From positions 14,178-78,177 of the forward strand of contig JAZRTB010000032.1 in the NCBI GenBank assembly GCA_045651805.1: a DNA stretch of 64,000 nt. Reading direction: 5' to 3'. The notes below the pieces were generated by a model. It saw only the letters and a program-made list of their open reading frames with translations. It had not been told where the DNA came from and ran no database searches. How positions within the stretch are numbered: position 1 is the stretch's first letter; each line of letters opens with the position of its first letter. The DNA comes from Clostridia bacterium (lineage in GTDB: Bacteria > Bacillota > Clostridia > UMGS1883). The translations under genes were made by a program, and so were the position numbers. Positions 1 to 64,000 of the stretch are shown here, in pieces.

Positions 1-426
1 TCCGAATGTGACGGAATAGGAGAAAAGACTATTATAACTGAAATGATAAGAAGTGACTATGGTAACGAAATTAAAACTGTCTATGAAGATATTTATTACA
101 ATGGAAGACATAATATAGAGAAGTTTGCGGAATATGTTTTTGATGCCGCAGAAAACGGAGATAATGTCGCCAAAGAAATCATTAAACGAAATATGTCTGA
201 AACAGTAAAGTTCGTTGAGGTTTTGGCAAAAAATTTCGGCGACAGAAAAATCCCCATTGTTTTATTGGCTATAGGAATGGACAAGGACTGCAGACTCGAC
301 TATTTAAAAAATGAATTCAAAACTCCGGAAAAATATGATATTTCGTTTTTTAACGGCGATCCGACAATGGGTGCGGTATTACTTGCAAAGAAGGAATACG
401 AAAAAATGTTTCCTGAAGAAAACTGA
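1..426 (+). CDS. C-terminal fragment of a BadF/BadG/BcrA/BcrD-type ATPase (N-acetylglucosamine-kinase-like sugar kinase); gene begins upstream of window
   Basis: Reading frame is open from base 1 to the stop at 426. The C-terminal motif ...GDPTMGAVLLAKKEYEKM resembles the C-terminus of the BadF-type ATPase / GlcNAc kinase family. Family assignment is by eye only. Confidence 0.45.
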   Translation, partial: SECDGIGEKTIITEMIRSDYGNEIKTVYEDIYYNGRHNIEKFAEYVFDAAENGDNVAKEIIKRNMSETVKFVEVLAKNFGDRKIPIVLLAIGMDKDCRLDYLKNEFKTPEKYDISFFNGDPTMGAVLLAKKEYEKMFPEEN

Positions 427-467
427 TTATAATTAAAATTTATATATAACAAAAGTTAAGGAAGTGT

Positions 468-1436
468 ATGAAAATGAATAACAATAATTCGATTGAATGG
501 ATATGCTATCTTATGATAAGCAATCATATGTGGGATGATGAGTTTACTCCTCCCAGATACCATAATATGCCCCCGAGATATAATCCCGAAAATATCAATG
601 ATATGTCTTTCTGGGATGAAATTATAAAGTTCCTTGCAGAACGTAAGTATACTGCAGTATTTATCGAAGTTGGTGACGGTGTGGTGCTTGATAAGCATCC
701 TGAAATTGCCGCCCCCAATGCATGGTCAAAGGCACAGCTTAAAGAAGTTCTTAAAAAGTTCCACGATGTTGGTATCAAGACTTGGCCACGTATGGACTTC
801 TCAACAGCTCACGATACATGGACAAAGGAATACAGATACAAGCTTTGCTCTCCCGAATATTATCAGTTCGTTGGCGATGTAATTGATGAAATCTGTGAAA
901 TTTTTGAAACTCCTTATTGCTTCGATATCGTAATGGACGAAGAAAACTATGCAAATCAGGTTTACCGTGGAATGGCACGTATCAGACACGAGCACCTTTA
1001 TTGGCACGATGTACACTTTATGATTGACAGAGTGGAGAAGAACGGTGTAAGAGCGTCGATGGCGGCTGACTATTTCTGGCATCACGAAGAAGAATTTGCA
1101 AGAAATGTTCCCAAAACAGTTCTTGTAAGAAACTGGTACTATGAGCATTTCCGTGACTGGCCCGAAGATGATTATAACTATCCCGGTATGCACGCATACA
1201 GAAAGCTTGAAGTGCTTGGCTACGATCAGCTTTGCGCTTGTTCAACATGGCTCCGTAATGAAAATCCCGAGGAGACTGTTGTAAATGTATCCAAAACAGT
1301 TGCTCCCGAAAGACTTAAAGGTTTTGTAACTCTTTTGTGGTGTCATATGGATTGGGATAATGAGTATTATCTTAAGAACGACATTCATCAGCTTTACCTT
1401 GCGAGAAAGAAACACTATCCCGAAACGTTGAATTAA
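468..1436 (+). CDS. Uncharacterised protein, paralog of 15246..16244; possible TIM-barrel glycoside-hydrolase-like enzyme
   Basis: 322-aa ORF with an RBS-like AAGGAAG upstream. It is clearly homologous to the 332-aa ORF at 15246..16244 (shared WDDE/WW.KY N-terminus, VGDGV, NFSTxHDxW, (G)MDEE motifs). No known family recognised with confidence. Confidence 0.6.
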   Translation: MKMNNNNSIEWICYLMISNHMWDDEFTPPRYHNMPPRYNPENINDMSFWDEIIKFLAERKYTAVFIEVGDGVVLDKHPEIAAPNAWSKAQLKEVLKKFHDVGIKTWPRMDFSTAHDTWTKEYRYKLCSPEYYQFVGDVIDEICEIFETPYCFDIVMDEENYANQVYRGMARIRHEHLYWHDVHFMIDRVEKNGVRASMAADYFWHHEEEFARNVPKTVLVRNWYYEHFRDWPEDDYNYPGMHAYRKLEVLGYDQLCACSTWLRNENPEETVVNVSKTVAPERLKGFVTLLWCHMDWDNEYYLKNDIHQLYLARKKHYPETLN

Positions 1437-1457
1437 AATAAAACGGAGGAGAAAGAA

Positions 1458-2984
1458 ATGAAATTTTCAAAATTAGCAGCTATTATGACTGCAGGCGTTC
1501 TTGCATTCAATATCTGCGCGATGAGTGTATCAGCAAATGAAAAAATAACTTTCGGAGAAATGGTTGCCGAAACAAATGACGGAACTACCACAGTAACCGT
1601 TACTGCGGATAAAGTATCCGCAGGACAGGATGTGTGCCTCGTTGCGGCATATTTTGACGAATCGGGCAAGATTCTTTCAATCGGTTCATCGGTAAACTCT
1701 CTTGCAACAGACGGAGATACTCTTACAGTTTCTCTCACAGACAAGAGTGCAGAGGGCGGTGAACTTCGTTATTTCCTCTGGGACAGTCTTGCAGGACAGA
1801 TTCCGCTTCGTAACGGTGCACCTGCATCCCCGGAAAATGTGGTGGTAACTGAAACTACATTTTCATCGGCATCTTTATCATGGGATGCGGCAGAAGATGA
1901 CTATAACAGTGCCCAAACCTATAATATTTACGACGAAGGAATTCTTCTTGCGGAAGGCGTGTCGACCACTGAAAAAACAGTTGATGGACTTTTGTGGGGA
2001 ACAAAGTATAATTTTGAGGTTAAGGCTGTTGATGAAGAGGGGGCAGAGTCAGCCTACGGCACAACTACACCTTTTTTCACAGAAAGCATTATGACCTCTG
2101 TGACGGAAGGGAGCAAAATCGAAAACAGTTCAGAATTTGTATTCCAAGGTAAGATGGGAAATGACTATTGGCTTGGAACCTATATAGAAACAAGTGCGGC
2201 AGGACTTCCTTGTGTTGCAAATACCACGCGAGTATATAGCAGCACTCCAACTTATCTTTGCTTTGCATATACTCCTGAAAAGCTTGCAGAGTTAAGTGGT
2301 GTAAAGGACTACGTTCTTGAGCTTACATATTTTGACGACAACATAAACTACATTATGATTGAGTATAAGTACCTTGATGCTGCAGGTGCAGAAAAGCAGG
2401 GTAAAATTACCGGTCCGCAAAAGACAGGAACCAATACATGGAAAGTAGCAAGAATGAATGTAACTTTAGCGGGATCGCCTACTGCAAGTACTGCAAACCA
2501 TGATGGTGCATACACTTTCAGATTTTATGAAAATATCAGCGGAACTACGGGAAACGTTATTGGAAGTGTTGATGGTTATGATATTGGATTAAGAGTGCAC
2601 AGATTATCAGCAATGCCGAAGAGTGAATATTCTCCCAAAAATGCTTATTTCGTAGCAGAAAAGGTTAACTTTGCCTGCAATATGGATGCAGTAGATATGC
2701 AGCTTCTTACCTCGGAAACAGTAGATGACCGCAGGGCAATAAAGACCAACCGCTTTGAGGCGACTGTAACAGACACTATTGTTACAGGGGGAAGCAATAA
2801 ATACATAGAAGTTAATTATTACGCACCTGAAGAGGGTACAATCATCTCTGTCGGTGATGATGTAAGAGAAGTCGTATCCGACAGATGGCAGAAGGTAGTA
2901 TTTAATTCAGACGATGTTTCAGATATAGTTATTGAAGCAAATAAAGAAATTTATATACATTCTGTACGGTTAGTTGCAGAATAA
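1458..2984 (+). CDS. Secreted protein with fibronectin type III module (putative carbohydrate-binding/surface protein)
   Basis: RBS GGAGGAG is followed by an N-terminal signal peptide (MKFSKLAAIMTAGVLAFNICAMSVSA). The segment PENVVVTETTFSSASLSWD...YNIYDEG...GTKYNFEVKAVDEEG looks like an Fn3 domain. Confidence 0.7.
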   Translation: MKFSKLAAIMTAGVLAFNICAMSVSANEKITFGEMVAETNDGTTTVTVTADKVSAGQDVCLVAAYFDESGKILSIGSSVNSLATDGDTLTVSLTDKSAEGGELRYFLWDSLAGQIPLRNGAPASPENVVVTETTFSSASLSWDAAEDDYNSAQTYNIYDEGILLAEGVSTTEKTVDGLLWGTKYNFEVKAVDEEGAESAYGTTTPFFTESIMTSVTEGSKIENSSEFVFQGKMGNDYWLGTYIETSAAGLPCVANTTRVYSSTPTYLCFAYTPEKLAELSGVKDYVLELTYFDDNINYIMIEYKYLDAAGAEKQGKITGPQKTGTNTWKVARMNVTLAGSPTASTANHDGAYTFRFYENISGTTGNVIGSVDGYDIGLRVHRLSAMPKSEYSPKNAYFVAEKVNFACNMDAVDMQLLTSETVDDRRAIKTNRFEATVTDTIVTGGSNKYIEVNYYAPEEGTIISVGDDVREVVSDRWQKVVFNSDDVSDIVIEANKEIYIHSVRLVAE

Positions 2985-3005
2985 TATACCGAGGAGGGCT
3001 TTAAC

Positions 3006-5921
3006 ATGAAAAATAGAATATTTAATAAAGCCTTCACAGCATCATTGGTATGTATTTTCGTTCTTATTGTATCGGCAATGGTTTCCTTTGCTTCCCAGGA
3101 TGATGACTGGAGGACAGGTCAGATTGCCGTAACAGGCCCTGATATTCCGAAAGATGGAAATGCATATGTTATCTTCTCAGAAGTGGCCGAGGAGAAGGGG
3201 ATGGAATACATCAAACCCAACGGTGCGGGAAGGTATACTGATTTATACAGTGAACAGACCGTGTGGAACGGTGTGCAGTCACGTCAGGTATACGTTGAGA
3301 ACTATCTATACTTCAAGCTTGACGAAGGCTTTGCCGATGCAGAAGACAGAGTTTTTGAAATTACGCTTGATTACTGGGACTACGGCGGAGGCGGTTATTT
3401 CTATGTGGAATATCTTACTCCCGGCAGTAATGAAGTAGTAAATGCCAGAGTGTATAAGCTCGGTCTTGATGCAAACGGTGTAAAAACGGCCGGTACATGG
3501 TTTAGGGCAAAAGTTTATATCGACAATGCAGATTTCACCGGCAGAATGGATAACGGTGCATCATTCCGTATAAGGTCAGGTGCATACAACTCATTTTCAA
3601 AGGTTGAGGTGCGTAACCTCAGTAAAACTGCAACTGCCGATGAAGATTTCGGAGTATATAACATCAAAAAAGCAAACTCGCTTCACACACTTCGACTTTT
3701 TGAAGGTTTTGAAGGTGATGTTAATGAAAAGGGTGAGTTTAATCCCGATTTAACCCGTGTGCTTACAAAGGAAGAGGCGATTGTGCAGTTTATAAAGAGC
3801 TATAATCTTGAAGAAAAAGCTCTTTCCGAAAAGCACATTTCTACATTTACGGATGTAAGTGAAGATGTGAAATATTATGTAGGTCTTATGCAGCATATGG
3901 GGCTTATCGGAAGTGGTACAATCCTTGGAGCAAATGAGCCCCTTAAGCAGAAAGAAGCGGTAGAATGGTATCTTAAAATCCTTGATATAGATACAAAGGA
4001 TAAGGATATTTATCAGGTGGCTTTTGATAAAGGCATTATAAGTAAAGGCTCAATGATTTTCCAACCTGAAAAAAATCTTACTGTGGATAACTTTGTAGTA
4101 CTTGCCACAAACGTCCTTGCAATGAGTAACGAAAAGACGGGCTTTAACCTATTTACGGATATGTTTGAAAAAGGCATTTATAACGAGCAGGACATCAAGG
4201 ATGCCAATGACTCAAATATAACAAATTGGCTTCTTGAAAATTCTTTTAAGCTTGAACCTATCCATCATACAGACCCTTATTCGGGAAGAGAATATTATTC
4301 ACTCAGCTTCCTTGGAAGTTCGGCAATAAAGGACTACTATACGCAGAACTGTATGTCTATGGATATGAAAAAGCTCTATTTCCGTACAGAAGACCTTAAT
4401 CTTTTTGAGTATGATATGGAAACGGGTGAGTGTAAATATATAGGCACCTTAATGGAAGCCTGGAATTATATGGTGACACCGCTTAACAATTTATGGTATC
4501 TCAACAAAAAAGGGCAGATTATAAAGGTTAACCTTGAAACCTATGAACAGACGGTGGAAGGGGAATTGCCCGAGTTCCAAAAAAGACGAGGCGCGTCAAT
4601 GCTTCAGGTAAATAATGATGAAAGCAAGCTTTCCTTTGAGTGGTCAGATGCAAGTGGTCAGATTGATGTTACAAAGGAGCAGAGAATTCCTATTTACGAT
4701 ATAGTAAACAAAGAATGGGATTTAAGTCACAAATGGGGCTTCATAACTCCCTGGCATAATCCCAACCATATGTGTATCAATCCCAATCCCGCATATTCAA
4801 ACTATGTATTTTTCGCTCACGAAGGTAACTCCGTTGATATGGTCTTCGGAAACCAGCGTGCAGACGGACAGACACCACAGTATGACAGAGTATGGGCAGT
4901 AAATACAGATACTGACGAATATTACAATGTTTATGTGCAAAAGTATTTTGTGGAACCCGACCCCGATATACCGGGTAGCGGCTACACGGGGCAAAGCTCC
5001 GTTCACGAAGCTTGGTCAAATGACGGTGAATGGCTCTTTGTTGTAAAAAATGCCAAGAACACCGATAATATCACCCGTGAAATCAGGGAAGCAGGATGCG
5101 TTATGATGCGTCCTGACGGAAGCGATAAAAAGTATATTCCCACGCCGTATAATTTTACTCATGATAACGGCTATCCGGGATCAAGAATGGTTCACGGAAT
5201 GGTAAGTAATAATAACCGATGGGTAGCAGGTGATACAACCTATTCATCATCACACGGTTATTCTGACCTTTATCTTTTTGACACATGGACAGGCAAGGAA
5301 TATTTTCTTGCAAGAATTAACGAAACCGGTAATAACTTCGGTCACGTACATCCGCAGTTCAGCCCTGATGACAATATGGTAATTTTCGGCTTGTGGAGCG
5401 ACGACAACTCTCATCCCCAGGTTGGTTGGATAGACGTTTCCGATATTGTGAATGCTCCTATTGAAGGTGGCGAGTACAAACTTTCTGAAAGTTGCCGTAC
5501 ATTCGGTTATTCCGATTGTGAGCATTACATAATTCCGCAGTACGATGAAAATGAAGAAATAACAAGCTTTAAAGTTCCTGCAGGAAACAAGTTGTATGTA
5601 GATGTCAACAAGACGGTTGTTGAAAAAGACAACACTCCTGCAACAATTACAATAACCTACAAGGATGATACGAATATGCCGATTAAATTCACTTACTACA
5701 CATGGGAAGTGAACGGCAGAAAAGGAACCAACAGATTCAAAGAGCACACCGAGTATATTAACCGTAAGGGTACGGGCAAAGTGCTTACAAAGACATATAC
5801 CTTTGAAGATATATGCCTTGGAAATATGGAACTTTTCGGTTCCGACTTTAATTTATCTGCAGTAGGGGCAGACGCTGAAATTATCTCCGTTGATGTTTCG
5901 GTACCTGCCGGAAAGGAATAA
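3006..5921 (+). CDS. Large secreted protein (971 aa) with TolB/oligogalacturonide-lyase-like beta-propeller signature
   Basis: RBS GAGGAGGG with a signal peptide/TM (FTASLVCIFVLIVSAMVSFASQ). The central region has HPQFSPDDNMVIFGLWSDD and related TolB-like propeller motifs. Genomic context is a pectin/rhamnose locus. Domain call is tentative. Confidence 0.6.
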   Translation: MKNRIFNKAFTASLVCIFVLIVSAMVSFASQDDDWRTGQIAVTGPDIPKDGNAYVIFSEVAEEKGMEYIKPNGAGRYTDLYSEQTVWNGVQSRQVYVENYLYFKLDEGFADAEDRVFEITLDYWDYGGGGYFYVEYLTPGSNEVVNARVYKLGLDANGVKTAGTWFRAKVYIDNADFTGRMDNGASFRIRSGAYNSFSKVEVRNLSKTATADEDFGVYNIKKANSLHTLRLFEGFEGDVNEKGEFNPDLTRVLTKEEAIVQFIKSYNLEEKALSEKHISTFTDVSEDVKYYVGLMQHMGLIGSGTILGANEPLKQKEAVEWYLKILDIDTKDKDIYQVAFDKGIISKGSMIFQPEKNLTVDNFVVLATNVLAMSNEKTGFNLFTDMFEKGIYNEQDIKDANDSNITNWLLENSFKLEPIHHTDPYSGREYYSLSFLGSSAIKDYYTQNCMSMDMKKLYFRTEDLNLFEYDMETGECKYIGTLMEAWNYMVTPLNNLWYLNKKGQIIKVNLETYEQTVEGELPEFQKRRGASMLQVNNDESKLSFEWSDASGQIDVTKEQRIPIYDIVNKEWDLSHKWGFITPWHNPNHMCINPNPAYSNYVFFAHEGNSVDMVFGNQRADGQTPQYDRVWAVNTDTDEYYNVYVQKYFVEPDPDIPGSGYTGQSSVHEAWSNDGEWLFVVKNAKNTDNITREIREAGCVMMRPDGSDKKYIPTPYNFTHDNGYPGSRMVHGMVSNNNRWVAGDTTYSSSHGYSDLYLFDTWTGKEYFLARINETGNNFGHVHPQFSPDDNMVIFGLWSDDNSHPQVGWIDVSDIVNAPIEGGEYKLSESCRTFGYSDCEHYIIPQYDENEEITSFKVPAGNKLYVDVNKTVVEKDNTPATITITYKDDTNMPIKFTYYTWEVNGRKGTNRFKEHTEYINRKGTGKVLTKTYTFEDICLGNMELFGSDFNLSAVGADAEIISVDVSVPAGKE

Positions 5922-5926
5922 CGCCA

Positions 5927-7696
5927 ATGAGAAAAAATTTATTAATATTCACATTGATAATTGCTTTGCTATTATCGGCATGCAGCCTGAACGCAGGTGC
6001 GGAAGCTCCCTTCAGTCTTGATGCAAAGCTTGTTTACGGCGAGGATACAGTTAATCTTGAAATTTCGGGAAATACCTCGGCCCGCTACGGCCAGATTATA
6101 AGTGTAGTTGTTTATGAAATTGAATCTCCCGATAATGCACTTACCGTGACTCCTGCAGCGGATTATCCTCTGGCGGATATTACAAAGATTGTCAGAATGG
6201 ACGAAATCACTGCAGCTTATAACGGCGATTATGAAGCGGCACTTTCTTTTGAAGGTGTTGATGATGCAAAGTATTTTGTAATTCAGGTAACCGGTGGAGG
6301 TTACAAGAGAGGAAGCACTTCTGCATCAAAGCTTATCTACTACGAAAATCAGGAAACAATTGATTCTGTGACACTTCCCGCATTCAAGAATGCAAGCACA
6401 GAAGAACTTGATACTCTTCTTAAAGCAAAACAGCTCCTTCTCGGATATTACTGCGACAGTGATTATGAGGAAGGGAAGGAAGATATCGCATCACTTTTCG
6501 TAACAATCAGAGATGAGGACTATCCCGAAAACTTCACCACAATAAACGATGTTCAGGACGTTCTTGCGACTGTTGAAGTTCTCCGTGAAATCCGCACAAA
6601 TCCCGCGCCTTCTGAAATGCAGTTGCTTGCAGAAGCAAACAGTGAAGACCTCGCTTATGATTTTGCAGATTCCGACTATACGGAAAACAAGGAAGGCATT
6701 TTTGAAATGGCAGAAACAATTATGTCAGACAGTAAAAACCTTCCCGATTCTATGACAGATGTGAAAAGAATTCTTCGTCAGTCAACAGGTATGGTGCTTC
6801 TTAACGATATGGATGCCACACAGATGACAGACACCGTTAAAAAGTATGCCGATGTATTCGGAATTGATGTAGAAGACTACGAAGAAGCCTGCGAAGAATA
6901 CGGCGAAAACAATGTAAATATGGCTTTCGTTGAAAGAAACTTCACAGACCCTGCAAAAGTTCTTGAAGCTTATGAGGAATGCACAGACATTCTTAAAGAA
7001 GATGAAGAAGAATCTTCAGGCGGTAGCGGTGGCTCCGGTGGTGGAGACTCCGGCGGCGGTGGTGGTGGAAGCTTCGGCGGTGGCGGAAGCAGTACCATCA
7101 CAAAAGCTGAAATTGACAACGACATCATTGATGCAGGTAACGAAGAAATCGCAGAAAAGGTAAACGTAACTTTCGGCGATCTTGACGAAAACCATTGGGC
7201 GTATGAGCCTGTAGCATATCTTGCTGAAAAAGGCATTCTCAATGGTATGGGAGACGGCAGTTTTGCTCCGGACAGTGCAGTTACCCGTGAGCAGTTTGTA
7301 AAGATTATCGTGGAAGCTTTTAATGTTGAAGGTGTAACAACCAATGCTTTCACTGACGTTGAAAAGGGCAGATGGTCAGAAAAGTACATCCTTGCGGCAT
7401 TTGAAAACGGTATTGCAGGTGGTATGGGTAACGGAATTTTCGCTCCTGAAAAACCTGTAACACGTCAGGATGCGGCAGTTATGCTTAAGAGAGTTTGCGA
7501 CAAGTACGGCATTGAGCTTACAAACACTGAAAAGGCATTTTCAGATGATGATAAAATCGCTTCATATGCAAAGGATAGTGTAAAAGCGCTTTCAGGTGCA
7601 GGTGTTATAAACGGTTTTGAAGACGGTACTTTCCGTCCCGAAAACACTTTGACACGTGCACAGGCGGCAAAGATGATTTACGGATTGATTAAATGA
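5927..7696 (+). CDS. Lipoprotein with Gly/Ser-rich linker and three C-terminal S-layer homology (SLH) domains
   Basis: Lipobox LLLSAC after a signal peptide. Low-complexity linker SSGGSGGSGGGDSGGGGGGSFGGGGSS. Three SLH-like repeats follow (NHWAYEPVAYLAEKGILNGMGDGSFAPDSAVTREQF; GRWSEKYILAAFENGIAGGMGNGIFAPEKPVTRQDAA; ASYAKDSVKALSGAGVINGFEDGTFRPENTLTRAQAA). Confidence 0.8.
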   Translation: MRKNLLIFTLIIALLLSACSLNAGAEAPFSLDAKLVYGEDTVNLEISGNTSARYGQIISVVVYEIESPDNALTVTPAADYPLADITKIVRMDEITAAYNGDYEAALSFEGVDDAKYFVIQVTGGGYKRGSTSASKLIYYENQETIDSVTLPAFKNASTEELDTLLKAKQLLLGYYCDSDYEEGKEDIASLFVTIRDEDYPENFTTINDVQDVLATVEVLREIRTNPAPSEMQLLAEANSEDLAYDFADSDYTENKEGIFEMAETIMSDSKNLPDSMTDVKRILRQSTGMVLLNDMDATQMTDTVKKYADVFGIDVEDYEEACEEYGENNVNMAFVERNFTDPAKVLEAYEECTDILKEDEEESSGGSGGSGGGDSGGGGGGSFGGGGSSTITKAEIDNDIIDAGNEEIAEKVNVTFGDLDENHWAYEPVAYLAEKGILNGMGDGSFAPDSAVTREQFVKIIVEAFNVEGVTTNAFTDVEKGRWSEKYILAAFENGIAGGMGNGIFAPEKPVTRQDAAVMLKRVCDKYGIELTNTEKAFSDDDKIASYAKDSVKALSGAGVINGFEDGTFRPENTLTRAQAAKMIYGLIK

Positions 7697-7710
7697 GGAG
7701 GAGAATGAAT

Positions 7711-10569
7711 ATGAAATTTAATAAAAAAATATGTTCTCTGCTTATGGCGTTGATTCTTATGTTGTCAGTTGTTCCTGCCTTTGCAGAAGATACCGCGGAA
7801 ACCGTGAATACTCCTTCCGAAAGATATTATAAAGATGTGGAAATTCTCACATCTCTCGGAATTTACAGCTTTGGCGACAGAGCATTTGACAGCACCGTTA
7901 CCCGTGGCGAATTTGCAAAAATGGTTGCAGACCTCATTGGTGCAGATACTGCAGGAGCAGATTGTAACTGCTTTAGTGACGTAACTGCGGAAACTAAAAA
8001 CCGCGGTGCAATTCATGCAGTTTCATCAATGGGTCTTATGAACGGTATGGGTGATTCCACTTTCAGACCTGACGACAGTATTACATATATGCAGGCAATC
8101 AAGGTGCTTGTAAGTGCACTCGGCTACAAGCCTCTTGCAGATGCAGAGGGTGGCTACTATAACGGCTACCTTAAATGTGCACAGAATATCGGCTTGTATG
8201 TAAATAAAGCTACCGATTACAACAGTGCACTTACCTTTGAAAATGCGGCGGAACTTATTATAAAAACTGCTGAAACAGAAATCTTTGATATTGTTTCCGT
8301 AAGCGACAAAAGCTCTGTTTTTGAAGCTGTTGAAGGAAATACAGTGCTTAGTGTTTATCACAACATTTACTTCGGTGAAGGCAGAATGACTGACAACGGA
8401 ATTACCGCTCTTAATGGTACAACTGCCTTAAGCACAGAAAGTGTGAAAATCGGAAATAACGTTTTTGCAAAAGCCGATGAAAAGGCAAAGGATTATCTTG
8501 GTTATAACCTTGAATATTACTACAGAGATAATGGCGGAGTTTACACGCTTCTTTACGCAGGTGTTGATGAAAGAAAGAACGACAATGTAACAATTAACGC
8601 CGATGAGCTTCTTACAGATGACAACTCATTTTCAAAAACTTGCATAGTTGCAGAAGGCGGTTCAAAGAAAAAAGAGTACAAAATTTACCGTTATGCAACT
8701 CTTATTTATAACGGAGTTTATGATGCAACATTTACATCTGCTTCTCTTAAAATAAATCAGGGTTCAATAACTCTTATTGACTGCGATAATAACAGCGAAT
8801 ACGAAACAGTTATTGTTAATGAATACACAGACCTTGTTGTAAGCAGTTGTCAGGCAGAAAATGAAAAATTGATTGCTAAAAAATCTGTTGATACAGATTA
8901 TATGACAATCAACTACGGTGAATATAAGTTTGCAATCTTTGAAAACGAAAAAGGTGAGAAGATTGATCCCTCAACAGTAAAAGCGGACAATGTGATTTCT
9001 GCATTTCTCAGTAAAGACAAATCAAAGGCAAAATTCATTGTGTCGGCAATTACCGATGAAATCACAGTCGGAACTATTGACAATGAAGAAGAAACAATAG
9101 CTTATGACGGTGAAAAAGCCTATGTAATTTCTCCCGATTATGAAAGAGAGTCTCTTTCGGGGAGTTTGCAATATCCTGGAATAACACTTGGTGAAACATA
9201 TAAGATTTACCTTAACTTTGAAGGAAAAATAGCGGCGGCAGAAAAAACTGACGGTCGTATGCAGTATGCATATTATATGGGACTTTCAAAAGGTACGGGT
9301 CTTTCTTCAAATGATATTTATGTAAAGCTCTTCCTTGAATCAAATGATTGTGTATATGCCAAGGCAAGTAAAAAAATTGAGGTAAACTGTGTAAAAAAGC
9401 AGTCACCTTCAATGCTTTATGATGAAAATACAAAGCTTGTAGATGCGGAGGGGAATATGAAACCGCAACTTGTAAGAATTATCCTTAACTCAAAGGGTGA
9501 GCTTACAATGATTGAAACCGCACAGAATGATGAAGCGTATCTTAATAAGAATTATTCTGCCGCAACAACGGCACCAACAATTTACAGTATTGACCTTGAC
9601 AGATTTACACTTAATTATCAGGATATGCAGACTACAAACGCCTCGGCACCTGCAAGTACTGCGGCAAATGTGAAAATTGTTGCAGGTGGCTTTGCAGTTG
9701 ACAGAGAAACCAAATATTTTATCATAAGAAACACAAGCGACTCTTTTACAACAACAGATGAACAAGAGCTTGAAGTGGTTGATTACGATACCTTCGGAAA
9801 ACTTTACGGTAAAGCTCATATGAAGCTTTATGATGCTGATGCAACATGGATTTGCGGTGCAGCGCTTCTTTCACTTCCAACATCTTTAAATAACCGTTTC
9901 TTCACAGTTGCAGAAAGTCCAAGAATGGTTATGCGAGATGGTATGACAATTATGCAATTAAGCGGTTATTTTAAGAATAACTATTGGAACTTCTACGAAT
10001 CCGAAGAGAATATATTTTCCAATGCCGTAAAGGATGCAGGATATAGTGACGGCAGTGTAAAAAAAGGCGACGTTTTCCAGATTGCTTTTGACACAGACAC
10101 TATAAGTATAATAAGTGCACGTCTGGTATATTCGCCTTTAAGACATAACAAGGGAAGCTTTTATACACCGGTGTGGTCTGCTTCTATTAATGGTTCAAAT
10201 GATGAATTCTGGATGCTCGGAACAGTAATGTCATATAACAATGGAACTTTTGGCATCTATTCTGAAAATAAGCTGGGTCAGGCGGCAGATAACTACTGGA
10301 TGAAGCCACTTAATGCAGAAAGTAGTTATACATATTCTCCCATATTCTTGCCTAACTATCTTATAACGGCTCCCACCGTACTTCAGTTTGACTGTGCTAC
10401 AAAGGAGCTTACAAGAGTAACTCCTGATGATATTCCCGTTGGTGCAACAATAAATGCAACAGGCGATGGATTTGACATCATCGATATAAACACAATGGTA
10501 TTTGTAGGCAGAGCAAGAGCCGTGGTTTCGGACGTGTTAATTATCACAAATCTTGATGCGGTAAACTGA
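7711..10569 (+). CDS. Large surface protein with N-terminal SLH domains (cell-wall-anchored)
   Basis: RBS GAGGAGGA lies 7 nt upstream of the ATG at 7711; the ORF-track start at 7693 is also possible. Signal peptide is followed by three SLH-like repeats (YKDVEILTSLGIYSFGD...TRGEFAKMV; AIHAVSSMGLMNGMGDSTFRPDD...; YYNGYLKCAQNIGLY...). The remaining ~750 aa have no recognised domain. Confidence 0.75.
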   Translation: MKFNKKICSLLMALILMLSVVPAFAEDTAETVNTPSERYYKDVEILTSLGIYSFGDRAFDSTVTRGEFAKMVADLIGADTAGADCNCFSDVTAETKNRGAIHAVSSMGLMNGMGDSTFRPDDSITYMQAIKVLVSALGYKPLADAEGGYYNGYLKCAQNIGLYVNKATDYNSALTFENAAELIIKTAETEIFDIVSVSDKSSVFEAVEGNTVLSVYHNIYFGEGRMTDNGITALNGTTALSTESVKIGNNVFAKADEKAKDYLGYNLEYYYRDNGGVYTLLYAGVDERKNDNVTINADELLTDDNSFSKTCIVAEGGSKKKEYKIYRYATLIYNGVYDATFTSASLKINQGSITLIDCDNNSEYETVIVNEYTDLVVSSCQAENEKLIAKKSVDTDYMTINYGEYKFAIFENEKGEKIDPSTVKADNVISAFLSKDKSKAKFIVSAITDEITVGTIDNEEETIAYDGEKAYVISPDYERESLSGSLQYPGITLGETYKIYLNFEGKIAAAEKTDGRMQYAYYMGLSKGTGLSSNDIYVKLFLESNDCVYAKASKKIEVNCVKKQSPSMLYDENTKLVDAEGNMKPQLVRIILNSKGELTMIETAQNDEAYLNKNYSAATTAPTIYSIDLDRFTLNYQDMQTTNASAPASTAANVKIVAGGFAVDRETKYFIIRNTSDSFTTTDEQELEVVDYDTFGKLYGKAHMKLYDADATWICGAALLSLPTSLNNRFFTVAESPRMVMRDGMTIMQLSGYFKNNYWNFYESEENIFSNAVKDAGYSDGSVKKGDVFQIAFDTDTISIISARLVYSPLRHNKGSFYTPVWSASINGSNDEFWMLGTVMSYNNGTFGIYSENKLGQAADNYWMKPLNAESSYTYSPIFLPNYLITAPTVLQFDCATKELTRVTPDDIPVGATINATGDGFDIIDINTMVFVGRARAVVSDVLIITNLDAVN

Positions 10570-10638
10570 TATCAGTAAGTAGTAAATGATTTTAAGCAAT
10601 AATGCTTGAAATATAAAATTTGAAAGGAGAACAAAAAG

Positions 10639-13092
10639 ATGAAAGGTAATCTCAAAAAACTTTTGTCAGTAACAGTAGCTATTGCTATTGTTATGACGGT
10701 ATGTCCCTTATGGGGATACGCAACTGATGTGTTAAAGGCGGAAAATTTCCTTGGAGATCAGGTTTCGACTGCAGTTACATCTGATTTCATTGTACCGACC
10801 GGATACACATGGACAACAAGTAATGATGCCCTGACAATTAATCAGGAAACAGGGGAGGTAACAGTTAACAAACTTCCTTTCGAGGATAGATTTGTCACTC
10901 TTACCGCAAATGGCGAAAAAAGCTTTGACCTCATCGTAAAATCCCAGACAACAAAGGTTGAGCAGTATGCAAATTACACAAATGAGGAAAGTATCTGGAT
11001 TCCCATGAAAGGTTCAGCGAACAATGCATCTATAGCAGTAGAGGATGACGGAAACTACTATCTTTCGCTTAACTACGCAGGAGATGCATGGAGTGCATAT
11101 CCGATGGGTGTTCAACTTAATGAAATGACAGGGAATTTCACAGTTTCGTTTGATTTTAAACTCGACTGGCTTTCAGAAGCACCTGAAGGAAACACTACAG
11201 TAACTGCTTCCGGTTATGAAAAAATTGCAATTGATTTTATGACTGCACCTAATGAAACAGGGGCAGCAGCTCAGGCAACAGCGGACCTTAAAGCAAGAGC
11301 GCTTGTTATTTACAAGGATGAAATTGCACAGATTGGTAAAACTGCAGTTACAGATATTGAAACATTTGATAATGCAAAGTGGTCAAATGTTACTTTTGAA
11401 GTAAATCCTCTTACAACACAGGTAAGAATTCTTCTTCCTGACGGAGAGTGGTCTTCTTGGTACGATATGCTTTCTTCTGCAGAGAAGACGAATTATCTCG
11501 GAGGTAAACTTACCCATGTAGGAACATCAAGAACCTACGGAAAAGGCTATGTGGGAACACTTAAGGTGGATAACTTCTCTGTTTCTACACAGTCTGTTGA
11601 GAATATGACTTCAGATGAAAAAATAGTGTACTATAATGGTATTATTAATTTATCTGACCTTACAAGTGAAACAAAAGGTGCAATTACAGGCAATATCACT
11701 CTGAACACTTATGATGGTGCGGTGGTTTGGGAATCCAGCAACCCGGATGTAATTGATAACGAAGGCAATGTTAAACAACCTGAAAGAGATATACTTTCTG
11801 CGGTAAAACTTTCTGCGAAGCTTGCAGAAACAGATGAGGTTATAAAGAGCTTCTATCTTGCAGTAGCACCCAAAAACACAACAACAAATGTTGCGGTTGA
11901 CACTACAACAAAAATCCTCACAGATGACTTTGAAAAAGGTACAGCTGGTACAATTATCACAGACGCACAGTCATCTTACTCGGCTGCAAACAAGTGGGGA
12001 TACGTTGATGCACCCACAGCGGAAATGAGCTTTGCTTATGCGATGGATGAAACACGCGGTAAGGTAGCGGAGCTTGACTATTCAGGAACTGATAAAGCAA
12101 GGGTTTCATATTTTGTAGGAGGATATGTAAAAGCAATCAACCACAGATACAGTGCAGGTTTTGATTTTAAGTATATTCCAAGTGAAGACGCTTCCAATAT
12201 ATTCAGATTTGAATTTGCCGGCGCCGGTGCTTTGAATTGTCTTGTTTTTGACTATGCACAGGACAAACTTTATTGCTACAGACAGGGCACCACAATAGCA
12301 GATACTTACAAAATATCTTCATTTGCTACAGAAGACGGATGGGTTCGTGTTGATGTTGATAACAACAATGTATCAAGAACACAACAGGTTTATATAAATG
12401 GTGTTGCACTCACCCAGCACCCTTCTCCTAATACTTTGTATAATACCGCAAGTGATAACTTCCCTATGAGAAGTATATCTTTCCAACTTTACGGAAAGGG
12501 AAGTGTACTTATTGATAATGTAGCAGTTGTAAGACATACAGATACTGACCTTACAATGGCAGATGCTGCTATTGAAGCTGTAAGAATGCACTACGGATAT
12601 TTTGATAAACAGAGCTACCTTCAGGGAGAAACAATACTTCCTTCAAATGGTCCCTCTGACAGAAACAATCCTTCTGACAGAAGCGATACGACAGTCTTCC
12701 CCGCAGACGTAAATGGTGCAAAACTTACATGGGCAGGCAAAGGTGTAACAGAGAATGAAGGGGTATACTACTTTATCCCTGCAACACCCGGAGCATATGA
12801 ACTTACAGTAACAGCTACATATAACGGAAAATCATTGACTGAAAAAATTAATGTAATTGGACAGTTGGTCAATATTACCGAAAAAGATGGTGTAGTTAGT
12901 GCATCCGGAAAGGTAACAGAAGGAAGACTTATTATTGCTAAATATGCAGACGAGAACATGGAAAAAATTGAGGAGGTTAAGCTTGTTGAAGGAACAACTT
13001 ATACTGTAACAGAAAGTGGAACATATAAAGCTTTTTGGATCAATATGTCAACGCTTTTCCCCTATGCATTAGATGTTAAATTTACCAAATAA
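10639..13092 (+). CDS. Secreted protein (817 aa), probable cell-surface polysaccharide-binding/Ig-like domain protein
   Basis: RBS AAGGAGA. N-terminal signal peptide MKGNLKKLLSVTVAIAIVMTVCPLWGYA. The C-terminal beta-rich region (YELTVTATYNGKSLTEKINVIGQ) is Ig-like. Function unknown. Confidence 0.6.
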   Translation: MKGNLKKLLSVTVAIAIVMTVCPLWGYATDVLKAENFLGDQVSTAVTSDFIVPTGYTWTTSNDALTINQETGEVTVNKLPFEDRFVTLTANGEKSFDLIVKSQTTKVEQYANYTNEESIWIPMKGSANNASIAVEDDGNYYLSLNYAGDAWSAYPMGVQLNEMTGNFTVSFDFKLDWLSEAPEGNTTVTASGYEKIAIDFMTAPNETGAAAQATADLKARALVIYKDEIAQIGKTAVTDIETFDNAKWSNVTFEVNPLTTQVRILLPDGEWSSWYDMLSSAEKTNYLGGKLTHVGTSRTYGKGYVGTLKVDNFSVSTQSVENMTSDEKIVYYNGIINLSDLTSETKGAITGNITLNTYDGAVVWESSNPDVIDNEGNVKQPERDILSAVKLSAKLAETDEVIKSFYLAVAPKNTTTNVAVDTTTKILTDDFEKGTAGTIITDAQSSYSAANKWGYVDAPTAEMSFAYAMDETRGKVAELDYSGTDKARVSYFVGGYVKAINHRYSAGFDFKYIPSEDASNIFRFEFAGAGALNCLVFDYAQDKLYCYRQGTTIADTYKISSFATEDGWVRVDVDNNNVSRTQQVYINGVALTQHPSPNTLYNTASDNFPMRSISFQLYGKGSVLIDNVAVVRHTDTDLTMADAAIEAVRMHYGYFDKQSYLQGETILPSNGPSDRNNPSDRSDTTVFPADVNGAKLTWAGKGVTENEGVYYFIPATPGAYELTVTATYNGKSLTEKINVIGQLVNITEKDGVVSASGKVTEGRLIIAKYADENMEKIEEVKLVEGTTYTVTESGTYKAFWINMSTLFPYALDVKFTK

Positions 13093-13113
13093 ATGACCTA
13101 AACAGTAACAACT

Positions 13114-13142
13114 ATGAGGGTGATCTTAAAAATCACCCTCAT
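13114..13142 (+). terminator. Hairpin (11-bp perfect stem ATGAGGGTGAT/ATCACCCTCAT) between the 817-aa gene and the GH105 gene; terminator-like but lacks a clear U-tract
   Basis: Inverted repeat read directly from the sequence. Confidence 0.35.
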
Positions 13143-13162
13143 GGTATATATAAGGATTAATT

Positions 13163-15241
13163 ATGGAAAATTACTTTGAAAATTCTATCTTAAAAGATTG
13201 TAAATCAAATATGGAAATAATCAAAAAAGTGTATGATAATGCACTTGAAAACCGTCCTGTTTCCCGTGTTTTATACAGACCTCTGACAAAATTTCCATTC
13301 ATAGATATGATAAACAAACCCGGTGCAAATCTTAAAGCGATATATCCTGAATCAAAGGCGGGGGACTATGCTTATATTACAAGTTGTATGGACGGACTTT
13401 TTGAAAGAGAAATGGTTATTAATCTCCGTAACTGTAAAAATCCGGAGGTATGGTTTAATGGCGAAAAAGTTGAAGTAACAAAGGCAGAAAAGCCTTCCGG
13501 CACGCTTGATGCAAAAGTGTTTTTCAAAAAAGGAAGGAACAGTCTTGTTATACGTGTCAGTGCGGAGGACGAGGGATTTGAAGTGGTGGCAGTTCCCTTT
13601 ATCCCTGAACTTCGTATGATTCCCTATGATTATGTGTACTGCACATGGCAGTATATTTTAAAAGAGGGTTTCAGACTTCAGGATGGAGTTGAAATTTCAC
13701 GACTTTATAAGAAGAATGAAGTTCCTCCGTCTATAGAAAATATTGAATGGGTATTTCCTAAAATGCCAAAGCAAACTGACGTTAAGACGTTTGACTTCTA
13801 TAAGCTTTGTGAATCGGGAAATAGTGCCTATGTGTACACCAATGTATGCGGAAAAATCAGAATCACTCACCAAAGTCCCATAAAAATATGTAATGATAAA
13901 GAGTGTATATATTCTGCAGAAAAAGGTGTGTTTGAAACAGAATTTAATAGCTTTTCAGAGCTTTTTATAAAGAGTATAAGAAATGGAGATATATGGGGTT
14001 TTTATGCAGAAACAGAAGGTGAACACAGCCTCTCTTTTGTTGATGGAGCCGACTGTAGTGACCTTCAATGGATGTGGATCGGTCCTTTCGGGAAAGATAC
14101 AGACCCCGCAAACCATCCTTATGCTCCTGAATTCAGGCTTCAGTTTGACGAACCGTATCCTACGGCGTGCGGACCGGTGTACTGGAATTTCTATCGTGAG
14201 AATACTGTTCTGATTCAAAGAAATCACAGTATTTTTTACGGACAGTGGTTTTATCCTTTTATGGTAGGCATGTACGGAATGAAGCAGGCAGCAGAATGTC
14301 TTGAAGATGATGCCTTCTACGATTACTATATGGGTGGAATAGGGGCATTGTGTAATCATCGTAATTATTCGCCTTTTGATACGGCTCGTGGTGGCTACAG
14401 TACCTATCTGCCTGTAAGCCGTGAATTCAATAACCTTGATTCAATCGGTACTATGGGGATAAATATTGCCGAATATTTTATGATGACGGGTGATTGTAAA
14501 GCGGAATATATGCTTGAACTGCTTTCAAATTCAATTCTTCATAACATTCCCAGATTTTCTGACGAAACATTTAATCGCAGAAAAACTATGTGGACAGATG
14601 ATATGTATATGTCGCTGCCGTTCCTTGTGCGACTTGGAGTTATAAAAGGTGAAAAGAAGTATTTTGACGAAATTATCACTCAGGTGAGAGGATTTAAAGA
14701 ACGTCTTTATATGGAGGACCAGCACATCTTTTCTCACATTTTCTTCGTTGAGGAAGATAAAGCTAACCGCGTTCCCTGGGGTCGAGGAAACGGATGGGTA
14801 CTTCTTGCCCTTTCCGAGGTGCTTCTTCTGATGCCCGAAACTTACGAAGGATATGACGAAATCCTTGCGTTGTATCGTGATTTTGCAAAAGGGATTTTGT
14901 CTTTCCGTGACAGGGAAAAAGGTTTCTGGCATCAGGTAATAAATAATCCTGAAAGCTATATGGAAACAAGCGGTAGTGCTATGTTTATAACAGCACTTTC
15001 ACGCGGTGTGCGTAAAGGTTGGATTGAGAACATGTACTTTAAGGATATTCTTGAAGCATGGAATGGTCTTTGTGAAAATTGTATTGACTCTGACGGAAAT
15101 GTTTATGGCGTATGCGAGGGGTCAGGATGCAATATGGAGGAAAAATATTATCTTGAGCTTGGTACAATCGTTAATGATGATCATGGTGTGGGAATTGTGC
15201 TTGGTACAGGTGCTGAAATTATAAATATGACAGGGAGGTAA
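13163..15241 (+). CDS. Glycoside hydrolase family 105/88-like (unsaturated rhamnogalacturonyl/glucuronyl hydrolase, YteR-like) with ~320-aa N-terminal extension
   Basis: The C-terminal half contains WTDDMYMSLPFL and WGRGNGWVLLALSEVL, which are characteristic GH105/GH88 (alpha/alpha)6 hydrolase motifs, plus the downstream YMETSGSAMF. The N-terminal domain is unassigned. Confidence 0.7.
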   Translation: MENYFENSILKDCKSNMEIIKKVYDNALENRPVSRVLYRPLTKFPFIDMINKPGANLKAIYPESKAGDYAYITSCMDGLFEREMVINLRNCKNPEVWFNGEKVEVTKAEKPSGTLDAKVFFKKGRNSLVIRVSAEDEGFEVVAVPFIPELRMIPYDYVYCTWQYILKEGFRLQDGVEISRLYKKNEVPPSIENIEWVFPKMPKQTDVKTFDFYKLCESGNSAYVYTNVCGKIRITHQSPIKICNDKECIYSAEKGVFETEFNSFSELFIKSIRNGDIWGFYAETEGEHSLSFVDGADCSDLQWMWIGPFGKDTDPANHPYAPEFRLQFDEPYPTACGPVYWNFYRENTVLIQRNHSIFYGQWFYPFMVGMYGMKQAAECLEDDAFYDYYMGGIGALCNHRNYSPFDTARGGYSTYLPVSREFNNLDSIGTMGINIAEYFMMTGDCKAEYMLELLSNSILHNIPRFSDETFNRRKTMWTDDMYMSLPFLVRLGVIKGEKKYFDEIITQVRGFKERLYMEDQHIFSHIFFVEEDKANRVPWGRGNGWVLLALSEVLLLMPETYEGYDEILALYRDFAKGILSFRDREKGFWHQVINNPESYMETSGSAMFITALSRGVRKGWIENMYFKDILEAWNGLCENCIDSDGNVYGVCEGSGCNMEEKYYLELGTIVNDDHGVGIVLGTGAEIINMTGR

Positions 15242-15245
15242 AGTA

Positions 15246-16244
15246 ATGAATAATAAAATGTGGGCAGTATTTGTGATGCTTTCCCATAATATGTGGTGGA
15301 CAAAATATAACTCACTTAAAAGTAGATTTGACGAAGATGCGTATCACGGCATTCTCAAGGAAATGTCGGAGAAAGGCTTTAATACGGTAGTTCTTGATGT
15401 CGGTGATGGCGTTAAATATACATCTCATCCTGAAATAAGTCTTCCCGATGCGTGGGACAGAAAAAAAGTAAGTGAGGAAATAAAAAGAGCAGCAGACCTC
15501 GGTATAAAAATTATTCCCAAGCTTAACTTTTCCACAACTCACGATGCATGGCTCGGTGAATATGAAAGAATGATTTCCACAAAGATTTACTATAATCTTT
15601 GCCGTGACCTTATAGAAGAAATTTATGAGATTTTTGAAGGTCCCGAGTACATACATCTGGGTATGGATGAGGAAACAGAGTACAACGGACACAGTCTTGA
15701 TTATATAGTTTTAAGAAAACGTGAACTTATTTGGCACGACATTAATTTCTACCTTGATTGTGCCGGAAAGGCGGGTGCAACTCCGTGGATTTGGGCAGAT
15801 TACCTTTTTGATTATCCCAAGGAATTCAGGGAACATATAAAACCCGAGAATCTTCTTCTTTCTCCCTGGCAGTATGCTTCGATGTACGAGGAACATTTTA
15901 CTCCCATTGCAAACAATCAGCGTGATATTGACTATTATTGGAACGGCAGATATAAAGGATGCGGATTCAAATATGTTGAGGATGAGCCTCTTTGCAGAAA
16001 GTACAGAGAAGAAGCCGTTCCCGGTATGATTGATGGCTATAGTTATGTGCCGACAGTTTCAAACAATCTAAGTAATAAATATAATACTTTCGATACGCTT
16101 CGCTGGTTTAAGGAAAAGGGTGTTGATGATAAACTCACAGGCTTTATGACAGCACCCTGGGTTGACGTGGATAACCGTAAGGAGTTTTCTCTCTGTATGA
16201 ATTATCTGGCTGAAGCAAGAGAGCTTTATTATTCTGAAAATTAA
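15246..16244 (+). CDS. Uncharacterised protein, paralog of 468..1436
   Basis: 332-aa ORF. Shared motifs with 468..1436 include MW.VF.M.SNHMW, VxDVGDGV, HPEIxxPxAW, NFSTTHDAWL and GMDEE. It overlaps/abuts the GH105 gene in an operon-like arrangement. Confidence 0.6.
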   Translation: MNNKMWAVFVMLSHNMWWTKYNSLKSRFDEDAYHGILKEMSEKGFNTVVLDVGDGVKYTSHPEISLPDAWDRKKVSEEIKRAADLGIKIIPKLNFSTTHDAWLGEYERMISTKIYYNLCRDLIEEIYEIFEGPEYIHLGMDEETEYNGHSLDYIVLRKRELIWHDINFYLDCAGKAGATPWIWADYLFDYPKEFREHIKPENLLLSPWQYASMYEEHFTPIANNQRDIDYYWNGRYKGCGFKYVEDEPLCRKYREEAVPGMIDGYSYVPTVSNNLSNKYNTFDTLRWFKEKGVDDKLTGFMTAPWVDVDNRKEFSLCMNYLAEARELYYSEN

Positions 16245-16256
16245 GAGGAGAAGACT

Positions 16257-17462
16257 ATGAGCAGATACATAATTGAAAAAGAAAGAAAAACCATAATAAA
16301 AGACTCCTGTGATGTATTTGTTGCAGGTGGTGGAATAGCAGGTGTTACTGCGGCACTTGCTGCGGCAAGAGAGGGTGCAAGAGTTATTATTGCTGACAAG
16401 CAGTGTATACTTGGCGGACTTGCAACATCGGGGCTTATCACGTTCTTCCTTGCTATCTGTGATGGCAAGGGAAGGCAGGTAACCTTTGGTATGACAGAGG
16501 AGCTTTTAAGGCTCTCTGTAAAACGTGGTCCTCAGGGAATTTACCCCGAGGCGTGGCTTCACGGCGGAACTCTTGAAGAAAAAATCGCACTTCGCTTTGA
16601 AACACAGTTCAATGCATCATCCTATGCAATTGAACTTGAGCAGATGCTTCTTGATGCAGGCGTGAAAATCCTTTATGACACTCGTGTTTGCGATGTGAAT
16701 GTGGATGGCGACAAAATCAATGCCGTTGTTGTTGAAAATAAATCAGGCAGAATTGCCTATAGCGTTAAAAGTGTTGTTGATGCGACCGGTGATGCTGATA
16801 TTTATCAGATGACTGAATGTGAAACTGAAATGCACAAAATCGGTAATGTCCTTTGTGCGTGGAACTACGGAATAAAGGACGGCAAGGTAAAAATAAATAT
16901 GCAGGGATGGGCAGACATTCCCAATATGGATAAAGGTACAGAAGAGAGAATCCTTCTTACAAGCAGAAAGTTTACAGGACTTGACGGTGAGGAAATCAGC
17001 GAGATGCTTACTCTTTCTCATGCAGAAATGCTTAAAACCTACGAAAAAGAAAAAGCTGAGGACAATTCCTATGAAATGAATATGATTCCAACAATCCCAC
17101 AGCTTCGAATGACAAGAAAAATCGTGGGGGCATATATAATGGATTATTCTGAAATGCATAAGGAATTTTATGATAGTATCGGTATGGTGTCTGACTGGAG
17201 AAAGCCGGGACCCGTATTTGAAATCCCTTTCAGAACACTTTACGGAGAAAAAATCAAAAATCTTATTTCTGCAGGTCGCTGTACAAGTGTAACCGACAGT
17301 ATGTGGGACGTTACAAGATGTATTCCATGCTGTACCGTTACAGGCCAGGCGGCAGGTGTTGCAGCGGCAATGACAGATTCATTCCCGACACTTGATGTTA
17401 AAAGGCTTCAGGAAAGACTTACAAAAGCAGGCGTTGTGCTTCACGAGAAAGATTTAGCGTAA
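16257..17462 (+). CDS. FAD-dependent oxidoreductase
   Basis: N-terminal dinucleotide-binding motif DVFVAGGGIAGVTAALAAAREGARVIIADK is a Rossmann GxGxxG/A FAD-binding fold. ~400 aa, typical of the FAD-dependent oxidoreductases co-located with CAZyme genes. Confidence 0.75.
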   Translation: MSRYIIEKERKTIIKDSCDVFVAGGGIAGVTAALAAAREGARVIIADKQCILGGLATSGLITFFLAICDGKGRQVTFGMTEELLRLSVKRGPQGIYPEAWLHGGTLEEKIALRFETQFNASSYAIELEQMLLDAGVKILYDTRVCDVNVDGDKINAVVVENKSGRIAYSVKSVVDATGDADIYQMTECETEMHKIGNVLCAWNYGIKDGKVKINMQGWADIPNMDKGTEERILLTSRKFTGLDGEEISEMLTLSHAEMLKTYEKEKAEDNSYEMNMIPTIPQLRMTRKIVGAYIMDYSEMHKEFYDSIGMVSDWRKPGPVFEIPFRTLYGEKIKNLISAGRCTSVTDSMWDVTRCIPCCTVTGQAAGVAAAMTDSFPTLDVKRLQERLTKAGVVLHEKDLA

Positions 17463-17475
17463 ACAGAGGTTTATT

Positions 17476-19653
17476 ATGTTAGAAAATGCCAAATGGGTTG
17501 GTTTTTACGGTGATGAATCACCAAAAATCCGTACCGAAATTGAAATTAAAGATGAAATTGAATCTGCAAAAATTGAAATATGCGGACTTGGACTTTTCCA
17601 TTTCTATATTAACAGCAGTCGTGTGAATGGGGAAGAATTCACAATGCTATGGTCGGACTTTCATAAACGTGAAATTACCGATATGCTTTATGGCGTAGAA
17701 CACGATGCAACGTACAGAATTTATATACCGAGCTATGATGTTACAGACCGACTTGAAAATGGTACAAATACCATAGCGTTTCTTCTTGGAAACGGATGGT
17801 ACAATCAGTATGAAAGAGTTATAGAAGGAAAAATGCGCTACGGCTCGCCGATTTTGTGCTATCGTCTTGATGTGACTTATAAAAACGGGGAGAAGGATGT
17901 ATTCATTTCAGATGAAAGTTTGAAGTGGAACAAAAGCCATATTCTCTATAACAATATCTTTTTTGGTGAAAAGCACGATATGAGGCTGTTTGATAATGCT
18001 TGGCTTTATAACGGATTTGATGATTCTGTTTGGAAAAACGCCGAATTAAAAGGTCGCCCCGATGCAATATTAACTCCTGCAGTATGCCCTGGTGACAAAG
18101 TGGTAAAAACTTTGATTCCTGACTTGGTTTCTGAAAAGGACGGAAAAAAGATATACGCCCTTGCTGAAAATATCAGCGGCAGAGTAAAGTTAAGGTTGAA
18201 AGGAAGATGCGGAGATACGATTGTAACCGAATTTTCAGAGGAACTTTCCGATGATGGCAGTCTTGACTTCTTTTCAAGCGGTATGGAAAATCAGATTCAG
18301 CGTGATATTTACATCTGTTCGGGAAATGAAGATGTGGTTTATCCCATATTCACTTGGCACGCATTCAGGTACTTTTCCGTAGAAGGTGATGCAGTGCCGG
18401 AAGTTTGCGAAGTAATCCACACTCCCGTAGAATCAAGAACAGAATTTTATTGCGATAATGATGTTCTTAATTGGCTTTATGATGCTTTCAAAAGAACACA
18501 GCTTAACAATATGCATATGGGCGTTCCCTCTGACTGTCCTCACAGAGAAAGACTCGGCTATACGGGTGACGGACAGATTGCATCAAATGCGGCAATGCAT
18601 ATTTTTGACTGTGAACAGTTCTATAAAAAATGGATTAGAGATATTCAGGATTGTCAGCACAGACAAAGCGGAAGAGTTCAGCATACTGCACCTTTTTACG
18701 GTGGTGGCGGTGGAATAGGCGGTTGGGGCGGTGCAATTGTAATTGTCCCGTATATGTATTGCAAACACTTTTTTGATGTTGATCTGCTTAAGGAAAGCTA
18801 TCCGTATATGGAAAAGTGGGCACGCTACCTTCTTACACAGACGGAAAATAATCTTATAATGTATGAGGAACAAGATGCCCTTGTAAACCCGGCTTACTGG
18901 AATCTTGGTGAATGGTTTACACCTGAAGAAGTAAAGCTTCCCAAGGAATTTGTAAATACATATTATTTTATCAAAGCACTTGCTTATATGTCGGAAATTG
19001 CACAGATAATAGGTGTTCCTTTCGACTACAATATGGAAATTGAACGTTTTAAAACTGCGTGGAAAAATAAGTATTTCAATCCCGAAACCCACACCTTCTT
19101 AAATTCGGTGCAGGGAGCAGACGCTTTTGCAATCGACCTTGGTTTAGGTGATGAAATAACTCTTAAGAAACTTGTGGAAAAATACTCTGTTGCAGACGGC
19201 TTTGACACGGGTATCTTCGGCACATATATTCTTACTGATGTGCTTTTCAAAAACGGGTATTGCGATGTTGCTCTCCGTCTTATGACAATGGAAAGCGGTC
19301 GTTCGTTTTCAAATATGATGAAGCAGGGTGCGACCACTCTCTGGGAAAGCTGGGACGGAATCTCTTCCCATGACCATCCTATGTTCGGTGCATCGACGGT
19401 GCATATTTTCAGATATATAATTGGTGTATGTTATGAGGCTGAGAACAGGATTGTAATAAAACCCTGTAATACAGAATTATTGCACCATATAAAGGCAAAG
19501 GTGAAGACAAAAACAGGAACGATAAGATTTGAATATCATCGTGACAAGGATAAGCGAAACTTTAAAATTTCAAAACAATGTGGGGAAGATGTAGAGTTTG
19601 TATTTGGCGGAAAAACTCTTGGGGTTTCGGATAATATTTCTCTTGAATTTTAA
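17476..19653 (+). CDS. Alpha-L-rhamnosidase (glycoside hydrolase family 78)
   Basis: Contains the hallmark GH78 motif DCPHRERLGYTGDGQ. Size (725 aa) and the downstream (alpha/alpha)6 catalytic-region similarity (WESWDG...) fit bacterial RhaA-type rhamnosidases. Confidence 0.85.
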   Translation: MLENAKWVGFYGDESPKIRTEIEIKDEIESAKIEICGLGLFHFYINSSRVNGEEFTMLWSDFHKREITDMLYGVEHDATYRIYIPSYDVTDRLENGTNTIAFLLGNGWYNQYERVIEGKMRYGSPILCYRLDVTYKNGEKDVFISDESLKWNKSHILYNNIFFGEKHDMRLFDNAWLYNGFDDSVWKNAELKGRPDAILTPAVCPGDKVVKTLIPDLVSEKDGKKIYALAENISGRVKLRLKGRCGDTIVTEFSEELSDDGSLDFFSSGMENQIQRDIYICSGNEDVVYPIFTWHAFRYFSVEGDAVPEVCEVIHTPVESRTEFYCDNDVLNWLYDAFKRTQLNNMHMGVPSDCPHRERLGYTGDGQIASNAAMHIFDCEQFYKKWIRDIQDCQHRQSGRVQHTAPFYGGGGGIGGWGGAIVIVPYMYCKHFFDVDLLKESYPYMEKWARYLLTQTENNLIMYEEQDALVNPAYWNLGEWFTPEEVKLPKEFVNTYYFIKALAYMSEIAQIIGVPFDYNMEIERFKTAWKNKYFNPETHTFLNSVQGADAFAIDLGLGDEITLKKLVEKYSVADGFDTGIFGTYILTDVLFKNGYCDVALRLMTMESGRSFSNMMKQGATTLWESWDGISSHDHPMFGASTVHIFRYIIGVCYEAENRIVIKPCNTELLHHIKAKVKTKTGTIRFEYHRDKDKRNFKISKQCGEDVEFVFGGKTLGVSDNISLEF

Positions 19654-19673
19654 CACCGGATGGAGGTTATGAT

Positions 19674-21767
19674 GTGTTGAAACCTGAAAAAAATTACGCA
19701 TTCAGAATGCGAATGCTTGACATTCACGAAAAGAATATAATAGACAAGTGTATCGCAAAAAAGGAAAACGAGTTTGAAATCAAAGATGGTTTCAGTATCT
19801 TTTTACCTGAAAATTGTGGTGATGTCGTAATGACTGCTGCAAAGGATTTCTTGGATTATTTATTTACATCGATGGGAATATCTGCTCTTTTAAAATATGG
19901 TGAAAGCCAAGACGATAACAAGATTGTGATTAAGAAAAATTTCAGCACAGAGGACGAACTCGGTGAAGCCTTTGGTTATCGTGGCTATCGTATAGATACA
20001 GATGAAAATGGCATTACTGTATACGGATTTGATGAAAGAGGTATTGCGCAGGCACTTTACTCTCTTGAAGATGCTATGAGTATGAGAAAAGCTCCTTATC
20101 TTGAATGCGGTACAGTGAAAAGAAAACCTCTTTACTCACCGCAAATGATTCATTCCGGATACGGACTTGATGAATATCCCAACGAATATTTGTCCCGCAT
20201 AGCACATGAAGGTCGTGATGCAATACTTTTATTTGTAAAAGATTTGAACATAACACCTTTTGGTTATCTTGATTTTAATGAATTAATTTACAGAGCAGAA
20301 AAATATGGTATTGATGTGTATGCTTACAGTTATATGCTTAGTGAAAAGCATCCGGATGACCCAACTGCGGAAGCCTACTATGAAAATACATATGGCAAGC
20401 TTTTCAGGGAATGTCCCGGGCTTAAAGGTGTTGTGCTGGTTGGTGAATCAGTGGAATTTCCAAGCCGTGATCCGCACGTTGCCAAACCGGGGACAGGTGG
20501 TCAATTAGTTGAAGGAATTCCTACCGGAAAACCAAGACCCGGGTGGTATCCTTGTGAGGACTATTCATCCTGGATTATTATGGTGAAAAATATAATCAGA
20601 AGGTATAAAAAGGATGCGGATATAGTTTTCTGGACATACAATTGGGGAAGCGAAGAAAAGAAAGCAAGGATAAAACTTATAAATTCACTTCCGACAGATA
20701 TTTCTCTTTTGGCAACATTTGAAATGCATGAGAGCTATAAACTTGGAGATATTAGCAGTCGCTGTGCTGATTATACATTGTCATTTGAAGGCTACGGAAA
20801 TTATTTTAAAAGCGAAGCTGAAGCGGCAAAAAAGAGAGGTATTCGCCTCTATTCAATGACAAATACAGGTGGACAAACATGGGATTTCGGTGTTATTCCT
20901 TATGAGCCGTTTCCATATCAGTGGATAAAGAGATATAATAGAATGAAAGAAGCCAATGAAAAATGGGGACTCTGCGGCATAATGGAGAGTCATCATTACG
21001 GATTTTATCCTTCATTTATCAGTAAACTTTCAAAATATGTATTTAACGAGAATGAAAAAAATCCCGAAGAAATTCTTGTGTGGATTTTGAAGGGAGAATA
21101 CGGAAATTCTGTATGGGAGAAAGTGAATGCAGCTCTCCGACTGTGGAGTGAGGCTATCACTTACTACATTCCCAGTAATGCAGACCAGTATGGGGCTTTT
21201 AGAGTAGGACCTTCGTATCCGTTTTGTTTGGACAGAGTGACAAACCTGATTGCGGCACCTTACAGTGTATTCGGTTCAGGAATTTGCAGACCTGTATATA
21301 ATGCAAGTAGTGACGGTAGATTATCTGTAACTTCTATGCGTATGAAAGAAGAAATAAAATCTCTTAAAATAATGAGAGAAAAAATAGAGCAAGGTCTAGA
21401 AATTCTTAATAAAATTGAAGATAAGAGCGAAAAACTTATTTATCTCATAAATTTGGGTAAATTTATTCTCAAAAGTGTAATTACAGGTATACATGCGAAA
21501 AAATGGCATATTCTGAAGTCAACACTTCACTATGAAGAAAGAAAAGAGGTTCTCATAGATGTCATTTCAGAAATGGAAGAACTTTTGAGAAATGAAATAA
21601 AAAATGCAGAAGAAACAATTGAATTAGTACAGCTTGATTCTCGCCTTGGATGGGAACCAAGTATGGAATATATGACAGATGAGAAACATCTGCAATGGAA
21701 AATAAAACAGCTTAATTATGTGATTGACGTCGAACTTAATGAAAATAAGAAGTCTTTAAGATTGTAA
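19674..21767 (+). CDS. Hypothetical protein (697 aa), possible glycoside-hydrolase-like TIM-barrel protein with C-terminal coiled-coil
   Basis: GTG start 6 nt after GGAGGT. No confident family. The central region is barrel-like (VLVGESVEF..., WTYNWG). The C-terminal ~150 aa are helical and Lys/Glu-rich. Confidence 0.5.
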   Translation: MLKPEKNYAFRMRMLDIHEKNIIDKCIAKKENEFEIKDGFSIFLPENCGDVVMTAAKDFLDYLFTSMGISALLKYGESQDDNKIVIKKNFSTEDELGEAFGYRGYRIDTDENGITVYGFDERGIAQALYSLEDAMSMRKAPYLECGTVKRKPLYSPQMIHSGYGLDEYPNEYLSRIAHEGRDAILLFVKDLNITPFGYLDFNELIYRAEKYGIDVYAYSYMLSEKHPDDPTAEAYYENTYGKLFRECPGLKGVVLVGESVEFPSRDPHVAKPGTGGQLVEGIPTGKPRPGWYPCEDYSSWIIMVKNIIRRYKKDADIVFWTYNWGSEEKKARIKLINSLPTDISLLATFEMHESYKLGDISSRCADYTLSFEGYGNYFKSEAEAAKKRGIRLYSMTNTGGQTWDFGVIPYEPFPYQWIKRYNRMKEANEKWGLCGIMESHHYGFYPSFISKLSKYVFNENEKNPEEILVWILKGEYGNSVWEKVNAALRLWSEAITYYIPSNADQYGAFRVGPSYPFCLDRVTNLIAAPYSVFGSGICRPVYNASSDGRLSVTSMRMKEEIKSLKIMREKIEQGLEILNKIEDKSEKLIYLINLGKFILKSVITGIHAKKWHILKSTLHYEERKEVLIDVISEMEELLRNEIKNAEETIELVQLDSRLGWEPSMEYMTDEKHLQWKIKQLNYVIDVELNENKKSLRL

Positions 21768-21781
21768 AAGGAGTGAAAAAT

Positions 21782-23626
21782 GTGAGTTTTATACTTGGAT
21801 GTAATTATTGGGCATCAAATGCAGGTGCAGAAATGTGGCGTGATTTTGATATAAACGCAGTGGAAAAGGATATGAAAATTCTAGCCGAGCATGGAGTAAC
21901 TCATATCAGAGTTTTTCCTAATTGGAGAGATTTCCAACCAGTTATACCTGTCTACACTGATGCAGGCTCACTTGCAGAATACCGTCTTGAAGGTGGCTGC
22001 AAAAGTGAAAACGAATATTATCTTGACGAAGTAATGCTCGGGCGATTTTCTGACTTACTTGATGTATGCGAAAAGCACTCAGTCAAAGTAATTGTGGGTC
22101 TTATCACGGGATGGATGAGTGGCAGACTTTTCGTTCCTCCTGCGCTTTATAGTAAAAATATAATCACAGACCATTTATCGCAGTATTTTCAGCAGTTATT
22201 TATTCGTGGATTTATAGAAAGATTCAAAGACAGAGAGAGCATCATCGCATGGGACCTCGGTAACGAATGTAACGGGATGAGTCCCGTGGAAGAACGTTTT
22301 CAGGCAGCAAACTGGACAAGTATCGTATCAAATGCTATCCGCAGTGCAGACCCGAGCCGCCCTGTGATTTCAGGTATGCATGGCCTTTATGCAAATGGTA
22401 AATGGATGATAAAAGATCAGGCAATGTTTACAGATATGCTTACCACTCATCCGTATCCCTATTGGTCAGAGCATACCCGTGTTGATAAAAACCTTTCATT
22501 CAGAACGTCTCTTCATCCCACCGCGCAGACAAAATACTATGCGGAAATAGGCGGTAAGCCTTGTATGGCAGAGGAAACAGGTACTATGGGACCGATGCTC
22601 TGCAGTAATGAAAAGGCAGCTGACTTTATCAGAGTCAATATGTTCTCACTCTGGGCAAACGGCTCTACCGGTTATATGTGGTGGTGTGCCAACGATCAGG
22701 ACCACCTTATGACCTTCCCTTATACAGCACAGATGGTTGAAACAGAGCTTGGTATGATTGAGAAAGACGGAACTGTGAAACCCGTTCTTAAGGAAATGAA
22801 AAAATTCTCCGGATTTCTTGAAAGCTTCAAGGGAGAACTTGCTCCTGCAAGAACCGATGCCGTTTGTATCGTATCACAGACACAAAATCAGTGGGGAGTA
22901 GGGTATATTACATATCTTCTTTTCCGCAAAGCAGGACTGAATTGCAAATTTGCATATAGCGAGGATAAAATTCCCGAATCAAAATTGTATTTACTGCCAT
23001 CGGTAAATAGTTTTCGTGTTATGCCTAAAGAAAATTATCTTGAGCTTAAAAAACGTGTATACGATGGTGCTGATTTATATATTTCCATGGATGACGGCAT
23101 TCTGTCAGGATTTGAAGAATTAACCGGACTGAAGGTAGTCGATTCGTATCTGAATCATGAAAATGGAGAGCTTGTACTGGATGGAGAAAAGATTAAGTTT
23201 TCAAGAAATTTTAATCTGATTTGTGAGAACACTAAAGCAGAAATTCTGGCAAAAGATAATGAAGGCAATCCAATTATCACATTAAACCGCTACGGGAAAG
23301 GTAGAGTTTTCTTTGTGGCATATCCTCTTGAAAACAATCTTGTAGACGAACACGATGCCTTTTCAAAGAACTATGCTTGTATCTATAAAGCTCTTTTTAA
23401 AGAGCATACAGAAGATTATCCCGTCCGTGTAAATAATGATAATGTTGTATTAACCTGCCACAATGATGGAGAAAATTATGTTCTCGTTTTGTTAAATCAT
23501 TCTGATAAAAGAACAGTGCTTGATTTAAGCATAAAAGATAATTTTTATATTGCCGAAGTAGTTTATGGCAGTGAGGATGTTATAGAAGCTTTTGATGCGT
23601 GTATCTTTAAAATAACGCATAAGTAG
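21782..23626 (+). CDS. Putative glycoside hydrolase of clan GH-A (GH5/GH42-like beta-glycosidase)
   Basis: GTG at 21782 lies 9 nt after AAAGGAG; the ORF-track GTG at 21773 directly abuts the RBS. N-terminal (beta/alpha)8-like pattern with WDLGNECNG, the NE acid/base-type motif of clan GH-A. The C-terminal domain is reminiscent of GH42 accessory domains. Confidence 0.5.
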   Translation: MSFILGCNYWASNAGAEMWRDFDINAVEKDMKILAEHGVTHIRVFPNWRDFQPVIPVYTDAGSLAEYRLEGGCKSENEYYLDEVMLGRFSDLLDVCEKHSVKVIVGLITGWMSGRLFVPPALYSKNIITDHLSQYFQQLFIRGFIERFKDRESIIAWDLGNECNGMSPVEERFQAANWTSIVSNAIRSADPSRPVISGMHGLYANGKWMIKDQAMFTDMLTTHPYPYWSEHTRVDKNLSFRTSLHPTAQTKYYAEIGGKPCMAEETGTMGPMLCSNEKAADFIRVNMFSLWANGSTGYMWWCANDQDHLMTFPYTAQMVETELGMIEKDGTVKPVLKEMKKFSGFLESFKGELAPARTDAVCIVSQTQNQWGVGYITYLLFRKAGLNCKFAYSEDKIPESKLYLLPSVNSFRVMPKENYLELKKRVYDGADLYISMDDGILSGFEELTGLKVVDSYLNHENGELVLDGEKIKFSRNFNLICENTKAEILAKDNEGNPIITLNRYGKGRVFFVAYPLENNLVDEHDAFSKNYACIYKALFKEHTEDYPVRVNNDNVVLTCHNDGENYVLVLLNHSDKRTVLDLSIKDNFYIAEVVYGSEDVIEAFDACIFKITHK

Positions 23627-23642
23627 AAACGAGTAAGTTAAA

Positions 23643-25535
23643 ATGGAAATCTTGAAATTAAAACCGATATACAAAGATTACATATGGGGTGGAGAAAAGC
23701 TTCGTTCCATATATGGCAAAAATACTGAAATAACTCCCCTTGCGGAAAGTTGGGAGCTTAGCTGTCATTCTGATGGACAAAGCACTATTGTTGGAGGAGA
23801 ATACGATGGAAAAGTCCTTGAAGAGTACATAAAAGAAAACAAGGGTTGCCTCGGTACTCTTTGCAAATCTGATGAGCTTCCTATTCTTATTAAACTAATT
23901 GATGCACATGATAATTTGAGCGTTCAGGTACATCCCGATGCCAAGATGGCTAAAGAAATGGAAGGACAGAACGGCAAAACTGAAATGTGGTATGTTGTTC
24001 AGGCTGATAAGGGTGCAAAAATGACCTACGGGATGAAACAGGATACTGCAAAGGAAGAAATGGAAAACGCAATAAAGAATAATACTGTTGAGGAACTTTT
24101 GAATACCGTTTCATCTAAAAAAGGTGATGTGTTCTTTGTGGAGGCAGGTACAATTCACGCTATTGGAAAAGGAAATGTTATTGCGGAAATTCAGCAGAAC
24201 AGTAATGTTACATACCGTCTTTATGATTACGGCAGAATCGGAAAAGACGGAAACCCCCGTGAGCTTCATATTGAAAAAGGGGTAAAAGCATCTAATTGTA
24301 AAAAGAATAAAGAGAGAAAAATTCCAACTTGCTCTGACGGTACAAGGCTTTTGGGAAGTTGTGAATACTTTGCAGTAAAGGAAATAAAGCTTTCGGGCAG
24401 TAAGAGCTTTGTTGCTGACAAAAAAAGCTACCACGCACTTATGGTTGTAGATGGAGAAACAGTGCTTACAACAAAAGATGATGCACAGAAAATTAGTCTT
24501 GGAGAAACAGTATTTATACCTGCAGGAATGGGTGAATATACCCTTACGGGAAAAGCTACAATTCTCCTTACAACAAATCAGCATGAGTATTATGTAGGAA
24601 TTGACCTCGGCGGAACAAATATAGCTGCCGCAGTTGTTGATGAATATGGAGTAATATACGGCAGAAGCACACGCAAAACAAATGCACCAAGAGCCTATGA
24701 AGAGATTTTCTCCGATATGGCAGAATGTGCAAAGGATGCCGCAAAGGAAAGCGGAATCAGCTTTAGCGATATAATATCAGTAGGAATTGGTTGCCCGGGT
24801 GCAATAGATAAAGAAAACGGAAATATAGAGTTTTCAAATAACCTTGATTTTTATGATGTGCCTATTGTATCATATATGGAAAATCATCTCGGTAAAAAGG
24901 TTTATGTTGAAAACGATGCCAATGCCGCTGCATGGGGAGAATTTCTTGTAGGTAGTGGTAAGGGTACTAATAGTATGGTGATGATAACCCTCGGAACAGG
25001 GGTAGGTAGTGGTATTATAGATAACGGGCATCTTTTGACCGGTGCATACGGCAAAGGTGCAGAGATTGGCCATATAACACTTATTGCAGGTGGGGAAAAA
25101 TGCACTTGCGGAAGATGTGGCTGTTTTGAGGCTTATGCGTCCGCAACTGCTCTTATCACTCAAACAAAAAAAGCTATGAAAGAAAATCCCGACAGTGAAA
25201 TGTGGAAAATTGCAAAAACACTTTTCAAAGTTGAAGGGAAAACAGCTTTTGCGGCAAAGGATAAAACGGCAAAAGAAGTAATAAAAAATTATCTTGGATA
25301 TCTTTCAGAAGGTGTTGTAAACATCGTCAATATTTTTCAACCTGAAATCATCTGTATAGGTGGCGGTGTAAGTAACGCGGGAGAAAAAATCCTGAAACCT
25401 GTTAGAAAGAATGTAGAAAAATACGCCTTTTCACGATTCGGAAAAGAACAAACAGAAGTTAAGATAGCTACACTTGGTAATAATGCTGGGATAATTGGTG
25501 CGGCATTATTATGGAAAAATGAGGTGCAAAAATGA
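23643..25535 (+). CDS. Bifunctional fusion: class I mannose-6-phosphate isomerase (cupin, ManA/Pmi-like) fused to ROK-family sugar kinase (glucokinase/fructokinase-like)
   Basis: The N-terminal ~310 aa match Bacillus-type ManA (KPIYKDYIWGG, ESWELSCH, LSVQVHPDD, GKTEMWYV, GTIHAIGKG, QQNSNVTYRLYDYGR). The C-terminal ~315 aa are ROK (YYVGIDLGGTNIAAAVVDEYG, zinc motif CTCGRCGCFEAYAS). Confidence 0.85.
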   Translation: MEILKLKPIYKDYIWGGEKLRSIYGKNTEITPLAESWELSCHSDGQSTIVGGEYDGKVLEEYIKENKGCLGTLCKSDELPILIKLIDAHDNLSVQVHPDAKMAKEMEGQNGKTEMWYVVQADKGAKMTYGMKQDTAKEEMENAIKNNTVEELLNTVSSKKGDVFFVEAGTIHAIGKGNVIAEIQQNSNVTYRLYDYGRIGKDGNPRELHIEKGVKASNCKKNKERKIPTCSDGTRLLGSCEYFAVKEIKLSGSKSFVADKKSYHALMVVDGETVLTTKDDAQKISLGETVFIPAGMGEYTLTGKATILLTTNQHEYYVGIDLGGTNIAAAVVDEYGVIYGRSTRKTNAPRAYEEIFSDMAECAKDAAKESGISFSDIISVGIGCPGAIDKENGNIEFSNNLDFYDVPIVSYMENHLGKKVYVENDANAAAWGEFLVGSGKGTNSMVMITLGTGVGSGIIDNGHLLTGAYGKGAEIGHITLIAGGEKCTCGRCGCFEAYASATALITQTKKAMKENPDSEMWKIAKTLFKVEGKTAFAAKDKTAKEVIKNYLGYLSEGVVNIVNIFQPEIICIGGGVSNAGEKILKPVRKNVEKYAFSRFGKEQTEVKIATLGNNAGIIGAALLWKNEVQK

Positions 25536-26767
25536 GTCAATTTAACGAAATAAAAGAAATTTATACATCACTCGGTGTCGACGTAGAAAAAGCACTTGAA
25601 ACAGTAAAGAACATCCCCATTTCAATGCATTGCTGGCAGGGGGATGATGTAATCGGTTTTGACAGTTTTGGTGAACTTACGGGCGGAATTCAGACAACAG
25701 GTAACTACCCCGGCAGAGCAAGAAATCTCGAGGAACTTATGGCAGACCTTGACAAAGCAATGTCACTCGTCCCCGGTAAGAAAAAGGTTAATGTTCACGC
25801 CTGCTACGCTGTATTTAACGGCAATAAGGCAGACCGTGATGCTCTTAAACAGGAACACTTCAAAGCTTGGGTAGACTTTGCAAAGGAAAGAGGAATGGGT
25901 CTTGACTTTAACCCCACATTCTTCTCACACTCTATGGTAAAGGATAATCTTACACTTTCATCACCTGATGAAGACGTTAGAAAGTTCTGGGTAGAACACG
26001 GTAAAAGATGTGTTGAAATATCACAGTATTTTGCAGAAGAAACAGGTATCCCCTGCGTAATGAATATATGGATTCCCGACGGTTACAAGGATATTCCTGC
26101 AGATAGACTCGGACCAAGAGAAAGATTCAAGAAATCCCTTGATGAAATTCTTTCAATTCCTTATGACAAGGAAAAGGTTTATGTATGCCTTGAATCAAAG
26201 GTGTTCGGTATCGGTATGGAATCTTACACAGTAGGAAGTGCAGAATTCTGTCTTAACTATGTAAATCAGAAGGGTATTACCCCCCTTATGGATAACGGTC
26301 ATTATCATCCCACAGAAGTAGTTTCCGATAAGATTGCATCAATGCTTCCGTTCCACGAGAAGATTGCGCTTCACGTAACACGTGGCGTAAGATGGGATAG
26401 CGACCACGTTGTACTCTTTGACGATGAAACAAAGGAAATTGCAAAGGAAATCGTACATCATAATGCAACTGACCGAGTATTCATCGCAACAGACTACTTT
26501 GATGCATCAATAAACAGAATTTCAGCTTGGGTAACAGGTATGAGAAGCGTGCAGAAAGCACTCTTAAATGCACTCCTTCAGCCGGTAGATACACTTAAAT
26601 CACTTCAGAACGAAGGAAGACTTACCGAGCTTATGGTGCTTCAGGAAGAGCTTAAGACAGCACCCTTTGGTGATGTTTGGACAGAGTATCTTAACCGAGA
26701 ACATGTAAATGCAAACTACATTGATGAAGTGTTAAAATACGAGAAAGAAGTATTACTTCAAAGATAA
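25532..26767 (+). CDS. rhaA: L-rhamnose isomerase
   Basis: 411 aa with the conserved MHCWQGDDV motif and overall RhaA-like xylose-isomerase-type TIM barrel. Start overlaps the upstream stop (ATGA). Confidence 0.88.
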   Translation: MSQFNEIKEIYTSLGVDVEKALETVKNIPISMHCWQGDDVIGFDSFGELTGGIQTTGNYPGRARNLEELMADLDKAMSLVPGKKKVNVHACYAVFNGNKADRDALKQEHFKAWVDFAKERGMGLDFNPTFFSHSMVKDNLTLSSPDEDVRKFWVEHGKRCVEISQYFAEETGIPCVMNIWIPDGYKDIPADRLGPRERFKKSLDEILSIPYDKEKVYVCLESKVFGIGMESYTVGSAEFCLNYVNQKGITPLMDNGHYHPTEVVSDKIASMLPFHEKIALHVTRGVRWDSDHVVLFDDETKEIAKEIVHHNATDRVFIATDYFDASINRISAWVTGMRSVQKALLNALLQPVDTLKSLQNEGRLTELMVLQEELKTAPFGDVWTEYLNREHVNANYIDEVLKYEKEVLLQR

Positions 26768-26796
26768 CTTCAGCAACAAGCTTTTCGAAGCTTTTG

Positions 26797-26898
26797 CACA
26801 ACAACTCCGGTTTTCCTCTACATAATCAAACTTGCCATGAGTTTTTCATAAAGCCGGAGTTGTTGTTATATATAAGGTATAAACTTTGCCATGAGTTT
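26797..26898. promoter_or_regulatory. Repeat-rich leader at left island junction: 14-bp inverted repeat (CACAACAACTCCGG / CCGGAGTTGTTGTT) interleaved with two direct repeats AAACTT(T)GCCATGAGTTT
   Basis: Read directly: IR arms at 26797..26810 and 26854..26867; DR copies at 26828..26844 and 26881..26898. Lies in the 416-bp intergenic region downstream of rhaA. Confidence 0.3.
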
Positions 26899-27183
26899 AT
26901 ATACATAGTGTTGGGCGTTGCGGAGATTTTCCGGGCGCCCTTCCTCGTAATACAGAAATATAAATACTTCGCTTGGGGAATGAAAACAAATTTGACATCT
27001 TTTTTGACATCTACTATATTAAAAAAGCGTAATTATATATAAAAGCAGGTAACAAAGAAAACTCTATTATATTGGGGATTGTACAGAATTTGGAACTTAA
27101 TGAACTTCACGTTTTTACAGCTTTTAATCAAGTTGTCAACGAAGTCTTTTCGGAATTAATATATTAATCAGGGTGGTTAGAGT

Positions 27184-28131
27184 ATGAGTAAAGGATACGA
27201 AAAAGCAAAAAATATATATCAATCTGCTTCAGAAGAAAGCAGAAGTGAAAATAAAGATTGGGATTCATACTTTGACGAACTAGAAGATAGTGACTTCAAG
27301 CAATTTTACATAAACAATTCTAAGGAAAAAAGTTATCTTCGAAAAAAAGTTGATGGTAAAGATTTAAAAAGTTTTGCATCAAGAAAATTTTTATTAGTAG
27401 ATATTTGGAAATGTTTATATATAGAAGCATATTTGAAAAATTTTGGCGTAAAAAGAGAAGTTTTCGAGAGTGAAGTGCTGAAATATGGAAACAAAAAAAG
27501 TTCTAAAAGAATTTCTGAAAAAAGTGATGAATACAAATTAAACAAGTATGCATTAAAATATATCAAGGACTCCATTGATTCTATTACTGACGAAGGTGAA
27601 AAAATTTTCCCTGAATTTGAAAGTTTTAAAAGAGTAAAACTAAAAGATCTGACTGCCATTTTCGAATACGCCTTCGACGATCCTGATATAATGGAAAAAT
27701 TAAAGAAGGGCAGACATTGTAATTTTGATCCGGTTGAAGCGATGCTTATATTTTTTATTTTGGATGATAAATACAAGAAAGAAATTAAGCATATACGATA
27801 TAATGAGGGTCATCTGGTAAAACGAAGATATATGAACGGTCTTAAAAGATATGCAACTGCAATTGATAATAAGAGAAATTTATCACATGGGAGTATTGAA
27901 AACAACATAACTGACATTTATGAAAAAAGGGTAGAAGTATTGGAATCTGATTTACCTACAATTCATAATCTGATTGAGGATGCCATAGCCGAGTATAAAA
28001 AAGGTGATATTGAAAAAGTTATAGAAATATCAAAAAAATGCATAAAGAAATTAAAGAAATTTATTAAAAGAAATGAAAAATCAACACAAAGCACTATCCA
28101 AAACGTTGATCAAACAAAACTAAACAATTAA
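27184..28131 (+). CDS. Hypothetical Lys-rich protein (315 aa), island-encoded
   Basis: RBS GGGTGG upstream. AT-rich codon usage typical of the island. No recognised domain. Followed by its own terminator. Confidence 0.55.
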   Translation: MSKGYEKAKNIYQSASEESRSENKDWDSYFDELEDSDFKQFYINNSKEKSYLRKKVDGKDLKSFASRKFLLVDIWKCLYIEAYLKNFGVKREVFESEVLKYGNKKSSKRISEKSDEYKLNKYALKYIKDSIDSITDEGEKIFPEFESFKRVKLKDLTAIFEYAFDDPDIMEKLKKGRHCNFDPVEAMLIFFILDDKYKKEIKHIRYNEGHLVKRRYMNGLKRYATAIDNKRNLSHGSIENNITDIYEKRVEVLESDLPTIHNLIEDAIAEYKKGDIEKVIEISKKCIKKLKKFIKRNEKSTQSTIQNVDQTKLNN

Positions 28132-28149
28132 AAGAAAACTTTCTCATGG

Positions 28150-28190
28150 AACAGCTACAAACTGCGGTTTGTAGCTGTTTATTCGTTTTG
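28150..28190 (+). terminator. Rho-independent terminator (AACAGCTACAAA-CTGCGG-TTTGTAGCTGTT + T-rich tail)
   Basis: 12-bp stem followed by TATTCGTTTT, immediately after the stop of 27184..28131. Confidence 0.6.
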
Positions 28191-28373
28191 GACGAAAATA
28201 TGTCGTCTGCCGTATTTGTATACTTTAAAGTTTGTGTTTGTTGTTAGATAATAACATTTCTTGGTGAATAAAAAATTTTGAATCTTCACTAGTTTTAAAA
28301 AAATATGATTGGTATAATCAGAGATGTCCTGGCCGGGAAAAGTATTTATTAAATGAAAGGAGATTGTAAAGAT

Positions 28374-28895
28374 ATGATTCTTACTGAAAATACTATTAAA
28401 GAGGAACATATCTCTTGCAACGATGAGAACTTATCATTGCAAGAAAGGGAATTCTATAATATGGAATTCACCGAAGAAATCTACAATGCTGCATTAGAAC
28501 ACATGGATACAGCACTCAGATATTTGCGTTCTGCAGAAATGTACTTAATGGAAGATGATAATCTTGCGGCATTAGGGTATTTGAAATATGGTATGATACA
28601 TACCGCAAGAGCCTTGCTGAAGCTATATGACCCGGAAGACAAGAGTATTGATGTTATGAACCGTTTTGACAGAACATATGTAAAAACAGGTATTGTCTAT
28701 TCCGATAATTTCTTTTATTGGTATGACCTGGGTTTTTTATTAAAAGTTTTAGCATTTGATGCATGCTTTGAAGTTTCCGAGGATCAGGTTATCGAAGCTT
28801 TGGAATATGCGGATGCATTTTTCGAAGATGTAGACTATATCTTGTCGGAGTGCGCAGTGTGTGTAGAAGATGAACAGGAGGAATATGTATTATGA
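28374..28895 (+). CDS. HEPN-like helical domain protein (copy 1; lacks the conserved His found in copy 2)
   Basis: Segment AALEHMDTALRYLRSAEMYL...AALGYLKYGMIHTARALLKLYDPEDKSIDVMNRFDRTYVKTG follows the Pfam HEPN (PF05168-type) pattern A..YYAMFHAARALL...K.H.G.I..F. ATG at 28374 chosen after AAAGGAG; the ORF-track start is 28353. Confidence 0.55.
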   Translation: MILTENTIKEEHISCNDENLSLQEREFYNMEFTEEIYNAALEHMDTALRYLRSAEMYLMEDDNLAALGYLKYGMIHTARALLKLYDPEDKSIDVMNRFDRTYVKTGIVYSDNFFYWYDLGFLLKVLAFDACFEVSEDQVIEALEYADAFFEDVDYILSECAVCVEDEQEEYVL

Positions 28896-29524
28896 GTAAT
28901 GTGCATTATAATGCGAATGGGTCTGACTATATGTCAGACCCAAGAAATCAAAATGTAGTCGGCAAGAGTATTTGTGCCGAAGGAAGAGAGTCAGTTGCAA
29001 AGGCAACCGCGGGAGAAAGTACATTTTATAATGAAACTTTACCTCTGGATATTGTCAATCAATTTTGTGGGGTGAAGTTTTCCGAACAACAATATGCTTC
29101 TGCAAAATGCAGAATAGATATCGCAAAATCACATTTATATTCTGCAAAGAAGCACTTTAAAAAAAGAGACTATATCGCTATGCAGAGTTATATGCATTGC
29201 TCAATGAATCATGCATTAAGAGCGTTGCTGGAACTCAAGGAAGAATGTGATGAAAAACACATTGATATTATGTCGACCTTTGAAAGAAAGTATATCCATA
29301 CTAAACTTTTTAGTGAAAACAACTTCCTTTTTTGGCAAAAGATATCTTATGTGTTTGAAAAAATAGTTCGTGGGGATTTTTTCAGTTGGCCAAGAGAGCG
29401 TTTTAATGAGGCATTGACTAGAGTATCCATATTTTTAGAAGATGCTGAAGAAGTCTTATCATATTACTATATGTGTACTGATAAGGAAACTGAAAAATCA
29501 ACAGGGGGAAATGATTATGAGTAA
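28892..29524 (+). CDS. HEPN-like helical domain protein (copy 2; retains the conserved His, ...MNHALRALLELKEECDEKHIDIMSTFERKY...)
   Basis: Paralogous to 28374..28895 over the HEPN-like core. Start overlaps the upstream stop (ATGA), indicating translational coupling. Confidence 0.55.
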   Translation: MSNVHYNANGSDYMSDPRNQNVVGKSICAEGRESVAKATAGESTFYNETLPLDIVNQFCGVKFSEQQYASAKCRIDIAKSHLYSAKKHFKKRDYIAMQSYMHCSMNHALRALLELKEECDEKHIDIMSTFERKYIHTKLFSENNFLFWQKISYVFEKIVRGDFFSWPRERFNEALTRVSIFLEDAEEVLSYYYMCTDKETEKSTGGNDYE

Positions 29525-29903
29525 ATTTGAATTTATGAATTATACTGAACAGTCTTCGGTGGAAAACGCCGATGAAAAGGAACTACAGGGTGGTTCTCCA
29601 AACTTTATGGAAGATGTGTTTTGTCAAAGCAAAAAGGTCAAAAAGCTCTTTAAAAAGGACAAAAAGACTAAAAAAGCTCTTTCTAAACAAGGCAAGCAAA
29701 TAAAGAAAGTAGCTTCTTTTGGCAAAGAGATTGGCAAAAAAGTAGAAGTTATCAGTGAAGAGGTAAAAGACGTTAAGCGAGATGTCGCTAAATTCAAAAA
29801 GACAACGCGTGACAGTCTTTTTAAAGAACTCGTTTACTGCGAGGATGCCTCTGAAAGAAAACGTCTAATCGCGGAAATTCAGAGCACAGAGGTGACTATA
29901 TGA
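29517..29903 (+). CDS. Small Lys-rich protein (129 aa) with N-terminal double-glycine-leader-like segment (MSKFEFMNYTEQSSVENADEKELQGG)
   Basis: ATG at 29517 is preceded by AGGGGG at ~8 nt. It overlaps the upstream gene by 8 nt and the downstream gene by 4 nt. The core is extremely Lys-rich (KKVKKLFKKDKKTKKALSKQGKQIKK). Confidence 0.5.
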   Translation: MSKFEFMNYTEQSSVENADEKELQGGSPNFMEDVFCQSKKVKKLFKKDKKTKKALSKQGKQIKKVASFGKEIGKKVEVISEEVKDVKRDVAKFKKTTRDSLFKELVYCEDASERKRLIAEIQSTEVTI

Positions 29904-31576
29904 GTACTGAACTACTATATCGTTCGGACACCACGGGGGGGACAACCCTCCGTGGTGAAAGTGAGACAACTATAGCTAATTTTTATCCTGTGGTGAAAAA
30001 AGTGGCTAAGTATAAGTGCGGAGATAAAGTGCAAAAGAAATATGTAGTGGAGTTCTATGACCCATACTATATAGGAAAAGTTGAAATTGATTCAAAAAGC
30101 TTGGAAAAATTTGATTACTCCAGTGTGGATGATGCTTTGCAATTAAACCCTACTATATCTACTGCCGGAAAAGAAATGGCATATTATATAAGAGACCAGG
30201 CCAAAAGCGTAGAGGTAGAGGAAAAACTCCTGTTAGACACTCTAGGGTGGCATAATTGTAGTGATAATCATGTCTATTGCGCAGGTAACATGGTAATAGG
30301 AGAAATTTCTCAGAAAGACTATGTTATATCAGATTGTTTATCCAAATATCGTCTTGATATTGATGTAACTCTCAGCGAAAAAGACGCTGCAGTTCATACG
30401 ATGAAACTGATGGATATAGCTCCCGGTAGCAGTTGTTTGGTTTTTGCTTCAGGTCTGCTGGGGCCATTACGACAAATTATCCTTGATGCCGGTTTACGAC
30501 CGCCATGTATTCCTTATGTAGAAGGAGAATCTCAATGTAAAAAGACAACGCTTGTTAAACTATGTACGATTATGTACAATAGAAGTGAACTGCAGAACGA
30601 CAGCGATATAGCCTGCAAGAGAGTAAGTAGTTCAGAGTTCAAACTTGAAGAAATTATATCAGAGCTTAAAGATACCACTTTTTTGCTTGATGATCTTTTC
30701 AAGGCAGACAACAAGATGAAGAAAATTTATGAAGGTCGTATCGAAAATGCAATCAGGAATTTTGCTGATAACTCTACAAGATCAACCGCCAGAAGTGCAT
30801 TTAAGAACAATTCAAATATTATCATTACAGCAGAATATCTGATAGAAAGTAAAACTGATGTTGGGAGGCTTTTCTTGATATGTATCGGACAAGATGATGT
30901 AGATGTTGATAAACTCTCTGAATGTCAGAAAAATCCACTCGCACTTTCTACTTTTTATTGTTATTTCATAAGGCATTTATCACTGCATTATGATGCAATT
31001 GTAGAGCGACTTAAAAAGGAATATTCTGCTTTCAGGTGCTCAGCATATGACCATGAAAGTAAATTCGGGAGATTATATGAACAGTTCTTTCTTATTGATT
31101 TTGCGTTTTCGTTATATCTGGAGTATGCAGTAAGTGTTGGACTAAATATAAATAAGGAGCTTGTTAAAAATAATTTCCAAAACTATGTACGGCAAGCCTT
31201 GAAGAAGCAGAATGGAATACTCATTTCTCTCGATAGGAAAGAAGTGAAATCTGTAAATTTCTCGAAAGAACTTGTTACTATGATTAGTGATGGTTCTGTA
31301 ACCTTGTTAAAAAAAGGTTCAGAATGTTTTGAGAAGGGTGGATTTATCTATATAACCACCAGGTACTTTAATTCAAAGCTACGAGAAAAATACGAAAGAG
31401 ATTTTTCCGCGAGAAGCATTACTTCGTATTTCAGAGACCGGTACATATCAGAGGTAGACGCAGATAACCGTCAAAAGAAATATAAAGGGAGACGCTACCT
31501 TAAATTAAATAAAAAAGAATTAATGAAAGACGCCTATGATACCGGTTATGAAATCAATAATCTGTTTTATAACTAA
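29900..31576 (+). CDS. Hypothetical protein (558 aa), last gene of the tandem HEPN operon
   Basis: Long ORF with island-type composition. ATGA overlap with the upstream gene. No Walker A or other recognised motif seen. Confidence 0.6.
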   Translation: MSTELLYRSDTTGGTTLRGESETTIANFYPVVKKVAKYKCGDKVQKKYVVEFYDPYYIGKVEIDSKSLEKFDYSSVDDALQLNPTISTAGKEMAYYIRDQAKSVEVEEKLLLDTLGWHNCSDNHVYCAGNMVIGEISQKDYVISDCLSKYRLDIDVTLSEKDAAVHTMKLMDIAPGSSCLVFASGLLGPLRQIILDAGLRPPCIPYVEGESQCKKTTLVKLCTIMYNRSELQNDSDIACKRVSSSEFKLEEIISELKDTTFLLDDLFKADNKMKKIYEGRIENAIRNFADNSTRSTARSAFKNNSNIIITAEYLIESKTDVGRLFLICIGQDDVDVDKLSECQKNPLALSTFYCYFIRHLSLHYDAIVERLKKEYSAFRCSAYDHESKFGRLYEQFFLIDFAFSLYLEYAVSVGLNINKELVKNNFQNYVRQALKKQNGILISLDRKEVKSVNFSKELVTMISDGSVTLLKKGSECFEKGGFIYITTRYFNSKLREKYERDFSARSITSYFRDRYISEVDADNRQKKYKGRRYLKLNKKELMKDAYDTGYEINNLFYN

Positions 31577-31589
31577 AACGGATTATCTC

Positions 31590-31660
31590 CCTCTATAATT
31601 TTACCGTAGGGGGAATGTATCCCCCTATGGTAAAATTATAGAGGGATAATAAGACAACAA
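31590..31660. terminator. Very long near-perfect hairpin (~30-bp stem: TTATCTCCCTCTATAATTTTACCGTAGGGGG / CCCCCTATGGTAAAATTATAGAGGGATAA) after the 558-aa gene; probable terminator/insulator or recombination site
   Basis: Inverted repeat read directly from the sequence. Arms are separated by ~8 nt (AATGTATC). No strong U-tract. Confidence 0.4.
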
Positions 31661-31751
31661 GCTCTATTGGGCAAGAAGAATATTACCTATCCTTCACGGG
31701 AAATATTCAGAATAAGTGAAGATATAATATCGAAGGAGGGATTGATGCTGG

Positions 31752-31940
31752 ATGAATAAACAGCAAATGAAATTGACTAAATTCTGTGAAGAATTCGATG
31801 TCCCGCGTAGTACAGCACTCAAATGGGTGCACTCTCAGGGATTCCCGGCATATAACCTTTGTGGACACTGGTACATCGATTTGCCGGAATATTATAGGTG
31901 GAGAGAGAATCAACACCATATATCGTATAAATATGCTTAA
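31752..31940 (+). CDS. xis: Excisionase/AlpA-like helix-turn-helix DNA-binding protein (Xis)
   Basis: 62 aa. LTKFCEEFDVPRSTALKWVHSQGFPAYNLCGHWYIDLPEYYRW matches MerR-like/excisionase HTH proteins (..SRSTIYRWV..G.FPA.K.GG.WR...E...W). Sits immediately upstream of the integrase. Confidence 0.6.
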   Translation: MNKQQMKLTKFCEEFDVPRSTALKWVHSQGFPAYNLCGHWYIDLPEYYRWRENQHHISYKYA

Positions 31941-31958
31941 TATATTATAAACAACAAA

Positions 31959-31995
31959 TCCGGAACAGTATGGAGAGGACACTTACTGTTCCGGA
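31959..31995. promoter_or_regulatory. 12-bp perfect inverted repeat TCCGGAACAGTA...TACTGTTCCGGA between xis and int, overlapping the int RBS region
   Basis: Read directly from the sequence; 13-nt spacer. Confidence 0.3.
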
Positions 31996-32012
31996 AGAAA
32001 GGAGAATGTTTA

Positions 32013-33128
32013 TTGAAAAAAAGAGCAGACGGAAGATATTGTAAGCAGATATTTATTGGCTATAAGCCTGATGGTACAAGAAGAATGAAGACCATTTACG
32101 GAAAAACTATCAGAGAAGTAGAGAAGAAAGAATCCGAAATCAAGGGGCAGATGGAGCAGGGAATAAATGTGTCTGAAAACCTGACAGTGGCAGAGTGGGC
32201 AGACATCTGGCTTAAAACATTTAAGACGGATATCGCCAACAACACCTATGTGAGATATGCAGGCATAGTCAGGAATCAGATTATTCCGCTGCTTGGCAAT
32301 GTCTTGATTCCGAATATAAGACTTAATATGTTGCAAAAACTGATAAATGATATGGCGGAGAAATATGCTCCGGCAACAGTTAAGAAAACAAAGGATGTTC
32401 TGCATCAAATGTTTCAGCAAGCGGTAAGGTCACAATATATCGCCGTAAATCCTGCTGAAAGCATAGTGACACCTAAATTTCATCAGAATGACAGAGAGCC
32501 ACTTTCAACAGAGCATGTAAGAAATATAGAAGAGTTCTGTAGGAACTATAAACACGGAGCGTTTGTAATGGCATTACTATATACCGGAGTCAGAAGGGGA
32601 GAACTACTTGCATTGCAGGTTAAGGATGTGGACTTTGAGAACGGTTATATAACCATTAATAAGTCGGTTGAGTTTTTATGTAACTCTCCCAACCTGAAAA
32701 CTCCGAAAACTCCGAAAAGCAACCGCTTGATACCGATACTCAAACCATTGATTCCATATCTGCAAAGGGCTGTTGACGGCAAAGAAAGCACAGACTTTAT
32801 ATTTACCGGGTACGACGGAAATCTACACACAAAGTCAGCGGTTCAAAGGTTGTTTAAAGCTTTTAACAGAGATTATAACCGCTACATAAACAGATTCAGA
32901 ACAGAGGATGAGTACGAAAGCGTTCATTTTACGATGCATCAGTTCAGACACACCTTTTGTACGATGATGTATGATGCAGGAGTTGATGTGAAAACGGCGC
33001 AGGAAATATTAGGACATAGTAGTATTAATGTAACTCTTGATATATATACGCATCTCAGTCAATACAAAAAGAAAATCAATATTGATAAGATGAACGCATA
33101 TATTGAAAGCCAATTCAAACCAGAATAA
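32013..33128 (+). CDS. int: Site-specific tyrosine recombinase (phage integrase family)
   Basis: TTG start 7 nt after AAAGGAGA. The C-terminal catalytic region HQFRHTFCTMMYDAGVDVKTAQEILGHSSINVTLDIYTHL carries the R..H..R..Y signature of tyrosine integrases. An N-terminal SAM-like/core-binding region is present. Confidence 0.85.
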   Translation: MKKRADGRYCKQIFIGYKPDGTRRMKTIYGKTIREVEKKESEIKGQMEQGINVSENLTVAEWADIWLKTFKTDIANNTYVRYAGIVRNQIIPLLGNVLIPNIRLNMLQKLINDMAEKYAPATVKKTKDVLHQMFQQAVRSQYIAVNPAESIVTPKFHQNDREPLSTEHVRNIEEFCRNYKHGAFVMALLYTGVRRGELLALQVKDVDFENGYITINKSVEFLCNSPNLKTPKTPKSNRLIPILKPLIPYLQRAVDGKESTDFIFTGYDGNLHTKSAVQRLFKAFNRDYNRYINRFRTEDEYESVHFTMHQFRHTFCTMMYDAGVDVKTAQEILGHSSINVTLDIYTHLSQYKKKINIDKMNAYIESQFKPE

Positions 33129-33130
33129 AG

Positions 33131-33170
33131 CACAGTGAATTTCTTTATGATTCACTGTGCTTTATTTTTC
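33131..33170 (+). terminator. Rho-independent terminator after int (AAGCACAGTGAAT-TTCTTTATG-ATTCACTGTGCTT + TATTTTT)
   Basis: 13-bp stem plus U-tract. Its 3' half is the left copy of the 29-nt direct repeat. Confidence 0.7.
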
Positions 33171-33190
33171 CGCCAAAAAACTTGTATATA

Positions 33191-33219
33191 TTGACAAAGA
33201 ACATATCATAGTATATAAT
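33191..33219 (+). promoter_or_regulatory. Consensus sigma-A-type promoter TTGACA-17 nt-TATAAT upstream of the XRE/DUF3990-like gene
   Basis: TTGACA at 33191..33196, a 17-nt spacer, TATAAT at 33214..33219, then RBS AGGTGG and ATG at 33252. Confidence 0.55.
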
Positions 33220-33251
33220 ATAGATGTTATCAAATGATAGGTGGCGGTAAA

Positions 33252-34097
33252 ATGAAAAGCTTAATTAAAAATATACGAATCTCTGCTAATATGAGTCAGG
33301 AGCAATTTGCTGATTGTATCGGAACTACCGTGCTTTCTGTTAACAGATGGGAAAACGGTAAAACTGAACCTAATAAAATGGCTCAAAAGCAACTATACCA
33401 ATTTTGTAAGGATAATAATATTGATTTAGCAAAAATTATTGTAGAATCAAAAGAATATGAAAATATTGAGAATAAGCTGGTTTTATATCATGGCTCTAAA
33501 AAAGGTATAAATGGGGATATTGCACCCATTAGTCGTGGAGAGTGCGATTTTGGTAAGGGGTTCTATATGGGAACAAGTACTTTGCAACCCCTTACTTTGG
33601 TGTGTGCAGAAGAAAAACCTAAATTTTATACTGTTGAACTGGATTTGACGGGTCTTAAAGTTCTCAATGTTGAAATCGGTCTTGAATGGGCACTCTTGAT
33701 AGCATATTACCGCAAGGAAATGGAGTCTGCCATAGGTACGGAAATCTATGAAAAGTATGCTAATTTTGCAAGTGGTTATGATGTTATAGTAGGTTATATT
33801 GCAAATGATCGTATGTATACTGAATTATCTCGTTTCTTCAATAAAACTTTAACTGACACGGCATTAATACATTGCTTATCTGCACTTGATCTTGGCAAGC
33901 AGTATGTTGCAATTACAGAAAAAGCGTGTAGGCAAATCAAAGTCCTGAAAGAAGAAAGTTTATCTCAGCTTGAACTTGCAATTCTTCGTGATATGAGTGT
34001 AGAACGCAGAAAAGAAGGAATAGCTCTTGCTGATGAAATTGAAGTGAAATATCGCCGTGAAGGAAAGTTTTTTGATGAGATTCTGGGAGGAAAATGA
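33252..34097 (+). CDS. XRE-family HTH fused to a DUF3990-like domain
   Basis: The N-terminus (IRISANMSQEQFADCIGTTVLSVNRWENGKTEPN) is a Cro/C1-type HTH. The C-terminal part has the LYHGS...DFGKGFY motif that I recall as characteristic of DUF3990. ATG at 33252; the ORF-track start is 33234. Confidence 0.55.
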   Translation: MKSLIKNIRISANMSQEQFADCIGTTVLSVNRWENGKTEPNKMAQKQLYQFCKDNNIDLAKIIVESKEYENIENKLVLYHGSKKGINGDIAPISRGECDFGKGFYMGTSTLQPLTLVCAEEKPKFYTVELDLTGLKVLNVEIGLEWALLIAYYRKEMESAIGTEIYEKYANFASGYDVIVGYIANDRMYTELSRFFNKTLTDTALIHCLSALDLGKQYVAITEKACRQIKVLKEESLSQLELAILRDMSVERRKEGIALADEIEVKYRREGKFFDEILGGK

Positions 34098-34519
34098 TTA
34101 TGAATAAATCCTTACTATTAACTCTTTGTGATACTCAAGGTAAATTATTTGAGTTGTCAGGAAAGCGTGGCTATGACAGCGAAGCCTTTATTAAGACGTT
34201 TATGACTACTGATATTTCAAAGGATATGGACAAGGAGTTTCACCATGTCCAGTGGGCAGGGAAGGAATATATTATGTCTCGTATGGAAGATGAGAATTCT
34301 GATGCTATAATCGGTAACGGAATTGTTTACGATAACGAAACATTGTACTGGATAGGTTATATCTATAGATACTGGAATATATACACGGGAGAATCAAGCA
34401 AAGACATTTACAAGCAAGCACCGGTAAAGACTATGCAAACTGTTTATTTAATGTATCATACCATGAGCCCTGAACTTGCAATAGACAGACTAAAAGAGTC
34501 TTACAAAGATAGCAAGTGA
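34094..34519 (+). CDS. Small hypothetical protein (141 aa), translationally coupled partner of the XRE/DUF3990-like gene (possibly DUF3791-like)
   Basis: ATGA overlap with the upstream stop. No recognised motif. A partner role is inferred only from the common DUF3990/DUF3791 gene-pair arrangement. Confidence 0.45.
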   Translation: MIMNKSLLLTLCDTQGKLFELSGKRGYDSEAFIKTFMTTDISKDMDKEFHHVQWAGKEYIMSRMEDENSDAIIGNGIVYDNETLYWIGYIYRYWNIYTGESSKDIYKQAPVKTMQTVYLMYHTMSPELAIDRLKESYKDSK

Positions 34520-34591
34520 TTTGGATTTCATTTGTTCGGCGCATATCAAATTTTGATAATAATGTATTTTATAACAAAAGGTGACAATATA

Positions 34592-35824
34592 ATGAGAACT
34601 ACGAATTTAAAAATGCCAGAGGGATATATATCGATGCTTTCAAATTTAGCCGCTATAACTTCCCAACACGGAGAACTTGTTAAATTTAATGATGAAAGTT
34701 ATCGTAGATTGGTAGACAATCTTTCGAGCAAATTAATAAAGAATAGCGTAATAAATGATATTGTACAAAAACAATCAAGGATGTTACAGTCGTTTAATTA
34801 CTCGCTATATTCCGGTAATATTGGCATTCAAGCATTAACATCGCAATGGAATACTATGGCTCGAATAGCAGAATCGTTCCAAACGCCTGAAATCAAGATG
34901 TTGAAGGATTCTTTAATACGAAATGAAATTTCAGCAGTTAGCACGTTTGTTGACTCTATAAAAGGCATGCGTATAGAAGCGGCCAATATTGCATTTTTGA
35001 AAATGGCACCAATTTTTGAGAGTGTATCACTCCCTAAAGGAATGAAAAGTGTCATTAAAGATATTCATGTAGATACTGCAAGACGATTATCTACAGCTAA
35101 AAACATTAGTTTTGATAGTGATAAAAAATTATTCTACGTCGAATATCAACCGAAAGACACAGCAACAGTTTCTGAAACAAATATTCTTTGTTCGTCATTG
35201 CATCTTCTGTCAGATATAGATGAAGCAGATTTAATTTCGTTTATGAATTACTTGGGAAATCACCTTCCCTTTGCTAGCACTCATCGTACCGGAAAAAGAA
35301 TAAATGAAATAATATCAAAGTGGAATGAATTTTCTGATTTTGATTGTGATTATTACTACCATGCTCGGGCTCTTCCAGAGGGCAAGGAACCTTATACAGA
35401 GCAAGAACTTCGTCAAGCTCCATATGGGTTAACCTGGCAAGGACGCTATAATTACACGGGTGAAAGTCACTATTACTTTTCAAATGTGCCCAAAGGTGCT
35501 CTTATGGAGGTCGCAAAACACACAAAGGAAAAAAGAGTCCAAATTGCGAAATTAAGACCGACAAGAAGCATACGTATGATAGATTTGTCACAAGAAATTA
35601 CAACACAGAATAAATTCTTAGAATACTGTAGATTGAAACCTCAACCAGGAGATTATCCAAATATTAAAAGAGAGTATTTGCTACCCTGTTATGTTGCCAA
35701 TTGTTGTGAACTAAATGGCATAGAAGGAATAAAGTATCATGGTAGCAAAGAATATAAGAATTATGTTTCTTGGGAAGATACATATTTTGATTTTGTGGAT
35801 TCGGAAATACAAAATAACATATAA
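34592..35824 (+). CDS. RES-domain protein (NAD+-targeting toxin-like) with ~290-aa N-terminal extension
   Basis: The C-terminal ~140 aa match the RES-domain signature: WQGRYNYTGESHYYFSNVPKGALMEVAKH (cf. GGRWN..G.PvlYlS.sp.tAllEvl.H), then MIDLSQE, then CCELNGIEGIKYHGSKEYKNYVSW (cf. G.DGi.yPS....N.vlf). ATG at 34592 after AAAGGTGA; the ORF-track start is 34532. Confidence 0.6.
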   Translation: MRTTNLKMPEGYISMLSNLAAITSQHGELVKFNDESYRRLVDNLSSKLIKNSVINDIVQKQSRMLQSFNYSLYSGNIGIQALTSQWNTMARIAESFQTPEIKMLKDSLIRNEISAVSTFVDSIKGMRIEAANIAFLKMAPIFESVSLPKGMKSVIKDIHVDTARRLSTAKNISFDSDKKLFYVEYQPKDTATVSETNILCSSLHLLSDIDEADLISFMNYLGNHLPFASTHRTGKRINEIISKWNEFSDFDCDYYYHARALPEGKEPYTEQELRQAPYGLTWQGRYNYTGESHYYFSNVPKGALMEVAKHTKEKRVQIAKLRPTRSIRMIDLSQEITTQNKFLEYCRLKPQPGDYPNIKREYLLPCYVANCCELNGIEGIKYHGSKEYKNYVSWEDTYFDFVDSEIQNNI

Positions 35825-35857
35825 CAAAATAGAGCTTCTTTGGATTGGAGAGATATT

Positions 35858-37537
35858 GTGAAATTTGAGAGGATTACAATAAAGAATTTTAGAAACTTTG
35901 AAGATATTACACTTGATTTATCAAATAAAAATATTTTCTTTGGATTAAATGATGTGGGAAAAACTAATTTCTTATATGCAATGAGGTATTTGTTCGATAA
36001 GGATGTTCGAAAACACAATCTTATTGATTCAGATTTTCATAATAAACAATTAGATCTGCCAATCGAAATAGTCGTGACATTAGATATTAGTGACACAGAC
36101 AATGTTGATTGTAAAAAGTTGCGTGCAAGATTAAAAGGAGCACTGCGTAGCGAACATACAAAAGTATATATTAAGTTATTAGCTCAATATAATAAAGGCG
36201 AATTGATTGCTATGCCAATTTTGTTTTGGGGTGGCGATATGGGACATCTTCAAGAAATGAAACAAAGAGGATATTTATACGAAATTGATTATGTGTTTAA
36301 TGTGATTTATATTGACTCGTATGTCGATTTGCATTTGTTGTTTAAAAAGAATGTTGGACAGCTTGTGAAGAATGAAAAAGAAGAAGATAAAGAAGTGCTG
36401 AACAATATTCAGTTAAATGTAAATGAATTGAATAAAAACATTTCTTCATTATCAGGAATTAAAGAGTTTGAAGAAAAGATTACCCCTGAGTATAAAAAGT
36501 TTAGGAATGAAGGGATTTCTGTAACTGTAAAGTCTGAAATAGCGGTAAAAGGACTATATTCTAATATCGTACCATATATAAAACAAGATAATGATGATAA
36601 CTTATATCCAACTGCCGGAGAAGGAAGAAAGAAATTACTAGCATATTCCATTTTTGATATTCTTTCAGATGAGTCAACTGAAAAGAAAATCAATTTATTT
36701 CTTATAGAAGAACCTGAAAATCATTTACATAAATCTATGCAAATAGCGTTATCTCAAATTCTTTTTTCTAACGATAAATACTCATATCTTTTTGTTACAA
36801 CTCATTCTCCGTTTGTTCTTTATGAAATGGACAATGTTAATTTGGTGCGTATTTATAGTGAACGACATATTGATAGCAAGAGTGTGTTTTACACTGTTCC
36901 TTCTGAGTTTGAGAAAAACAAAAAGATGTTAAACCAACAATTATCAGAAGCAATATTTGCTGACAGAGTTTTACTGGTAGAAGGTCCATCCGAAAAAATG
37001 TTATTTTGTAAAGTTTTATATGTTATCAATCCATTTTATGAAGTTGAAGGCGTATATGTTCTGCCAGTAGATGGTATAGGCTTTAGAAAATATATTGACA
37101 TATTAGATGATTTGAACATTCACAATATAATTAAAACCGATAATGATTTGCGTGCGGTTAAAAAAGGTGGACCATATAGTACATTAGGTTTTTCACGATG
37201 CAATAACTATATTGGTGAAGATATCCTACCAACAGATCAAATAGCTGAAAAAACAATAAAATCAAAAAGAGATTTATATGAAGCTAATAAGGAAACTCTC
37301 AATTCTATTCGCAAGGAGTATTCGATATATTTATCAAAAGTGGATTTAGAAAACGACTTAGATGAATGTATGCATGAAAGATTGGTGTCTTTGTTAGGTG
37401 TTGATGATCCGGTAGACCATTTGCAAGATTCAAAACATTACAATATGGTTGAATTAATAGGAAAGTTAAGCGATGAAGATTGTAGAAACATTTACAATCA
37501 TTACAATTTTGCATGTTTGAAGGAGGTTGTTGAATGA
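35858..37537 (+). CDS. gajA: Gabija GajA: OLD-family ATP-dependent endonuclease (ABC-type ATPase + Toprim)
   Basis: N-terminus ERITIKNFRNFEDITLDL...FFGLNDVGKTNFLYAMRYLFDK has a Walker A motif. The C-terminal Toprim-like region has LLVEGPSEKMLF...IIKTDNDL...SKVDLENDL...NMVELIGKLSDEDCRNIYNHYNFACLKE, close to my recollection of Bacillus GajA. GTG 35858 chosen after GGAG; the ORF-track TTG is at 35840. Confidence 0.8.
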   Translation: MKFERITIKNFRNFEDITLDLSNKNIFFGLNDVGKTNFLYAMRYLFDKDVRKHNLIDSDFHNKQLDLPIEIVVTLDISDTDNVDCKKLRARLKGALRSEHTKVYIKLLAQYNKGELIAMPILFWGGDMGHLQEMKQRGYLYEIDYVFNVIYIDSYVDLHLLFKKNVGQLVKNEKEEDKEVLNNIQLNVNELNKNISSLSGIKEFEEKITPEYKKFRNEGISVTVKSEIAVKGLYSNIVPYIKQDNDDNLYPTAGEGRKKLLAYSIFDILSDESTEKKINLFLIEEPENHLHKSMQIALSQILFSNDKYSYLFVTTHSPFVLYEMDNVNLVRIYSERHIDSKSVFYTVPSEFEKNKKMLNQQLSEAIFADRVLLVEGPSEKMLFCKVLYVINPFYEVEGVYVLPVDGIGFRKYIDILDDLNIHNIIKTDNDLRAVKKGGPYSTLGFSRCNNYIGEDILPTDQIAEKTIKSKRDLYEANKETLNSIRKEYSIYLSKVDLENDLDECMHERLVSLLGVDDPVDHLQDSKHYNMVELIGKLSDEDCRNIYNHYNFACLKEVVE

Positions 37538-39036
37538 ATCTATCTCCAGTTCAAGAGAAAATAGTTAGTACGCAAGGTAATTTAATTGTAAGAGCAAGCG
37601 CAGGTACCGGTAAGACACACACAATGGTTAATAAGATTGCTAAAGAAACTACCGACAATCGCTCACACAAGGTTGTTGCAGCCATTACTTTTACAATAAA
37701 AGCAGCTCAAGAAATTAAAGAACGTTTGGTTATTGATACTAATCAGCATTTTATCGGAACTAATAATAGCTTTGCAATAGAAGAAATTATAAAACCATTC
37801 ATGAAGGACGTATATGGCGAAGAATATAATATTGATATGGGTACAGATTATGCATTAAAAGTAAATACATATCAAGAAGGATTAGATAAGATAAAAAATG
37901 AACATACTCTTTGCTCATATCAAAACACTAAAGAGAATTTTATATTTGAATTAGCTTACAATATAGTATTAAAATCCAGAGCTTGTCAATTGTATCTTAA
38001 GGCAAAGTATTTCAAAATATATATAGATGAATATCAGGATTGCGACAGAACTATGCATGATTTTTTCATGTATCTATGTGATGAACTAAAAATAGACACT
38101 TTTGTTGTTGGTGATGAAAAGCAATCCATTTATATTTGGAGAGGAGCTTATCCAGAAGCATTCAAAAGTATTTGGGAAAAAGAAAATTTTGAGAAAATAT
38201 TTATGGGAGATAACTTTCGCTCTTCGCAACAAATTCAAAATTATTCTAATCTTTTATGCGAAGAAACAAGGGAACTATATAAAGCAACAGAAACCGCAGA
38301 TAATATAATATGGATATCTCCTGATAGAGTGAATTATGCAAATGAAATATTGTCATACATTGATCCTAATAAAAGTTCAGCATTGTTAAGGTTTTCAAAT
38401 GATAATGCAAAAAAATGTGCCGAAGCATTAACATCTGCTGGTTTAGAATATATTTATATACCTCAAACACCTATTGCCGATATTTCAACTGAAACAGCGT
38501 GGTTATATACATCAATAGCAAAATATATAATCTTAACAAAATATTCGGTTTACGACTTGATTTCGGAAATACCTGTTGAAGGCGATGAGAGTATTAAAGC
38601 AGTATCAAAAATAGATGGACTGCTCATTAAGTGCAATGAAAATTCGAAGAATGAAATGCTTTTTAAGGATAGTGTAAATAAATTGGCGAAGCATCTTGGA
38701 TACGAAACAAGAGACGAAGATCTGAAAAAATTATATCAGACTATTTCGGATGAGAAATACTATCCCGCTTATGATACGGAAAGCTATAAACATATATCAA
38801 TTACTTTTCATTCTTCAAAAGGGCTAGAATTTGAACAGATCATTGTTTTTGCGGAAGATTATCGGTTATCAGATATGCCAAGTATATATAACCACTATGT
38901 TGCAGTAACTAGAGCAAAAAGCAAACTAATAATAGTAAAATCAACTGATTACAATGCAAATTGTTTTCAAGTCAACCTGCAAAAAATATTTAAACAAAGT
39001 TCTGTTGAATTGATCGATATTATCACATTTAGATGA
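37534..39036 (+). CDS. gajB: Gabija GajB: UvrD/PcrA-like superfamily-1 helicase
   Basis: 500 aa. Walker A VRASAGTGKTHTMVNKIA. Has a DExQD-like motif (IYIDEYQDCD) and later UvrD-type motifs (VVGDEKQSIY, TFHSSKGLEFEQIIV, AVTRAKSKL). 4-nt overlap with gajA. Confidence 0.8.
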   Translation: MNLSPVQEKIVSTQGNLIVRASAGTGKTHTMVNKIAKETTDNRSHKVVAAITFTIKAAQEIKERLVIDTNQHFIGTNNSFAIEEIIKPFMKDVYGEEYNIDMGTDYALKVNTYQEGLDKIKNEHTLCSYQNTKENFIFELAYNIVLKSRACQLYLKAKYFKIYIDEYQDCDRTMHDFFMYLCDELKIDTFVVGDEKQSIYIWRGAYPEAFKSIWEKENFEKIFMGDNFRSSQQIQNYSNLLCEETRELYKATETADNIIWISPDRVNYANEILSYIDPNKSSALLRFSNDNAKKCAEALTSAGLEYIYIPQTPIADISTETAWLYTSIAKYIILTKYSVYDLISEIPVEGDESIKAVSKIDGLLIKCNENSKNEMLFKDSVNKLAKHLGYETRDEDLKKLYQTISDEKYYPAYDTESYKHISITFHSSKGLEFEQIIVFAEDYRLSDMPSIYNHYVAVTRAKSKLIIVKSTDYNANCFQVNLQKIFKQSSVELIDIITFR

Positions 39037-39037
39037 C

Positions 39038-39071
39038 AAAAAAGAAGCTTTTCTTGTAAAGCTTCTTTTTT
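39038..39071 (+). terminator. Rho-independent terminator after gajB (AAAAGAAGCTTT-TCTTGT-AAAGCTTCTTTTTT)
   Basis: 12-bp stem plus U-tract directly after the stop at 39034..39036. Confidence 0.7.
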
Positions 39072-39216
39072 GAAATTCTTTATAATTCATTGTGCTTTAT
39101 TTTTTGTCATAGGAGAAAGGATGCACCTATTTATGTCTGTAATGTATAGTAACAGTCAGACAAATGTTAGTCAAATGTTAGTCAAAATGGTTAAAATCAC
39201 TATATGGAAGAAAATG

Positions 39217-39254
39217 TAAAAACGGCTCAACCCTATTGGTTAAGCCGTTTTCTG
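39217..39254 (-). terminator. Rho-independent terminator of tRNA-Glu (minus strand): GAAAACGGCTTAACC-AATAGG-GTTGAGCCGTTTTT
   Basis: Inverted repeat AAAACGGCTCAACC/GGTTAAGCCGTTTT on the plus strand. On the minus strand it lies just 3' of the tRNA and ends in a U-run. Confidence 0.55.
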
Positions 39255-39255
39255 A

Positions 39256-39331
39256 TGGTGACCCCACGGGGAATCGAACCCCGGTCTTCGCCGTGAGAGG
39301 GCGACGTCCTAGGCCGCTAGACTATGGGGCC
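39256..39331 (-). tRNA. tRNA-Glu (anticodon CUC)
   Basis: The reverse complement reads GGCCCCATAGTCTAGCGGCCTAGGACGTCGCCCTCTCACGGCGAAGACCGGGGTTCGATTCCCCGTGGGGTCACCA. It has a 7-bp acceptor stem, a GGGG-TTCGATT-CCCC T-arm, an anticodon loop CTCTCAC and an encoded CCA. Collinear with Bacillus tRNA-Glu. Confidence 0.85.
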
Positions 39332-39546
39332 ATTTCGATCACTTGCTTATTATAATACGAAAAGCATAAGTTGTCAATAATTTTTTTCGTAAAATGAAAA
39401 AAATCTGCCACTTTCCTTGACTAAATGCGGATTTTGGTGTAAATTATATATTGGTATGTTGTGAAAATTCCGACGAGTCGGAATTGAAGTTTAAAAAGCT
39501 GTTTTATAACGAAAAAATGATATACATACAGAAAGGATGATACGAA

Positions 39547-40566
39547 ATGGCAGAGGCTATAAATGCTGTAGAAATAAAAAATCTCGTTAAGCTTTACGGC
39601 AAGAATAAGGCACTCAAAGACATTTCTTTCAGTGTTAAACGTGGTGAGATAATGGGATTTCTCGGACCAAACGGTGCCGGAAAAAGTACAACAATGAATA
39701 TTATTTGCGGATGTATAAGTGCTAATGAGGGCAGTGCATCTGTGTGCGGATACGATGTTCTGGAAAATCCTCGACTTGTGAAAAGTAAGATAGGTTATTT
39801 GCCGGAACAACCTCCGCTTTATGTTGATATGACGGTTGTTGAGTATCTCGGATTTGTATACGAGCTCAAGAAGGTTAAGCTTAATAAGAAAAAGCATATT
39901 GAAGAGATTATGGAGCTTGTAAAAATTGATAATATAAAAAATCGTATGATAAGAAACCTTTCAAAAGGTTATAAGCAGAGAGTTGGTCTTGCACAGGCAC
40001 TTATAGGGGATCCGGAGGTTCTTATCCTTGACGAGCCTACTGTAGGTCTTGATCCAAAGCAGATTCTTGAAATCCGTAAGGTTATCAAGCAACTCGGTAA
40101 AAACAAGACAATTATTCTCAGTACACATATTCTTCAGGAAGTTGAAGCAGTATGTGATAGTGTAACTATCATATCAAATGGTAAGATAGTTGCAAAGAAT
40201 TCTCTTAAAGGTCTTGTTGAAAATTCAGGTGGAAAGGACAAATATGTAATCAGCCTTCTCGGAAATGCACAGGAGGCACAGTATGCACTCAATTCCGTAC
40301 CTGAAATTGTAAGCGTGAAACCTCTTAAACTTGGAAAGGGTACAGGTGAATTCCTTATTGAACAGATGCCCGGTTTTGATTTGAGAGTAATTCTTACAAA
40401 GCGTATGGCAGATGCAGGATTTGCCATTGCAGAATTGAGAAGTGGCTCTCTTACCCTTGAAGAAATGTTTATCAAGCTTACAAATGAGGCTTATACAGAA
40501 GTTGAAGAAGATGAAGGTAAAAACAAAAAACAGATGGGAGGAAGAAATAATGTTAGCAGTATTTAA
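39547..40566 (+). CDS. ABC transporter ATP-binding protein (GldA-like)
   Basis: Walker A GPNGAGKSTT, ABC signature LSKGYKQRVGLAQAL, Walker B LILDEPTVGLD. Confidence 0.85.
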   Translation: MAEAINAVEIKNLVKLYGKNKALKDISFSVKRGEIMGFLGPNGAGKSTTMNIICGCISANEGSASVCGYDVLENPRLVKSKIGYLPEQPPLYVDMTVVEYLGFVYELKKVKLNKKKHIEEIMELVKIDNIKNRMIRNLSKGYKQRVGLAQALIGDPEVLILDEPTVGLDPKQILEIRKVIKQLGKNKTIILSTHILQEVEAVCDSVTIISNGKIVAKNSLKGLVENSGGKDKYVISLLGNAQEAQYALNSVPEIVSVKPLKLGKGTGEFLIEQMPGFDLRVILTKRMADAGFAIAELRSGSLTLEEMFIKLTNEAYTEVEEDEGKNKKQMGGRNNVSSI

Positions 40567-41254
40567 AAAAGAATTCAGAACATACTTTATGTCTCCCATA
40601 GGTTACATTTTTGTTGGTGCTATTCTGTTTATTTCATCAATATTCTTTGTGCAGGGTGTGGTTAATACACAGCGTGCTGATATTGGTGTTGTATTTTCCA
40701 ACATTAATGCAATTTATCTTTTCCTTGCGGCACTTCTTACTATGAGACTTTTTGCAGAGGAAAAGAATAAGCGTACGGACCAGTTGCTTCTTTCTGCGCC
40801 TGTGCGTATCACGGAAATAGTTCTTGGTAAATATCTTGCAGCAATGTCGGTGCTTGGTGTATCTCTTGTATTTACTCTTGCGTTTCCTGTTATTATGTGT
40901 ACATATGCAAAGCCGGCAGTAAGTGAAATAATTGGTTCTTACATAGGATTCGTTCTTTTGTGGGGATCGTTTATATCAATAGGTGTATTTATATCATCTC
41001 TTACTGAAAGCCAGGTAATCGCAGGTGTGCTTACATTTGCGTCGCTTCTTATAATTTCTTATATTCCGGAACTTATGCTCAACATAAATATAGAAATATT
41101 CAATAAAATTCTCGGAGTGGTTTCTCTGTATGACAGATATTCCGAGTTTATGAACGGAATTCTGAATGTTGAGAGCATCATTTACTATTTGAGCTTTATA
41201 TTCGTATTTCTTTTCCTTACGGTAAGAATTATTGATAAGAGAAGATATAGTTAA
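40550..41254 (+). CDS. ABC-2 family transporter permease (GldF-like)
   Basis: ~235 aa with 5-6 predicted TM helices. Start ATG 40550 after GGGAGGAAG; the ORF-track start is 40442. Follows the ATPase gene. Confidence 0.7.
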   Translation: MLAVFKKEFRTYFMSPIGYIFVGAILFISSIFFVQGVVNTQRADIGVVFSNINAIYLFLAALLTMRLFAEEKNKRTDQLLLSAPVRITEIVLGKYLAAMSVLGVSLVFTLAFPVIMCTYAKPAVSEIIGSYIGFVLLWGSFISIGVFISSLTESQVIAGVLTFASLLIISYIPELMLNINIEIFNKILGVVSLYDRYSEFMNGILNVESIIYYLSFIFVFLFLTVRIIDKRRYS

Positions 41255-41267
41255 GGAGGAGATTACA

Positions 41268-42704
41268 ATGAAGAAAATAAAAATGAAAATGAGTATAGCA
41301 TCTGTAATTATTACTGCTGTTGTAATCGCCTGCGTAATATTCGTAAATGCTATTATTGGGGTTTTCACAGATTCCTATCCTTTGAAAATCGACCTTACAA
41401 AGGATAAAATTTATGAGTTTTCAAATCAGACAAAAGATATTATGAAAAATCTTGATGTTGAAGTAAGAGCGTATGCAGTACTTCCCGAAGGTTTTTCGTA
41501 TGAGTACACAGACTATATTAAGCCCTATCTTGAAAAGTACAGTTCACTCAATAAAAATTTCAAGGTTGAGTACATTGACCCGTATGAAAATACCGAGTTT
41601 CTGAGTAAGTATACAAGTACAAATCAGCAGATAGATATTGGTACAATTATCATTGAAAGCGGAGAAAATCATGAGATTATTCCCCTGAGTGAAATGTATA
41701 CACAGAGCTATTTTGAAGCTGTGGAAAGCATTGATATGGAAAGAAAGATTACTAATGCTATTATGCTTGTAACAGGTAAGCTTTCGGAGGCAAATATCTA
41801 TTTTGATATAAATCACACTACTCCCGGTCTGCAAATCACGGAAGGACTTGAAATCGGAGCGTGTATGAATGCATTCCTGTCAAGCGAAGGTAATAAGTGC
41901 GGATATGTAAATATCAATACCGATGGTATTCCTGAAGATGCGGATATTATTATCAGCCTTATGCCCATGGTAGATTTTACCGAGGAGGAAATTAAAGCAC
42001 TTGATTCTTTCCTTGAAGGTGGTGGCAGATTCCTTGTTTTTGCTGACAACAGTATGTCGCCTTTGAAAAATCTTGATGCATTTCTTCTTGAATGGGGTCT
42101 CAAAATTAACTATGACTATGTAATTGACCTTGAATCCAACTTAAGTATGCCTGATGGTAATGGTGTTCCTGTTCCTGCGGCAAAAATGTCTGCAGAGCAC
42201 TCCATTACTGAAAAACTCGCGTATTCAGCGCTTCCTCTTGCTCTTCCGGGGACAATCAGTATTACCACGCAGAAGAGTGTGAACGGTGCCGATACAGATA
42301 AGATTCTCCTTACTTCTGAGGCGGCTTATTCAAAGGGAGAGGATGCAACCACTCTTGAAAAAGAAGCAGGAGATGCTACAGGTCCTCTTTGTACTGCTGC
42401 GGCAGCCGTTAACTGGGAAGGTGAAACCTCGGTTGTTATGGTAGTAGGCTCTGTGCAGGGATTTGAGTATCTGGGATACATCGGTGACGGTAACTATCTT
42501 AATGCAGACTTTCTCTTGAATGCAATCAGTTATCTTAGTGGTAACGACTATTCAAGTGATATCAGAGCGAAGCAGATAACTCCCGAAACAATGGTTATGT
42601 CACAGAAGCAGGCAAAAAACATAAATCTGATTCTTGTATGGGTTATTCCCGGTGCAATAATTCTTGCCGGTCTTGTTATCTGGCTCAGAAGAAGATTCAA
42701 GTAA
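41268..42704 (+). CDS. ABC-transporter-associated auxiliary protein (GldG-like), N- and C-terminal TM anchors
   Basis: Start ATG 41268 after AAGGAGGAG. N-terminal TM (SIASVIITAVVIACVIFV) and C-terminal TM (ILVWVIPGAIILAGLVIWLRRRFK). Size and operon position match GldG-type proteins. Confidence 0.65.
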   Translation: MKKIKMKMSIASVIITAVVIACVIFVNAIIGVFTDSYPLKIDLTKDKIYEFSNQTKDIMKNLDVEVRAYAVLPEGFSYEYTDYIKPYLEKYSSLNKNFKVEYIDPYENTEFLSKYTSTNQQIDIGTIIIESGENHEIIPLSEMYTQSYFEAVESIDMERKITNAIMLVTGKLSEANIYFDINHTTPGLQITEGLEIGACMNAFLSSEGNKCGYVNINTDGIPEDADIIISLMPMVDFTEEEIKALDSFLEGGGRFLVFADNSMSPLKNLDAFLLEWGLKINYDYVIDLESNLSMPDGNGVPVPAAKMSAEHSITEKLAYSALPLALPGTISITTQKSVNGADTDKILLTSEAAYSKGEDATTLEKEAGDATGPLCTAAAAVNWEGETSVVMVVGSVQGFEYLGYIGDGNYLNADFLLNAISYLSGNDYSSDIRAKQITPETMVMSQKQAKNINLILVWVIPGAIILAGLVIWLRRRFK

Positions 42705-42728
42705 ACTGATTAAAGGAATTGATACATC

Positions 42729-44069
42729 TTGAAACGAAATATTAAAACAATTATAGCGGTTGGCGTTTTGCTTGTTGTTCTCATTGGTGCCTATTTTGGT
42801 GTGACTAAGTTAAAAAAGAAAACAGCACCGCCGGCGCAGACTGCACTTCCCGAGGTGCATTATATCATTACTGAAAAAATTGAAGATATTCTTTATATTC
42901 AGTATAATGCCGGTGAGGTAAACTATACAATTTACAATGAAGAAACTCCCACAATAGAGGGATATAAAAGTCATATAATTGACACTTCTATTCTGAAAAG
43001 TGCATTGTCCTCCGCAGTAGGAAGTACATTTGACCGTGAAATGGGAGTGAAGGAGGACCTTTCAAAATTCGGTCTTGATACAGAAGATAAGTTCATATTA
43101 TTCAAGACTAAAGACGGCAAGGAATACAAACTCATAATAGGTAATCCTACTTATATAGGTAATGAGCACTATGCGAGAATGGTTGATTCGAACGAGGTGT
43201 ACACTATTTCTTCCGCTGTATCAAATCTTCTCCTTTGTCATCCGGAGAATTACCGTAGCTATACTGTGTGTAACGTAGAGGGTGAAATTAAAGAATTTTC
43301 TGTAGGACAGAACGGCAGAAAAGTCCTTGAAGTTTTGATGGACGCAGAATATGCAAGAGCAAACGGATTCACTCAGTCTAACTATATTATAAAGTACCCC
43401 TACAGCGATGTTGAAGCAAATCAGGACGTTATAGGTGTTTTGCTTGAATCTGTCAGCTCTGTTGTAGCGACAGAAATCGTTGAGGAAGACCCGAAGAATC
43501 TGTCAAAGTACGGTCTTGACAAACCTAATTCCTTTACCTGCTATGACGGAAAAACAACTTCAACTGTTAAGATGGGTTCATACACTCCAGACGGACTTGT
43601 GTATGTAATGAAGGATGACATCCCGGTTGTATTCACTGCATATTGTTCTTTTTATGAATCAATCAGAAATCTTAATGCCGATGAATTTTTGGCACGATAT
43701 ATTCATTTGTTTAATATTAAAAAAGTGAAAAATGTTTTGATTGAAAATGCAGATGAGTCGCACACTATGTCAATTACTCCCAAATCCGGAGATACTTATG
43801 AATATCGTATTGACGGAAACATCAAGGTTGAAGAAAACTTTACCAAGGCATATGAAGTAGTAATCAAACCTATTGCAAGCAGACTTGCAAGCGGTGAAAG
43901 CATTACAGGTGAAGAAAAGTGCAAGATTACATTTACAATGACAGATGGTTCTGTAAAGACCTTTGTATATCATGCATATGATGATTCTCATTATATTGTA
44001 AAGGCAAGTAACGGTTTGGTGTGTATTGTAAAGAAAGAAAGTATTGACGAAATTTTCAGTACGCTTTAA
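42729..44069 (+). CDS. DUF4340-like membrane-anchored protein (commonly follows GldG-like genes)
   Basis: TTG start; N-terminal TM helix; 446 aa; operon position. Confidence 0.5.
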   Translation: MKRNIKTIIAVGVLLVVLIGAYFGVTKLKKKTAPPAQTALPEVHYIITEKIEDILYIQYNAGEVNYTIYNEETPTIEGYKSHIIDTSILKSALSSAVGSTFDREMGVKEDLSKFGLDTEDKFILFKTKDGKEYKLIIGNPTYIGNEHYARMVDSNEVYTISSAVSNLLLCHPENYRSYTVCNVEGEIKEFSVGQNGRKVLEVLMDAEYARANGFTQSNYIIKYPYSDVEANQDVIGVLLESVSSVVATEIVEEDPKNLSKYGLDKPNSFTCYDGKTTSTVKMGSYTPDGLVYVMKDDIPVVFTAYCSFYESIRNLNADEFLARYIHLFNIKKVKNVLIENADESHTMSITPKSGDTYEYRIDGNIKVEENFTKAYEVVIKPIASRLASGESITGEEKCKITFTMTDGSVKTFVYHAYDDSHYIVKASNGLVCIVKKESIDEIFSTL

Positions 44070-44090
44070 GTGAATGGAAGGGTGAAAGTT

Positions 44091-45041
44091 ATGTTTAAAA
44101 TCGGAATGGTCGGTGCAGGTGCAATTGGCAGATCTCACAAAAGAGCTATTGCGGAAAATGACAAGTGCGAACTTGTTGCAGTATGTGACATTAATAAGGA
44201 AAATGCTCTTATGGTGTCCGAAGATACAGATGCACGTGTGTATTCGGATTACAAGGAAATGGCAGAAAAGGAAGAACTTGACGTTGTAATCATAAATCTT
44301 CCGCATTTCCTTCATAAAGATGTTTCTGTGTTTTTCCTTGAAAAAGGAATAAATGTGCTTGTGGAAAAGCCAATGGCAAATACAAAAGAAGAATGTGATG
44401 CTATGGTAGCTGCGGCAGAAAAGAGTGGGGCACACCTTGTTGTAGGTCACGTTCAGAAGTATCACGATTGCTACAGAGTTCTTCGTGATATGATTAAAGA
44501 AGGCAGATTCGGTAAACTGTGCTCTGTTACAGAGTCAAGAAATCAGGACTATTTCCCCAATCGTCCTGCGTGGTTCCTCGATAAAAAACAGTCAGGTGGC
44601 GGAATAATTACTAACTTCGGTGCACATACTCTTGATAAGGTTATGTATACTGCAGACCTTGATATTGAAGATATCTATGCTGTGGGAAATAACTTTATGA
44701 CTGACCACGATGTTGCGGCAAGTGTACAGCTTCTTGTTAAGTTTTCAGGCGGTGTAAGCGGTGCTTTTACATATTGCGGCACACATGTCAGAGCACTTTA
44801 TGAAACAAACTTTTATTTCACAGACGGTATAGCACAGATAAGAAATGGTCAGGAACTCTGGATAAGCGAAAATAAGGAAGACTATGTAAAGGTTGAAGGA
44901 CTTAATACTGCGGCGGTACTTATCAAGTCACAGCTCGCAGAGCTTGTTAAGCTTCTTGAAGGAAAAGAAACAGAAATCGTGATGCCTGACTATGCAATAC
45001 AGATTGTAGATGCGTTGGAGAAAGCCGTTAATATGATGTAA
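44091..45041 (+). CDS. Gfo/Idh/MocA family oxidoreductase
   Basis: N-terminal Rossmann motif MFKIGMVGAGAIGRSHKRAI, plus EKPMA and the C-terminal GFO_IDH_MocA-like domain. ATG 44091 after AAGGG; the ORF-track GTG is at 44070. Confidence 0.8.
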   Translation: MFKIGMVGAGAIGRSHKRAIAENDKCELVAVCDINKENALMVSEDTDARVYSDYKEMAEKEELDVVIINLPHFLHKDVSVFFLEKGINVLVEKPMANTKEECDAMVAAAEKSGAHLVVGHVQKYHDCYRVLRDMIKEGRFGKLCSVTESRNQDYFPNRPAWFLDKKQSGGGIITNFGAHTLDKVMYTADLDIEDIYAVGNNFMTDHDVAASVQLLVKFSGGVSGAFTYCGTHVRALYETNFYFTDGIAQIRNGQELWISENKEDYVKVEGLNTAAVLIKSQLAELVKLLEGKETEIVMPDYAIQIVDALEKAVNMM

Positions 45042-45106
45042 TAAAAAATGTGGTATAAAGAAAACTGAGTTTTCTTTATACCACATTTTTGTGTAAATTA
45101 AAAGTG

Positions 45107-46000
45107 TCAGATAATTATAGAAAATGCTTTTGGCAGATTTTCAATCTTTACGGAATCCATTTCGCCACCGTACTCTCCGTCAATAGTCCAGGGAACTGAA
45201 GGATTCGATTCAAAAGTTAATTTTGACGCCTTGAAACAAAGAATATCATCTGTCTTGTCAGTGCTTTGCGAAAGAAATGCAGAGATAATATTCTGATAAC
45301 CGACAGCGGTTTGAGGCTTTTTAACAAGCAACACCTCGAACATACCGTCATTCAGCGAAATTGCCGTGCCAAGACTGAACTTTATTCCGCCAACCTGAAG
45401 TGAATTGGTAACCATTCCTAAAATAAAATCGTCCTCAATAACAAAATTATCCGAAGTTATTTTCATATGAATTGGTTTAATATTGGGAAGTTGACGTATA
45501 CCTTCAAGAACATAAGCAAAATGTCCGAAAACATTTTTGAAATCTTGAGATGTATCGTAAGAAACAGACGTAAAAGCACCAAAAGCGGCAACATAAGCAA
45601 AATAACTGTCGTTGATTTTTCCTGCATCGCAGAAAAACGGCTTTCCGTCAACTGACATTTTCGCCGCATGGCGTACATTTAAAGGAAGCCCTACAGTCCC
45701 TGCAAAATCATTTGTGCTTCCTGCAGGAAGATAGGCGAGAGATGGTCTCTTTGCAACATCAACAGACATAAGACCGCTGACTGCTTCGTTAAGCATTCCA
45801 TCGCCACCGCAAACGGAAATAACATCATATTCTGTCGCGTGGTCTTTTATATACTCATAACCATCTTTCTGACACTTTGTAGGATGAACGGTGACAGAAT
45901 AATCATTCATTGAGTATATATCTATAATATCTGCAAGCAATGTGCGTATTTGTGCTTTTCCACTTACGGGATTGTAAATCAGCAATAACTTTTTTTCCAT
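45107..46000 (-). CDS. Diacylglycerol kinase family lipid kinase (YegS/BmrU-like)
   Basis: LLIYNPVSGK near the N-terminus and GGDGMLNEAVSGL catalytic-domain motifs. Confidence 0.8.
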   Translation of the reverse strand: MEKKLLLIYNPVSGKAQIRTLLADIIDIYSMNDYSVTVHPTKCQKDGYEYIKDHATEYDVISVCGGDGMLNEAVSGLMSVDVAKRPSLAYLPAGSTNDFAGTVGLPLNVRHAAKMSVDGKPFFCDAGKINDSYFAYVAAFGAFTSVSYDTSQDFKNVFGHFAYVLEGIRQLPNIKPIHMKITSDNFVIEDDFILGMVTNSLQVGGIKFSLGTAISLNDGMFEVLLVKKPQTAVGYQNIISAFLSQSTDKTDDILCFKASKLTFESNPSVPWTIDGEYGGEMDSVKIENLPKAFSIII

Positions 46001-46084
46001 TAAATCACATCCTTATATAAAATTAAGGAACCGATAATTATATTATACGCCAAATCAACATATTTTCAATACATAAATTGAAAA

Positions 46085-46897
46085 TTATTTGTTAAATTCT
46101 GCTCTGTATTCTGTGGGAGTGGTGTTACAGTATTTTTTGAACATACGCGAAAAATATGATGTATCATTGACACCGACTTGTTGAGCGATATTTTCTATCG
46201 ATAAATTTGTTTGTGCAAGAAGACCCATAGCCGTATGAATTTTCATTCGGTTAAAGTAAGCCAGAGGGGGCAGACTATAGCTTTCACGGAACTTTTTTAC
46301 GAAATATGTGGGTTGCATACAAGCTATGTTTGCTAAATCGTTAATTTTCACCGTAGAGCTTATGTTTTCAGTCATATAGGCAAGAACAGGCTTGAAAATC
46401 TTTGAGACCGATGACGCAAGTTTTTGTCTTTCTTTTGCATATAACTGAATAATATTTAAAATATTTGAGCACCACGCAACGTCGTAAAGAGGGTTTTTAA
46501 AAAGTTCTTTTCTGTGCGAGCTTTCAAATAATTCACTCATTTTTTCTCTGTTTTCAATATCTACAACAAAATTATCATCTGTAAGTCCGAGCATCTCCAT
46601 CAGATTATCACCATTTGCAGTTGCATCAAATGTCATTTCGTACATTGAGAATCGGGGAGATGCGTGAGTATAGGCTCTCATTTTGCCTTTAGGAAGGAAA
46701 GCAAGTTGCCCGGGGCGTATAATGTAGTTTTGATTGTCAATCCTTAAAAAGCATTCTCCTTCAATCACCCAGAAAAACAAATCTTTTTCGCCAATATGTC
46801 CAATACTGTCACCCTTCCATACAATAGGGGGAACGTATAAAAATATGTTGTTGGGGCGCAGGGTAAGCTCCTTAAGGTCAAATAATCGGTTTGTCAT
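46085..46897 (-). CDS. AraC family transcriptional regulator (cupin sensor + HTH)
   Basis: C-terminal AraC HTH (IENIAQQVGVNDTSYFSRMFKKYCNTTPTEYR). Confidence 0.8.
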   Translation of the reverse strand: MTNRLFDLKELTLRPNNIFLYVPPIVWKGDSIGHIGEKDLFFWVIEGECFLRIDNQNYIIRPGQLAFLPKGKMRAYTHASPRFSMYEMTFDATANGDNLMEMLGLTDDNFVVDIENREKMSELFESSHRKELFKNPLYDVAWCSNILNIIQLYAKERQKLASSVSKIFKPVLAYMTENISSTVKINDLANIACMQPTYFVKKFRESYSLPPLAYFNRMKIHTAMGLLAQTNLSIENIAQQVGVNDTSYFSRMFKKYCNTTPTEYRAEFNK

Positions 46898-47093
46898 ATA
46901 ATTAACTCCTTAAAATCGTGCTGTAAATAATAAAAAAGTCCTGTAAAATGAAATAGATGGCTATATTAAAGCAAATATATATAGCTTCAAAGTATAAAAT
47001 CGTACTTAAAAACATAATATTGTCGCTTTACAAGTTGATGATAACACAATATAATATAACTGTCAACTAAATTCAATCAGGAGATGATAGTCA

Positions 47094-48326
47094 GTGAAAA
47101 AATACGTTCAGGTAGGTTGCGGTACACGTGGTATAGAAACCTATGCAGTACCGATTGTGAAAAGTTATTCCGACTGTGCCACTCTTTCAGGTGTTTATGA
47201 TGTTAACCCGAAGCGTGCGGCACTTGTCAGCAAATATACAGGAACAGACATTCCCGTTTTTGATGATTTTGACAAAATGCTTGATGAAGTTAAGCCTGAC
47301 ACGGTGATTATTACGCCCAAGGATTGCGACCACGACTATTATGCAATAAAGGCTATGCGTGCAGGGTGCGATGTGATTGTTGAAAAACCTCTTACAACAA
47401 CCTTTGAAAAGGCTCTTGAAATCAAAAAAGTTCAGGAAGAAACAGGGAAAGAGGTAATTGTAACATTCAACCTCCGTTTTCATCCCTTTTACAGACGTGT
47501 TAAGGAAATTATTTCAACGGGAATTCTCGGAAAAATATTAAGTCTTCATTATGAATGGCTTCTTGATACAAGTCACGGTGCGGATTATTTCAGACGTTGG
47601 CACAGACAGAGGAAAAATTCAGGTTCTCTTCTTGTACATAAGTCGACGCATCACTTTGACCTTGCAAACTGGTATCTCGGGGAAGACCCCGTAGCGGTCA
47701 ATGCATTCGGCACACGCCGTTTTTATGGCCCGACCCGTGAGGAGAGAAGTGAAAGGTGCATTACCTGTCCTTATAAAGACAAGTGTGAGTTTTATTATGA
47801 TATAGAGAAAAATGATTACATCCGTGAAATTTTCCGTGAATGCGAAGATGCCGACGGATACTACCGCGACAGATGCGTATTTTCCGATGAAATTGATATT
47901 GAGGATAGCTTAAGCGTCAATGTGCAGTATTCAGGCGGTGCAATAATGAGCTATTCTCTTACGGCTCATTCTCCTTATGAAGGGATGAGGCTTGTTCTTA
48001 ACGGTGCTGACGGCAGAATGGAAATTTCCACAAAATATAAGGAAAGCACAGGATTTGATATTCAGGCAAAGCATTCTATAAAAATCTTCAACCGCCTTGG
48101 TGAAGAAATAACCATTGATGTGCCTGCGGAAACATCTGTAGGTCATGGTGGTGCAGATGATAAGCTTCGTGACAGACTTTTCCGTGATAAGACATTGCCG
48201 GATCCTCTCGGACAGATGGCGGATGTGAGAGCAGGTATGATGTCTATCGGCATAGGTATGGCTGCTAATTTATCAATGAAAGAATCAAGACAGGTAAGCC
48301 TTGATGAGTTTTATAAGAATTTATAA
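47094..48326 (+). CDS. Gfo/Idh/MocA family oxidoreductase
   Basis: GTG start after CAGGAGA. VQVGCGTRG Rossmann N-terminus, plus EKPL and a C-terminal alpha/beta domain. Confidence 0.75.
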   Translation: MKKYVQVGCGTRGIETYAVPIVKSYSDCATLSGVYDVNPKRAALVSKYTGTDIPVFDDFDKMLDEVKPDTVIITPKDCDHDYYAIKAMRAGCDVIVEKPLTTTFEKALEIKKVQEETGKEVIVTFNLRFHPFYRRVKEIISTGILGKILSLHYEWLLDTSHGADYFRRWHRQRKNSGSLLVHKSTHHFDLANWYLGEDPVAVNAFGTRRFYGPTREERSERCITCPYKDKCEFYYDIEKNDYIREIFRECEDADGYYRDRCVFSDEIDIEDSLSVNVQYSGGAIMSYSLTAHSPYEGMRLVLNGADGRMEISTKYKESTGFDIQAKHSIKIFNRLGEEITIDVPAETSVGHGGADDKLRDRLFRDKTLPDPLGQMADVRAGMMSIGIGMAANLSMKESRQVSLDEFYKNL

Positions 48327-48731
48327 ATTTTGAAGTACAACTCCGCTTTAGGACAGATGCTTTTAAAATAATAAAAGTGGTTGTAAAAGCGGTGTTCGCA
48401 TAGGGATGAATTGGTTTTAGAATGCTCTTTTCGGTTAATACTTCACAAAAAAATCGCGTAATACGCACAGTATTACGCGATTTTTATTGCTATGTCTTAA
48501 CTCAAAAACATCTATTCTAAAACTGCTTTGCACCCCAAAAATCATAAGTTCGGATGGAGAACAAGGCGAAAATGCGAAGTCATCCTGTCGGATTGCAAGC
48601 ATTTTCAACAAAGTTATCCGCCGAAATCCTGGTTTTTGGGCAAATAATCCCTATGTGAACACCGCTAAGAAACCAAGTTTCTTTACAACCACTTTTTTAA
48701 TCAGTACGCGAAATGGGTAAAGCAGCATGCT

Positions 48732-49817
48732 TTAGTTGTTTATAAAGTTTATGTTTTCAATTCCTTCAAAGCCGGATGAAATAGAAATAAGTTTTTCTTT
48801 CACTCTTTCAAATTCATCGCCGGAGAGGGGCATAGGCTGATAATTGTTTCTTGTAGTTACAGAGGAGATGGAGCAGGGAATAACAGATACGTTTTCCTCT
48901 GCGAGAAGCTCGCCATCCTTGAAACTGAATACCTGATTGAAAATCATACTGTCTTTATCACTTGGATTCTTATTTCCGCCGAAACAGAAATTGCCAAGGC
49001 TGTATACTATGTACTTTCCGTTGTATTTTTCAATTCCCTGAAGAACGTGCGGATGATGACCGAGTACAAGGTCAGCACCATTATCAATAGCAAGATGTGC
49101 ATATTCTGTCTGTGTGGCGGTGGGGACATAATCGCGCTCAATTCCCCAATGGAAGCTTGCCACGATAATATCAGGCTCAAGAGCCTTTAATTCTTCCATA
49201 CGGCTTACAAAATCGTCCTTGCTTACATAATTGAGAAGATTTGTACCGATTAATCCTATTTTGATGCCTTTTACTTCGGCAATCTCGTAGGTTGTTCCCT
49301 CAAATCTGTATATTCCGTTTTCTGACAGAATATCTTTTGTATCGGTGAATGAAATCTCACCATAATCGCGGGAGTGGTTGTTTGCAAGATTTGCCGCCTC
49401 AACAGAAGAAGACGTCAGCACGTTTACATACTCGGGAGTGCCGCGGAATGCAAATTTTTTGTCCGCACGCGCACCCTGAAGTGAAAGCGTTCCTTCAAAA
49501 TTGACTATTGTAAGGTCGTCGTTTTCGAAATACGGCTTAACCAGCTTCAAAAAGTAGGCGTAATCATTTTCCTGATTTGCTGCTTCCCAGTCAAAAGAGC
49601 CGCTTCCCACAGAATTGATATCAGTACCAAAAGTGCAGTCGCCCGCAGCGGAAACAGAGATACGGATAATTCCGTCATCCACCGCTGTAACCGCGGGAGT
49701 TGCAATTTCTTTGTTTGCATTTTTTGCAGGAAATATGTTGTCATAAAATTTTGCTGTCAGAACGCCCGAAACAACTGCAACGAGCATAATGCAGGTTATA
49801 AGAATTTTGTTTTTCAT
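48732..49817 (-). CDS. CapA/PgsA-family metallophosphatase-like protein (poly-gamma-glutamate synthesis family), N-terminal membrane anchor
   Basis: N-terminal TM segment. ISVSAAGDCTFGTD and GHHPHVLQGIE...YSLGNF motifs are typical of the CapA family. Confidence 0.65.
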   Translation of the reverse strand: MKNKILITCIMLVAVVSGVLTAKFYDNIFPAKNANKEIATPAVTAVDDGIIRISVSAAGDCTFGTDINSVGSGSFDWEAANQENDYAYFLKLVKPYFENDDLTIVNFEGTLSLQGARADKKFAFRGTPEYVNVLTSSSVEAANLANNHSRDYGEISFTDTKDILSENGIYRFEGTTYEIAEVKGIKIGLIGTNLLNYVSKDDFVSRMEELKALEPDIIVASFHWGIERDYVPTATQTEYAHLAIDNGADLVLGHHPHVLQGIEKYNGKYIVYSLGNFCFGGNKNPSDKDSMIFNQVFSFKDGELLAEENVSVIPCSISSVTTRNNYQPMPLSGDEFERVKEKLISISSGFEGIENINFINN

Positions 49818-49972
49818 AAAAATATTCCTTTATCAGAATTTGAAACAATTATATCATACTAAAAATATTTTATCAATAGATAAGAATGGGATATTTTGAC
49901 AAATACAAAAAACAGTTTCACCACATAAAGATGAAACTGTTTTTTTGAAAATATTTAAGTTAACACGGAATA

Positions 49973-50911
49973 TCAGGAAATCAAATCCCAACCTGAATAA
50001 TCTTCTGTCATTGTTCTGGAAGTTGTGTAAACGATTGTTCCGTCTTTTTTCATACCTATAATGATGTTGTAACCTATACAGATTTCAGAAATGTCGGTCC
50101 AGGCAGCGAGTTCGCTTAAGCAATACTCTCCGTCTTTGTCACCGCACGCAACTACAGTTCCGTCGGACTTAAGACCGACTGTAACGGAAAGACCGGCATC
50201 AATTGCGACAATATCGGTCCAACCGGAAACATTGCATTCACCGTTAGCGGAGCGTCCCGTTGCAACTACAGTTCCGTCAGATTTAAGACCAACAGAATGC
50301 AAGCCGCCTGCCGCAATGGCTTTTATATCAGTCCACTCTGTAACATTTGCCTGACCTTCTTCAAAAAGACCACTGCTTGAAGCAACACAAGTGCCATCAT
50401 TTTTAAGACCGATAACGTGATAGAATGAACAATCAATTGCCGCAATATCACTCCACTCGCTGTAACCCTCCGCGTTGGGGATTGTTGAAACAACCTGTAC
50501 AGTACCGTCGGATTTAAGACCTACAGGGAATCCTGTTGATGTAGAGGTAATGTCTATAATGTCTGTCCATTTAGATACTTCATCCTTGATTTCGGATTTT
50601 ACACCATTTGAAGCAACAACAGTACCATCTACCTTTAAACCGATAACATCGGAAGAAACAGGGGTGAGATCTGTGATGCCTGTCCACTCAACAACTTCGG
50701 GGAAAAGAGTGTCGGAGGCAAACACGGTTCCGTTGTCTTTCAATCCGAATGTGGAGATGTATGACACAATCTTCGGTTCAACTGTGATGGGAATGATTTC
50801 TTCAGTTGATGCCGTAACAGGGGTAACTTTATCCTTTGTCTGCTTCTTACCGCAAGATGCAAAGGATAAACAAAGAGCAATTGTCAATATTAACGATAAA
50901 ATTTTCTTCAT
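49973..50911 (-). CDS. Lipoprotein with RCC1-like beta-propeller repeats
   Basis: Lipobox LSFASC. Six or seven repeats of WTDI.AI......GLKSDGTVVA. Confidence 0.65.
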   Translation of the reverse strand: MKKILSLILTIALCLSFASCGKKQTKDKVTPVTASTEEIIPITVEPKIVSYISTFGLKDNGTVFASDTLFPEVVEWTGITDLTPVSSDVIGLKVDGTVVASNGVKSEIKDEVSKWTDIIDITSTSTGFPVGLKSDGTVQVVSTIPNAEGYSEWSDIAAIDCSFYHVIGLKNDGTCVASSSGLFEEGQANVTEWTDIKAIAAGGLHSVGLKSDGTVVATGRSANGECNVSGWTDIVAIDAGLSVTVGLKSDGTVVACGDKDGEYCLSELAAWTDISEICIGYNIIIGMKKDGTIVYTTSRTMTEDYSGWDLIS

Positions 50912-50995
50912 ATCTGATTCCTCACATTACATTAAGCAAAATTCACCGCAGACTTTCTGCGGTGAATTCAGTCGTTTTCTTAATTGTCGTGCAGA

Positions 50996-51994
50996 TTACT
51001 TGCTAGCTTCTTCGATAGCAACAGCACAAGCAACGCTCATACCAACCATGGGGTTGTTACCTGCGCCGATAAGTCCCATCATTTCAACGTGAGCGGGAAC
51101 TGATGATGAACCTGCGAACTGTGCGTCAGAATGCATACGACCCATAGTATCTGTCATACCGTAGGAAGCAGGACCTGCAGCCATGTTGTCGGGATGAAGT
51201 GTACGTCCTGTACCGCCACCTGAAGCAACTGAGAAGTACTTCTTACCGAGTTCAACACATTCCTTCTTGTAAGTACCTGCAACGGGATGCTGGAAACGTG
51301 TGGGGTTAGTTGAGTTACCTGTGATAGAAACGTCAACCTTTTCCTGATGCATGATAGCAACACCTTCACGAACGTCGTCTGCACCGTAGCAACGAACCTT
51401 AGCTCTGGGGCCATTTGAATAAGCCTTTTCGCTAACGATTTCAAGCTTACCTGTCATATAGTCAAACTTTGTTTCAACAAATGTGAAACCATTGATTCTT
51501 GAAATAATCTGAGCAGCGTCCTTACCAAGACCGTTAAGGATAACCTGGAGGGGTTCCTTTCTAACCTTGTTAGCGCTGTTTGCGATACCGATAGCACCTT
51601 CAGCAGCAGCGAATGACTCGTGACCTGCAAGGAATGCAAAGCACTTTGTTTCTTCGCGGAGAAGCATAGCTGCAAGGTTACCGTGACCAAGACCAACCTT
51701 TCTGTCATCAGCAACACTGCCGGGAATACAGAATGCCTGAAGACCCTCACCGATTGCTTCTGCAGCGTCAGCAGCCTTTGTGCAACCCTTCTTAATTGCG
51801 ATTGCTGTACCTGTGATGTAAGCCCAGCAAGCGTTTTCGAAACAGATGGGCTGAATACCCTTTATAAGGTTGTAAACGTCGATACCCTTATCGTCGCAAA
51901 TCTTCTTTGCTTCTTCAAGAGAGGCAATGCCATACTTGTTAAGAGCTGCGTTTACCTGATTAATTCTTCTTTCGTAGCTTTCAAATAATGCCAT
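50996..51994 (-). CDS. GGGtGRT-family protein (function unknown)
   Basis: 332 aa containing the eponymous SGGGTGRTLHPD motif. Family identity is recalled from Pfam naming and was not verified. Confidence 0.55.
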   Translation of the reverse strand: MALFESYERRINQVNAALNKYGIASLEEAKKICDDKGIDVYNLIKGIQPICFENACWAYITGTAIAIKKGCTKAADAAEAIGEGLQAFCIPGSVADDRKVGLGHGNLAAMLLREETKCFAFLAGHESFAAAEGAIGIANSANKVRKEPLQVILNGLGKDAAQIISRINGFTFVETKFDYMTGKLEIVSEKAYSNGPRAKVRCYGADDVREGVAIMHQEKVDVSITGNSTNPTRFQHPVAGTYKKECVELGKKYFSVASGGGTGRTLHPDNMAAGPASYGMTDTMGRMHSDAQFAGSSSVPAHVEMMGLIGAGNNPMVGMSVACAVAIEEASK

Positions 51995-52011
51995 TTTAAA
52001 ATCCCCCTCTC

Positions 52012-52704
52012 TTATTCTTCACGCGGATCGATAACTTTAACCGCGTCGTCAAATCTGCCGTACTGACCTGTAGCTTTTTCAAGAGCTTCGTTAGCATCCA
52101 TACCCTTACGGATAGATTCCATCATCTTTCCGAGGTGTACGAACTTGTAACCGATAACCTGATTGTCAGCGTCAAGAGCCATCTTTGTTATGTAACCTTC
52201 AGCAAGCTCAAGGTATCTGGGACCCTTCGCCTTTGTGCTGAAAAGAGTACCAACCTGGCTTCTAAGACCTTTACCAAGGTCTTCAAGACCTGCACCAACG
52301 GGAAGACCGCCTTCAGAGAAAGCTGTCTGTGTTCTACCGTAAACGATCTGTAAGAAAAGTTCACGCATAGCTGTGTTGATAGCATCACAAACGAGGTCAG
52401 TATTGAGAGCCTCGAGAAGTGTCTTGCCGGGAAGAATTTCTGATGCCATAGCAGCAGAATGTGTCATACCTGAGCAGCCCAGGGTTTCAACGAGAGCTTC
52501 CTCGATGATACCGTTCTTAACGTTAAGAGTAAGCTTACATGCACCCTGCTGGGGAGCACACCAGCCTACACCGTGTGTAAGACCGCTGATGTCTGTAATC
52601 TGAGTGGAATGTGTCCATGTGCCTTCCTGGGGAATAGGAGCACACTTGTGACCCACGCCCTTTGCAACAACGCACATGTTTTCAACTTCATGTGAATAAT
52701 TCAT
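52012..52704 (-). CDS. NifU/IscU-like iron-sulfur cluster scaffold domain protein
   Basis: CAPQQGACKLTL...GIIEEA...TLGCSGMTHSAAMASEILPGKTLLEA resembles the IscU/SufU pattern (C.D..L....G.I.DA...T.GC..S.AS.S..TE...GKT..EA). Confidence 0.45.
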   Translation of the reverse strand: MNYSHEVENMCVVAKGVGHKCAPIPQEGTWTHSTQITDISGLTHGVGWCAPQQGACKLTLNVKNGIIEEALVETLGCSGMTHSAAMASEILPGKTLLEALNTDLVCDAINTAMRELFLQIVYGRTQTAFSEGGLPVGAGLEDLGKGLRSQVGTLFSTKAKGPRYLELAEGYITKMALDADNQVIGYKFVHLGKMMESIRKGMDANEALEKATGQYGRFDDAVKVIDPREE

Positions 52705-52920
52705 TGTTCTGAACTCCTTTCGAAATTTAGCCTTTTGCCAGGCGTTTATAAAGAAAACACAAGACCGTACTTTTCCTTATAAACACCTAGCCTATACAGT
52801 ATATCACTATTTCATTATCGAATCAAGAAAAATTTCGGGAAATTTCGTATTTTTTGTGTTTTTGAATGAAAGATGCTATTTGTTGAGAATTGAAGTATAT
52901 ATTTATTAGGAAAAAACGGC

Positions 52921-52960
52921 TCAATCCAACTTGGATTGAGCCGTTTAACATCTCCATTAC
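52921..52960 (-). terminator. Rho-independent terminator (minus strand) downstream of the cytidylate-kinase-like gene: CGGCTCAATCCAA-GTTGGATTGAGCCG + TTTTTT
   Basis: Inverted repeat AAAACGGCTCAATCCAACTTGGATTGAGCCGTTT read on the plus strand. The U-tract is on the minus strand. Confidence 0.6.
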
Positions 52961-53550
52961 TTTCTGAAATTTACTGCATTAATAATCAAATCAACCGTGC
53001 CGTCAATTCCCATAACACTACTGTCGATACACAGGTGATATGTTGCCGCTTTACCCCATATGCCGTCAGTGTAATATGAATAGTATTTTGAACGCTTTTT
53101 ATCAATTTTTTCGATATGGTTTTCAATCTCTCTGTCGCTCTTTCCGGGGAGGAGAGGGCGTTTACGCTCAATCTTATCTTTCATGGGTGCGGTGATGAAT
53201 ACGTTGAAGCAATCGGGGTTATCTTCAAGCACATAATCGGCACATCTACCTACGATTACACAGCTTTCTTTTTCTGCAATTTCGCGGATAACGTCAGCCT
53301 GTGCGATATAGATGCGGTCACTCATAGGCATCTGATAAATTTCAAACAAGTTTGATGCATGAAAACCCGGGAAGGCGTGCTTCTCATCATATTTTTCAAC
53401 GATGCTTTTTTCAAGCTTGGTCTTTTTTGCAGTTGCAAGAATCAATTCCTTATCGTAAAAGGGAATACCGAGCTTTTCGGCAACCTTCATACCGATTTCT
53501 CTGCCGCCGCTTCCGAATTCACGACCAATGGTGATAACAACTTTTTTCAT
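52957..53550 (-). CDS. Cytidylate kinase-like family protein
   Basis: N-terminal P-loop-like VITIGREFGSGGREIG, which is typical of the cytidylate-kinase-like family rather than canonical Cmk. Confidence 0.65.
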   Translation of the reverse strand: MKKVVITIGREFGSGGREIGMKVAEKLGIPFYDKELILATAKKTKLEKSIVEKYDEKHAFPGFHASNLFEIYQMPMSDRIYIAQADVIREIAEKESCVIVGRCADYVLEDNPDCFNVFITAPMKDKIERKRPLLPGKSDREIENHIEKIDKKRSKYYSYYTDGIWGKAATYHLCIDSSVMGIDGTVDLIINAVNFRK

Positions 53551-53706
53551 AAAAAAAACCTCCTTGAAATTGTATTGCTTTATATAATTTTAGCACAAAA
53601 TTGTTACAAAGTAAAGACAGTACGGGAAATAAAGAAAAAACTTGATTATTAATATAACATATGATATAATAACTCTAATATTGCCAAAGAGAAAAGTGGT
53701 GAGAGA

Positions 53707-56700
53707 ATGTACCTTAAACGAATAGAACTGCAGGGCTTTAAATCCTTTGCTGATAAAACGGTTATTGAAGTTCATCAGGGCGTAACTGCCATTGTAGGAC
53801 CTAACGGAAGCGGTAAGAGTAATATTTCCGACGCTGTAAGATGGGTTATGGGTGAGCAGAGTGCGAAAACCCTCCGTGGCGGTAAGATGGAGGACGTTAT
53901 TTTTGCAGGAACGCAGAAGCGTAAGCCTCTCGGCTATGCGGAAGTTTCGCTTGTTCTTGATAACTCCACGCATTTCCTTCCGTGCGACTATAACGAGGTG
54001 GAAATTACCCGTCGTGTGTTCCGTAGTGGTGAAAGTGAATATATGATTAACCGTACTGCCTGCAGACTTAAGGACATTAATGAACTTTTTATGGATACAG
54101 GTCTCGGACGTGACGGTTATTCAATCGTCGGTCAGGGTAAAATTGCGGAAATTGTTTCGTCAAAGGGTGACGACCGCCGTCAGATTTTTGAAGAGGCGGC
54201 AGGTATTTCAAAATACCGTTACAGAAAGAACGAGGCGGAGCGTAAGCTTAGTCATACAGACGACAACCTTACTCGTGTAAAGGATATTCTGAGTGAGCTT
54301 ACTGACCGTGTTGAGCCTCTCCGTAAACAGAGTGAAAAGGCTATCAAGTACCTCGATTTACGCGAACAGCTCAAAGGTATTGAAGTAAGTGCACTTCTTG
54401 AAATCACCGATGCGAAACGCGCAGAGGCTGTAAAGACTAACGAGCTTTTTGAGAATGTTTCCCGTGAGTTTGAGGAGGCAAAGACGCTTCTTGACGAAAA
54501 TAATGAAAAGAGTGACCGCCTTTATAACGAAATAAAGGAAACAGACTCCGAAATAGATATTCAGCGTGAAAGACTCGCTGAACTTGAAGCTGAATCTGCA
54601 TCCATAGAAAATGAACGTGCAATTATCAAAAATAATATAGAAAACCACAAGGTCAACATCCTCCGTATCGAGGGTGAGCTTGCAGGCTGGTCAAAAAGGG
54701 AAGAAGAATTCCGTAATCAGCTTTCGGAGCTTGAGGAAAAGAAAAAGTCGGAAAATGTACGTTTCCTCACCCTTGCGGACGAGCTTGAGGCACTTGAAGA
54801 TGAGGACAAGACTATCGGGGAAGAAATTTCCCGCAGAGTTAAGGCTCTTGAGGCGGCAAGGGAAGAAGTAATCAACCTCCGTGCGAAAAAGAGTGAGGCA
54901 CAGTCCCGCCTTGACAGTATTGACCTTATTACACAGAATATTGAAACACGCCGTTTCTCTATCGAGGTTGATCTTGCATCTGCATCTGACGATATTAACC
55001 GTCTTAATGCAAAGTGCAGTGAACTTGCAAAAAAAGAAATCGACGCACAGGCGGAGTTTGACAAGCTTTCAGATGAAGTTTTCGACATTAACAGAAAATA
55101 TCACGAAACAAACCGCGAATGTGGTGAACTGAAAACAAAGTATAATGAAGTTGTAGCAAAGCTTGGTGAAAAGCAGGGCCGTCGTATTATGCTTGAAGAA
55201 ATGGAAAAAGGTCTTGAAGGATATGCAAGAAGTGTCCGCGACCTTCTCAAAGCTAAAGAGGACGGAAAGTATAACGGCAGACTTATAGGCGTATTAAGTA
55301 AGCTTATCGAGGTTGACAAGAAATATACCACAGCTGTTGAAACTGCTCTCGGTAACGCGATGCAGAATATCGTTGTGGATACGGAAGAAGATGCAAAGCG
55401 TGCAATCAACTTCCTTAAAGACAACCGTATGGGCAGGGTTACATTCCTTCCCGTATCCAGTCAGGAAGGCAGGCGTCTTGATAACGAGGACCGCGTTATG
55501 TCAAACGACGGTGCGGTAGCCGTTGCAAGCGATGTTGTTGAATGTGATTCCTCAATTAAAAATGTGATTGAGGCACTTCTCGGCAGAACTGTTATTATGG
55601 AAGATATGGATAGTGCCGTTAAACTTGCCAAAGCTACACATTATAAATTCAAGATTGTTACCCTTCAGGGCGAACTTCTTCAGCCGGGCGGTAGTATCAC
55701 AGGCGGTAGCGTGAATAAGACACAGGCACTTCTCGGAAGAAAAGACGAGATTGAGAAGCTTACCATTGAGTGTGAAAAGCTCCAAAAAGAAACGGAAGAC
55801 CTTGAAGACAAGATTGATGACCTTTCAGAACTTGCGGAGGATTGCCGTGATAAGGAAGCAGAAAAGCGAGAAAAGCTTTCCGAAAGTGAAAACAGCCTTA
55901 TGAAAATCAAGGCGGAGGCTGATGCGAAGAAGAGTCTTCTTGAAATGGCAAACAACCGTCTTGAAAAGCTCAATAATGAAAAAACGCAGATTTCTTCGCA
56001 ACAGACAGATACTGTTGAAACGAAGAAAAAGCTTCGTGAAGTGCTTGAAGGTTCTGACGGACTTATTGAAAAGGCGGAGGAAATTGTCCGCACAAAGCAG
56101 GAAGCTGTACGTGAATACACTATCAAGCGTGAGGAACATTCCGTTAAGGTTATTGATAAGAAGATGGAAATCAACTCCGCACAGAAGGATGTTGAAGTTG
56201 CACAGCAGAGAATTGATGATGTCAAGCACAGCATTATGAATTCGCAGTCTGACTATAAAGACCGCCTTGACGAGAAAAAGGCACAGGAGGATATGATAGT
56301 AACTCTTGAAAAGCAGATTGAAGATAACCTGATGCATCATAAACAGCATACGATTATGACAGATGCTTTGAAAGAGGAAATCAAATCACGTGTTTCAGGA
56401 AAGAGCGGTACTGATACAGAGCTTGAAAAGCTCCGTGAAGATATCCGTACTCTTAATGAAAGAATTCTCGTTCTACAGGGTGAGGTTGTCCGCGTTGAAA
56501 CCAAGAAAAACAAAATTGATGAGGATATTGAGCACGCAGCAAAACGTTTGTGGGACGATTACGAGCTTACTTATAACACCGCACTTGAACTTAAGAAGGA
56601 CATCGGTTCGCTTGCAGAAGCACAGAAAACCATTGCTTCTCTTAAAGGTTCTATCCGTGCCCTCGGTAATATCAACGTGGATGCTATTGAGGAATATAAG

Positions 56701-57273
56701 GAAGTTAAAGAGCGTTACGAGTTCCTGACAAATCAGGTTAATGATATGGAAAAGGCGAAGGCTGACCTTGAAAAGCTTATCGGTGAAATGATGGCTGTAA
56801 TGCGTGAGCAGTTCGCAGAAAAGTTCCTGGTTATAAACGAACTTTTCGGTAAGAGCTTTGTGGAGCTTTTCGGTGGCGGTAAGGCAGAGGTTAAGCTTCT
56901 TAACCCCCTTGACACTCTTGAAAGTCCCATTGAAATTGAAGTTCAGCCCCCGGGAAAGAAGCTACAGAGTATTACACTTCTTTCCGGTGGTGAGCACGCA
57001 CTTACTGCGATTGCACTTCTTTTTGCACTGCTTCAGGTATCTCCGGCACCGTTCCTTGTCCTTGACGAGATTGAGGCGGCACTTGACGATGAAAACGTAT
57101 ATCGTTTCGCAGATTATATCCGTAACTACGGTAATAACACACAGTTTGTCGTTATTACTCACAGACGCGGTACAATGGAAGCGGCAGATATTCTCTACGG
57201 TGTAACAATGCAGGAGAGAGGCGTAAGCAGACTTCTTTCAATGAAACTTGAAGATGTTGCTTTCGAAGAATAA
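53707..57273 (+). CDS. smc: Chromosome segregation protein SMC
   Basis: 1188 aa. N-terminal Walker A [24 protein letters not shown]. Long coiled coils, a hinge, and a C-terminal signature/Walker B ([17 protein letters not shown]...[11 protein letters not shown]). Confidence 0.95.
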   Translation: [1188 protein letters not shown]

Positions 57274-57288
57274 GAAAGGGTTAGTATA

Positions 57289-58221
57289 ATGGAATTTAAA
57301 GAAAAGAAAGGCCTTTTTGCAAGACTTAAGGAAGGTCTCGGAAAAACAAGAAATTCTTTTACAGAAAAGATTGATAACGTTTTTTCCGTATTCAAAAAAC
57401 TTGATGAGGATTTGTATGACGAGCTTGAGGAAGCACTTATTATGGCTGATATCGGCGGTATGACTTCCTGCGAAATCGTTGAGGAGCTTCGTGAAAGAGT
57501 AAAGGAAAAACATATTACGGATGGTGAAGTGGCAAAGGCAGAGCTTAAGGCGATTATTGCAGAAATCTTAAGTTCAAAGGATTACAAAATGCACCTTGAT
57601 ACAAAGCCATCTGTAGTTCTTGTTATCGGTGTTAACGGCGTGGGTAAGACTACCACAATCGGTAAGCTTACAAATAAACTTAAAAATGAAGGTAAGGATG
57701 TTGTTTTAGCTGCGGCAGATACTTTCCGTGCGGCAGCGGCAGACCAGCTTGAAATCTGGGCTGAAAGAAACGATGTTCCCCTTGTGCGTCTTGACGAAGG
57801 TGCAGACCCTGCGGCAGTTGTGTTTGATGCCTGCAACAAGGCGAAAAACCGTAATGCGGATGTGTGCATCTGCGATACGGCAGGCAGACTTCATAACAAG
57901 AAAAACCTTATGGATGAGCTTGGTAAGATTTACAGAGTAATTGACCGTGAACTTCCCGATGCTACAAAGGAAGTCCTTCTTGTGCTTGATGCAACAACAG
58001 GTCAGAATGCTGTAAATCAGGCGGAAGAATTTGATAAGGTTGCAAATATCACAGGTATTGTCCTTACAAAGCTTGACGGTACTGCAAAGGGCGGCATTGT
58101 GGTTAATATCTGTAAAAAGCTTGGTGTGCCCGTTAAATTTGTGGGTGTGGGTGAGGGTATTGACGACCTTCAGGAATTCGACCCCGAAAGCTTTGCAGCG
58201 GCACTTTTCGGTGACGAATAA
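57289..58221 (+). CDS. ftsY: Signal recognition particle receptor FtsY
   Basis: NG domain motifs GVNGVGKTTTIGKL, DTFRAAA and TKLDGTAKGG. Conserved position immediately after smc. Confidence 0.95.
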   Translation: MEFKEKKGLFARLKEGLGKTRNSFTEKIDNVFSVFKKLDEDLYDELEEALIMADIGGMTSCEIVEELRERVKEKHITDGEVAKAELKAIIAEILSSKDYKMHLDTKPSVVLVIGVNGVGKTTTIGKLTNKLKNEGKDVVLAAADTFRAAAADQLEIWAERNDVPLVRLDEGADPAAVVFDACNKAKNRNADVCICDTAGRLHNKKNLMDELGKIYRVIDRELPDATKEVLLVLDATTGQNAVNQAEEFDKVANITGIVLTKLDGTAKGGIVVNICKKLGVPVKFVGVGEGIDDLQEFDPESFAAALFGDE

Positions 58222-58237
58222 TGTGAAATTTTGAGAT

Positions 58238-58267
58238 AAAAACTGCGGGTTTTCCGCAGTTTTTTGC
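58238..58267 (+). terminator. Rho-independent terminator after ftsY (AAAAACTGCGG-GTTT-TCCGCAGTTTTTT)
   Basis: Stem plus U-tract read from the sequence. Confidence 0.65.
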
Positions 58268-58355
58268 TTTTTATTCACCAATTTATACCAAAATATCAGT
58301 TTGCAATTGACAGAAGTAAGGGGAAAGTGTAAACTTATGTAAAAGGGGTAGTGCT

Positions 58356-59186
58356 ATGAAAAACAATTTTGAATGCAGAAGAATATTGGTTGAAAATACT
58401 GCAAACAGCAGAGAGAAGCTTCTTATCAGAAAAAAGAAGCTTTATAATTATGACCTTCATTGGCACGACTGCTTTGAAATTGAGCTTGTGCTTAAAGGTA
58501 ATGCCTCGCAGGTTCTTAACGGTGAAAGCTATGAAATGTCACGCGGTGTTCTCTACATGCTCAATCCCACGGATTTTCACAGTATAAAAAGCGACGGGGC
58601 AGAGGTTTATAACATAATGTTCAGCGATGAGCTTCTGGACGAGGATGTTTTGCAGAAAATTCTCAGTATTGAAAAGAACATTCTGTTCAGGCTTGAAGAG
58701 CGTGAGATTTTGAGAGTGCAGTTTTTAATGTCGCAAATGCTTTATGAGTTTGAAAACAACAGCGATTTTTCAGACCTTATGATAAAGAACTATATGGAAT
58801 GTCTGTTTATGATTATAATGCGCAAATGCGAATTCGGAGAGGTTGAGAGTCGTAAATCAGAAAATGATTCCATAAGAAAGGCACTTCTTTACATACATAG
58901 CAGATTTCGTGAGAATCCGTCTCTTGTTCAGGTGGCAGAGGTTGCAGGATTCAACAAAAATTATTTCAGCGGTCTTTTCCATCAGGCAACGGGTAAGACA
59001 TACAAGGAATATATTAATGCATTGAAGCTTGAGCACGCGAAAAAGCTTGTTCTTACAAGTAATATTTCAATTACGGAAGTTTGCTACGCATCGGGATACA
59101 GTTCCCTTACAAACTTTTTAAGAGTTTTCAAAGAAAATTACGGAGTATCTCCGGCGGCTATGCGAAAGGCTCATAAAAACAAATAA
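58356..59186 (+). CDS. AraC family transcriptional regulator
   Basis: Cupin-like N-terminus and AraC HTH C-terminus (VAEVAGFNKNYFSGLFHQATGKTYKEY). Confidence 0.8.
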   Translation: MKNNFECRRILVENTANSREKLLIRKKKLYNYDLHWHDCFEIELVLKGNASQVLNGESYEMSRGVLYMLNPTDFHSIKSDGAEVYNIMFSDELLDEDVLQKILSIEKNILFRLEEREILRVQFLMSQMLYEFENNSDFSDLMIKNYMECLFMIIMRKCEFGEVESRKSENDSIRKALLYIHSRFRENPSLVQVAEVAGFNKNYFSGLFHQATGKTYKEYINALKLEHAKKLVLTSNISITEVCYASGYSSLTNFLRVFKENYGVSPAAMRKAHKNK

Positions 59187-59225
59187 ATAAAGCACTGAAA
59201 ACGTTTGTTTTCAGTGCTTTTTATT
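59186..59225. terminator. Bidirectional Rho-independent terminator between the AraC gene (+) and murC (-): AAAGCACTGAAAAC-GTTTG-TTTTCAGTGCTTT flanked by A/T runs on both sides
   Basis: 13-bp stem with A-run upstream and T-run downstream. Confidence 0.65.
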
Positions 59226-60609
59226 ATTCGGTATCGGAAAGAAGAATATCTCCGATTTTATAAACATCGCCGGCACCCATTGTAAGAACAATGTCGCCCT
59301 TTTTAGCTTGTGCTTTAATAAAGTTTGCCGCTTCATCAAAGGTTTTTTTGAAAACGGCATTAGGGATTGCATTTGCAAGCTGTTGTGCCGATACAAGGCC
59401 GGTATCCTTTTCGCGTGCAGCGTATATATCGGTAATAATGATATTCACACCGCTTTCGGTAAGAACTTTCACAAAGTCGTCAAACAAAGTTTTTGTTCTT
59501 GTATAGGTATGAGGCTGGAAAACACACCATACATTATTATACTTCATATCGCGTACGGTGGAAAGTGTTGCCTTAATTTCTGTAGGATGGTGCGAATAGT
59601 CATCAACTACCACAACTCCGCCCATAATGCCGCGTGTTTCAAATCTTCTGTGTGTGCCACCGAAGTGATGAAGGGAATCGCAGATATCTTCGGGGTCTAT
59701 ACCAAGATAATCAGCTGTGGCAAACGCGGCAAGTGCATCATAAACATTGTGAATACCCGGTACTGAAAGACGTATCTCGCCTGCAGGAGTACCTTTCTTG
59801 CAAACGGTGAAAGTATAGTGATTGTATCCGTTGTGAGTAAGGTTTGTAAATGAGTAATCAAAGTCGCCGTTTGCACCAAATGTAATAATTCTGCGGTTAA
59901 TTCCTGAAATTGCCTTTCTGATATTTTCATCCTCGCCGTTTACAATAACTGCACCGTCTTCGGGAGTGAGAAGGGCAAGACCGCGGAAGGTTTCAATAAT
60001 GTGGTCAAGGTCTTTGAAATAATCAAGGTGGTCTGCCTCAATATTTGTGATAACAGATACCTTGGGGAAGAAACGAAGGAAACTCTGATGATATTCACAG
60101 GCCTCGGCAATAAAGAAGTTTTTGTCTCCTATATGGACATTGCCGTGAATGATATCAAGTTCGCCACCGACTGTAATAGTGGGATTTTTTCCGCATTCAA
60201 CGAAAACGTGTGAAAGCATACCCGTTGTAGTTGTTTTGCCGTGGGTACCGCTTATTGCAATAGGACAGTCGTAACCCTTCATAATGATGCCAAGCATTTC
60301 AGCACGGTCAATCTGCATGATTCCAAGCTCGTTCGCGCGGACTCTTTCGGGATTGTCGTTTCCGATTGCGGCACTATATACTACAAGGTCGATAGTATCA
60401 TCAATATTTTCAGCATTGTGTCCGATGTGAATTTTTGCACCAAGCTCTGAAAGCTTATCGGTAAGAGGGGAAGAAGCTCTGTCAGAACCGCTGACAATGC
60501 ATCCATCCTTAAGAAGCATCTGTGCAATACCTGACATACTTATGCCACCGATGCCGATTAAATATATGCTCATACCATTTTTTACGGTAATATTGCTCAA
60601 AAAAATCAC
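59224..60609 (-). CDS. murC: UDP-N-acetylmuramate--L-alanine ligase
   Basis: N-terminal IYLIGIGGISMSGIAQML, the central Mur ligase ATP-binding motif GTHGKTTTT, and a C-terminal Mur ligase domain. Confidence 0.9.
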   Translation of the reverse strand: MIFLSNITVKNGMSIYLIGIGGISMSGIAQMLLKDGCIVSGSDRASSPLTDKLSELGAKIHIGHNAENIDDTIDLVVYSAAIGNDNPERVRANELGIMQIDRAEMLGIIMKGYDCPIAISGTHGKTTTTGMLSHVFVECGKNPTITVGGELDIIHGNVHIGDKNFFIAEACEYHQSFLRFFPKVSVITNIEADHLDYFKDLDHIIETFRGLALLTPEDGAVIVNGEDENIRKAISGINRRIITFGANGDFDYSFTNLTHNGYNHYTFTVCKKGTPAGEIRLSVPGIHNVYDALAAFATADYLGIDPEDICDSLHHFGGTHRRFETRGIMGGVVVVDDYSHHPTEIKATLSTVRDMKYNNVWCVFQPHTYTRTKTLFDDFVKVLTESGVNIIITDIYAAREKDTGLVSAQQLANAIPNAVFKKTFDEAANFIKAQAKKGDIVLTMGAGDVYKIGDILLSDTE

Positions 60610-60749
60610 TCGCCTTTACAAAATATAGTAAAAATAAGAAAAATTTTTAATTTTTATGTTGAAATACCTTACAATATTTGATATTATACATATTAGGTAG
60701 AAAAATCAATAGAAAAATAAAAAAAATTGATTTTTGGAGGGAAAAAAGT

Positions 60750-61028
60750 ATGCAGATTACAGACATTAAGGTGAGAAAGGTTTCTCAGGAAGGAAAAATG
60801 AAGGCAGTAGTCTCCGTTACCTTTGACAATGTTTTTGTAGTGCATGACATCAAAGTTATTGAAGGAAAGGAAAAACTCTTCGCAGCAATGCCCAGCAGAA
60901 AGTCTACGGACGGTACATACAGAGATATCGTACATCCCATCACAACAGAAATGCGTGAAGAGCTTCAGAATGCTATCCTGGCAAAATATGAAGAATTTCT
61001 TTCAACAGAACAAGAAGTGACAGAATAA
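60750..61028 (+). CDS. spoVG: Septation protein SpoVG
   Basis: 92 aa. [51 protein letters not shown] is the canonical SpoVG sequence. ATG 60750 after GGAGGG; the ORF-track start at 60678 is too far upstream. Confidence 0.85.
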
Positions 61029-61164
61029 TAAAGCAGCATAGAGATACTCAGATTTAATTAGTCTGAGTATCTCGCTTGGACATTACATAATATGCACCGG
61101 AACAGTTATTTGTATAATGCGCCGGAGCTTATGATAAAATAAATTTATATACGGAGGAATTCAA

Positions 61165-62124
61165 ATGATATCCCACGGCAACAACATCAAGTTATTCACA
61201 GGAAATTCAAACCCCAAACTTGCCGCAGAAATTGCAAAGCAGCTCAATCTTGAATTAGGTGAGGCAAGTGTAGGACTCTTCTCTGACGGAGAAATTTTTG
61301 TCAACCTTGGAGAGACTGTCAGAGGTAGCGACGTTTTCGTTGTACAGTCAACAAGTTCTCCCGTAAATGACAATCTTATGGAAATGCTTATTATGATTGA
61401 CGCGCTTAAGAGAGCATCTGCAGGAAGAATTACTGCAGTTATTCCTTACTTCGGTTACGCACGTCAGGACAGAAAGGCAAAGGCAAGAGATCCGATCAGT
61501 GCAAAGCTTGTTGCAAATCTTCTTACAGAAGCAGGCGCAGACAGAGTTCTTACAATGGACCTTCATGCTGCACAGATTCAGGGATTCTTTGATATTCCCG
61601 TTGACCACCTTCTTGGTGGACCCATTCTTGCACCTTACTTCCTTGATAAGTTCAAGGATAGTCTTGAAGATACTGTTGTTGTATCTCCTGACTTTGGTAG
61701 TGTTACACGTGCGAGAAACTTTGCGCAGAAGCTTAATGTGCCGATTGCAATTATTGACAAGCGTCGTCCCAAGCCCAATGTAAGCGAAGTTATGAATATC
61801 ATTGGTGAAGTTAAGGATAAGAGAGTTATCCTTGTTGACGATATGATTGATACTGCAGGTACTATCTGTCAGGCTGCACATGCACTTGTTGAAAAGGGCG
61901 GTGCGAAGGAAGTTTACGCTTGCTGTACACATCCCGTACTCAGCGGTCCTGCTATTGAAAGACTTGAAGCAAGCCCCATTAAAGAGCTTGTATGCCTTAA
62001 CACAATTGAACTTCCTGCTGACAAGATTATGGAAAAGACAAAGATTCTCAGCGTAGCTCCCATGTTTGCTGAAGCAATCGAGCGCATCTATGAAGATGTT
62101 TCTGTAAGTCCTCTGTTTGTATAA
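61165..62124 (+). CDS. prs: Ribose-phosphate pyrophosphokinase
   Basis: Motifs [18 protein letters not shown] and the PRPP-binding [13 protein letters not shown]. Conserved spoVG-prs-pth-mfd order. Confidence 0.9.
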
Positions 62125-62204
62125 TAAATAGTTAAATAAACGATGCCGCCGCGAATCTCGTGGCGGCATTGTGAACGTTGTATGATTTTTGAAGGAGAAA
62201 AAAT

Positions 62205-62768
62205 ATGTATCTTATAGTTGGCCTCGGAAATCCCGGACGTGAATATGAAAAGACAAGACATAATGTAGGTTTTGTTGCAATAGACTATCTTGCACAGGAA
62301 ATCGGTGCGTCTATCAGTAAAATCAAGTTTAAAGGTCTTGTAGGTGAGGGATATATCGGAAGTGAGAAGTGTATTCTTCTTAAACCGCAGACATATATGA
62401 ATCTCAGCGGGGAAAGTGTACGTGAATGTGCGGAGTTTTATAAAGTGCCTGTTGAGAATATAATAGTAATATACGATGATATAAATCTTGAACCCGGCAA
62501 GGTGAGAATCCGTCCTTCGGGAAGTGCAGGCGGACATAATGGTATGAAAAGTATTATTTATCTTCTTAATTCCGACTCTTTTCCGAGAATCCGATTCGGT
62601 GTAGGGGCACCTCAGCACGATTTATCAAATCACGTGCTTGGTCATTTCAATGATGAGGATGGAGTAAGCGTTACAAAAGCAATAAAATGTATTGAAGATA
62701 TTATCGGTACAATTATAAAAAAAGATATAAATGATGCGATGAGTAAATTTAATAACAGGATGTTGTAA
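62205..62768 (+). CDS. pth: Peptidyl-tRNA hydrolase
   Basis: MYLIVGLGNPGREYEKTRHNVGF N-terminus and a catalytic His. Confidence 0.9.
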   Translation: MYLIVGLGNPGREYEKTRHNVGFVAIDYLAQEIGASISKIKFKGLVGEGYIGSEKCILLKPQTYMNLSGESVRECAEFYKVPVENIIVIYDDINLEPGKVRIRPSGSAGGHNGMKSIIYLLNSDSFPRIRFGVGAPQHDLSNHVLGHFNDEDGVSVTKAIKCIEDIIGTIIKKDINDAMSKFNNRML

Positions 62769-62769
62769 T

Positions 62770-64000
62770 ATGAATGCAATTAACAGTTTACTTGACAATT
62801 CGAAAGAGTTTAAAGTAATTACCGATAAAGCAAAAAAAGGTCTTTATCCAATAAATATCAGCGGTAGTGCAGATGCACAGAAGGCACATCTCATAGACAG
62901 TATAGCGAGAAATCTTGGAAAAAAAGTGTTCTTGATTACGTATAATGATATTCAGGCAAGAAGGCTTCTTGACGACCTTTCTTTCTTTTCTGATGATGAA
63001 TGTGTATACATTCCGCCGAAGGAAACCGTGCTTTATCAGGTAGAAGCATCGAATCACGAAATAGATAATAAGAGAGCCGCCGCAGTTGGTGAGCTTGCAA
63101 AAGGGGCAAATGCGATTGTGTCAATTGAGTCTTTGCTCCATTTTGTCGCGGATAAAAATGAGTTCAACTCTATGAATATGGAGTTTACCTATGGTGGAGT
63201 TACCAATGCTGATGAAATTAGTGAAAAGCTTGTAAAAATGGGATATACCCGTGTCGATATAGTCAATCTGAAAGGTCAGTTTGCAATCCGGGGCGGTATT
63301 GTTGATATTTATTCTCCCGACGCTCTTAATCCTATCCGTATGGAGCTTTTCGGTGATGATATTGATTCGCTTCGTTCTTTTGACTGTGATACTCAGATGA
63401 GTATAGAAAAAATTGACAGTGCAAGTATTATTCCCGTTAATATTGAAAATTCCAAGGCTACGATGCTTTCGTACCTTGATGATGAATATATAATTTTTAT
63501 TGACGAACCTGCCCGCGTAAGTGAGGCGGCAAAAGCTGCCGAGTGGGAAATAGGCGAGAATATAAAAACTCTCGCTGAAAAAAGTGTAAAGACAAACATT
63601 TCCGAATGTATTGCAAGCTATAGTGAAATCATATATGCGATAGGGAAAAGAAATACGATTACTTTGTGTGCTATATCAAGTGAATGTCCCGACCTTGAAA
63701 TCAGAGAAGAGCTTAAAATAACAGGTAAAGGTATTTCAAGCTACAGCGGAAATATTGAGTTTCTTGAATCGGATATCTTAAGGTGGAAAGATGAAGGTGT
63801 AAAGACAGTAATCCTCGGCGGAAGTACCTCCCGTGCGAAGAAAATTGCCGAAATGCTTGCGGACAGAGATATAAAAGCTTCGTATGAAGAAAATCCCAAG
63901 GAGCTTTCAGATAAATATGTCACAGTTATGCCGGGAAGCATTACAAGAGGTTTTGAGTATCCTCTTGAAGGTGTCGCGGTAGTAAGTGACAGGGAAATTT
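62770..64000 (+). CDS. mfd: Transcription-repair coupling factor Mfd, N-terminal part (continues beyond window)
   Basis: ATG at 62770 with the frame open to the window end. The N-terminus resembles the UvrB-homology region of Mfd. Conserved position after pth. Confidence 0.8.
   Translation, partial: MNAINSLLDNSKEFKVITDKAKKGLYPINISGSADAQKAHLIDSIARNLGKKVFLITYNDIQARRLLDDLSFFSDDECVYIPPKETVLYQVEASNHEIDNKRAAAVGELAKGANAIVSIESLLHFVADKNEFNSMNMEFTYGGVTNADEISEKLVKMGYTRVDIVNLKGQFAIRGGIVDIYSPDALNPIRMELFGDDIDSLRSFDCDTQMSIEKIDSASIIPVNIENSKATMLSYLDDEYIIFIDEPARVSEAAKAAEWEIGENIKTLAEKSVKTNISECIASYSEIIYAIGKRNTITLCAISSECPDLEIREELKITGKGISSYSGNIEFLESDILRWKDEGVKTVILGGSTSRAKKIAEMLADRDIKASYEENPKELSDKYVTVMPGSITRGFEYPLEGVAVVSDREI

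What the first reader, a model, noticed from the sequence alone, without database searches (positions are those of the whole stretch)
26768..39331. AT-rich genomic island at tRNA-Glu with an internally located Xis/Int pair
Composition, codon usage and gene content change abruptly after rhaA and revert after the tRNA. The tyrosine integrase (32013..33128) and excisionase (31752..31940) lie in the middle rather than at an edge. This splits the island into a left module (Lys-rich protein plus the HEPN operon, ending in a 30-bp-stem hairpin at 31590..31660) and a right module (RES cassette plus Gabija). I could not find a duplicated tRNA 3' end at the left boundary. The island is therefore probably composite or decayed, with two independently acquired modules sharing one recombinase.
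Basis: partly seen in the sequence, partly recalled or inferred. Interest (0 to 1): 0.55.

Follow-up and report, generated by a model that had tools for sequence, protein, structure and literature searches.

The report
Replicating tRNA-Glu island with defence-gene slot
This is one modular mobile island inserted next to a tRNA-Glu gene in an uncultured gut Clostridia bacterium; it carries its own replication helicase, and its integrase looks "internal" only because relatives swap anti-phage genes in a slot between the integrase and the tRNA.

Summary
The island is real. GC is 0.335 inside against 0.398 outside (p=6e-6). It lies between rhaA and tRNA-Glu(CTC) and contains an intact tyrosine integrase, an excisionase, Gabija and a 27-bp-arm palindrome.

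The reading "two independent modules sharing one recombinase" is only partly right. Every integrase relative of at least 62% identity that I examined sits convergent with tRNA-Glu(CTC). In the minimal relative, int ends 75 nt from the tRNA and overlaps three tandem TGTTAGTCAAA repeats.

In the window, a 5.9-kb cargo separates int from these repeats: an HTH-DUF3990/PDC-M42-like pair, a RES-like protein and GajA/GajB. The cargo has its own consensus promoter and terminator. It is bracketed by a 34-nt direct repeat derived from the int terminator. Relatives carry other cargo in the same slot (DUF262/NsnA-like, PDC-M13, DUF2442, or nothing).

The "HEPN operon" is the element's replication module. 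The 558-aa protein folds like the SCCmec Cch and SaPI Rep initiator-helicases. The palindrome directly downstream of it is a candidate origin.

I found no attL repeat and no empty site, so current mobility is unproven. The best description is a new variant of the integrative, replicative defence island. Interest is moderate.

The parts
26768..26945 (.). Chromosomal spacer after rhaA. It is not part of the island. The left junction lies at about 26905-26945.
   Evidence: The motif ATAAACTT(T)GCCATGAGTTTATATA also follows rhaA in L134/L135 (RhaA 95% identical), which have a different downstream sequence. L001 positions 1-43 match window 26875-26916 at 98% and then diverge.
26992..28180 (+). Left variable unit: a monocistronic Lys-rich 315-aa gene (27184-28131) with its own promoter (26992-27020) and terminator (28149-28180). 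Function unknown.
   Evidence: No hit in Pfam, PHROGs, NCBIfam or PADLOC. GC is 0.28. L001 has an unrelated 381-aa gene at this position.
28353..28895 (+). 180-aa protein, a paralogue-like relative of the next gene (HEPN-like helical protein).
   Evidence: 28% identical to the 210-aa protein. Only a weak DUF357 hit.
28892..29524 (+). 210-aa HEPN-like protein, the first gene of the conserved three-gene replication operon.
   Evidence: Pfam HEPN 23.1 bits against cut-off 22. It aligns with the MNT-partner HEPN of L002 but has no Rx4-6H motif. It is 66% identical in L136 and 61% in L001.
29517..29903 (+). 128-aa Lys-rich small protein, the second gene of the operon. The longest ORF starts at 29442.
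   Evidence: 76% identical in L136, 41% in L139 and 41% in L001, always directly upstream of the helicase gene.
29900..31576 (+). 558-aa replication initiator-helicase of the Cch/SaPI-Rep (DUF927-like) type.
   Evidence: AF2 pLDDT 86, pTM 0.76. Foldseek against PDB: SCCmec Cch 5dgk E 1.6e-16 (TM 0.53/0.57) and SaPIbov1 Rep 8tch E 5e-13. Foldseek against BFVD: DUF927/primase-helicases. Distant relatives pass the Pfam DUF927 threshold. Walker A GESQCKKT and Walker B LLDD are visible in the sequence.
31588..31646 (.). Palindrome with 27-nt arms made of four TCCCNCT heptamers in alternating orientation around AT-rich stretches. It is a candidate origin of replication (inferred) and possibly also a terminator.
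   Evidence: Inverted repeats lie immediately 3' of the helicase gene in L136, L001 and L139 too. The SaPI ori lies immediately downstream of rep, with opposed iterons around an AT-rich centre (PMC9371898).
31652..31750 (+). Conserved leader upstream of xis, with two mutually exclusive stems or paired palindromic octamers (GAATATTC).
   Evidence: Conserved in L001 and in L136, which has a different int. Both stems are kept through double changes in L136.
31752..31940 (+). Excisionase-like HTH protein (62 aa).
   Evidence: HTH_17 E 1.4e-4. It lies directly upstream of int in all relatives at 65-92% identity.
32013..33128 (+). Tyrosine integrase of a family specific for tRNA 3' ends.
   Evidence: Relatives of 62% identity or more sit next to tRNA-Glu(CTC). 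The 49% relative sits next to tRNA-Arg(CCG) and the 38% relative next to tRNA-Lys.
33124..33169 (+). int terminator hairpin (perfect 17-nt arms at 33124-33140 and 33150-33166, plus a T tract). Positions 33136-33169 are copy 1 of the 34-nt direct repeat.
   Evidence: The hairpin is kept in L001 and L092, and in L002 with compensatory changes.
33191..33219 (+). Promoter of the cargo block (TTGACA-17-TATAAT, 12/12).
   Evidence: It is one of only two perfect matches in 12.9 kb.
33234..34519 (+). HTH-DUF3990 protein (33234-34097) plus a 141-aa partner (34094-34519). Together they form a PDC-M42-like candidate defence pair.
   Evidence: DUF3990 E 1.3e-27 and HTH_3 E 1.8e-8. PDC-M42A E 1.4e-11, PDC-M13B E 5.9e-18 and PDC-M42B E 2.7e-11.
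34532..35824 (+). 430-aa protein with a sub-threshold C-terminal RES (ART-fold) domain.
   Evidence: RES E 2.9e-4, 21.3 bits against cut-off 23.2. No PADLOC hit.
35840..39036 (+). Gabija system: GajA (35840-37537) and GajB (37534-39036).
   Evidence: PADLOC GajA E 4.7e-239 and GajB E 1.4e-191, both full length.
39037..39104 (+). gajB terminator (39037-39072), then copy 2 of the 34-nt repeat (39071-39104): the loop, 3' arm and T tract of the int terminator.
   Evidence: 44.1 bits against a maximum of 36.2 in 60 shuffles. An equivalent second copy is present in L001.
39105..39255 (.). tRNA-proximal att arm of the element. It holds 11-bp tandem repeats (AGTCAGACAAA, then TGTTAGTCAAA twice) at 39153-39186, which are candidate Int arm-type sites, and the tRNA terminator at 39218-39252.
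   Evidence: 80-89% identical in L001, L002, L087 and L092. In L087 the repeats overlap the int stop codon. Both exact repeats are unique in the window.
39256..39331 (-). tRNA-Glu(CTC), the integration target. Its consensus promoter is at 39349-39377.

Best explanation
Positions ~26.92-39.26 kb are one integrative element of about 12.3 kb. It belongs to a family that targets the 3' side of tRNA-Glu(CTC) in uncultured gut Clostridia.

The conserved core, all on one strand, is:
- a three-gene replication operon (HEPN-like 210 aa, small 128 aa, and a 558-aa Cch/SaPI-Rep-like self-loading initiator-helicase);
- a palindromic candidate origin directly downstream of that operon;
- a regulated leader, then xis, then a tyrosine integrase.

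Beyond int lies the att arm, with 11-bp tandem repeats (candidate Int arm-type sites) and the tRNA terminator.

The core is flanked by two variable regions: a left one (the Lys-rich gene) and a cargo slot between the int terminator and the att arm. In this genome the slot holds a self-contained transcription unit of anti-phage genes (a PDC-M42-like HTH-DUF3990 pair, a RES-like protein and Gabija). That is why int appears to be in the middle.

Cargo is most likely exchanged between related elements by recombination in the conserved flanks: the int 3' end and hairpin on one side, and the duplicated hairpin arm, att arm and tRNA on the other.

Shown: the anatomy, the tRNA association of the integrase family, the variable cargo at a fixed slot, the fold of the helicase, and the modular reassortment.

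Inferred: origin function of the palindrome, Int binding to the 11-bp repeats, excision and replication as a circle, the mode of cargo exchange, and current mobility.
For: 1. Target specificity. In the relatives of 62-91% identity that I examined (L002-6, L087-90, L091, L092), int is convergent with tRNA-Glu(CTC); in L001 (91%) the contig ends 29 nt into the tRNA 3' end, so only that part is seen. A 49% relative lies next to tRNA-Arg(CCG). A 38% relative lies next to tRNA-Lys, the first gene of a five-tRNA operon.

2. Slot. In L087, int ends 75 nt from the tRNA and overlaps three TGTTAGTCAAA repeats. In the window the same repeats (39153-39186) lie 6 kb from int.
- L001 has the same chromosomal left flank, 87% identical xis-int and an 89% identical att arm, but carries a 342-aa gene plus a DUF262/NsnA-like gene in the slot.
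- L092 carries a full PDC-M13 trio.
- L002 carries a DUF2442 gene.

3. The slot is bracketed by a 34-nt repeat, 31/34 identical, scoring 44.1 bits against a maximum of 36.2 in 60 shuffles. The repeat is also seen in L001. The cargo has a 12/12 promoter and its own terminator.

4. Replication module. The structure model (pLDDT 86) best matches SCCmec Cch and SaPIbov1 Rep. Distant family members pass the DUF927 threshold. The operon is 75% nt identical in L136, where it is joined to a 24%-identical integrase. In L139 it is joined to a large serine recombinase. Inverted repeats follow the helicase gene in all four elements, as in SaPI origins (PMC9371898).

5. Foreign composition. No phage structural genes by PHROGs.
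Against: - No direct repeat of 12 nt or more (attL/attR) links the left junction to the tRNA side, in the window or in L002, L087 and L091.
- No empty site was found. The closest rhaA loci are not syntenic. Boundaries and mobility therefore rest on comparison with a single contig (L001).
- The helicase assignment rests on a predicted fold with TM about 0.5 and 12-14% identity. There is no sequence-level PDB hit.
- No primase was identified.
- The palindrome could simply be a terminator.
- Only five or six independent relatives with a readable slot were seen, so 'defence hotspot' rests on a small sample. Part of the cargo annotation elsewhere is weak (SIR2 E about 1e-5) or non-defence (DUF2442).
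Confidence: 0.7

Rival explanations
1. Tandem accretion. Two separate islands integrated one after the other at tRNA-Glu: a Gabija/RES island next to the tRNA, and a rep-xis-int island distal to it. The 34-nt repeats would be the att scars of the proximal island, which has lost or never had its own integrase.
For: A significant 34-nt direct repeat brackets exactly the right module. The two halves differ in GC (0.32 against 0.36-0.38). The right module is transcriptionally autonomous.
Against: - The repeat is not tRNA-derived. It is the loop and 3' arm of the int terminator.
- There is no third copy at the left end of the distal 'island'.
- The conserved att arm with the 11-bp repeats, which directly abuts int in L087, lies on the tRNA side of the cargo.
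- Three other elements carry unrelated cargo at the same position between the same conserved flanks.
- The extent of the duplication differs between elements (34 nt, about 40 nt, about 8 nt), unlike a fixed att core.
Confidence: 0.12
2. Immobilised remnant. The element is a fixed, domesticated defence island that can no longer excise, because attL has been lost by decay.
For: No attL repeat was found at the left junction in any of four elements. No empty site was found. L087 looks like a stripped remnant with only HTH_11, xis and int.
Against: - int has all catalytic residues, and xis is intact and conserved.
- A clearly different variant occupies the same chromosomal junctions in L001: helicase 48% identical, different left gene, different cargo. 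This implies independent integration or recent exchange.
- Tyrosine recombinases need only a 6-8 bp overlap, which my searches (12 nt or more) would miss. This last point is established knowledge, not tested here.
Confidence: 0.3
3. Phage satellite (PICI/SaPI-like). The island is induced by a helper phage, replicates from its own rep-ori and is packaged in helper capsids. The defence cargo protects the host and the satellite.
For: Size is 12.3 kb, with int, xis and a SaPI-Rep/Cch-like initiator followed by a palindromic candidate ori. There is a specific att site, and PHROGs finds no structural or lysis genes. These match the screening criteria listed in PMC6092414.
Against: - No terS, capsid-redirection or interference genes and no Stl-like master repressor were recognised.
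- Gene order is co-directional (rep, ori, xis, int), not the divergent int-stl/str-xis-pri-rep layout.
- No primase.
- The helicase family is almost absent from IMG/VR (one 26% hit) and from phage and plasmid records.
Confidence: 0.2
4. Integron-like capture. The integrase itself inserts gene cassettes at the hairpin just downstream of its own gene, and the duplicated hairpin arm is the recombination site.
For: The cargo is bounded by copies of a hairpin-forming sequence adjacent to int in the window and in L001. Cargo differs between close relatives.
Against: - The repeat bears no resemblance to the tRNA-side sequence where Int must act.
- The duplication length is variable, and in L092 it is nearly absent.
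- There is a single block per element rather than arrays of cassettes each ending in a site.
- int is co-directional with the cargo rather than divergent.
Confidence: 0.06

Closest known systems
SaPI / PICI phage-inducible chromosomal islands
   Same: An integrative island of about 12-15 kb with a specific att site, int and xis. It has a self-loading Rep initiator-helicase whose fold matches (8tch, E 5e-13), an inverted-repeat, AT-rich candidate ori immediately 3' of rep, no phage structural genes, and accessory or defence genes near an end.
   Different: No primase, terS, capsid-size or interference genes and no Stl-type repressor were recognised. All genes are co-directional, with int last. 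Accessory genes lie between int and the att arm. The host is gut Clostridia. Helper-phage dependence is untested.
SCCmec / SCC elements (Cch helicase operon)
   Same: The best structural match of the 558-aa protein is Cch (5dgk, E 1.6e-16, near full length). The helicase is preceded by small conserved ORFs in one operon. In the relative L139, the helicase is linked to a large serine recombinase, as in SCC.
   Different: The window's element uses a tyrosine integrase plus Xis and targets tRNA-Glu rather than rlmH/orfX. There are no ccr genes. The cargo is anti-phage rather than antibiotic resistance.
Defence hotspots of P4-like satellites, P2-like prophages and integrase-associated defence islands (Rousset et al. 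2022, PMC9122126; Hochhauser et al. 2023, PMC10121019)
   Same: A fixed position inside a mobile element, between conserved flanking sequences, holds different anti-phage systems in different relatives.
   Different: The element family, host phylum and position differ. Here the slot lies between the int terminator and the att arm and is bracketed by a duplicated piece of the int terminator.
Gabija (GajA OLD-family nuclease plus GajB UvrD-like helicase)
   Same: Both genes are present, adjacent, overlapping by 4 nt, and match full length to the PADLOC GajA and GajB models (E 4.7e-239 and 1.4e-191).
   Different: Nothing notable. It is an ordinary Gabija carried as cargo.
Classical tRNA-linked genomic island (int next to the tRNA, flanked by a duplicated tRNA 3' end)
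   Same: A tyrosine integrase family tied to tRNA 3' ends, compositional deviation, and accessory cargo.
   Different: int is 6 kb from the tRNA in this copy. No duplicated tRNA 3' segment is found at the far end.

Membership tests
tRNA-linked integrative genomic island | Lies at the 3' side of a tRNA gene and encodes a tyrosine integrase whose relatives share that target | tested here: met
   tRNA-Glu(CTC) is at 39256-39331. The int relatives of 62-76% identity that I examined are next to the same complete tRNA; in the 91% relative L001 only the 3' 29 nt of the tRNA are on the contig. More distant relatives are next to other tRNAs.
tRNA-linked integrative genomic island | Direct repeats (attL/attR) containing the tRNA 3' segment at both ends | tested here: not met
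   Nothing of 12 nt or more is shared between 39037-39345 and 20000-31800, and the same holds in L002, L087 and L091. A short core of 10 nt or less cannot be excluded.
tRNA-linked integrative genomic island | Deviant base composition relative to the flanks | tested here: met
   GC 0.335 against 0.398, p=5.8e-6.
tRNA-linked integrative genomic island | Variable presence: an empty site in related strains | tested here: inconclusive
   No empty site was recovered. The closest rhaA loci are not syntenic, or their contigs end about 345 nt after rhaA. A different variant occupies the same junctions in L001.
Gabija | Adjacent GajA (ABC ATPase plus TOPRIM/OLD nuclease) and GajB (UvrD-like SF1 helicase) | tested here: met
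   PADLOC GajA PDLC00081 E 4.7e-239 (residues 8-565) and GajB PDLC00122 E 1.4e-191 (residues 1-498).
PICI / SaPI | int, xis, replication initiator and adjacent ori; size 12-15 kb; no structural or lytic genes | tested here: met
   using the criteria quoted from PMC6092414. The ori is only a candidate.
PICI / SaPI | Master repressor, primase, packaging or interference genes (terS, cpm/ppi-like) | tested here: not met
   Pfam, PHROGs and NCBIfam give no such hits for any island protein.
PICI / SaPI | Induction by, and packaging in, a helper phage | not testable with these tools
   Needs experiments. The helicase family is nearly absent from IMG/VR.
SCC elements | Cch/Cch2-type (DUF927) helicase | tested here: met
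   Foldseek top hit 5dgk, E 1.6e-16. A distant family member, P0379, scores 28.1 bits on DUF927, above the 22.6 cut-off. The window protein itself has no Pfam hit.
SCC elements | Ccr large serine recombinases and insertion at rlmH (orfX) | tested here: not met
   The window has a tyrosine integrase at a tRNA. Only the relative L139 has a large serine recombinase.
Xre-RES toxin-antitoxin | RES-domain toxin above the family threshold, paired with an Xre/DUF2384 antitoxin | tested here: not met
   RES scores 21.3 bits, below 23.2, and covers only 64 residues. The upstream HTH is fused to DUF3990, and no DUF2384 is found.
HEPN (nuclease) operon | HEPN domain with the Rx4-6H catalytic motif | tested here: not met
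   The Pfam score is marginal (23.1 against 22). The motif position reads EKH in the window and is deleted in L001. The operon partner is a replication helicase.
PDC-M42 (PADLOC candidate defence system) | Adjacent A (DUF3990-type) and B proteins | tested here: met
   PDC-M42A E 1.4e-11 and PDC-M42B E 2.7e-11 over 128 of 138 profile positions. The system itself is only a candidate and has not been tested experimentally, as far as I know.

The most novel reading that the evidence does not exclude
The window may reveal an undescribed family of self-replicating integrative islands of gut Clostridia. The family would be built around a Pfam-less branch of Cch/SaPI-Rep helicases with a cognate palindromic origin, and this replicon would be reassorted among tyrosine and serine recombinases. 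The stretch between the int terminator and the att arm would be a dedicated capture site marked by a duplicated hairpin arm. Defence cassettes would be inserted or swapped there by a specific mechanism rather than by ordinary homologous recombination.
Probability: 0.12. Interest if true: 0.7.

Novelty: new variant of a known kind. Interest (0 to 1): 0.4.

Why it matters
It explains an apparent anomaly, an integrase in the middle of a tRNA island, as a cargo slot inside one element.

It gives a function to a protein family with no annotation. The profile finds about 3,200 clusters at 50% identity, 261 of them at E ≤ 1e-30, and the close members have no Pfam match. The assigned function is a replication initiator-helicase of chromosomal islands in uncultured gut Clostridia.

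If the slot behaves as a defence hotspot across the family, the pair of conserved flanks could serve as an anchor for mining new anti-phage systems in gut Firmicutes. The flanks are the int 3' end with its hairpin, and the TGTTAGTCAAA repeats with tRNA-Glu. P2 and P4 hotspots were used this way in E. coli.

It also extends the SaPI/SCC type of replicon beyond staphylococci.

Tried and rejected
- **Exact-protein look-ups.** RhaA, int, the ABC ATPase and the 100%-identical RhaA cluster P0122 were not on record.
- **Empty site.** The genome-contig scan with RhaA gave 80 loci. The best were 92% and 90% identical, but only rhaA itself matched the window at DNA level, so no synteny and no empty site. 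RhaA homologues at 95% (L134/L135) end about 345 nt after rhaA and have a different upstream context.
- **attL.** blastn-short (word 7) of the tRNA-side 300 nt against the left 600 nt, the mid region and 12 kb to the left, plus the same test in L002, L087, L091 and L098, gave only chance-level matches of 12 nt or less. L098 gave one weak 27-nt AT-rich pair. TGTTAGTCAAA-like arm sites near the left end: none convincing.
- **tRNA carried by the element rather than targeted.** I considered this because 70 nt upstream of the tRNA are conserved in L002. I rejected it because distant int relatives sit next to other tRNAs, including one in a five-tRNA operon.
- **Metagenome scan with an integrase alignment.** It gave mostly distant relatives and few new slots.
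- **Rfam.** Only the tRNA.
- **Phage and plasmid collections.** No DNA or protein match to the island or to the helicase.
- **558-aa protein against the L002 615-aa helicase-like protein.** Unrelated.
- **Sequence-level PDB search for the helicase,** with a single sequence and with a profile: nothing.

Full report
**Observation**

The stretch from the end of rhaA (26767) to tRNA-Glu(CTC) (39256-39331, minus strand, the only tRNA in the window) is AT-rich. Mean GC of 1-kb windows is 0.335 inside and 0.398 outside (Mann-Whitney p=5.8e-6). The drop after rhaA is sharp. The recovery after the tRNA is more gradual.

The island is not uniform in composition:
- Lys-rich gene: 0.28
- Gabija: 0.30
- helicase operon: 0.36
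- xis-int: 0.38-0.39, which is host-like

All annotated parts exist.
- The tyrosine integrase (32013-33128) has a Pfam E of 1e-28 and a complete catalytic set.
- A 62-aa HTH protein lies upstream and accompanies int in every relative.
- A palindrome with 27-nt arms lies at 31588-31646 (z = -9.9).
- GajA and GajB are clear (E 4.7e-239 and 1.4e-191).

'RES' and 'HEPN' are both marginal calls.

**The integrase belongs to the tRNA**

I searched for integrase homologues and fetched the contigs that encode them. In each relative between 62% and 76% identity that I examined, int lies convergent with a complete tRNA-Glu(CTC); in the 91% relative L001 the contig ends 29 nt into the tRNA 3' end. More distant relatives from a metagenome scan lie in the same way next to tRNA-Arg(CCG) (49% identity) and next to tRNA-Lys at the start of a five-tRNA operon (38%). 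So this is a family of integrases specific for tRNA 3' ends, and the tRNA is the target rather than a passenger.

In the minimal relative L087 (fucI | HTH_11 | xis | int | tRNA), int ends 75 nt from the tRNA. Its stop codon overlaps three tandem 11-bp repeats, TGTTAGTCAAA. The same repeats occur in the window only at 39153-39186. They lie inside a 150-nt arm that is 80-89% identical across relatives. Their one-helical-turn spacing, and their position between int and the target, make them candidate Int arm-type sites. That is an inference.

**Why int is 'internal'**

In the window, 5.9 kb separates int from that arm. This block starts with one of only two perfect sigma-70 consensus promoters in the region (33191-33219) and ends with its own terminator (39037-39072).

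The block is bracketed by a 34-nt direct repeat (33136-33169 and 39071-39104, 31/34 identical). The repeat scores 44.1 bits, against a mean of 28.9 and a maximum of 36.2 in 60 dinucleotide shuffles. Copy 1 is the loop, 3' arm and T tract of the int terminator hairpin. Copy 2 is an orphan arm in front of the att arm.

Contig L001 has the same chromosomal left flank (98% over 43 nt), 87% identical xis-int and an 89% identical att arm. It also has the same duplicated arm. Its slot, however, holds a 342-aa gene (weak SIR2-like hits) and a DUF262/NsnA/PD-T4-2-like gene. Other relatives differ again:
- L092 holds a complete PDC-M13 A/B/C trio.
- L002 holds a DUF2442 gene.
- L087 holds nothing.

The right module is therefore exchangeable cargo in a fixed slot of one element. 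It is not a second island.

The length of the duplication differs between elements (34 nt, about 40 nt, about 8 nt). This fits an old duplication followed by cargo swapping through the conserved flanks better than it fits a fixed recombination core. The mechanism is inferred.

**The left module is the replicon**

The 558-aa protein has no Pfam, PHROG, NCBIfam or PADLOC match and only 33 close homologues. An AlphaFold model built on 25 sequences is confident (pLDDT 86, pTM 0.76).

Its best PDB matches, over nearly the full length, are:
- the SCCmec Cch helicase (5dgk, E 1.6e-16, TM 0.53/0.57);
- the SaPIbov1 replication initiator (8tch, E 5e-13);
- then poxvirus D5/E5 and SaPI PriRep1.

Viral matches are DUF927-type primase-helicases. 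A profile search finds about 3,200 cluster representatives. Some of the distant ones reach the Pfam DUF927 threshold, which links the family to Cch at the sequence level.

The operon of 210-aa, 128-aa and 558-aa genes (28876-31602) is 75% identical at DNA level in L136/L137, where it is joined to an integrase only 24% identical to this one. In L139 the 128-aa and 558-aa homologues precede a large serine recombinase. So this is a portable replication module that is reassorted among recombinases.

Inverted repeats lie immediately 3' of the helicase gene in all four elements. In the window they form four TCCCNCT heptamers in alternating orientation around AT-rich stretches. SaPI origins lie immediately downstream of rep and consist of opposed iterons around an AT-rich centre (PMC9371898; PMC6092414). 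The palindrome is therefore a candidate origin. That is inferred, and a plain terminator is not excluded.

The '210-aa HEPN' aligns with a genuine MNT-partner HEPN but lacks the Rx4-6H motif. Its role in the operon is unknown.

**Boundaries**

The motif ATAAACTT(T)GCCATGAGTTTATATA follows rhaA both here and in a 95% RhaA relative with a different downstream sequence. L001 shares window 26875-26916 and then diverges. The left junction is therefore at about 26905-26945. The right end is at, or just inside, the tRNA 3' end.

No attL repeat of 12 nt or more was found in four elements. No empty site could be recovered. Present-day mobility is therefore unproven. In its favour, int and xis are intact, and two clearly different variants occupy the same chromosomal junctions.

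**Comparison with known systems**

The element works like a SaPI/PICI or an SCC element: integrate, excise, replicate from a self-loading helicase, and carry accessory genes. It meets the PICI screening criteria of size, int, xis, rep-ori and lack of structural genes.

It fails, or cannot be tested on, the defining features of those families.
- It has no primase, packaging, interference or repressor genes.
- It has no ccr genes and is not inserted at rlmH.
- Its gene order is co-directional.
- The helicase family is almost absent from IMG/VR, phage and plasmid records.

I therefore file it as a new variant of the integrative, replicative defence-island kind, and as a member of neither PICI nor SCC. 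The Gabija it carries is ordinary.

**Verdict**

Interest is moderate (0.4). The organism is an uncultured Clostridia MAG; the closest RhaA hits are Clostridia and Acutalibacteraceae MAGs.

Noticed in passing
window 31652-31750; L001 4147-4252; L136 11745-11852: The leader upstream of xis is conserved even in L136, which has a different integrase. It offers two mutually exclusive stems: GAATATT(C)...(G)AATATTC and CTTCAC...GTGAAG. Both are kept in L136 through double changes (GGATATCC twice; CTTCGC...GCGAAG). It could be an attenuator-like RNA switch or a pair of palindromic operators. There is no Rfam match.
   Followed up: partly
window 39349-39377 (minus) and 33191-33219 (plus): These are the only two perfect TTGACA-17-TATAAT promoters in 12.9 kb. 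One drives tRNA-Glu and the other drives the defence cargo. The 70 nt upstream of the tRNA, including the promoter spacer, are about 80% conserved in L002, although the neighbouring genes differ.
   Followed up: partly
window 26825-26844 and 26879-26898; L134 about 11244-11272: A near-palindromic motif, AAACTT(T)GCCATGAGTTT, occurs twice, 54 nt apart, after rhaA. It occurs once right after rhaA in a 95% relative. It may be a regulatory or REP-like element of the rhaA 3' flank.
   Followed up: no
L002 2774-4805; L136 3798-5843: Two related elements with different integrases both carry an amidoligase-like gene plus a GATase_6 gene in their left variable arm. L002 has an MNT-HEPN pair next to it, and L136 a HipA/HTH pair. 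The left arm may be a second cargo region.
   Followed up: no
L139 4620-8958: Homologues of the 128-aa protein and the helicase are followed by a DUF6870 gene and a 560-aa large serine recombinase, with a Fic protein and a small resolvase upstream. The layout is SCC-like, in a Clostridia MAG.
   Followed up: no
L098 506-530 and 11133-11159: In the tRNA-Arg(CCG) relative, a 27-nt AT-rich sequence containing the AATCAGTCAAAA arm motif recurs 10.6 kb to the left (89% identical, E 0.11). It is a possible attL/attR pair for that element, but the match is weak.
   Followed up: no
window 29442-29903: The longest ORF for the small Lys-rich protein starts at 29442, inside the preceding gene. Homologues in L136 and L001 support the shorter 128-aa form, which starts at 29517 behind a GGGGGA Shine-Dalgarno-like sequence.
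   Followed up: partly
window 39547-44069: Downstream of the tRNA is an ABC-2 type transporter operon: ATPase, permease, a GldG-like protein and a DUF4340-like protein. Part of it (40.5-42 kb) is as AT-rich (0.34) as the island, so GC alone does not mark the right boundary.
   Followed up: no

Follow-up and report, generated by a model that had tools for sequence, protein, structure and literature searches.

Four coupled genes in a clostridial integrative element, two of them encoding HEPN-fold proteins, probably form a DNA-replication module resembling those of SCC and SaPI islands

Our analysis of a 64,000-nt stretch of DNA from a Clostridia bacterium (contig JAZRTB010000032.1, hereafter the window) indicates that four overlapping genes, which encode two HEPN-fold proteins (H1 and H2), a Lys-rich small protein (K), and a 558-aa protein, quite probably constitute the DNA-replication module of an integrative element of ~12 kb whose organisation follows that of the staphylococcal SCC and SaPI islands. 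The operon would then belong to the backbone of a mobile element that carries Gabija and other defence genes as cargo, and the “new HEPN defence system” suggested in a preliminary description of this DNA appears to have been a false lead. On this assignment, replicative islands of the SCC/SaPI type would also occur in gut-type Clostridia.

All four genes lie on the + strand (28374-28895, 28892-29524, 29517-29903, and 29900-31576) and overlap by 4, 8, and 4 nt, which confirms on the sequence the ORFs and overlapping junctions (ATGA or 8-nt) that had been described. H1 comprises 173 aa when translated from the ATG at 28374, which is preceded by the ribosome-binding site AAAGGAGA, or 180 aa if the start is at 28353. 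The 210-aa H2 begins in an ATGA overlap onto H1; K (128 aa, coiled-coil-like) starts with MSKF as in its relatives, 8 nt within the end of H2; and the gene for the 558-aa protein is joined to K by a second ATGA overlap. Upstream, a terminator-like hairpin (28149-28180, + strand; a 14-bp stem and then a T-rich tail) closes the gene of a 315-aa protein, and a promoter-like extended -10 element, TGGTATAAT, is read at 28310-28318 (+ strand), where it would serve the operon. Since this hairpin and this putative promoter stand ahead of H1, the four genes look like one transcription unit.

The 558-aa protein is most likely an MCM-type AAA+ replicative helicase similar to Cch and SaPIbov1 Rep, as judged from its structural model. 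In this model (AF2, pLDDT 87), an N-terminal beta-rich domain is followed by an AAA+ core, a helical domain, and a C-terminal winged-helix-like domain, matching the N-terminal domain, AAA+ core, and C-terminal winged helix of the Cch/SaPIbov1-Rep (DUF927) MCM-like helicases. Foldseek returned E values of 6e-17 and 3e-12, and replication helicases of mobile genetic elements, aligned along the entire protein, came out far ahead of all other structural matches. The NTPase motifs are intact: across 27 homologs, the Walker A Lys (K215), the Walker B Asp (D264), and R323 are invariant, T216 and D265 are nearly so, and Walker A reads G-x-S-Q-x-[RK]-K-T, or GKSGxGKT in distant members. At the sequence level, identity to Cch is only 12-13%, and comparison of the protein with Pfam DUF927 (PF06048) gives nothing at E<=1. 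Only 1 of the 27 family members shows a weak DUF927 match (E 3.4e-4) and 2 show weak Pox_D5 matches, while the helicase-family profile finds no relative among PDB sequences, recovering neither Cch nor Rep. Thus, the evidence from which we infer helicase activity is structural and contextual and does not come from sequence-family membership. Neither K nor the 558-aa protein has a significant match in Pfam, NCBIfam, PHROGs, or PADLOC, in line with the preliminary statement that the two lack recognisable domains.

The genomic context points in the same direction. The comparison covered 31 related loci in Oscillospiraceae, Lachnospiraceae, and further Clostridia (L001 and so on below). In at least 27 of them, the helicase gene is followed on its own strand by a gene for a tyrosine or large serine recombinase; ~24 have a small ORF that adjoins the helicase start or runs into it. 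An ordinary phage or plasmid replication protein was among the identities that the preliminary description had itself named as counting against a defence role, and a replication protein of a mobile element is what the helicase fold and the adjoining recombinases indicate. K is 76-83% identical to its counterparts in L004 and L007, and its C-terminal ~40 aa (LKADI..KK..ELV..D...ERKRL) are conserved in other relatives: in L002, L008, L009, L010, L011, L012, L013, and L032 they belong to the small gene that immediately precedes the helicase start, and in L001 to a 42-aa ORF. At least 13 loci have a recognisable K-family partner. A PDB profile search with K returned coiled coils only, and its one PADLOC match is weak (E 0.02). 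K is most likely a dedicated small partner of the helicase. The set conserved among relatives consists of the small protein, the helicase, and the recombinase, with one HEPN-like gene or none; the four genes are not co-conserved elsewhere, an outcome that the preliminary description had named as counting against its proposal. L032, for example, carries a homolog of the 315-aa protein, K, the helicase, and an integrase without any HEPN gene. Searches of the element against plasmids (megablast) and of the helicase against phage records (tblastn) gave no match, and the helicase family occurs in IMG/VR viral contigs at a single distant locus. On these grounds, an ordinary plasmid or phage origin was rejected, and the near absence of the family from viral contigs and its absence from phage records give no indication of a satellite lifestyle.

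In published SCC and SCC-like elements, a small protein and Cch are followed by the recombinases, and the replication origin lies directly downstream of the helicase gene (PMC7581432, PMC9371898, PMC10061031, PMC12540322). The element in the window likewise has a helicase operon immediately upstream of a recombinase gene and a small gene coupled to the helicase gene. It is close in layout to the “pattern 1” Cch operon of staphylococcal SCCmec (LP1413 and Cch, then ccrAB), in which the small gene abuts the helicase gene and genes for site-specific recombinases come shortly after it in the same orientation (PMC7581432, PMC12540322). The likeness includes DUF960: this ORF, which is conserved in the ccr locus of SCC, recurs in elements related to that of the window. 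There are also differences from SCCmec. The helicase shares only 12-13% identity with Cch and does not match the DUF927 family of Pfam; K is Lys-rich and coiled-coil-like with PDB likeness to coiled coils only, a description that sets it beside LP1413 by position, not by direct comparison; integration relies on an excisionase (Xis), a tyrosine integrase, and a tRNA-Glu site, with large serine recombinases in other members of the family; and one or two HEPN-fold genes head the operon, in a clostridial host. In contrast to the SaPIbov1 Rep (Rep2-type) module, no primase gene is recognised upstream of the helicase, and unlike in SaPIs, neither an Stl-type repressor nor packaging genes are recognised in the element. 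A further likeness is to the CcPol-MP-Cch2 and Pol-SSB-helicase operons, which are described as widespread and sporadic in mobile elements of Bacillota and run from an upstream protein through a small protein to a helicase and then the recombinase(s) (PMC7581432, PMC10061031). L033, in which the 315-aa family stands beside a D5_N/DUF5906 helicase, shares this layout. In the window, however, the slot before the small protein is taken by HEPN-fold proteins instead of an A-family polymerase, and the helicase resembles Cch and not COG3378/D5_N. Neither a primase nor a polymerase can be recognised in the element, and a primase activity cannot be proposed for the HEPN proteins with K.

Directly after the helicase stop codon lies a double palindrome (31588-31646) of four TCCCYCTA half-sites around AT-rich spacers; its 27-nt arms are 96% complementary, and no T-run follows it. 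The same architecture recurs in L007 and L004, and an analogous palindrome with different arms, TTCCACCA, is found in the helicase clade of L001, L008, L010, L011, and L012; the two helicase clades thus have arms of different sequence. Following the example of SaPI and SCC elements (PMC9371898, PMC7581432), we consider 31588-31646 a candidate replication origin or helicase-binding site, although it could instead be a transcriptional element. Repeated 7-mers downstream of the helicase genes in L001, L008, L010, L011, and L012 are individually weak (17-43 of 200 shuffles gave at least the count seen in the real sequence), and no such repeat family was found downstream of the helicase in the window itself; the case for an origin rests on the conserved architecture and not on these counts. 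In the mechanism that we propose, the 558-aa protein would act as a self-loading, MCM-like initiator-helicase of the Cch/SaPIbov1-Rep type. After excision mediated by Xis and the integrase, it would probably recognise the downstream palindrome through its C-terminal winged-helix-like domain, assemble as a hexamer, and unwind the circular element, leading to replication. K, translationally coupled to the helicase and occupying the place of LP1413 and MP in SCC, probably binds nucleic acid or aids helicase assembly.

H1 and H2 are paralogous to each other, sharing 29% identity across 146 aa (E 3e-22), and have the four-helix up-down fold of the HEPN superfamily (Pfam PF05168 type). H2 matches PF05168 at 23.1 bits, marginally above the gathering score of 22, and H1 falls below the threshold. 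An H-clade profile search recovered 34 stand-alone HEPN relatives, whose own profile gives H2 67.8 bits and H1 43.6 bits across the whole domain (positions 3-132 of 138), a test that is not fully independent because the H-clade profile had picked these relatives. When they are aligned with six H-clade sequences (alignment A4), 35 of the 40 sequences match Pfam HEPN. The four-helix fold, the Pfam match of H2, and the relatives' profile together support the earlier proposal that both small ORFs are HEPN-like. The closest relative of H1 is the lone HEPN-like gene of L007 (39% identity). Stand-alone PF05168 HEPNs such as AF0298 (PDB 2hsb) are described as the HEPN partner of MNT-HEPN modules; the H proteins differ from them in having no MNT partner and in bearing an N-terminal extension of ~40-65 aa. 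H2 has a disordered N-terminal region of ~50 aa.

Competent HEPN RNases carry an Rx4-6H motif or, in this subfamily, R-x4-D together with an alternative conserved His (PMC3710099), and neither arrangement is present in the six H-clade members analysed. The NRSYY Arg, present in 31 of the 34 canonical relatives, is Tyr in all six; the R-x4-D-Y positions, conserved in 31-32 of the 34, are likewise replaced throughout, the Arg by F, L, or V and the Asp by V, A, or E. As for the alternative His, 33 of 34 canonical relatives have it versus 2 of 6 H-clade members (H/S/Y/S/H/I). In H1, the family-conserved R, H, and R-x4-DY positions have become Y, S, and L..AF, and all that H2 retains of the family's set is a single Arg and a single His. 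On the aligned residues, then, the H clade has lost most of the polar residues that its canonical relatives conserve. The preliminary description was correct that copy 2 keeps a His after “RALL” and copy 1 does not (the residue in H1 is Ser), but this contrast does not distinguish an active from an inactive subunit: both family Args are replaced in all six clade members, and Tyr stands in place of the H2 His in the orthologs P0036, P0039, and P0042. HEPN-like genes occur only in the closest sub-clade, at one copy per element, and two copies are seen only in this window; a partial ORF upstream of the H gene of L036, considered as a second copy, was rejected as not H-like. Wherever H genes occur (five distinct elements), they keep strict synteny and translational coupling with K and the helicase gene, which implies that they are under selection for some function.

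What this function might be is best discussed by weighing the replication module against its rivals. Within the replication module, H1 and H2 would be lineage-specific accessory subunits, most likely non-catalytic adaptors or regulators rather than RNase effectors, with nucleic acid, a nucleotide, or a protein as their ligand. For the HEPN pair specifically, we regard it as possible, at rather low probability, that the fold, normally that of a toxin RNase, was recruited as an integral, non-catalytic subunit of a Cch-type helicase initiation complex (here a hetero-pair, possibly tying replication of the island to the sensing of RNA or nucleotides) or that the pair serves as a motif-less toxin/inhibitor module linking replication to host killing or counter-defence; both versions are compatible with the strict synteny and coupling of the H genes with K and the helicase in all elements that have them. 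A novel HEPN-based abortive-infection system, in which H2 would be the RNase, H1 its inactive or inhibitory partner, and the 558-aa protein an ATPase sensor or motor, is very improbable. The authors of PMC10061031 did note that SCC-like helicase operons might themselves belong to uncharacterised defence systems. However, the 558-aa protein finds its best structural matches in mobile-element replication helicases, its gene is linked to recombinases rather than to defence genes in at least 27 of the 31 loci, most elements have no HEPN gene and relatives never have two, and the family Args are lost from both proteins while the His is not conserved in orthologs. Furthermore, PADLOC-DB v2 has no match for H1, H2, or the 558-aa protein and only the weak one for K, whereas GajA and GajB of the same element match at E<1e-190. 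The helicase identity, the synteny, the motif loss, and the PADLOC results thus all speak against the HEPN-RNase defence or toxin-antitoxin system first envisaged.

The H proteins could alternatively make up an addiction module by which the element is kept stable while excised and replicating; the toxicity of one HEPN would come from a non-canonical site, and K or the second copy would neutralise it. Tight translational coupling suits such stoichiometric control, and yet relatives have just one H gene, the constellation of polar residues is gone, and K is no H-specific antitoxin, since elements that lack H conserve it too. In MNT-HEPN modules, a minimal nucleotidyltransferase gene is adjacent to the HEPN gene, usually on its 5' side. 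The neighbours of the H genes are the 315-aa protein, K, and the helicase, and the neighbouring genes show no match to NTP_transf_2 or any other nucleotidyltransferase that would indicate a HepT/MntA (type VII) pair; no other known antitoxin was found. Although the canonical relatives are stand-alone Pfam HEPNs of the kind described as MNT-HEPN toxins (PMC3710099, PMC7641770) and toxicity has been reported for HEPN proteins without the canonical motif (PMC3710099), we consider an addiction module unlikely. Very unlikely, in our estimate, are anti-defence decoys, that is, dead HEPN subunits that heterodimerise with host HEPN toxins or soak up regulators and so shield the replicating element. 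The degenerate active-site residues, the location on a mobile element, the expression together with replication genes, and the two divergent copies, which could aim at two host systems, are consistent with decoys; but this proposal is purely inferential, and from their strict synteny with K and the helicase, the H genes would seem to work within the replication module and not as independent anti-defence genes. The strict coupling of catalytically degenerate HEPN proteins to a replication helicase is a detail open to direct testing.

The element that the replication module would serve extends from about 27111, where homology with L032 starts and beyond which the upstream flanks differ, to a tRNA-Glu gene at 39256. 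Its first gene (27184-28131, + strand) is a separate transcription unit for the 315-aa protein, which matches no family in the HMM libraries; homologs lie upstream of the small gene, helicase, and recombinase in both L032 (Cch-like) and L033 (D5_N/DUF5906). “Family X” proteins, which occupy the upstream place in L004, L008, and L012, were rejected as its equivalents (hhalign probability 0.1). Downstream of the palindrome follow, both on the + strand, a 62-aa excisionase-like HTH protein (31752-31940; Pfam HTH_17 and PHROG 66 excisionase, both sub-threshold), 92% identical to the product of the gene in the equivalent place of L007, and a 371-aa tyrosine integrase (32013-33128; Pfam Phage_integrase E 1e-28, Phage_int_SAM_3), 76% identical to that of L007, which adjoins tRNA-Glu directly. 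The tRNA-Glu(CTC) gene of the window (39256-39331, - strand; ARAGORN) turns its 3' end towards the element and is the probable integration target; tRNA-Glu likewise follows the integrase gene in L007, and tRNA-Lys abuts the relatives L009 and L014. Searches for the att core and the exact left end did not find them: the left end holds no direct repeat of the tRNA-Glu region, only a chance-compatible 10-nt inverted match.

Between the integrase and tRNA-Glu genes lies the defence cargo (33234-39036, + strand), comprising an HTH-DUF3990 and DUF3791-like pair (PADLOC PDC-M42A/B-like matches), a RES-like 430-aa protein (RES 21.3 bits, under the gathering score), and Gabija (GajA E 4.7e-239, GajB E 1.4e-191). 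The preliminary description rightly placed the operon beside an Xis/Int pair and defence genes, all of which adjoin; these defence genes are cargo of the same element and not partners of the four-gene operon. The cargo segment is absent from L007 between int and tRNA-Glu, and in the window it is flanked by a 34-nt direct repeat, the left copy of which (33136-33169, + strand) overlaps the integrase terminator hairpin and is 91% identical to the right copy (39071-39104, + strand); a search for a third copy found none. The helicase family is invisible to Pfam, NCBIfam, and PHROGs and recognisable by structure only; its recognition could improve the annotation of defence-island carriers in anaerobes.

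The locus is most likely a clostridial replicative island of the SCC/SaPI type, whose Cch-type helicase is divergent in sequence but recognisable by structure, and the apparently degenerate HEPN-fold accessory genes are an unusual feature of such an island. Sequence inspection reproduced the coordinates and overlaps of four ORFs on the + strand, which the preliminary description had recorded accurately. The HEPN-fold paralogs H1 (28374-28895) and H2 (28892-29524) share an ATGA overlap; the lysine-rich small protein K has its best start at 29517 (MSKF..., 128 aa, as in relatives), giving an 8-nt overlap with the H2 stop; and the 558-aa helicase gene (29900-31576) begins in an ATGA overlap with K. 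The H1 ATG at 28374 lies behind a AAAGGAGA ribosome-binding site, with an alternative ATG at 28353. Since these ends overlap, a terminator-like hairpin (28149-28180) closes the preceding 315-aa gene, and an extended -10 element (TGGTATAAT, 28310-28318) lies ahead of H1, the four genes look like a single operon.

The 558-aa protein had been described as lacking a recognisable domain, and by HMM this is correct, with no significant match in Pfam, NCBIfam, PHROGs or PADLOC; its family consists of 33 clusters, none of them Pfam-annotated. The family alignment contains a P-loop of the form G-x-S-Q-x-[RK]-K-T (canonical GKSGxGKT in distant members), a Walker B of LDDL and invariant Arg residues. The AF2 model is confident (pLDDT 87.3, pTM 0.78), and Foldseek matches it to the solved structures 5dgk (E 6e-17, TM 0.53-0.57) and 8tch (E 3e-12). 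In addition, one family member has a weak DUF927 match (E 3.4e-4) and two have Pox_D5 matches; Cch itself belongs to the DUF927 proteins and is a relative of SaPIbov1 Rep (PMC7581432). Judged by its predicted fold, the protein is a putative Cch-type helicase, divergent in sequence and recognisable by structure.

A double palindrome (31588-31646) follows the helicase stop directly; in it, four TCCCYCTA half-sites alternate in orientation between AT-rich spacers and the 27-nt arms are 96% complementary. Its architecture is kept in two related loci, L007 and L004, and recurs just 3' of the helicase stop in the clade of L001, L008, L010, L011 and L012 (L001 6475-6545; L008 3046-3115), there with TTCCACCA half-sites, as would be predicted were the binding sites specific to each helicase clade. 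Because the origins of SaPIs and of SCC Cch2 sit immediately 3' of the helicase gene (PMC9371898, PMC7581432), we propose the double palindrome as a candidate replication origin; the repeat statistics downstream of the helicases are weak taken alone. It could instead be a transcriptional hairpin; no T-run follows the arms in the sequence.

All 31 related loci, taken from metagenomes and GTDB genomes, come from Clostridia (Oscillospiraceae, Lachnospiraceae, Hungateiclostridiaceae and Anaerotruncus). A tyrosine integrase or large serine recombinase lies ~0.2-2.5 kb 3' of the helicase on the same strand in at least 27 of them, two loci without one being short contigs. About 24 of the 31 have a small ORF (~40-200 aa) whose end abuts the helicase start or overlaps it, and in at least 13 loci a small gene shares with K its conserved C-terminal stretch of ~40 residues. 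This order of small gene, helicase and recombinase is the layout of SCC 'pattern 1', in which the small LP1413 gene precedes Cch and ccrAB (PMC7581432). The SCC ccr locus includes a conserved DUF960 ORF, and DUF960 is also present in the related elements L002, L004, L033 and L034. There it recurs in a trio with Amidoligase_2 and GATase_6 (L002 3060-5386, L004 1474-3843, L033 4504-6848, L034 2211-4572).

HEPN-like (H) genes are restricted to the sub-clade nearest the window, comprising five distinct elements (the window, L004-6, L007, L034/35 and L036/37), all of which have the order H-K-helicase-xis-int with overlapping junctions. The relatives carry one copy and only the window carries two. 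The closest relative of H1 is the L007 gene (39% identity) and that of H2 the L004 gene (67%), which makes the pair look like two diverged lineages joined rather than a recent duplication. The related locus L032 encodes a homolog of the 315-aa protein (70% identity), K, helicase and integrase with no H gene, and K and helicase alone occur in many other elements. From this distribution, H is an optional accessory of the element backbone, and the conserved core is the small partner, helicase and recombinase; the four genes are not co-conserved as a set.

HEPN homology had been claimed for both small proteins, and rightly so. The paralogs are 29% identical over 146 residues (E 3e-22); H2 marginally passes Pfam HEPN (PF05168; 23.1 bits, cut-off 22), and the sole Pfam match of H1 is a sub-threshold DUF357. 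When an H-clade profile was run against 1.8 billion representative proteins, no more than six close relatives reached E below 1e-10; the matches beyond these were stand-alone proteins of about 136 aa. In an alignment of 34 stand-alone relatives and six H-clade sequences, 35 of 40 match Pfam HEPN. Against a profile of the 34 alone, whole-domain scores were 67.8 bits for H2 and 43.6 bits for H1, a test that is partly circular because the 34 were picked by the H-clade profile.

These canonical relatives keep the 'NRSYY' Arg (31/34), the 'RALLAL' Arg (29/34), the 'KKHSG' His (33/34) and an R-x4-D-Y motif (31-32/34), a residue set that fits the 2hsb subfamily as described by Anantharaman et al., with the motif His replaced by Asp and a conserved His elsewhere (PMC3710099). 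Among six H-clade members (H1, H2 and the homologs P0042-P0044 and P0046), every one has Tyr for the NRSYY Arg and Phe, Leu or Val for the motif Arg, and the motif Asp is Val, Ala or Glu; of the conserved set, only the 'RALL' Arg (4/6) and the His (2/6) are left. The entire H clade thus looks catalytically degenerate, with the caveat that toxicity is reported for motif-less HEPNs (PMC3710099). The His is indeed present in H2, but it does not mark an active/inactive pair, since its position holds Tyr in the H2 orthologs P0036, P0039 and P0042 and Ile in the L007 gene, itself closer to H1.

The HEPN fold is real, yet a defence system made up of H1, H2, K and the helicase, as originally proposed, is highly improbable: the helicase identity of the 558-aa protein, the patchy occurrence of H, the loss of catalytic residues and the lack of a significant PADLOC match for the four proteins all stand against it. 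That H1/H2 form an addiction module is unlikely, and that they act as an anti-defence decoy is very unlikely. On the replicative-island reading, we infer from gene structure, folds, homology and synteny that Xis/Int would excise the element as a circle, which the Cch-like protein would unwind after recognising the palindromes and self-assembling. K, which is basic and coiled-coil-like, would be the coupled partner of the helicase, and H1 and H2 would serve as non-catalytic HEPN-fold adaptors or regulators.

No primase was recognised in the element, and the 315-aa family is a candidate for priming replication. This family, the first gene of such elements (window 27184-28131; L032 2941-3882; L033 8001-9116), has no known domain; the helicase that it accompanies is Cch-like in the window and L032 and of the D5_N/DUF5906 type in L033. 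It could serve both kinds of element as a common replication or regulatory factor, perhaps as a cryptic primase. An unannotated 'family X' (~370-390 aa) lies 5' of K and helicase in L004 (5615-6736), L008 (34-873) and L012 (5326-6489); kinship with the 315-aa protein was ruled out (hhalign probability 0.1).

The element is about 12 kb, with G+C below that of its flanks. Homology to L032 begins at 27111, upstream of which the flanks are unlike. The integrase gene adjoins tRNA-Lys in L009 and L014, and in L007 the sequence directly 3' of it matches the tRNA-Glu region (window 39166-39387). In the window, int and tRNA-Glu are 5.9 kb apart, separated by cargo that is bracketed by 34-nt direct repeats (33136-33169 and 39071-39104, 91% identical), the left copy being part of the integrase terminator hairpin. 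Given these repeats and the L007 junction, the cargo looks like an insertion or swappable cassette. The 'defence island' noted beside Xis/Int does contain defence genes adjoining int; it is, by the same evidence, the cargo bay of the operon's own element. It holds overlapping HTH-DUF3990 and DUF3791-like genes (33234-34519; similar to the PADLOC candidate system PDC-M42A/B, plus M13 and M10 model matches) and a complete Gabija system of overlapping genes (35840-39036; GajA, 565 aa, PADLOC E 4.7e-239; GajB, 500 aa, E 1.4e-191). Between them, a 430-aa protein (34532-35824) without a PADLOC match has a sub-threshold RES similarity (21.3 bits, Pfam cut-off 23.2) and is a possible stand-alone RES-like toxin. 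The stretch from the right 34-nt repeat to tRNA-Glu contains short tandem repeats (39130-39200), TTAGTCAAA[A]TG twice and CAGTCAGAC, and at the corresponding position L007 carries repeats of the GTCAGTCA type; both may be integrase arm-type sites.

What the first reader, a model, noticed from the sequence alone, without database searches (positions are those of the whole stretch)
33141..39104. 29-nt near-perfect direct repeat brackets the RES + Gabija module
TTCTTTATGATTCACTGTGCTTTATTTTT at 33141..33169 is the 3' half of the int terminator hairpin. It recurs as TTCTTTATAATTCATTGTGCTTTATTTTT at 39076..39104 (27/29 identical), just after the gajB terminator and ~150 bp before tRNA-Glu. At the right copy the 5' half of the hairpin is missing, so this is not simply a reused terminator. 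The ~5.9-kb segment between the copies, carrying the XRE/DUF3990-like, partner, RES, gajA and gajB genes, therefore looks like a cassette inserted by site-specific recombination at a site just downstream of int. The repeat would be the att-like duplication. This would be a hotspot for defence-cargo exchange.
Basis: seen in the sequence. Interest (0 to 1): 0.65.

Follow-up and report, generated by a model that had tools for sequence, protein, structure and literature searches.

The report
Repeat-bounded defence cargo slot beside integrase
The repeat is real and marks the two edges of a swappable slot for anti-phage genes inside a small integrase-carrying island inserted next to a tRNA-Glu gene, but it looks more like an insertion scar of the integrase gene's terminator than a dedicated attachment site.

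Summary
Observation confirmed. 33141-33169 and 39076-39104 match 27/29, extendable to 31/34 (33136-33169 / 39071-39104). There are only two copies in 64 kb and none are expected by chance. The left copy is the loop plus 3' arm of a perfect 17-bp hairpin overlapping the int stop codon. The right copy has no 5' arm and does not fold.

Related loci show that about 26.95-39.25 kb is an integrase-only island at tRNA-Glu(CTC). It is absent from a syntenic genome (L040). The repeat-bounded 5.9 kb lies inside this island, between int and the island's tandem GTTAGTCAAA motifs, which directly follow int in cargo-less relatives.

Every close relative carries different defence or toxin-antitoxin cargo in this slot. 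In the closest one (L014) homology to the window stops at 33169 and resumes at 39085, the two repeat arms. The hotspot idea is therefore supported.

The att-like, site-specific part is not established:
- A significant repeat exists in only 2 of 5 loci with both junctions.
- The right junction varies between loci.
- The window cargo is a composite: a PDC-M42-like pair plus a RES-Gabija module that occurs separately in L107, with no repeat copy between them.
- No empty slot or excision product was found.

Most likely the repeat is a recombination scar at a palindromic terminator. This is a new member of a known kind, of moderate to low interest.

The parts
26775..26925 (.). Conserved non-coding element downstream of rhaA. 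This is the chromosomal left flank of the island.
   Evidence: 84% identical to L040 9241-9407, where it lies about 300 nt from tRNA-Glu with no island. It is also found at the starts of L014 and L106.
26991..27012 (+). Two tandem TTTGACATCT motifs at the left end of the island. Inferred left-arm integrase-binding sites.
   Evidence: Homology between the window and L096 starts here although the left chromosomal neighbours differ. The reverse complement of the right-end motif is TTTGACTAAC.
27184..28131 (+). 315-aa gene of unknown function, in a variable left-hand position of the island.
   Evidence: No family hit. It is replaced by other genes in L014, L096 and L106.
28353..31576 (+). Island backbone: HEPN-like paralogues (28353-28895 and 28892-29524), a 153-aa gene (29442-29903) and a 558-aa gene (29900-31576).
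   Evidence: Conserved in L014 and L096 at 48-80% amino-acid identity. Weak HEPN hit. Otherwise no family hits.
31752..31940 (+). 62-aa helix-turn-helix protein, excisionase-like.
   Evidence: Weak HTH_17 hit. 80-92% identical in L014, L096 and L015, always directly upstream of int.
32013..33128 (+). Tyrosine integrase.
   Evidence: Phage_integrase E = 1e-28, with SAM-like and central domains. phrog_1 integrase E = 8e-78. The integron-integrase model scores 62 bits against a cutoff of 265.
33124..33169 (+). int terminator hairpin: 17-bp perfect stem, 9-nt loop and T-run. Its loop, 3' arm and T-run form the left repeat copy (33136-33169).
   Evidence: The hairpin is shared by L014, L106 and L020.
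33191..33219 (+). Consensus sigma-70 promoter (TTGACA, 17-nt spacer, TATAAT) at the start of the cargo.
   Evidence: 12/12 match. The same promoter follows the hairpin in L106.
33234..34519 (+). Cargo module 1: XRE-DUF3990 (33234-34097) and a 141-aa partner (34094-34519), a PDC-M42A/B-like pair.
34556..39072 (+). Cargo module 2, with its own terminator at 39037-39072:
- RES-like gene (start 34532 or 34592, end 35824).
- gajA (35840-37537).
- gajB (37534-39036).
   Evidence: PADLOC GajA and GajB hits. Window 34556-39070 is 94.6% identical to L107 311-4827, which has different flanks.
39071..39104 (+). Right repeat copy: the last 4 nt of the 5' arm, the loop, the 3' arm and the T-run. It is read as a relic of the pre-insertion int terminator.
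   Evidence: It is contiguous with the flank conserved in L014 and L020.
39166..39186 (+). Two tandem GTTAGTCAAA motifs with an 11-nt period. Inferred right-arm integrase-binding sites.
   Evidence: The motifs directly follow the int stop in cargo-less relatives that target tRNA-Glu or tRNA-Lys. No integrase or intervening island is present in the empty-site genome L040.
39218..39252 (-). Terminator hairpin immediately 3' of tRNA-Glu.
   Evidence: Nearly the same hairpin accompanies int relatives next to tRNA-Lys (L027).
39256..39331 (-). tRNA-Glu(CTC), the anchor of the island.
   Evidence: Int relatives down to 58% identity (L021) sit beside this tRNA, and those at 36-39% sit beside tRNA-Lys genes.

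Best explanation
About 26.95-39.25 kb of the window is an integrase-only defence island inserted beside tRNA-Glu(CTC). Its backbone is HEPN-like genes, a 558-aa gene, xis and int. Its right end consists of two tandem GTTAGTCAAA motifs (inferred integrase arm sites) followed by the tRNA.

In the window's sublineage a cargo slot has opened between the int terminator hairpin and those motifs. The 5.9 kb now in the slot is two self-contained modules that run from a consensus promoter to a terminator: a PDC-M42-like pair and RES-Gabija.

The left repeat copy is the working int terminator. The right copy is what remains of the same terminator as it stood before insertion (loop, 3' arm and T-run), still joined to its original downstream sequence TGTCATAGG... 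The repeat is therefore a duplication scar left when foreign DNA was joined in at the palindromic terminator.

Inferred mechanism: the join was made by recombination that used the hairpin as short homology, or by an illegitimate joint. This could be a Campbell-type single crossover of a circle carrying a hairpin fragment, or recombination anchored in int with an illegitimate distal joint. It possibly happened once in the ancestor of the window and L014. Later cargo turnover proceeds by homologous exchange through the conserved flanks (int plus hairpin on one side, arm copy plus arm motifs plus tRNA on the other) and by further insertions and deletions.

The cargo travels with the whole island if Int and Xis excise it at tRNA-Glu. 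The repeat also allows precise loss of the cargo by recombination between the copies.

Shown: the island boundaries, the slot position, the cargo diversity and the coincidence of breakpoints with the repeat. Inferred: the arm-site role of the motifs and the recombination mechanism.
For: - Empty-site genome L040 has conserved synteny on both sides but no island.
- Cargo-less relatives L101, L021, L024, L025 and L027-L032 have the int stop running directly into GTTAGTCAAA repeats and then a tRNA. The window cargo therefore lies between int and its own arm region.
- The slot cargo differs in each locus:
  - Window: PDC-M42-like pair, RES-like gene and Gabija.
  - L014: a SIR2-like gene and a GmrSD_N/NsnA-like gene.
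  - L020: a PDC-M13 trio.
  - L096: MNT and HepT.
  - L015: DUF2442.
  - L038: an unknown 251-aa gene.
- Window-L014 homology ends at 33169 and resumes at 39085.
- The right junction varies. The window keeps loop plus arm, L014 keeps the arm only and L020 keeps only TGTGCTTT... L015, L096 and L038 keep none and share a different block.
- The RES-Gabija module ends at 39070 in an independent context (L107), so the right copy belongs to the resident locus and not to the cargo.
- There is no repeat copy between the two modules.
- The cargo starts with a 12/12 promoter and ends with a terminator.
- GC content is 0.30-0.35 in the cargo against about 0.40 in the flanks.
Against: - A 34-nt duplication whose edges coincide with cargo polymorphism in two loci is also what site-specific integration would leave.
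- The hairpin sequence is more conserved than the adjacent int DNA (95% against 75% between the window and L020). This hints at a sequence-specific role.
- Short-homology or illegitimate recombination is inferred only by exclusion. No donor, intermediate or empty slot was observed.
- The comparators are different species or short metagenome contigs, not conspecific strains.
- The island's left att copy could not be identified.
Confidence: 0.55

Rival explanations
1. The hairpin 3' arm is a secondary attachment site. Circular promoter-bearing cassettes are captured there by a tyrosine recombinase, the adjacent Int or one acting in trans. The repeat is the duplicated core, as in an integron-like platform.
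For: - The repeat is highly non-random.
- Polymorphism boundaries in the window and L014 coincide with the arm.
- In L014 the repeat extends rightward and in the window leftward, around a common 20-nt core. That is expected if different partner sites share a core.
- The site is a 17-bp inverted repeat around a 9-nt spacer next to int, which resembles a core-site layout.
- The hairpin sequence is unusually conserved.
- L107 may be a circular form of one module.
Against: - There is no significant flanking repeat in L020, L015 or L096 although they carry cargo in the same slot.
- The right junctions are variable.
- The cargo is a composite with no motif between the modules, and L107 lacks the motif at its module ends.
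- The two copies differ at 3 of 34 positions.
- Relatives place the integrase's usual target beside tRNA genes, and I saw no resemblance of the arm to the tRNA T-arm by eye (no formal test).
- The integron-integrase model is far below its cutoff.
- No empty slot or array was seen.
Confidence: 0.2
2. Tandem accretion. Two islands integrated one after the other at the tRNA-Glu site. The tRNA-proximal one lost its integrase, as in a cis-mobilisable element, and the repeat is the internal att.
For: An integrase-less segment flanked by direct repeats next to an int-bearing segment at a tRNA gene is the classical signature of accretion. This comparison rests on my own knowledge of Streptococcus thermophilus cis-mobilisable elements and of tycheposon arrays.
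Against: - The arm motifs occur only at the tRNA side (39166-39186) and not beside int at 33170-33233, where there is a cargo promoter instead.
- The repeat has no similarity to the tRNA or to the island's left end.
- The hairpin 5' arm overlaps the int stop codon, so the left copy is part of the int transcription unit.
- The model needs two precise deletions.
Confidence: 0.05
3. The repeat is a coincidence, or a reused member of a common terminator family, with no link to cargo insertion.
For: The sequence is AT-rich and terminator-like, and the gajB terminator is adjacent.
Against: - No match was found in 100 shuffles.
- The right copy cannot fold.
- The motif is absent elsewhere in the window and in unrelated loci, apart from chance 20-mers with unrelated flanks.
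- The breakpoints coincide with it.
Confidence: 0.03

Closest known systems
Integrase-only defence-carrying islands at tRNA hotspots (Hochhauser et al. 2023, PMC10121019) and tycheposons (Hackl et al., bioRxiv 10.1101/2020.12.28.424599)
   Same: A small island with a tyrosine integrase and no other mobility genes. It is anchored at a tRNA gene, absent from a syntenic relative, and carries variable defence cargo including Gabija.
   Different: The host is an uncultured Oscillospiraceae-like Clostridia lineage. No second att copy was detected. The variable slot is specifically between int and the arm motifs and is bracketed by a duplicated terminator arm.
Defence hotspots and 'morons' of prophages and satellites (P2/P4 hotspots, Rousset et al. 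2022; moron concept of Hendrix and colleagues; both cited from my own knowledge)
   Same: Self-contained promoter-to-terminator modules inserted between conserved element genes. Different defence systems occupy the same position in related elements, and exchange through the conserved flanks is plausible.
   Different: The element is not a phage or a satellite: there are no PHROG hits apart from int. A 34-nt duplication of the upstream terminator at the distal edge is not a described feature of those hotspots.
Integrons (IntI, attI, attC cassettes)
   Same: A tyrosine recombinase gene lies next to a position where gene modules accumulate. A hairpin-forming sequence sits at the junction and a short repeat lies at the module edges.
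   Different: - Int is a phage-type integrase (TIGR02249 scores 62 bits against a cutoff of 265) and is co-oriented with the cargo.
- The cargo has its own promoter.
- There is no hairpin at the distal end of the cargo and none between modules.
- The repeat is absent in several relatives.
Cis-mobilisable elements and tandem accretion at ICE att sites (from my own knowledge)
   Same: An integrase-less segment bounded by direct repeats, adjacent to an int-bearing segment.
   Different: The repeat is not the island's att, and the arm motifs are not duplicated.

Membership tests
tRNA-anchored integrative genomic island | Tyrosine integrase adjacent to a tRNA gene. | tested here: met
   Int at 32013-33128. 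tRNA-Glu at 39256-39331. Relatives have int 75-150 nt from tRNA-Glu or tRNA-Lys.
tRNA-anchored integrative genomic island | Presence/absence polymorphism with conserved flanks. | tested here: met
   L040 has the rhaA-side element, about 300 nt, tRNA-Glu and the same ABC operon, with no int. It is a different species, with an ABC ATPase 74% identical.
tRNA-anchored integrative genomic island | Direct att repeats at both island ends. | tested here: inconclusive
   No left-end copy scores above shuffles. The only candidates are weak: GGGGAATGAAAAC at 26968, and AAATATAAATAC against AAATGTAAAAAC.
tRNA-anchored integrative genomic island | Excision and integration activity. | not testable with these tools
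   Needs PCR or long reads from the organism.
Site-specific cassette platform (att-like duplication at 33141 / 39076) | Every inserted cassette is flanked by the same core repeat. | tested here: not met
   The repeat is significant only in the window and L014. It is not significant in L020, L015 or L096. There is no copy between the two modules of the window.
Site-specific cassette platform (att-like duplication at 33141 / 39076) | An unoccupied site with a single copy, or a circle joined at the core. | tested here: inconclusive
   None was found among 7 related slots. The L107 terminal overlap is not at the motif.
Integron | IntI-type integrase. | tested here: not met
   TIGR02249 scores 62 bits against a cutoff of 265. 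NF011946 scores 48 bits against a cutoff of 435.
Integron | attC hairpin at the distal end of each promoterless cassette. | tested here: not met
   The right copy does not fold. The cargo has a 12/12 promoter.
Gabija defence system (cargo) | GajA (ATPase plus OLD-type TOPRIM domain) followed by GajB (UvrD-like helicase). | tested here: met
   PADLOC GajA E = 5e-239 and GajB E = 1e-191. Pfam gives AAA_15 plus OLD-like_TOPRIM, and UvrD-helicase. Defence activity was not tested.
Rho-independent terminator (left copy) | Stable stem-loop followed by a T-run directly after a stop codon. | tested here: met
   -26 kcal/mol, z = -9.2, followed by TTTATTTTT. The simple scan missed it because its loop limit is 8 nt. 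Termination itself was not tested.

The most novel reading that the evidence does not exclude
The palindromic int terminator doubles as a capture site. Its 3' arm would act as an attI-like secondary site at which this phage-type tyrosine integrase, or a partner acting in trans, inserts circular, promoter-bearing defence modules. That would be an integron-like cassette platform embedded in tRNA-anchored islands of gut or rumen Clostridia. The flipped hairpin loop and the possibly circular RES-Gabija contig would be footprints of that activity.
Probability: 0.12. Interest if true: 0.7.

Novelty: new member of a known kind. Interest (0 to 1): 0.35.

Why it matters
Defence systems are known to cluster in integrase-marked hotspots. 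How individual systems get in and out of such elements is mostly unexplained.

This locus gives a small, well-delimited example in an uncultured Clostridia lineage. One fixed slot, between int and the element's arm sites, holds six different defence or toxin-antitoxin cargos in related islands. In two of them there is a visible junction scar.

If the scar were shown to come from recombinase action, it would define a new cassette-capture mechanism. If it is an illegitimate or short-homology scar, as I think, it is a useful but ordinary illustration of moron-type turnover. The slot can also be mined for candidate defence genes, such as the 251-aa and 342-aa proteins and the RES-like protein.

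Tried and rejected
- Exact-protein look-ups of the window's int, RhaA and ABC ATPase found nothing on record. No conspecific strain was found. The only 100%-identical ABC ATPase cluster (P0121, one NCBI contig) probably represents the source genome itself; the next closest is 83%.
- A scan of JGI metagenomes with the 20-mer ATTCAYTGTGCTTTATTTTT gave 13 hits, all with unrelated flanks, so they are chance matches.
- The viral collection has no copy of the repeat and only integrases at 36% identity or less.
- Phage and plasmid collections have no DNA match to xis-int or to the cargo.
- A search for a third repeat copy or an att copy at the island's left end or upstream of xis gave nothing above chance. 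The same was true for relatives within 10 kb.
- Rfam matched only the tRNA.
- The tandem-island model was rejected because the arm motifs are not duplicated.
- The loop-as-crossover idea (hairpin stems as core sites, loop as overlap region) was rejected as a general rule. The L014 right copy lacks the loop, and L106 carries the same cargo start with the loop flipped.
- Family searches on the backbone genes gave no informative hit.
Full report
**1. The observation**

With up to 3 mismatches allowed they are the only copies in 64 kb, and no match occurred in 100 dinucleotide shuffles. The similarity extends to 34 nt, 33136-33169 against 39071-39104, 31/34 identical.

The left copy is the loop, 3' arm and T-run of a perfect 17-bp palindrome at 33124-33140 / 33150-33166. 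Its 5' arm overlaps the int stop codon, and it folds at -26 kcal/mol with z = -9.2. The right copy starts at the last bases of the gajB terminator (39037-39072). It has only 4 nt of the 5' arm and does not fold on its own. It ends 152 nt before tRNA-Glu(CTC) at 39256-39331, minus strand.

- XRE-DUF3990, matching PADLOC PDC-M42A.
- A 141-aa partner, matching PDC-M42B.
- A 410-430-aa protein with a sub-threshold RES match.
- GajA.
- GajB.

**2. What surrounds it**

rhaA ends at 26767, and GC content falls from about 0.40 to 0.29-0.36 between about 27 and 39 kb. The low-GC stretch contains:
- An unknown 315-aa gene.
- Two HEPN-like paralogues.
- A 153-aa gene and a 558-aa gene.
- A 62-aa helix-turn-helix (excisionase-like) gene.
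- int.
- The repeat-bounded cargo.
- tRNA-Glu.

An ABC-transporter operon follows the tRNA.

In L040 (GCA_045604905.1, ABC ATPase 74% identical) the same ABC operon and tRNA-Glu are present. The conserved non-coding element that follows rhaA in the window (26760-26919, 84% identical) lies only about 300 nt from the tRNA. There is no integrase. The whole interval from about 26.95 to 39.25 kb is therefore an inserted island.

**3. Where the cargo sits within the island**

The integrase has homologues from 91% down to about 30% identity in Oscillospiraceae and other Clostridia assemblies.

In the more distant relatives (L021, L024, L025, L027-L032) and in L101 (67%), the int stop codon runs straight into 2-3 tandem GTTAGTCAAA motifs with an 11-nt period. 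The 3' end of a tRNA gene (Glu or Lys) follows 75-150 nt later on the opposite strand. These motifs accompany the integrase whichever tRNA is targeted, and the empty-site genome L040 shows none in the tRNA-proximal sequence read. They therefore belong to the element. I infer that they are arm-type integrase-binding sites.

In the window they are at 39166-39186, to the right of the right repeat copy. A related motif in the opposite orientation (TTTGACATCT, twice) marks the left end at 26991-27012. Homology to L096 begins there although the chromosomal neighbour differs. The 5.9-kb segment is therefore internal to the island, between int and its own arm region. It is not a separately integrated unit beside the island.

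**4. The slot is a cargo hotspot**

All close relatives have something different between int and the arm motifs:

| Locus | int identity | Cargo in the slot |
|---|---|---|
| L014 | 91% | SIR2-like gene plus GmrSD_N/NsnA-like gene, 2.3 kb |
| L020 | 76% | DUF3791-DUF3990-DUF3791, a PDC-M13 trio |
| L096 | 77% | MNT-HepT, followed by a relic of a DUF2442 gene |
| L015-L019 | 76% | DUF2442 |
| L038 | contig cut | Unknown 251-aa gene |
| L106 | 92%, truncated | Same cargo start as the window |

Between the window and L014, homology runs from 31652 to 33169 and resumes from 39085 to 39284. That is from the end of the left arm copy to the start of the right arm copy. L014 has its own significant repeat, ATTCACTGTGCTTTATTTYTTG (score 39 against a shuffle maximum of 28).

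**5. Why I do not accept the att interpretation as it stands**

(a) L020, L015 and L096 carry cargo in the same slot without a flanking repeat above chance. L096 has no hairpin at all, and L015 has a hairpin of different sequence.

(b) The right-hand junction differs from locus to locus. The window keeps the loop and the arm, L014 keeps only the arm, and L020 keeps only TGTGCTTT... L015, L096 and L038 keep nothing and share a different right-hand block, a DUF2442-type terminator. A dedicated crossover site should give a constant junction.

(c) The window cargo is a composite. L107 (Logan SRR27608061) is 94.6% identical to window 34556-39070 only, which is RES-GajA-GajB with its terminator. It has unrelated flanks and lacks the motif. 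No repeat copy separates this module from the PDC-M42-like pair. Homology to L107 stops at 39070, one base before the right copy begins, so the right copy belongs to the resident locus. It is contiguous with the TGTCATAGG... block that L014 and L020 also have. It is best read as the old int terminator minus its 5' arm.

(d) The integrase is phage-type and scores far below the integron-integrase cutoffs. Its relatives all sit beside tRNA genes.

(e) No empty slot with a single hairpin, no multi-cassette array and no circle joined at the motif was found. The search was limited by the look-up caps.

**6. Points in favour of a sequence-specific role**

The hairpin is 41/43 identical between the window and L020, while the adjoining xis-int DNA is 74.8% identical. 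The repeat shares a common 20-nt core but extends leftward in the window and rightward in L014. The site has the inverted-repeat, spacer, inverted-repeat layout of a recombinase core. For these reasons I keep the att-like model as a live rival at about 0.2.

**7. Best explanation**

The repeat is a duplication scar at a palindromic terminator that borders an intra-island cargo slot. Foreign promoter-to-terminator modules were joined in using the hairpin as short homology or as an illegitimate joint, possibly once in the ancestor of the window and L014. This displaced the original loop, 3' arm and T-run by 5.9 kb. Later turnover uses the long conserved flanks and further insertions and deletions.

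The cargo would move with the island if Int and Xis act at tRNA-Glu. Recombination between the copies could delete it cleanly. The mechanism is inferred and confidence is 0.55. Tandem accretion and coincidence are rejected, as set out under the rival explanations.

**8. Comparison with known systems and verdict**

The island fits the known class of integrase-only, tRNA-anchored defence islands (PMC10121019; tycheposons). The slot behaves like the defence or moron hotspots of prophages and satellites (from my own knowledge). It resembles an integron only superficially and fails the integron membership tests.

It is a new member of a known kind. The repeat-bounded slot is a tidy detail with modest mechanistic potential. 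Interest is 0.35.

Noticed in passing
window 33141-33149; L020 1731-1739; L014 5638-5646; L106 1900-1907: The 9-nt loop of the int terminator is flipped between relatives. The window loop TTCTTTATG is the exact reverse complement of the L020 loop CATAAAGAA. L014 (CGTAAAGAA) and L106 (CATAAGAA) have the L020 orientation, although L106 carries the same cargo start as the window. This looks like hairpin-mediated loop inversion.
   Followed up: partly
L107 1-4995 (Logan SRR27608061_6714): This contig carries the RES-GajA-GajB module, 94.6% identical to window 34556-39070. Its first and last 25 nt are identical, so it is either a circle of about 4.97 kb or a segment flanked by direct repeats. Joining the ends reconstitutes a 95-aa ORF that by eye resembles the start of an integrase of another family; it has no Pfam hit.
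   Followed up: partly
window 33124-33166 vs L020 1717-1759: The hairpin is 95% identical between loci whose adjoining xis-int DNA is only 74.8% identical. Either the sequence itself is constrained or it was recently exchanged.
   Followed up: partly
L106 119-1887: In this relative the integrase is truncated at its 5' end (238 aa). It sits directly behind an unrelated 353-aa ORF that follows the rhaA-side conserved element. This is a decayed island that lacks the backbone.
   Followed up: no
window 28353-31646: The conserved backbone consists of HEPN-like paralogues, a 153-aa gene and a 558-aa gene. It has no informative family hit in Pfam, PADLOC, PHROGs or NCBIfam, yet it is kept at 48-80% amino-acid identity in L014 and L096. 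It ends with a 27-nt near-perfect palindrome at 31588-31646. It may be another defence system or the island's maintenance module.
   Followed up: partly
window 26775-26925; L040 9241-9407: A conserved structured non-coding element lies downstream of rhaA. It has the inverted repeat CACAACAACTCCGG / CCGGAGTTGTTG and a duplicated AAACTTKCCATGAGTTT. It is 84% identical in a different species and has no Rfam match.
   Followed up: no
window 26955-26980 and 39207-39226: There are weak candidates for the island's true att core. One is AAATATAAATAC against AAATGTAAAAAC; the other is GGGGAATGAAAAC against the tRNA T-loop GGGGAATCGAACC. In L096 and L015 the best left-versus-right matches fall on the same right-hand segment, but none beats shuffles.
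   Followed up: partly
L096 9560-9700; L015 11440-11640; L038 1085-1125: A second sublineage of the slot shares a DUF2442 gene or its 3' relic, together with the terminator GGAGGCGAAAAYYCGCCTCC. In L096, newer cargo (MNT-HepT) has overwritten most of the DUF2442 gene from the int side.
   Followed up: partly
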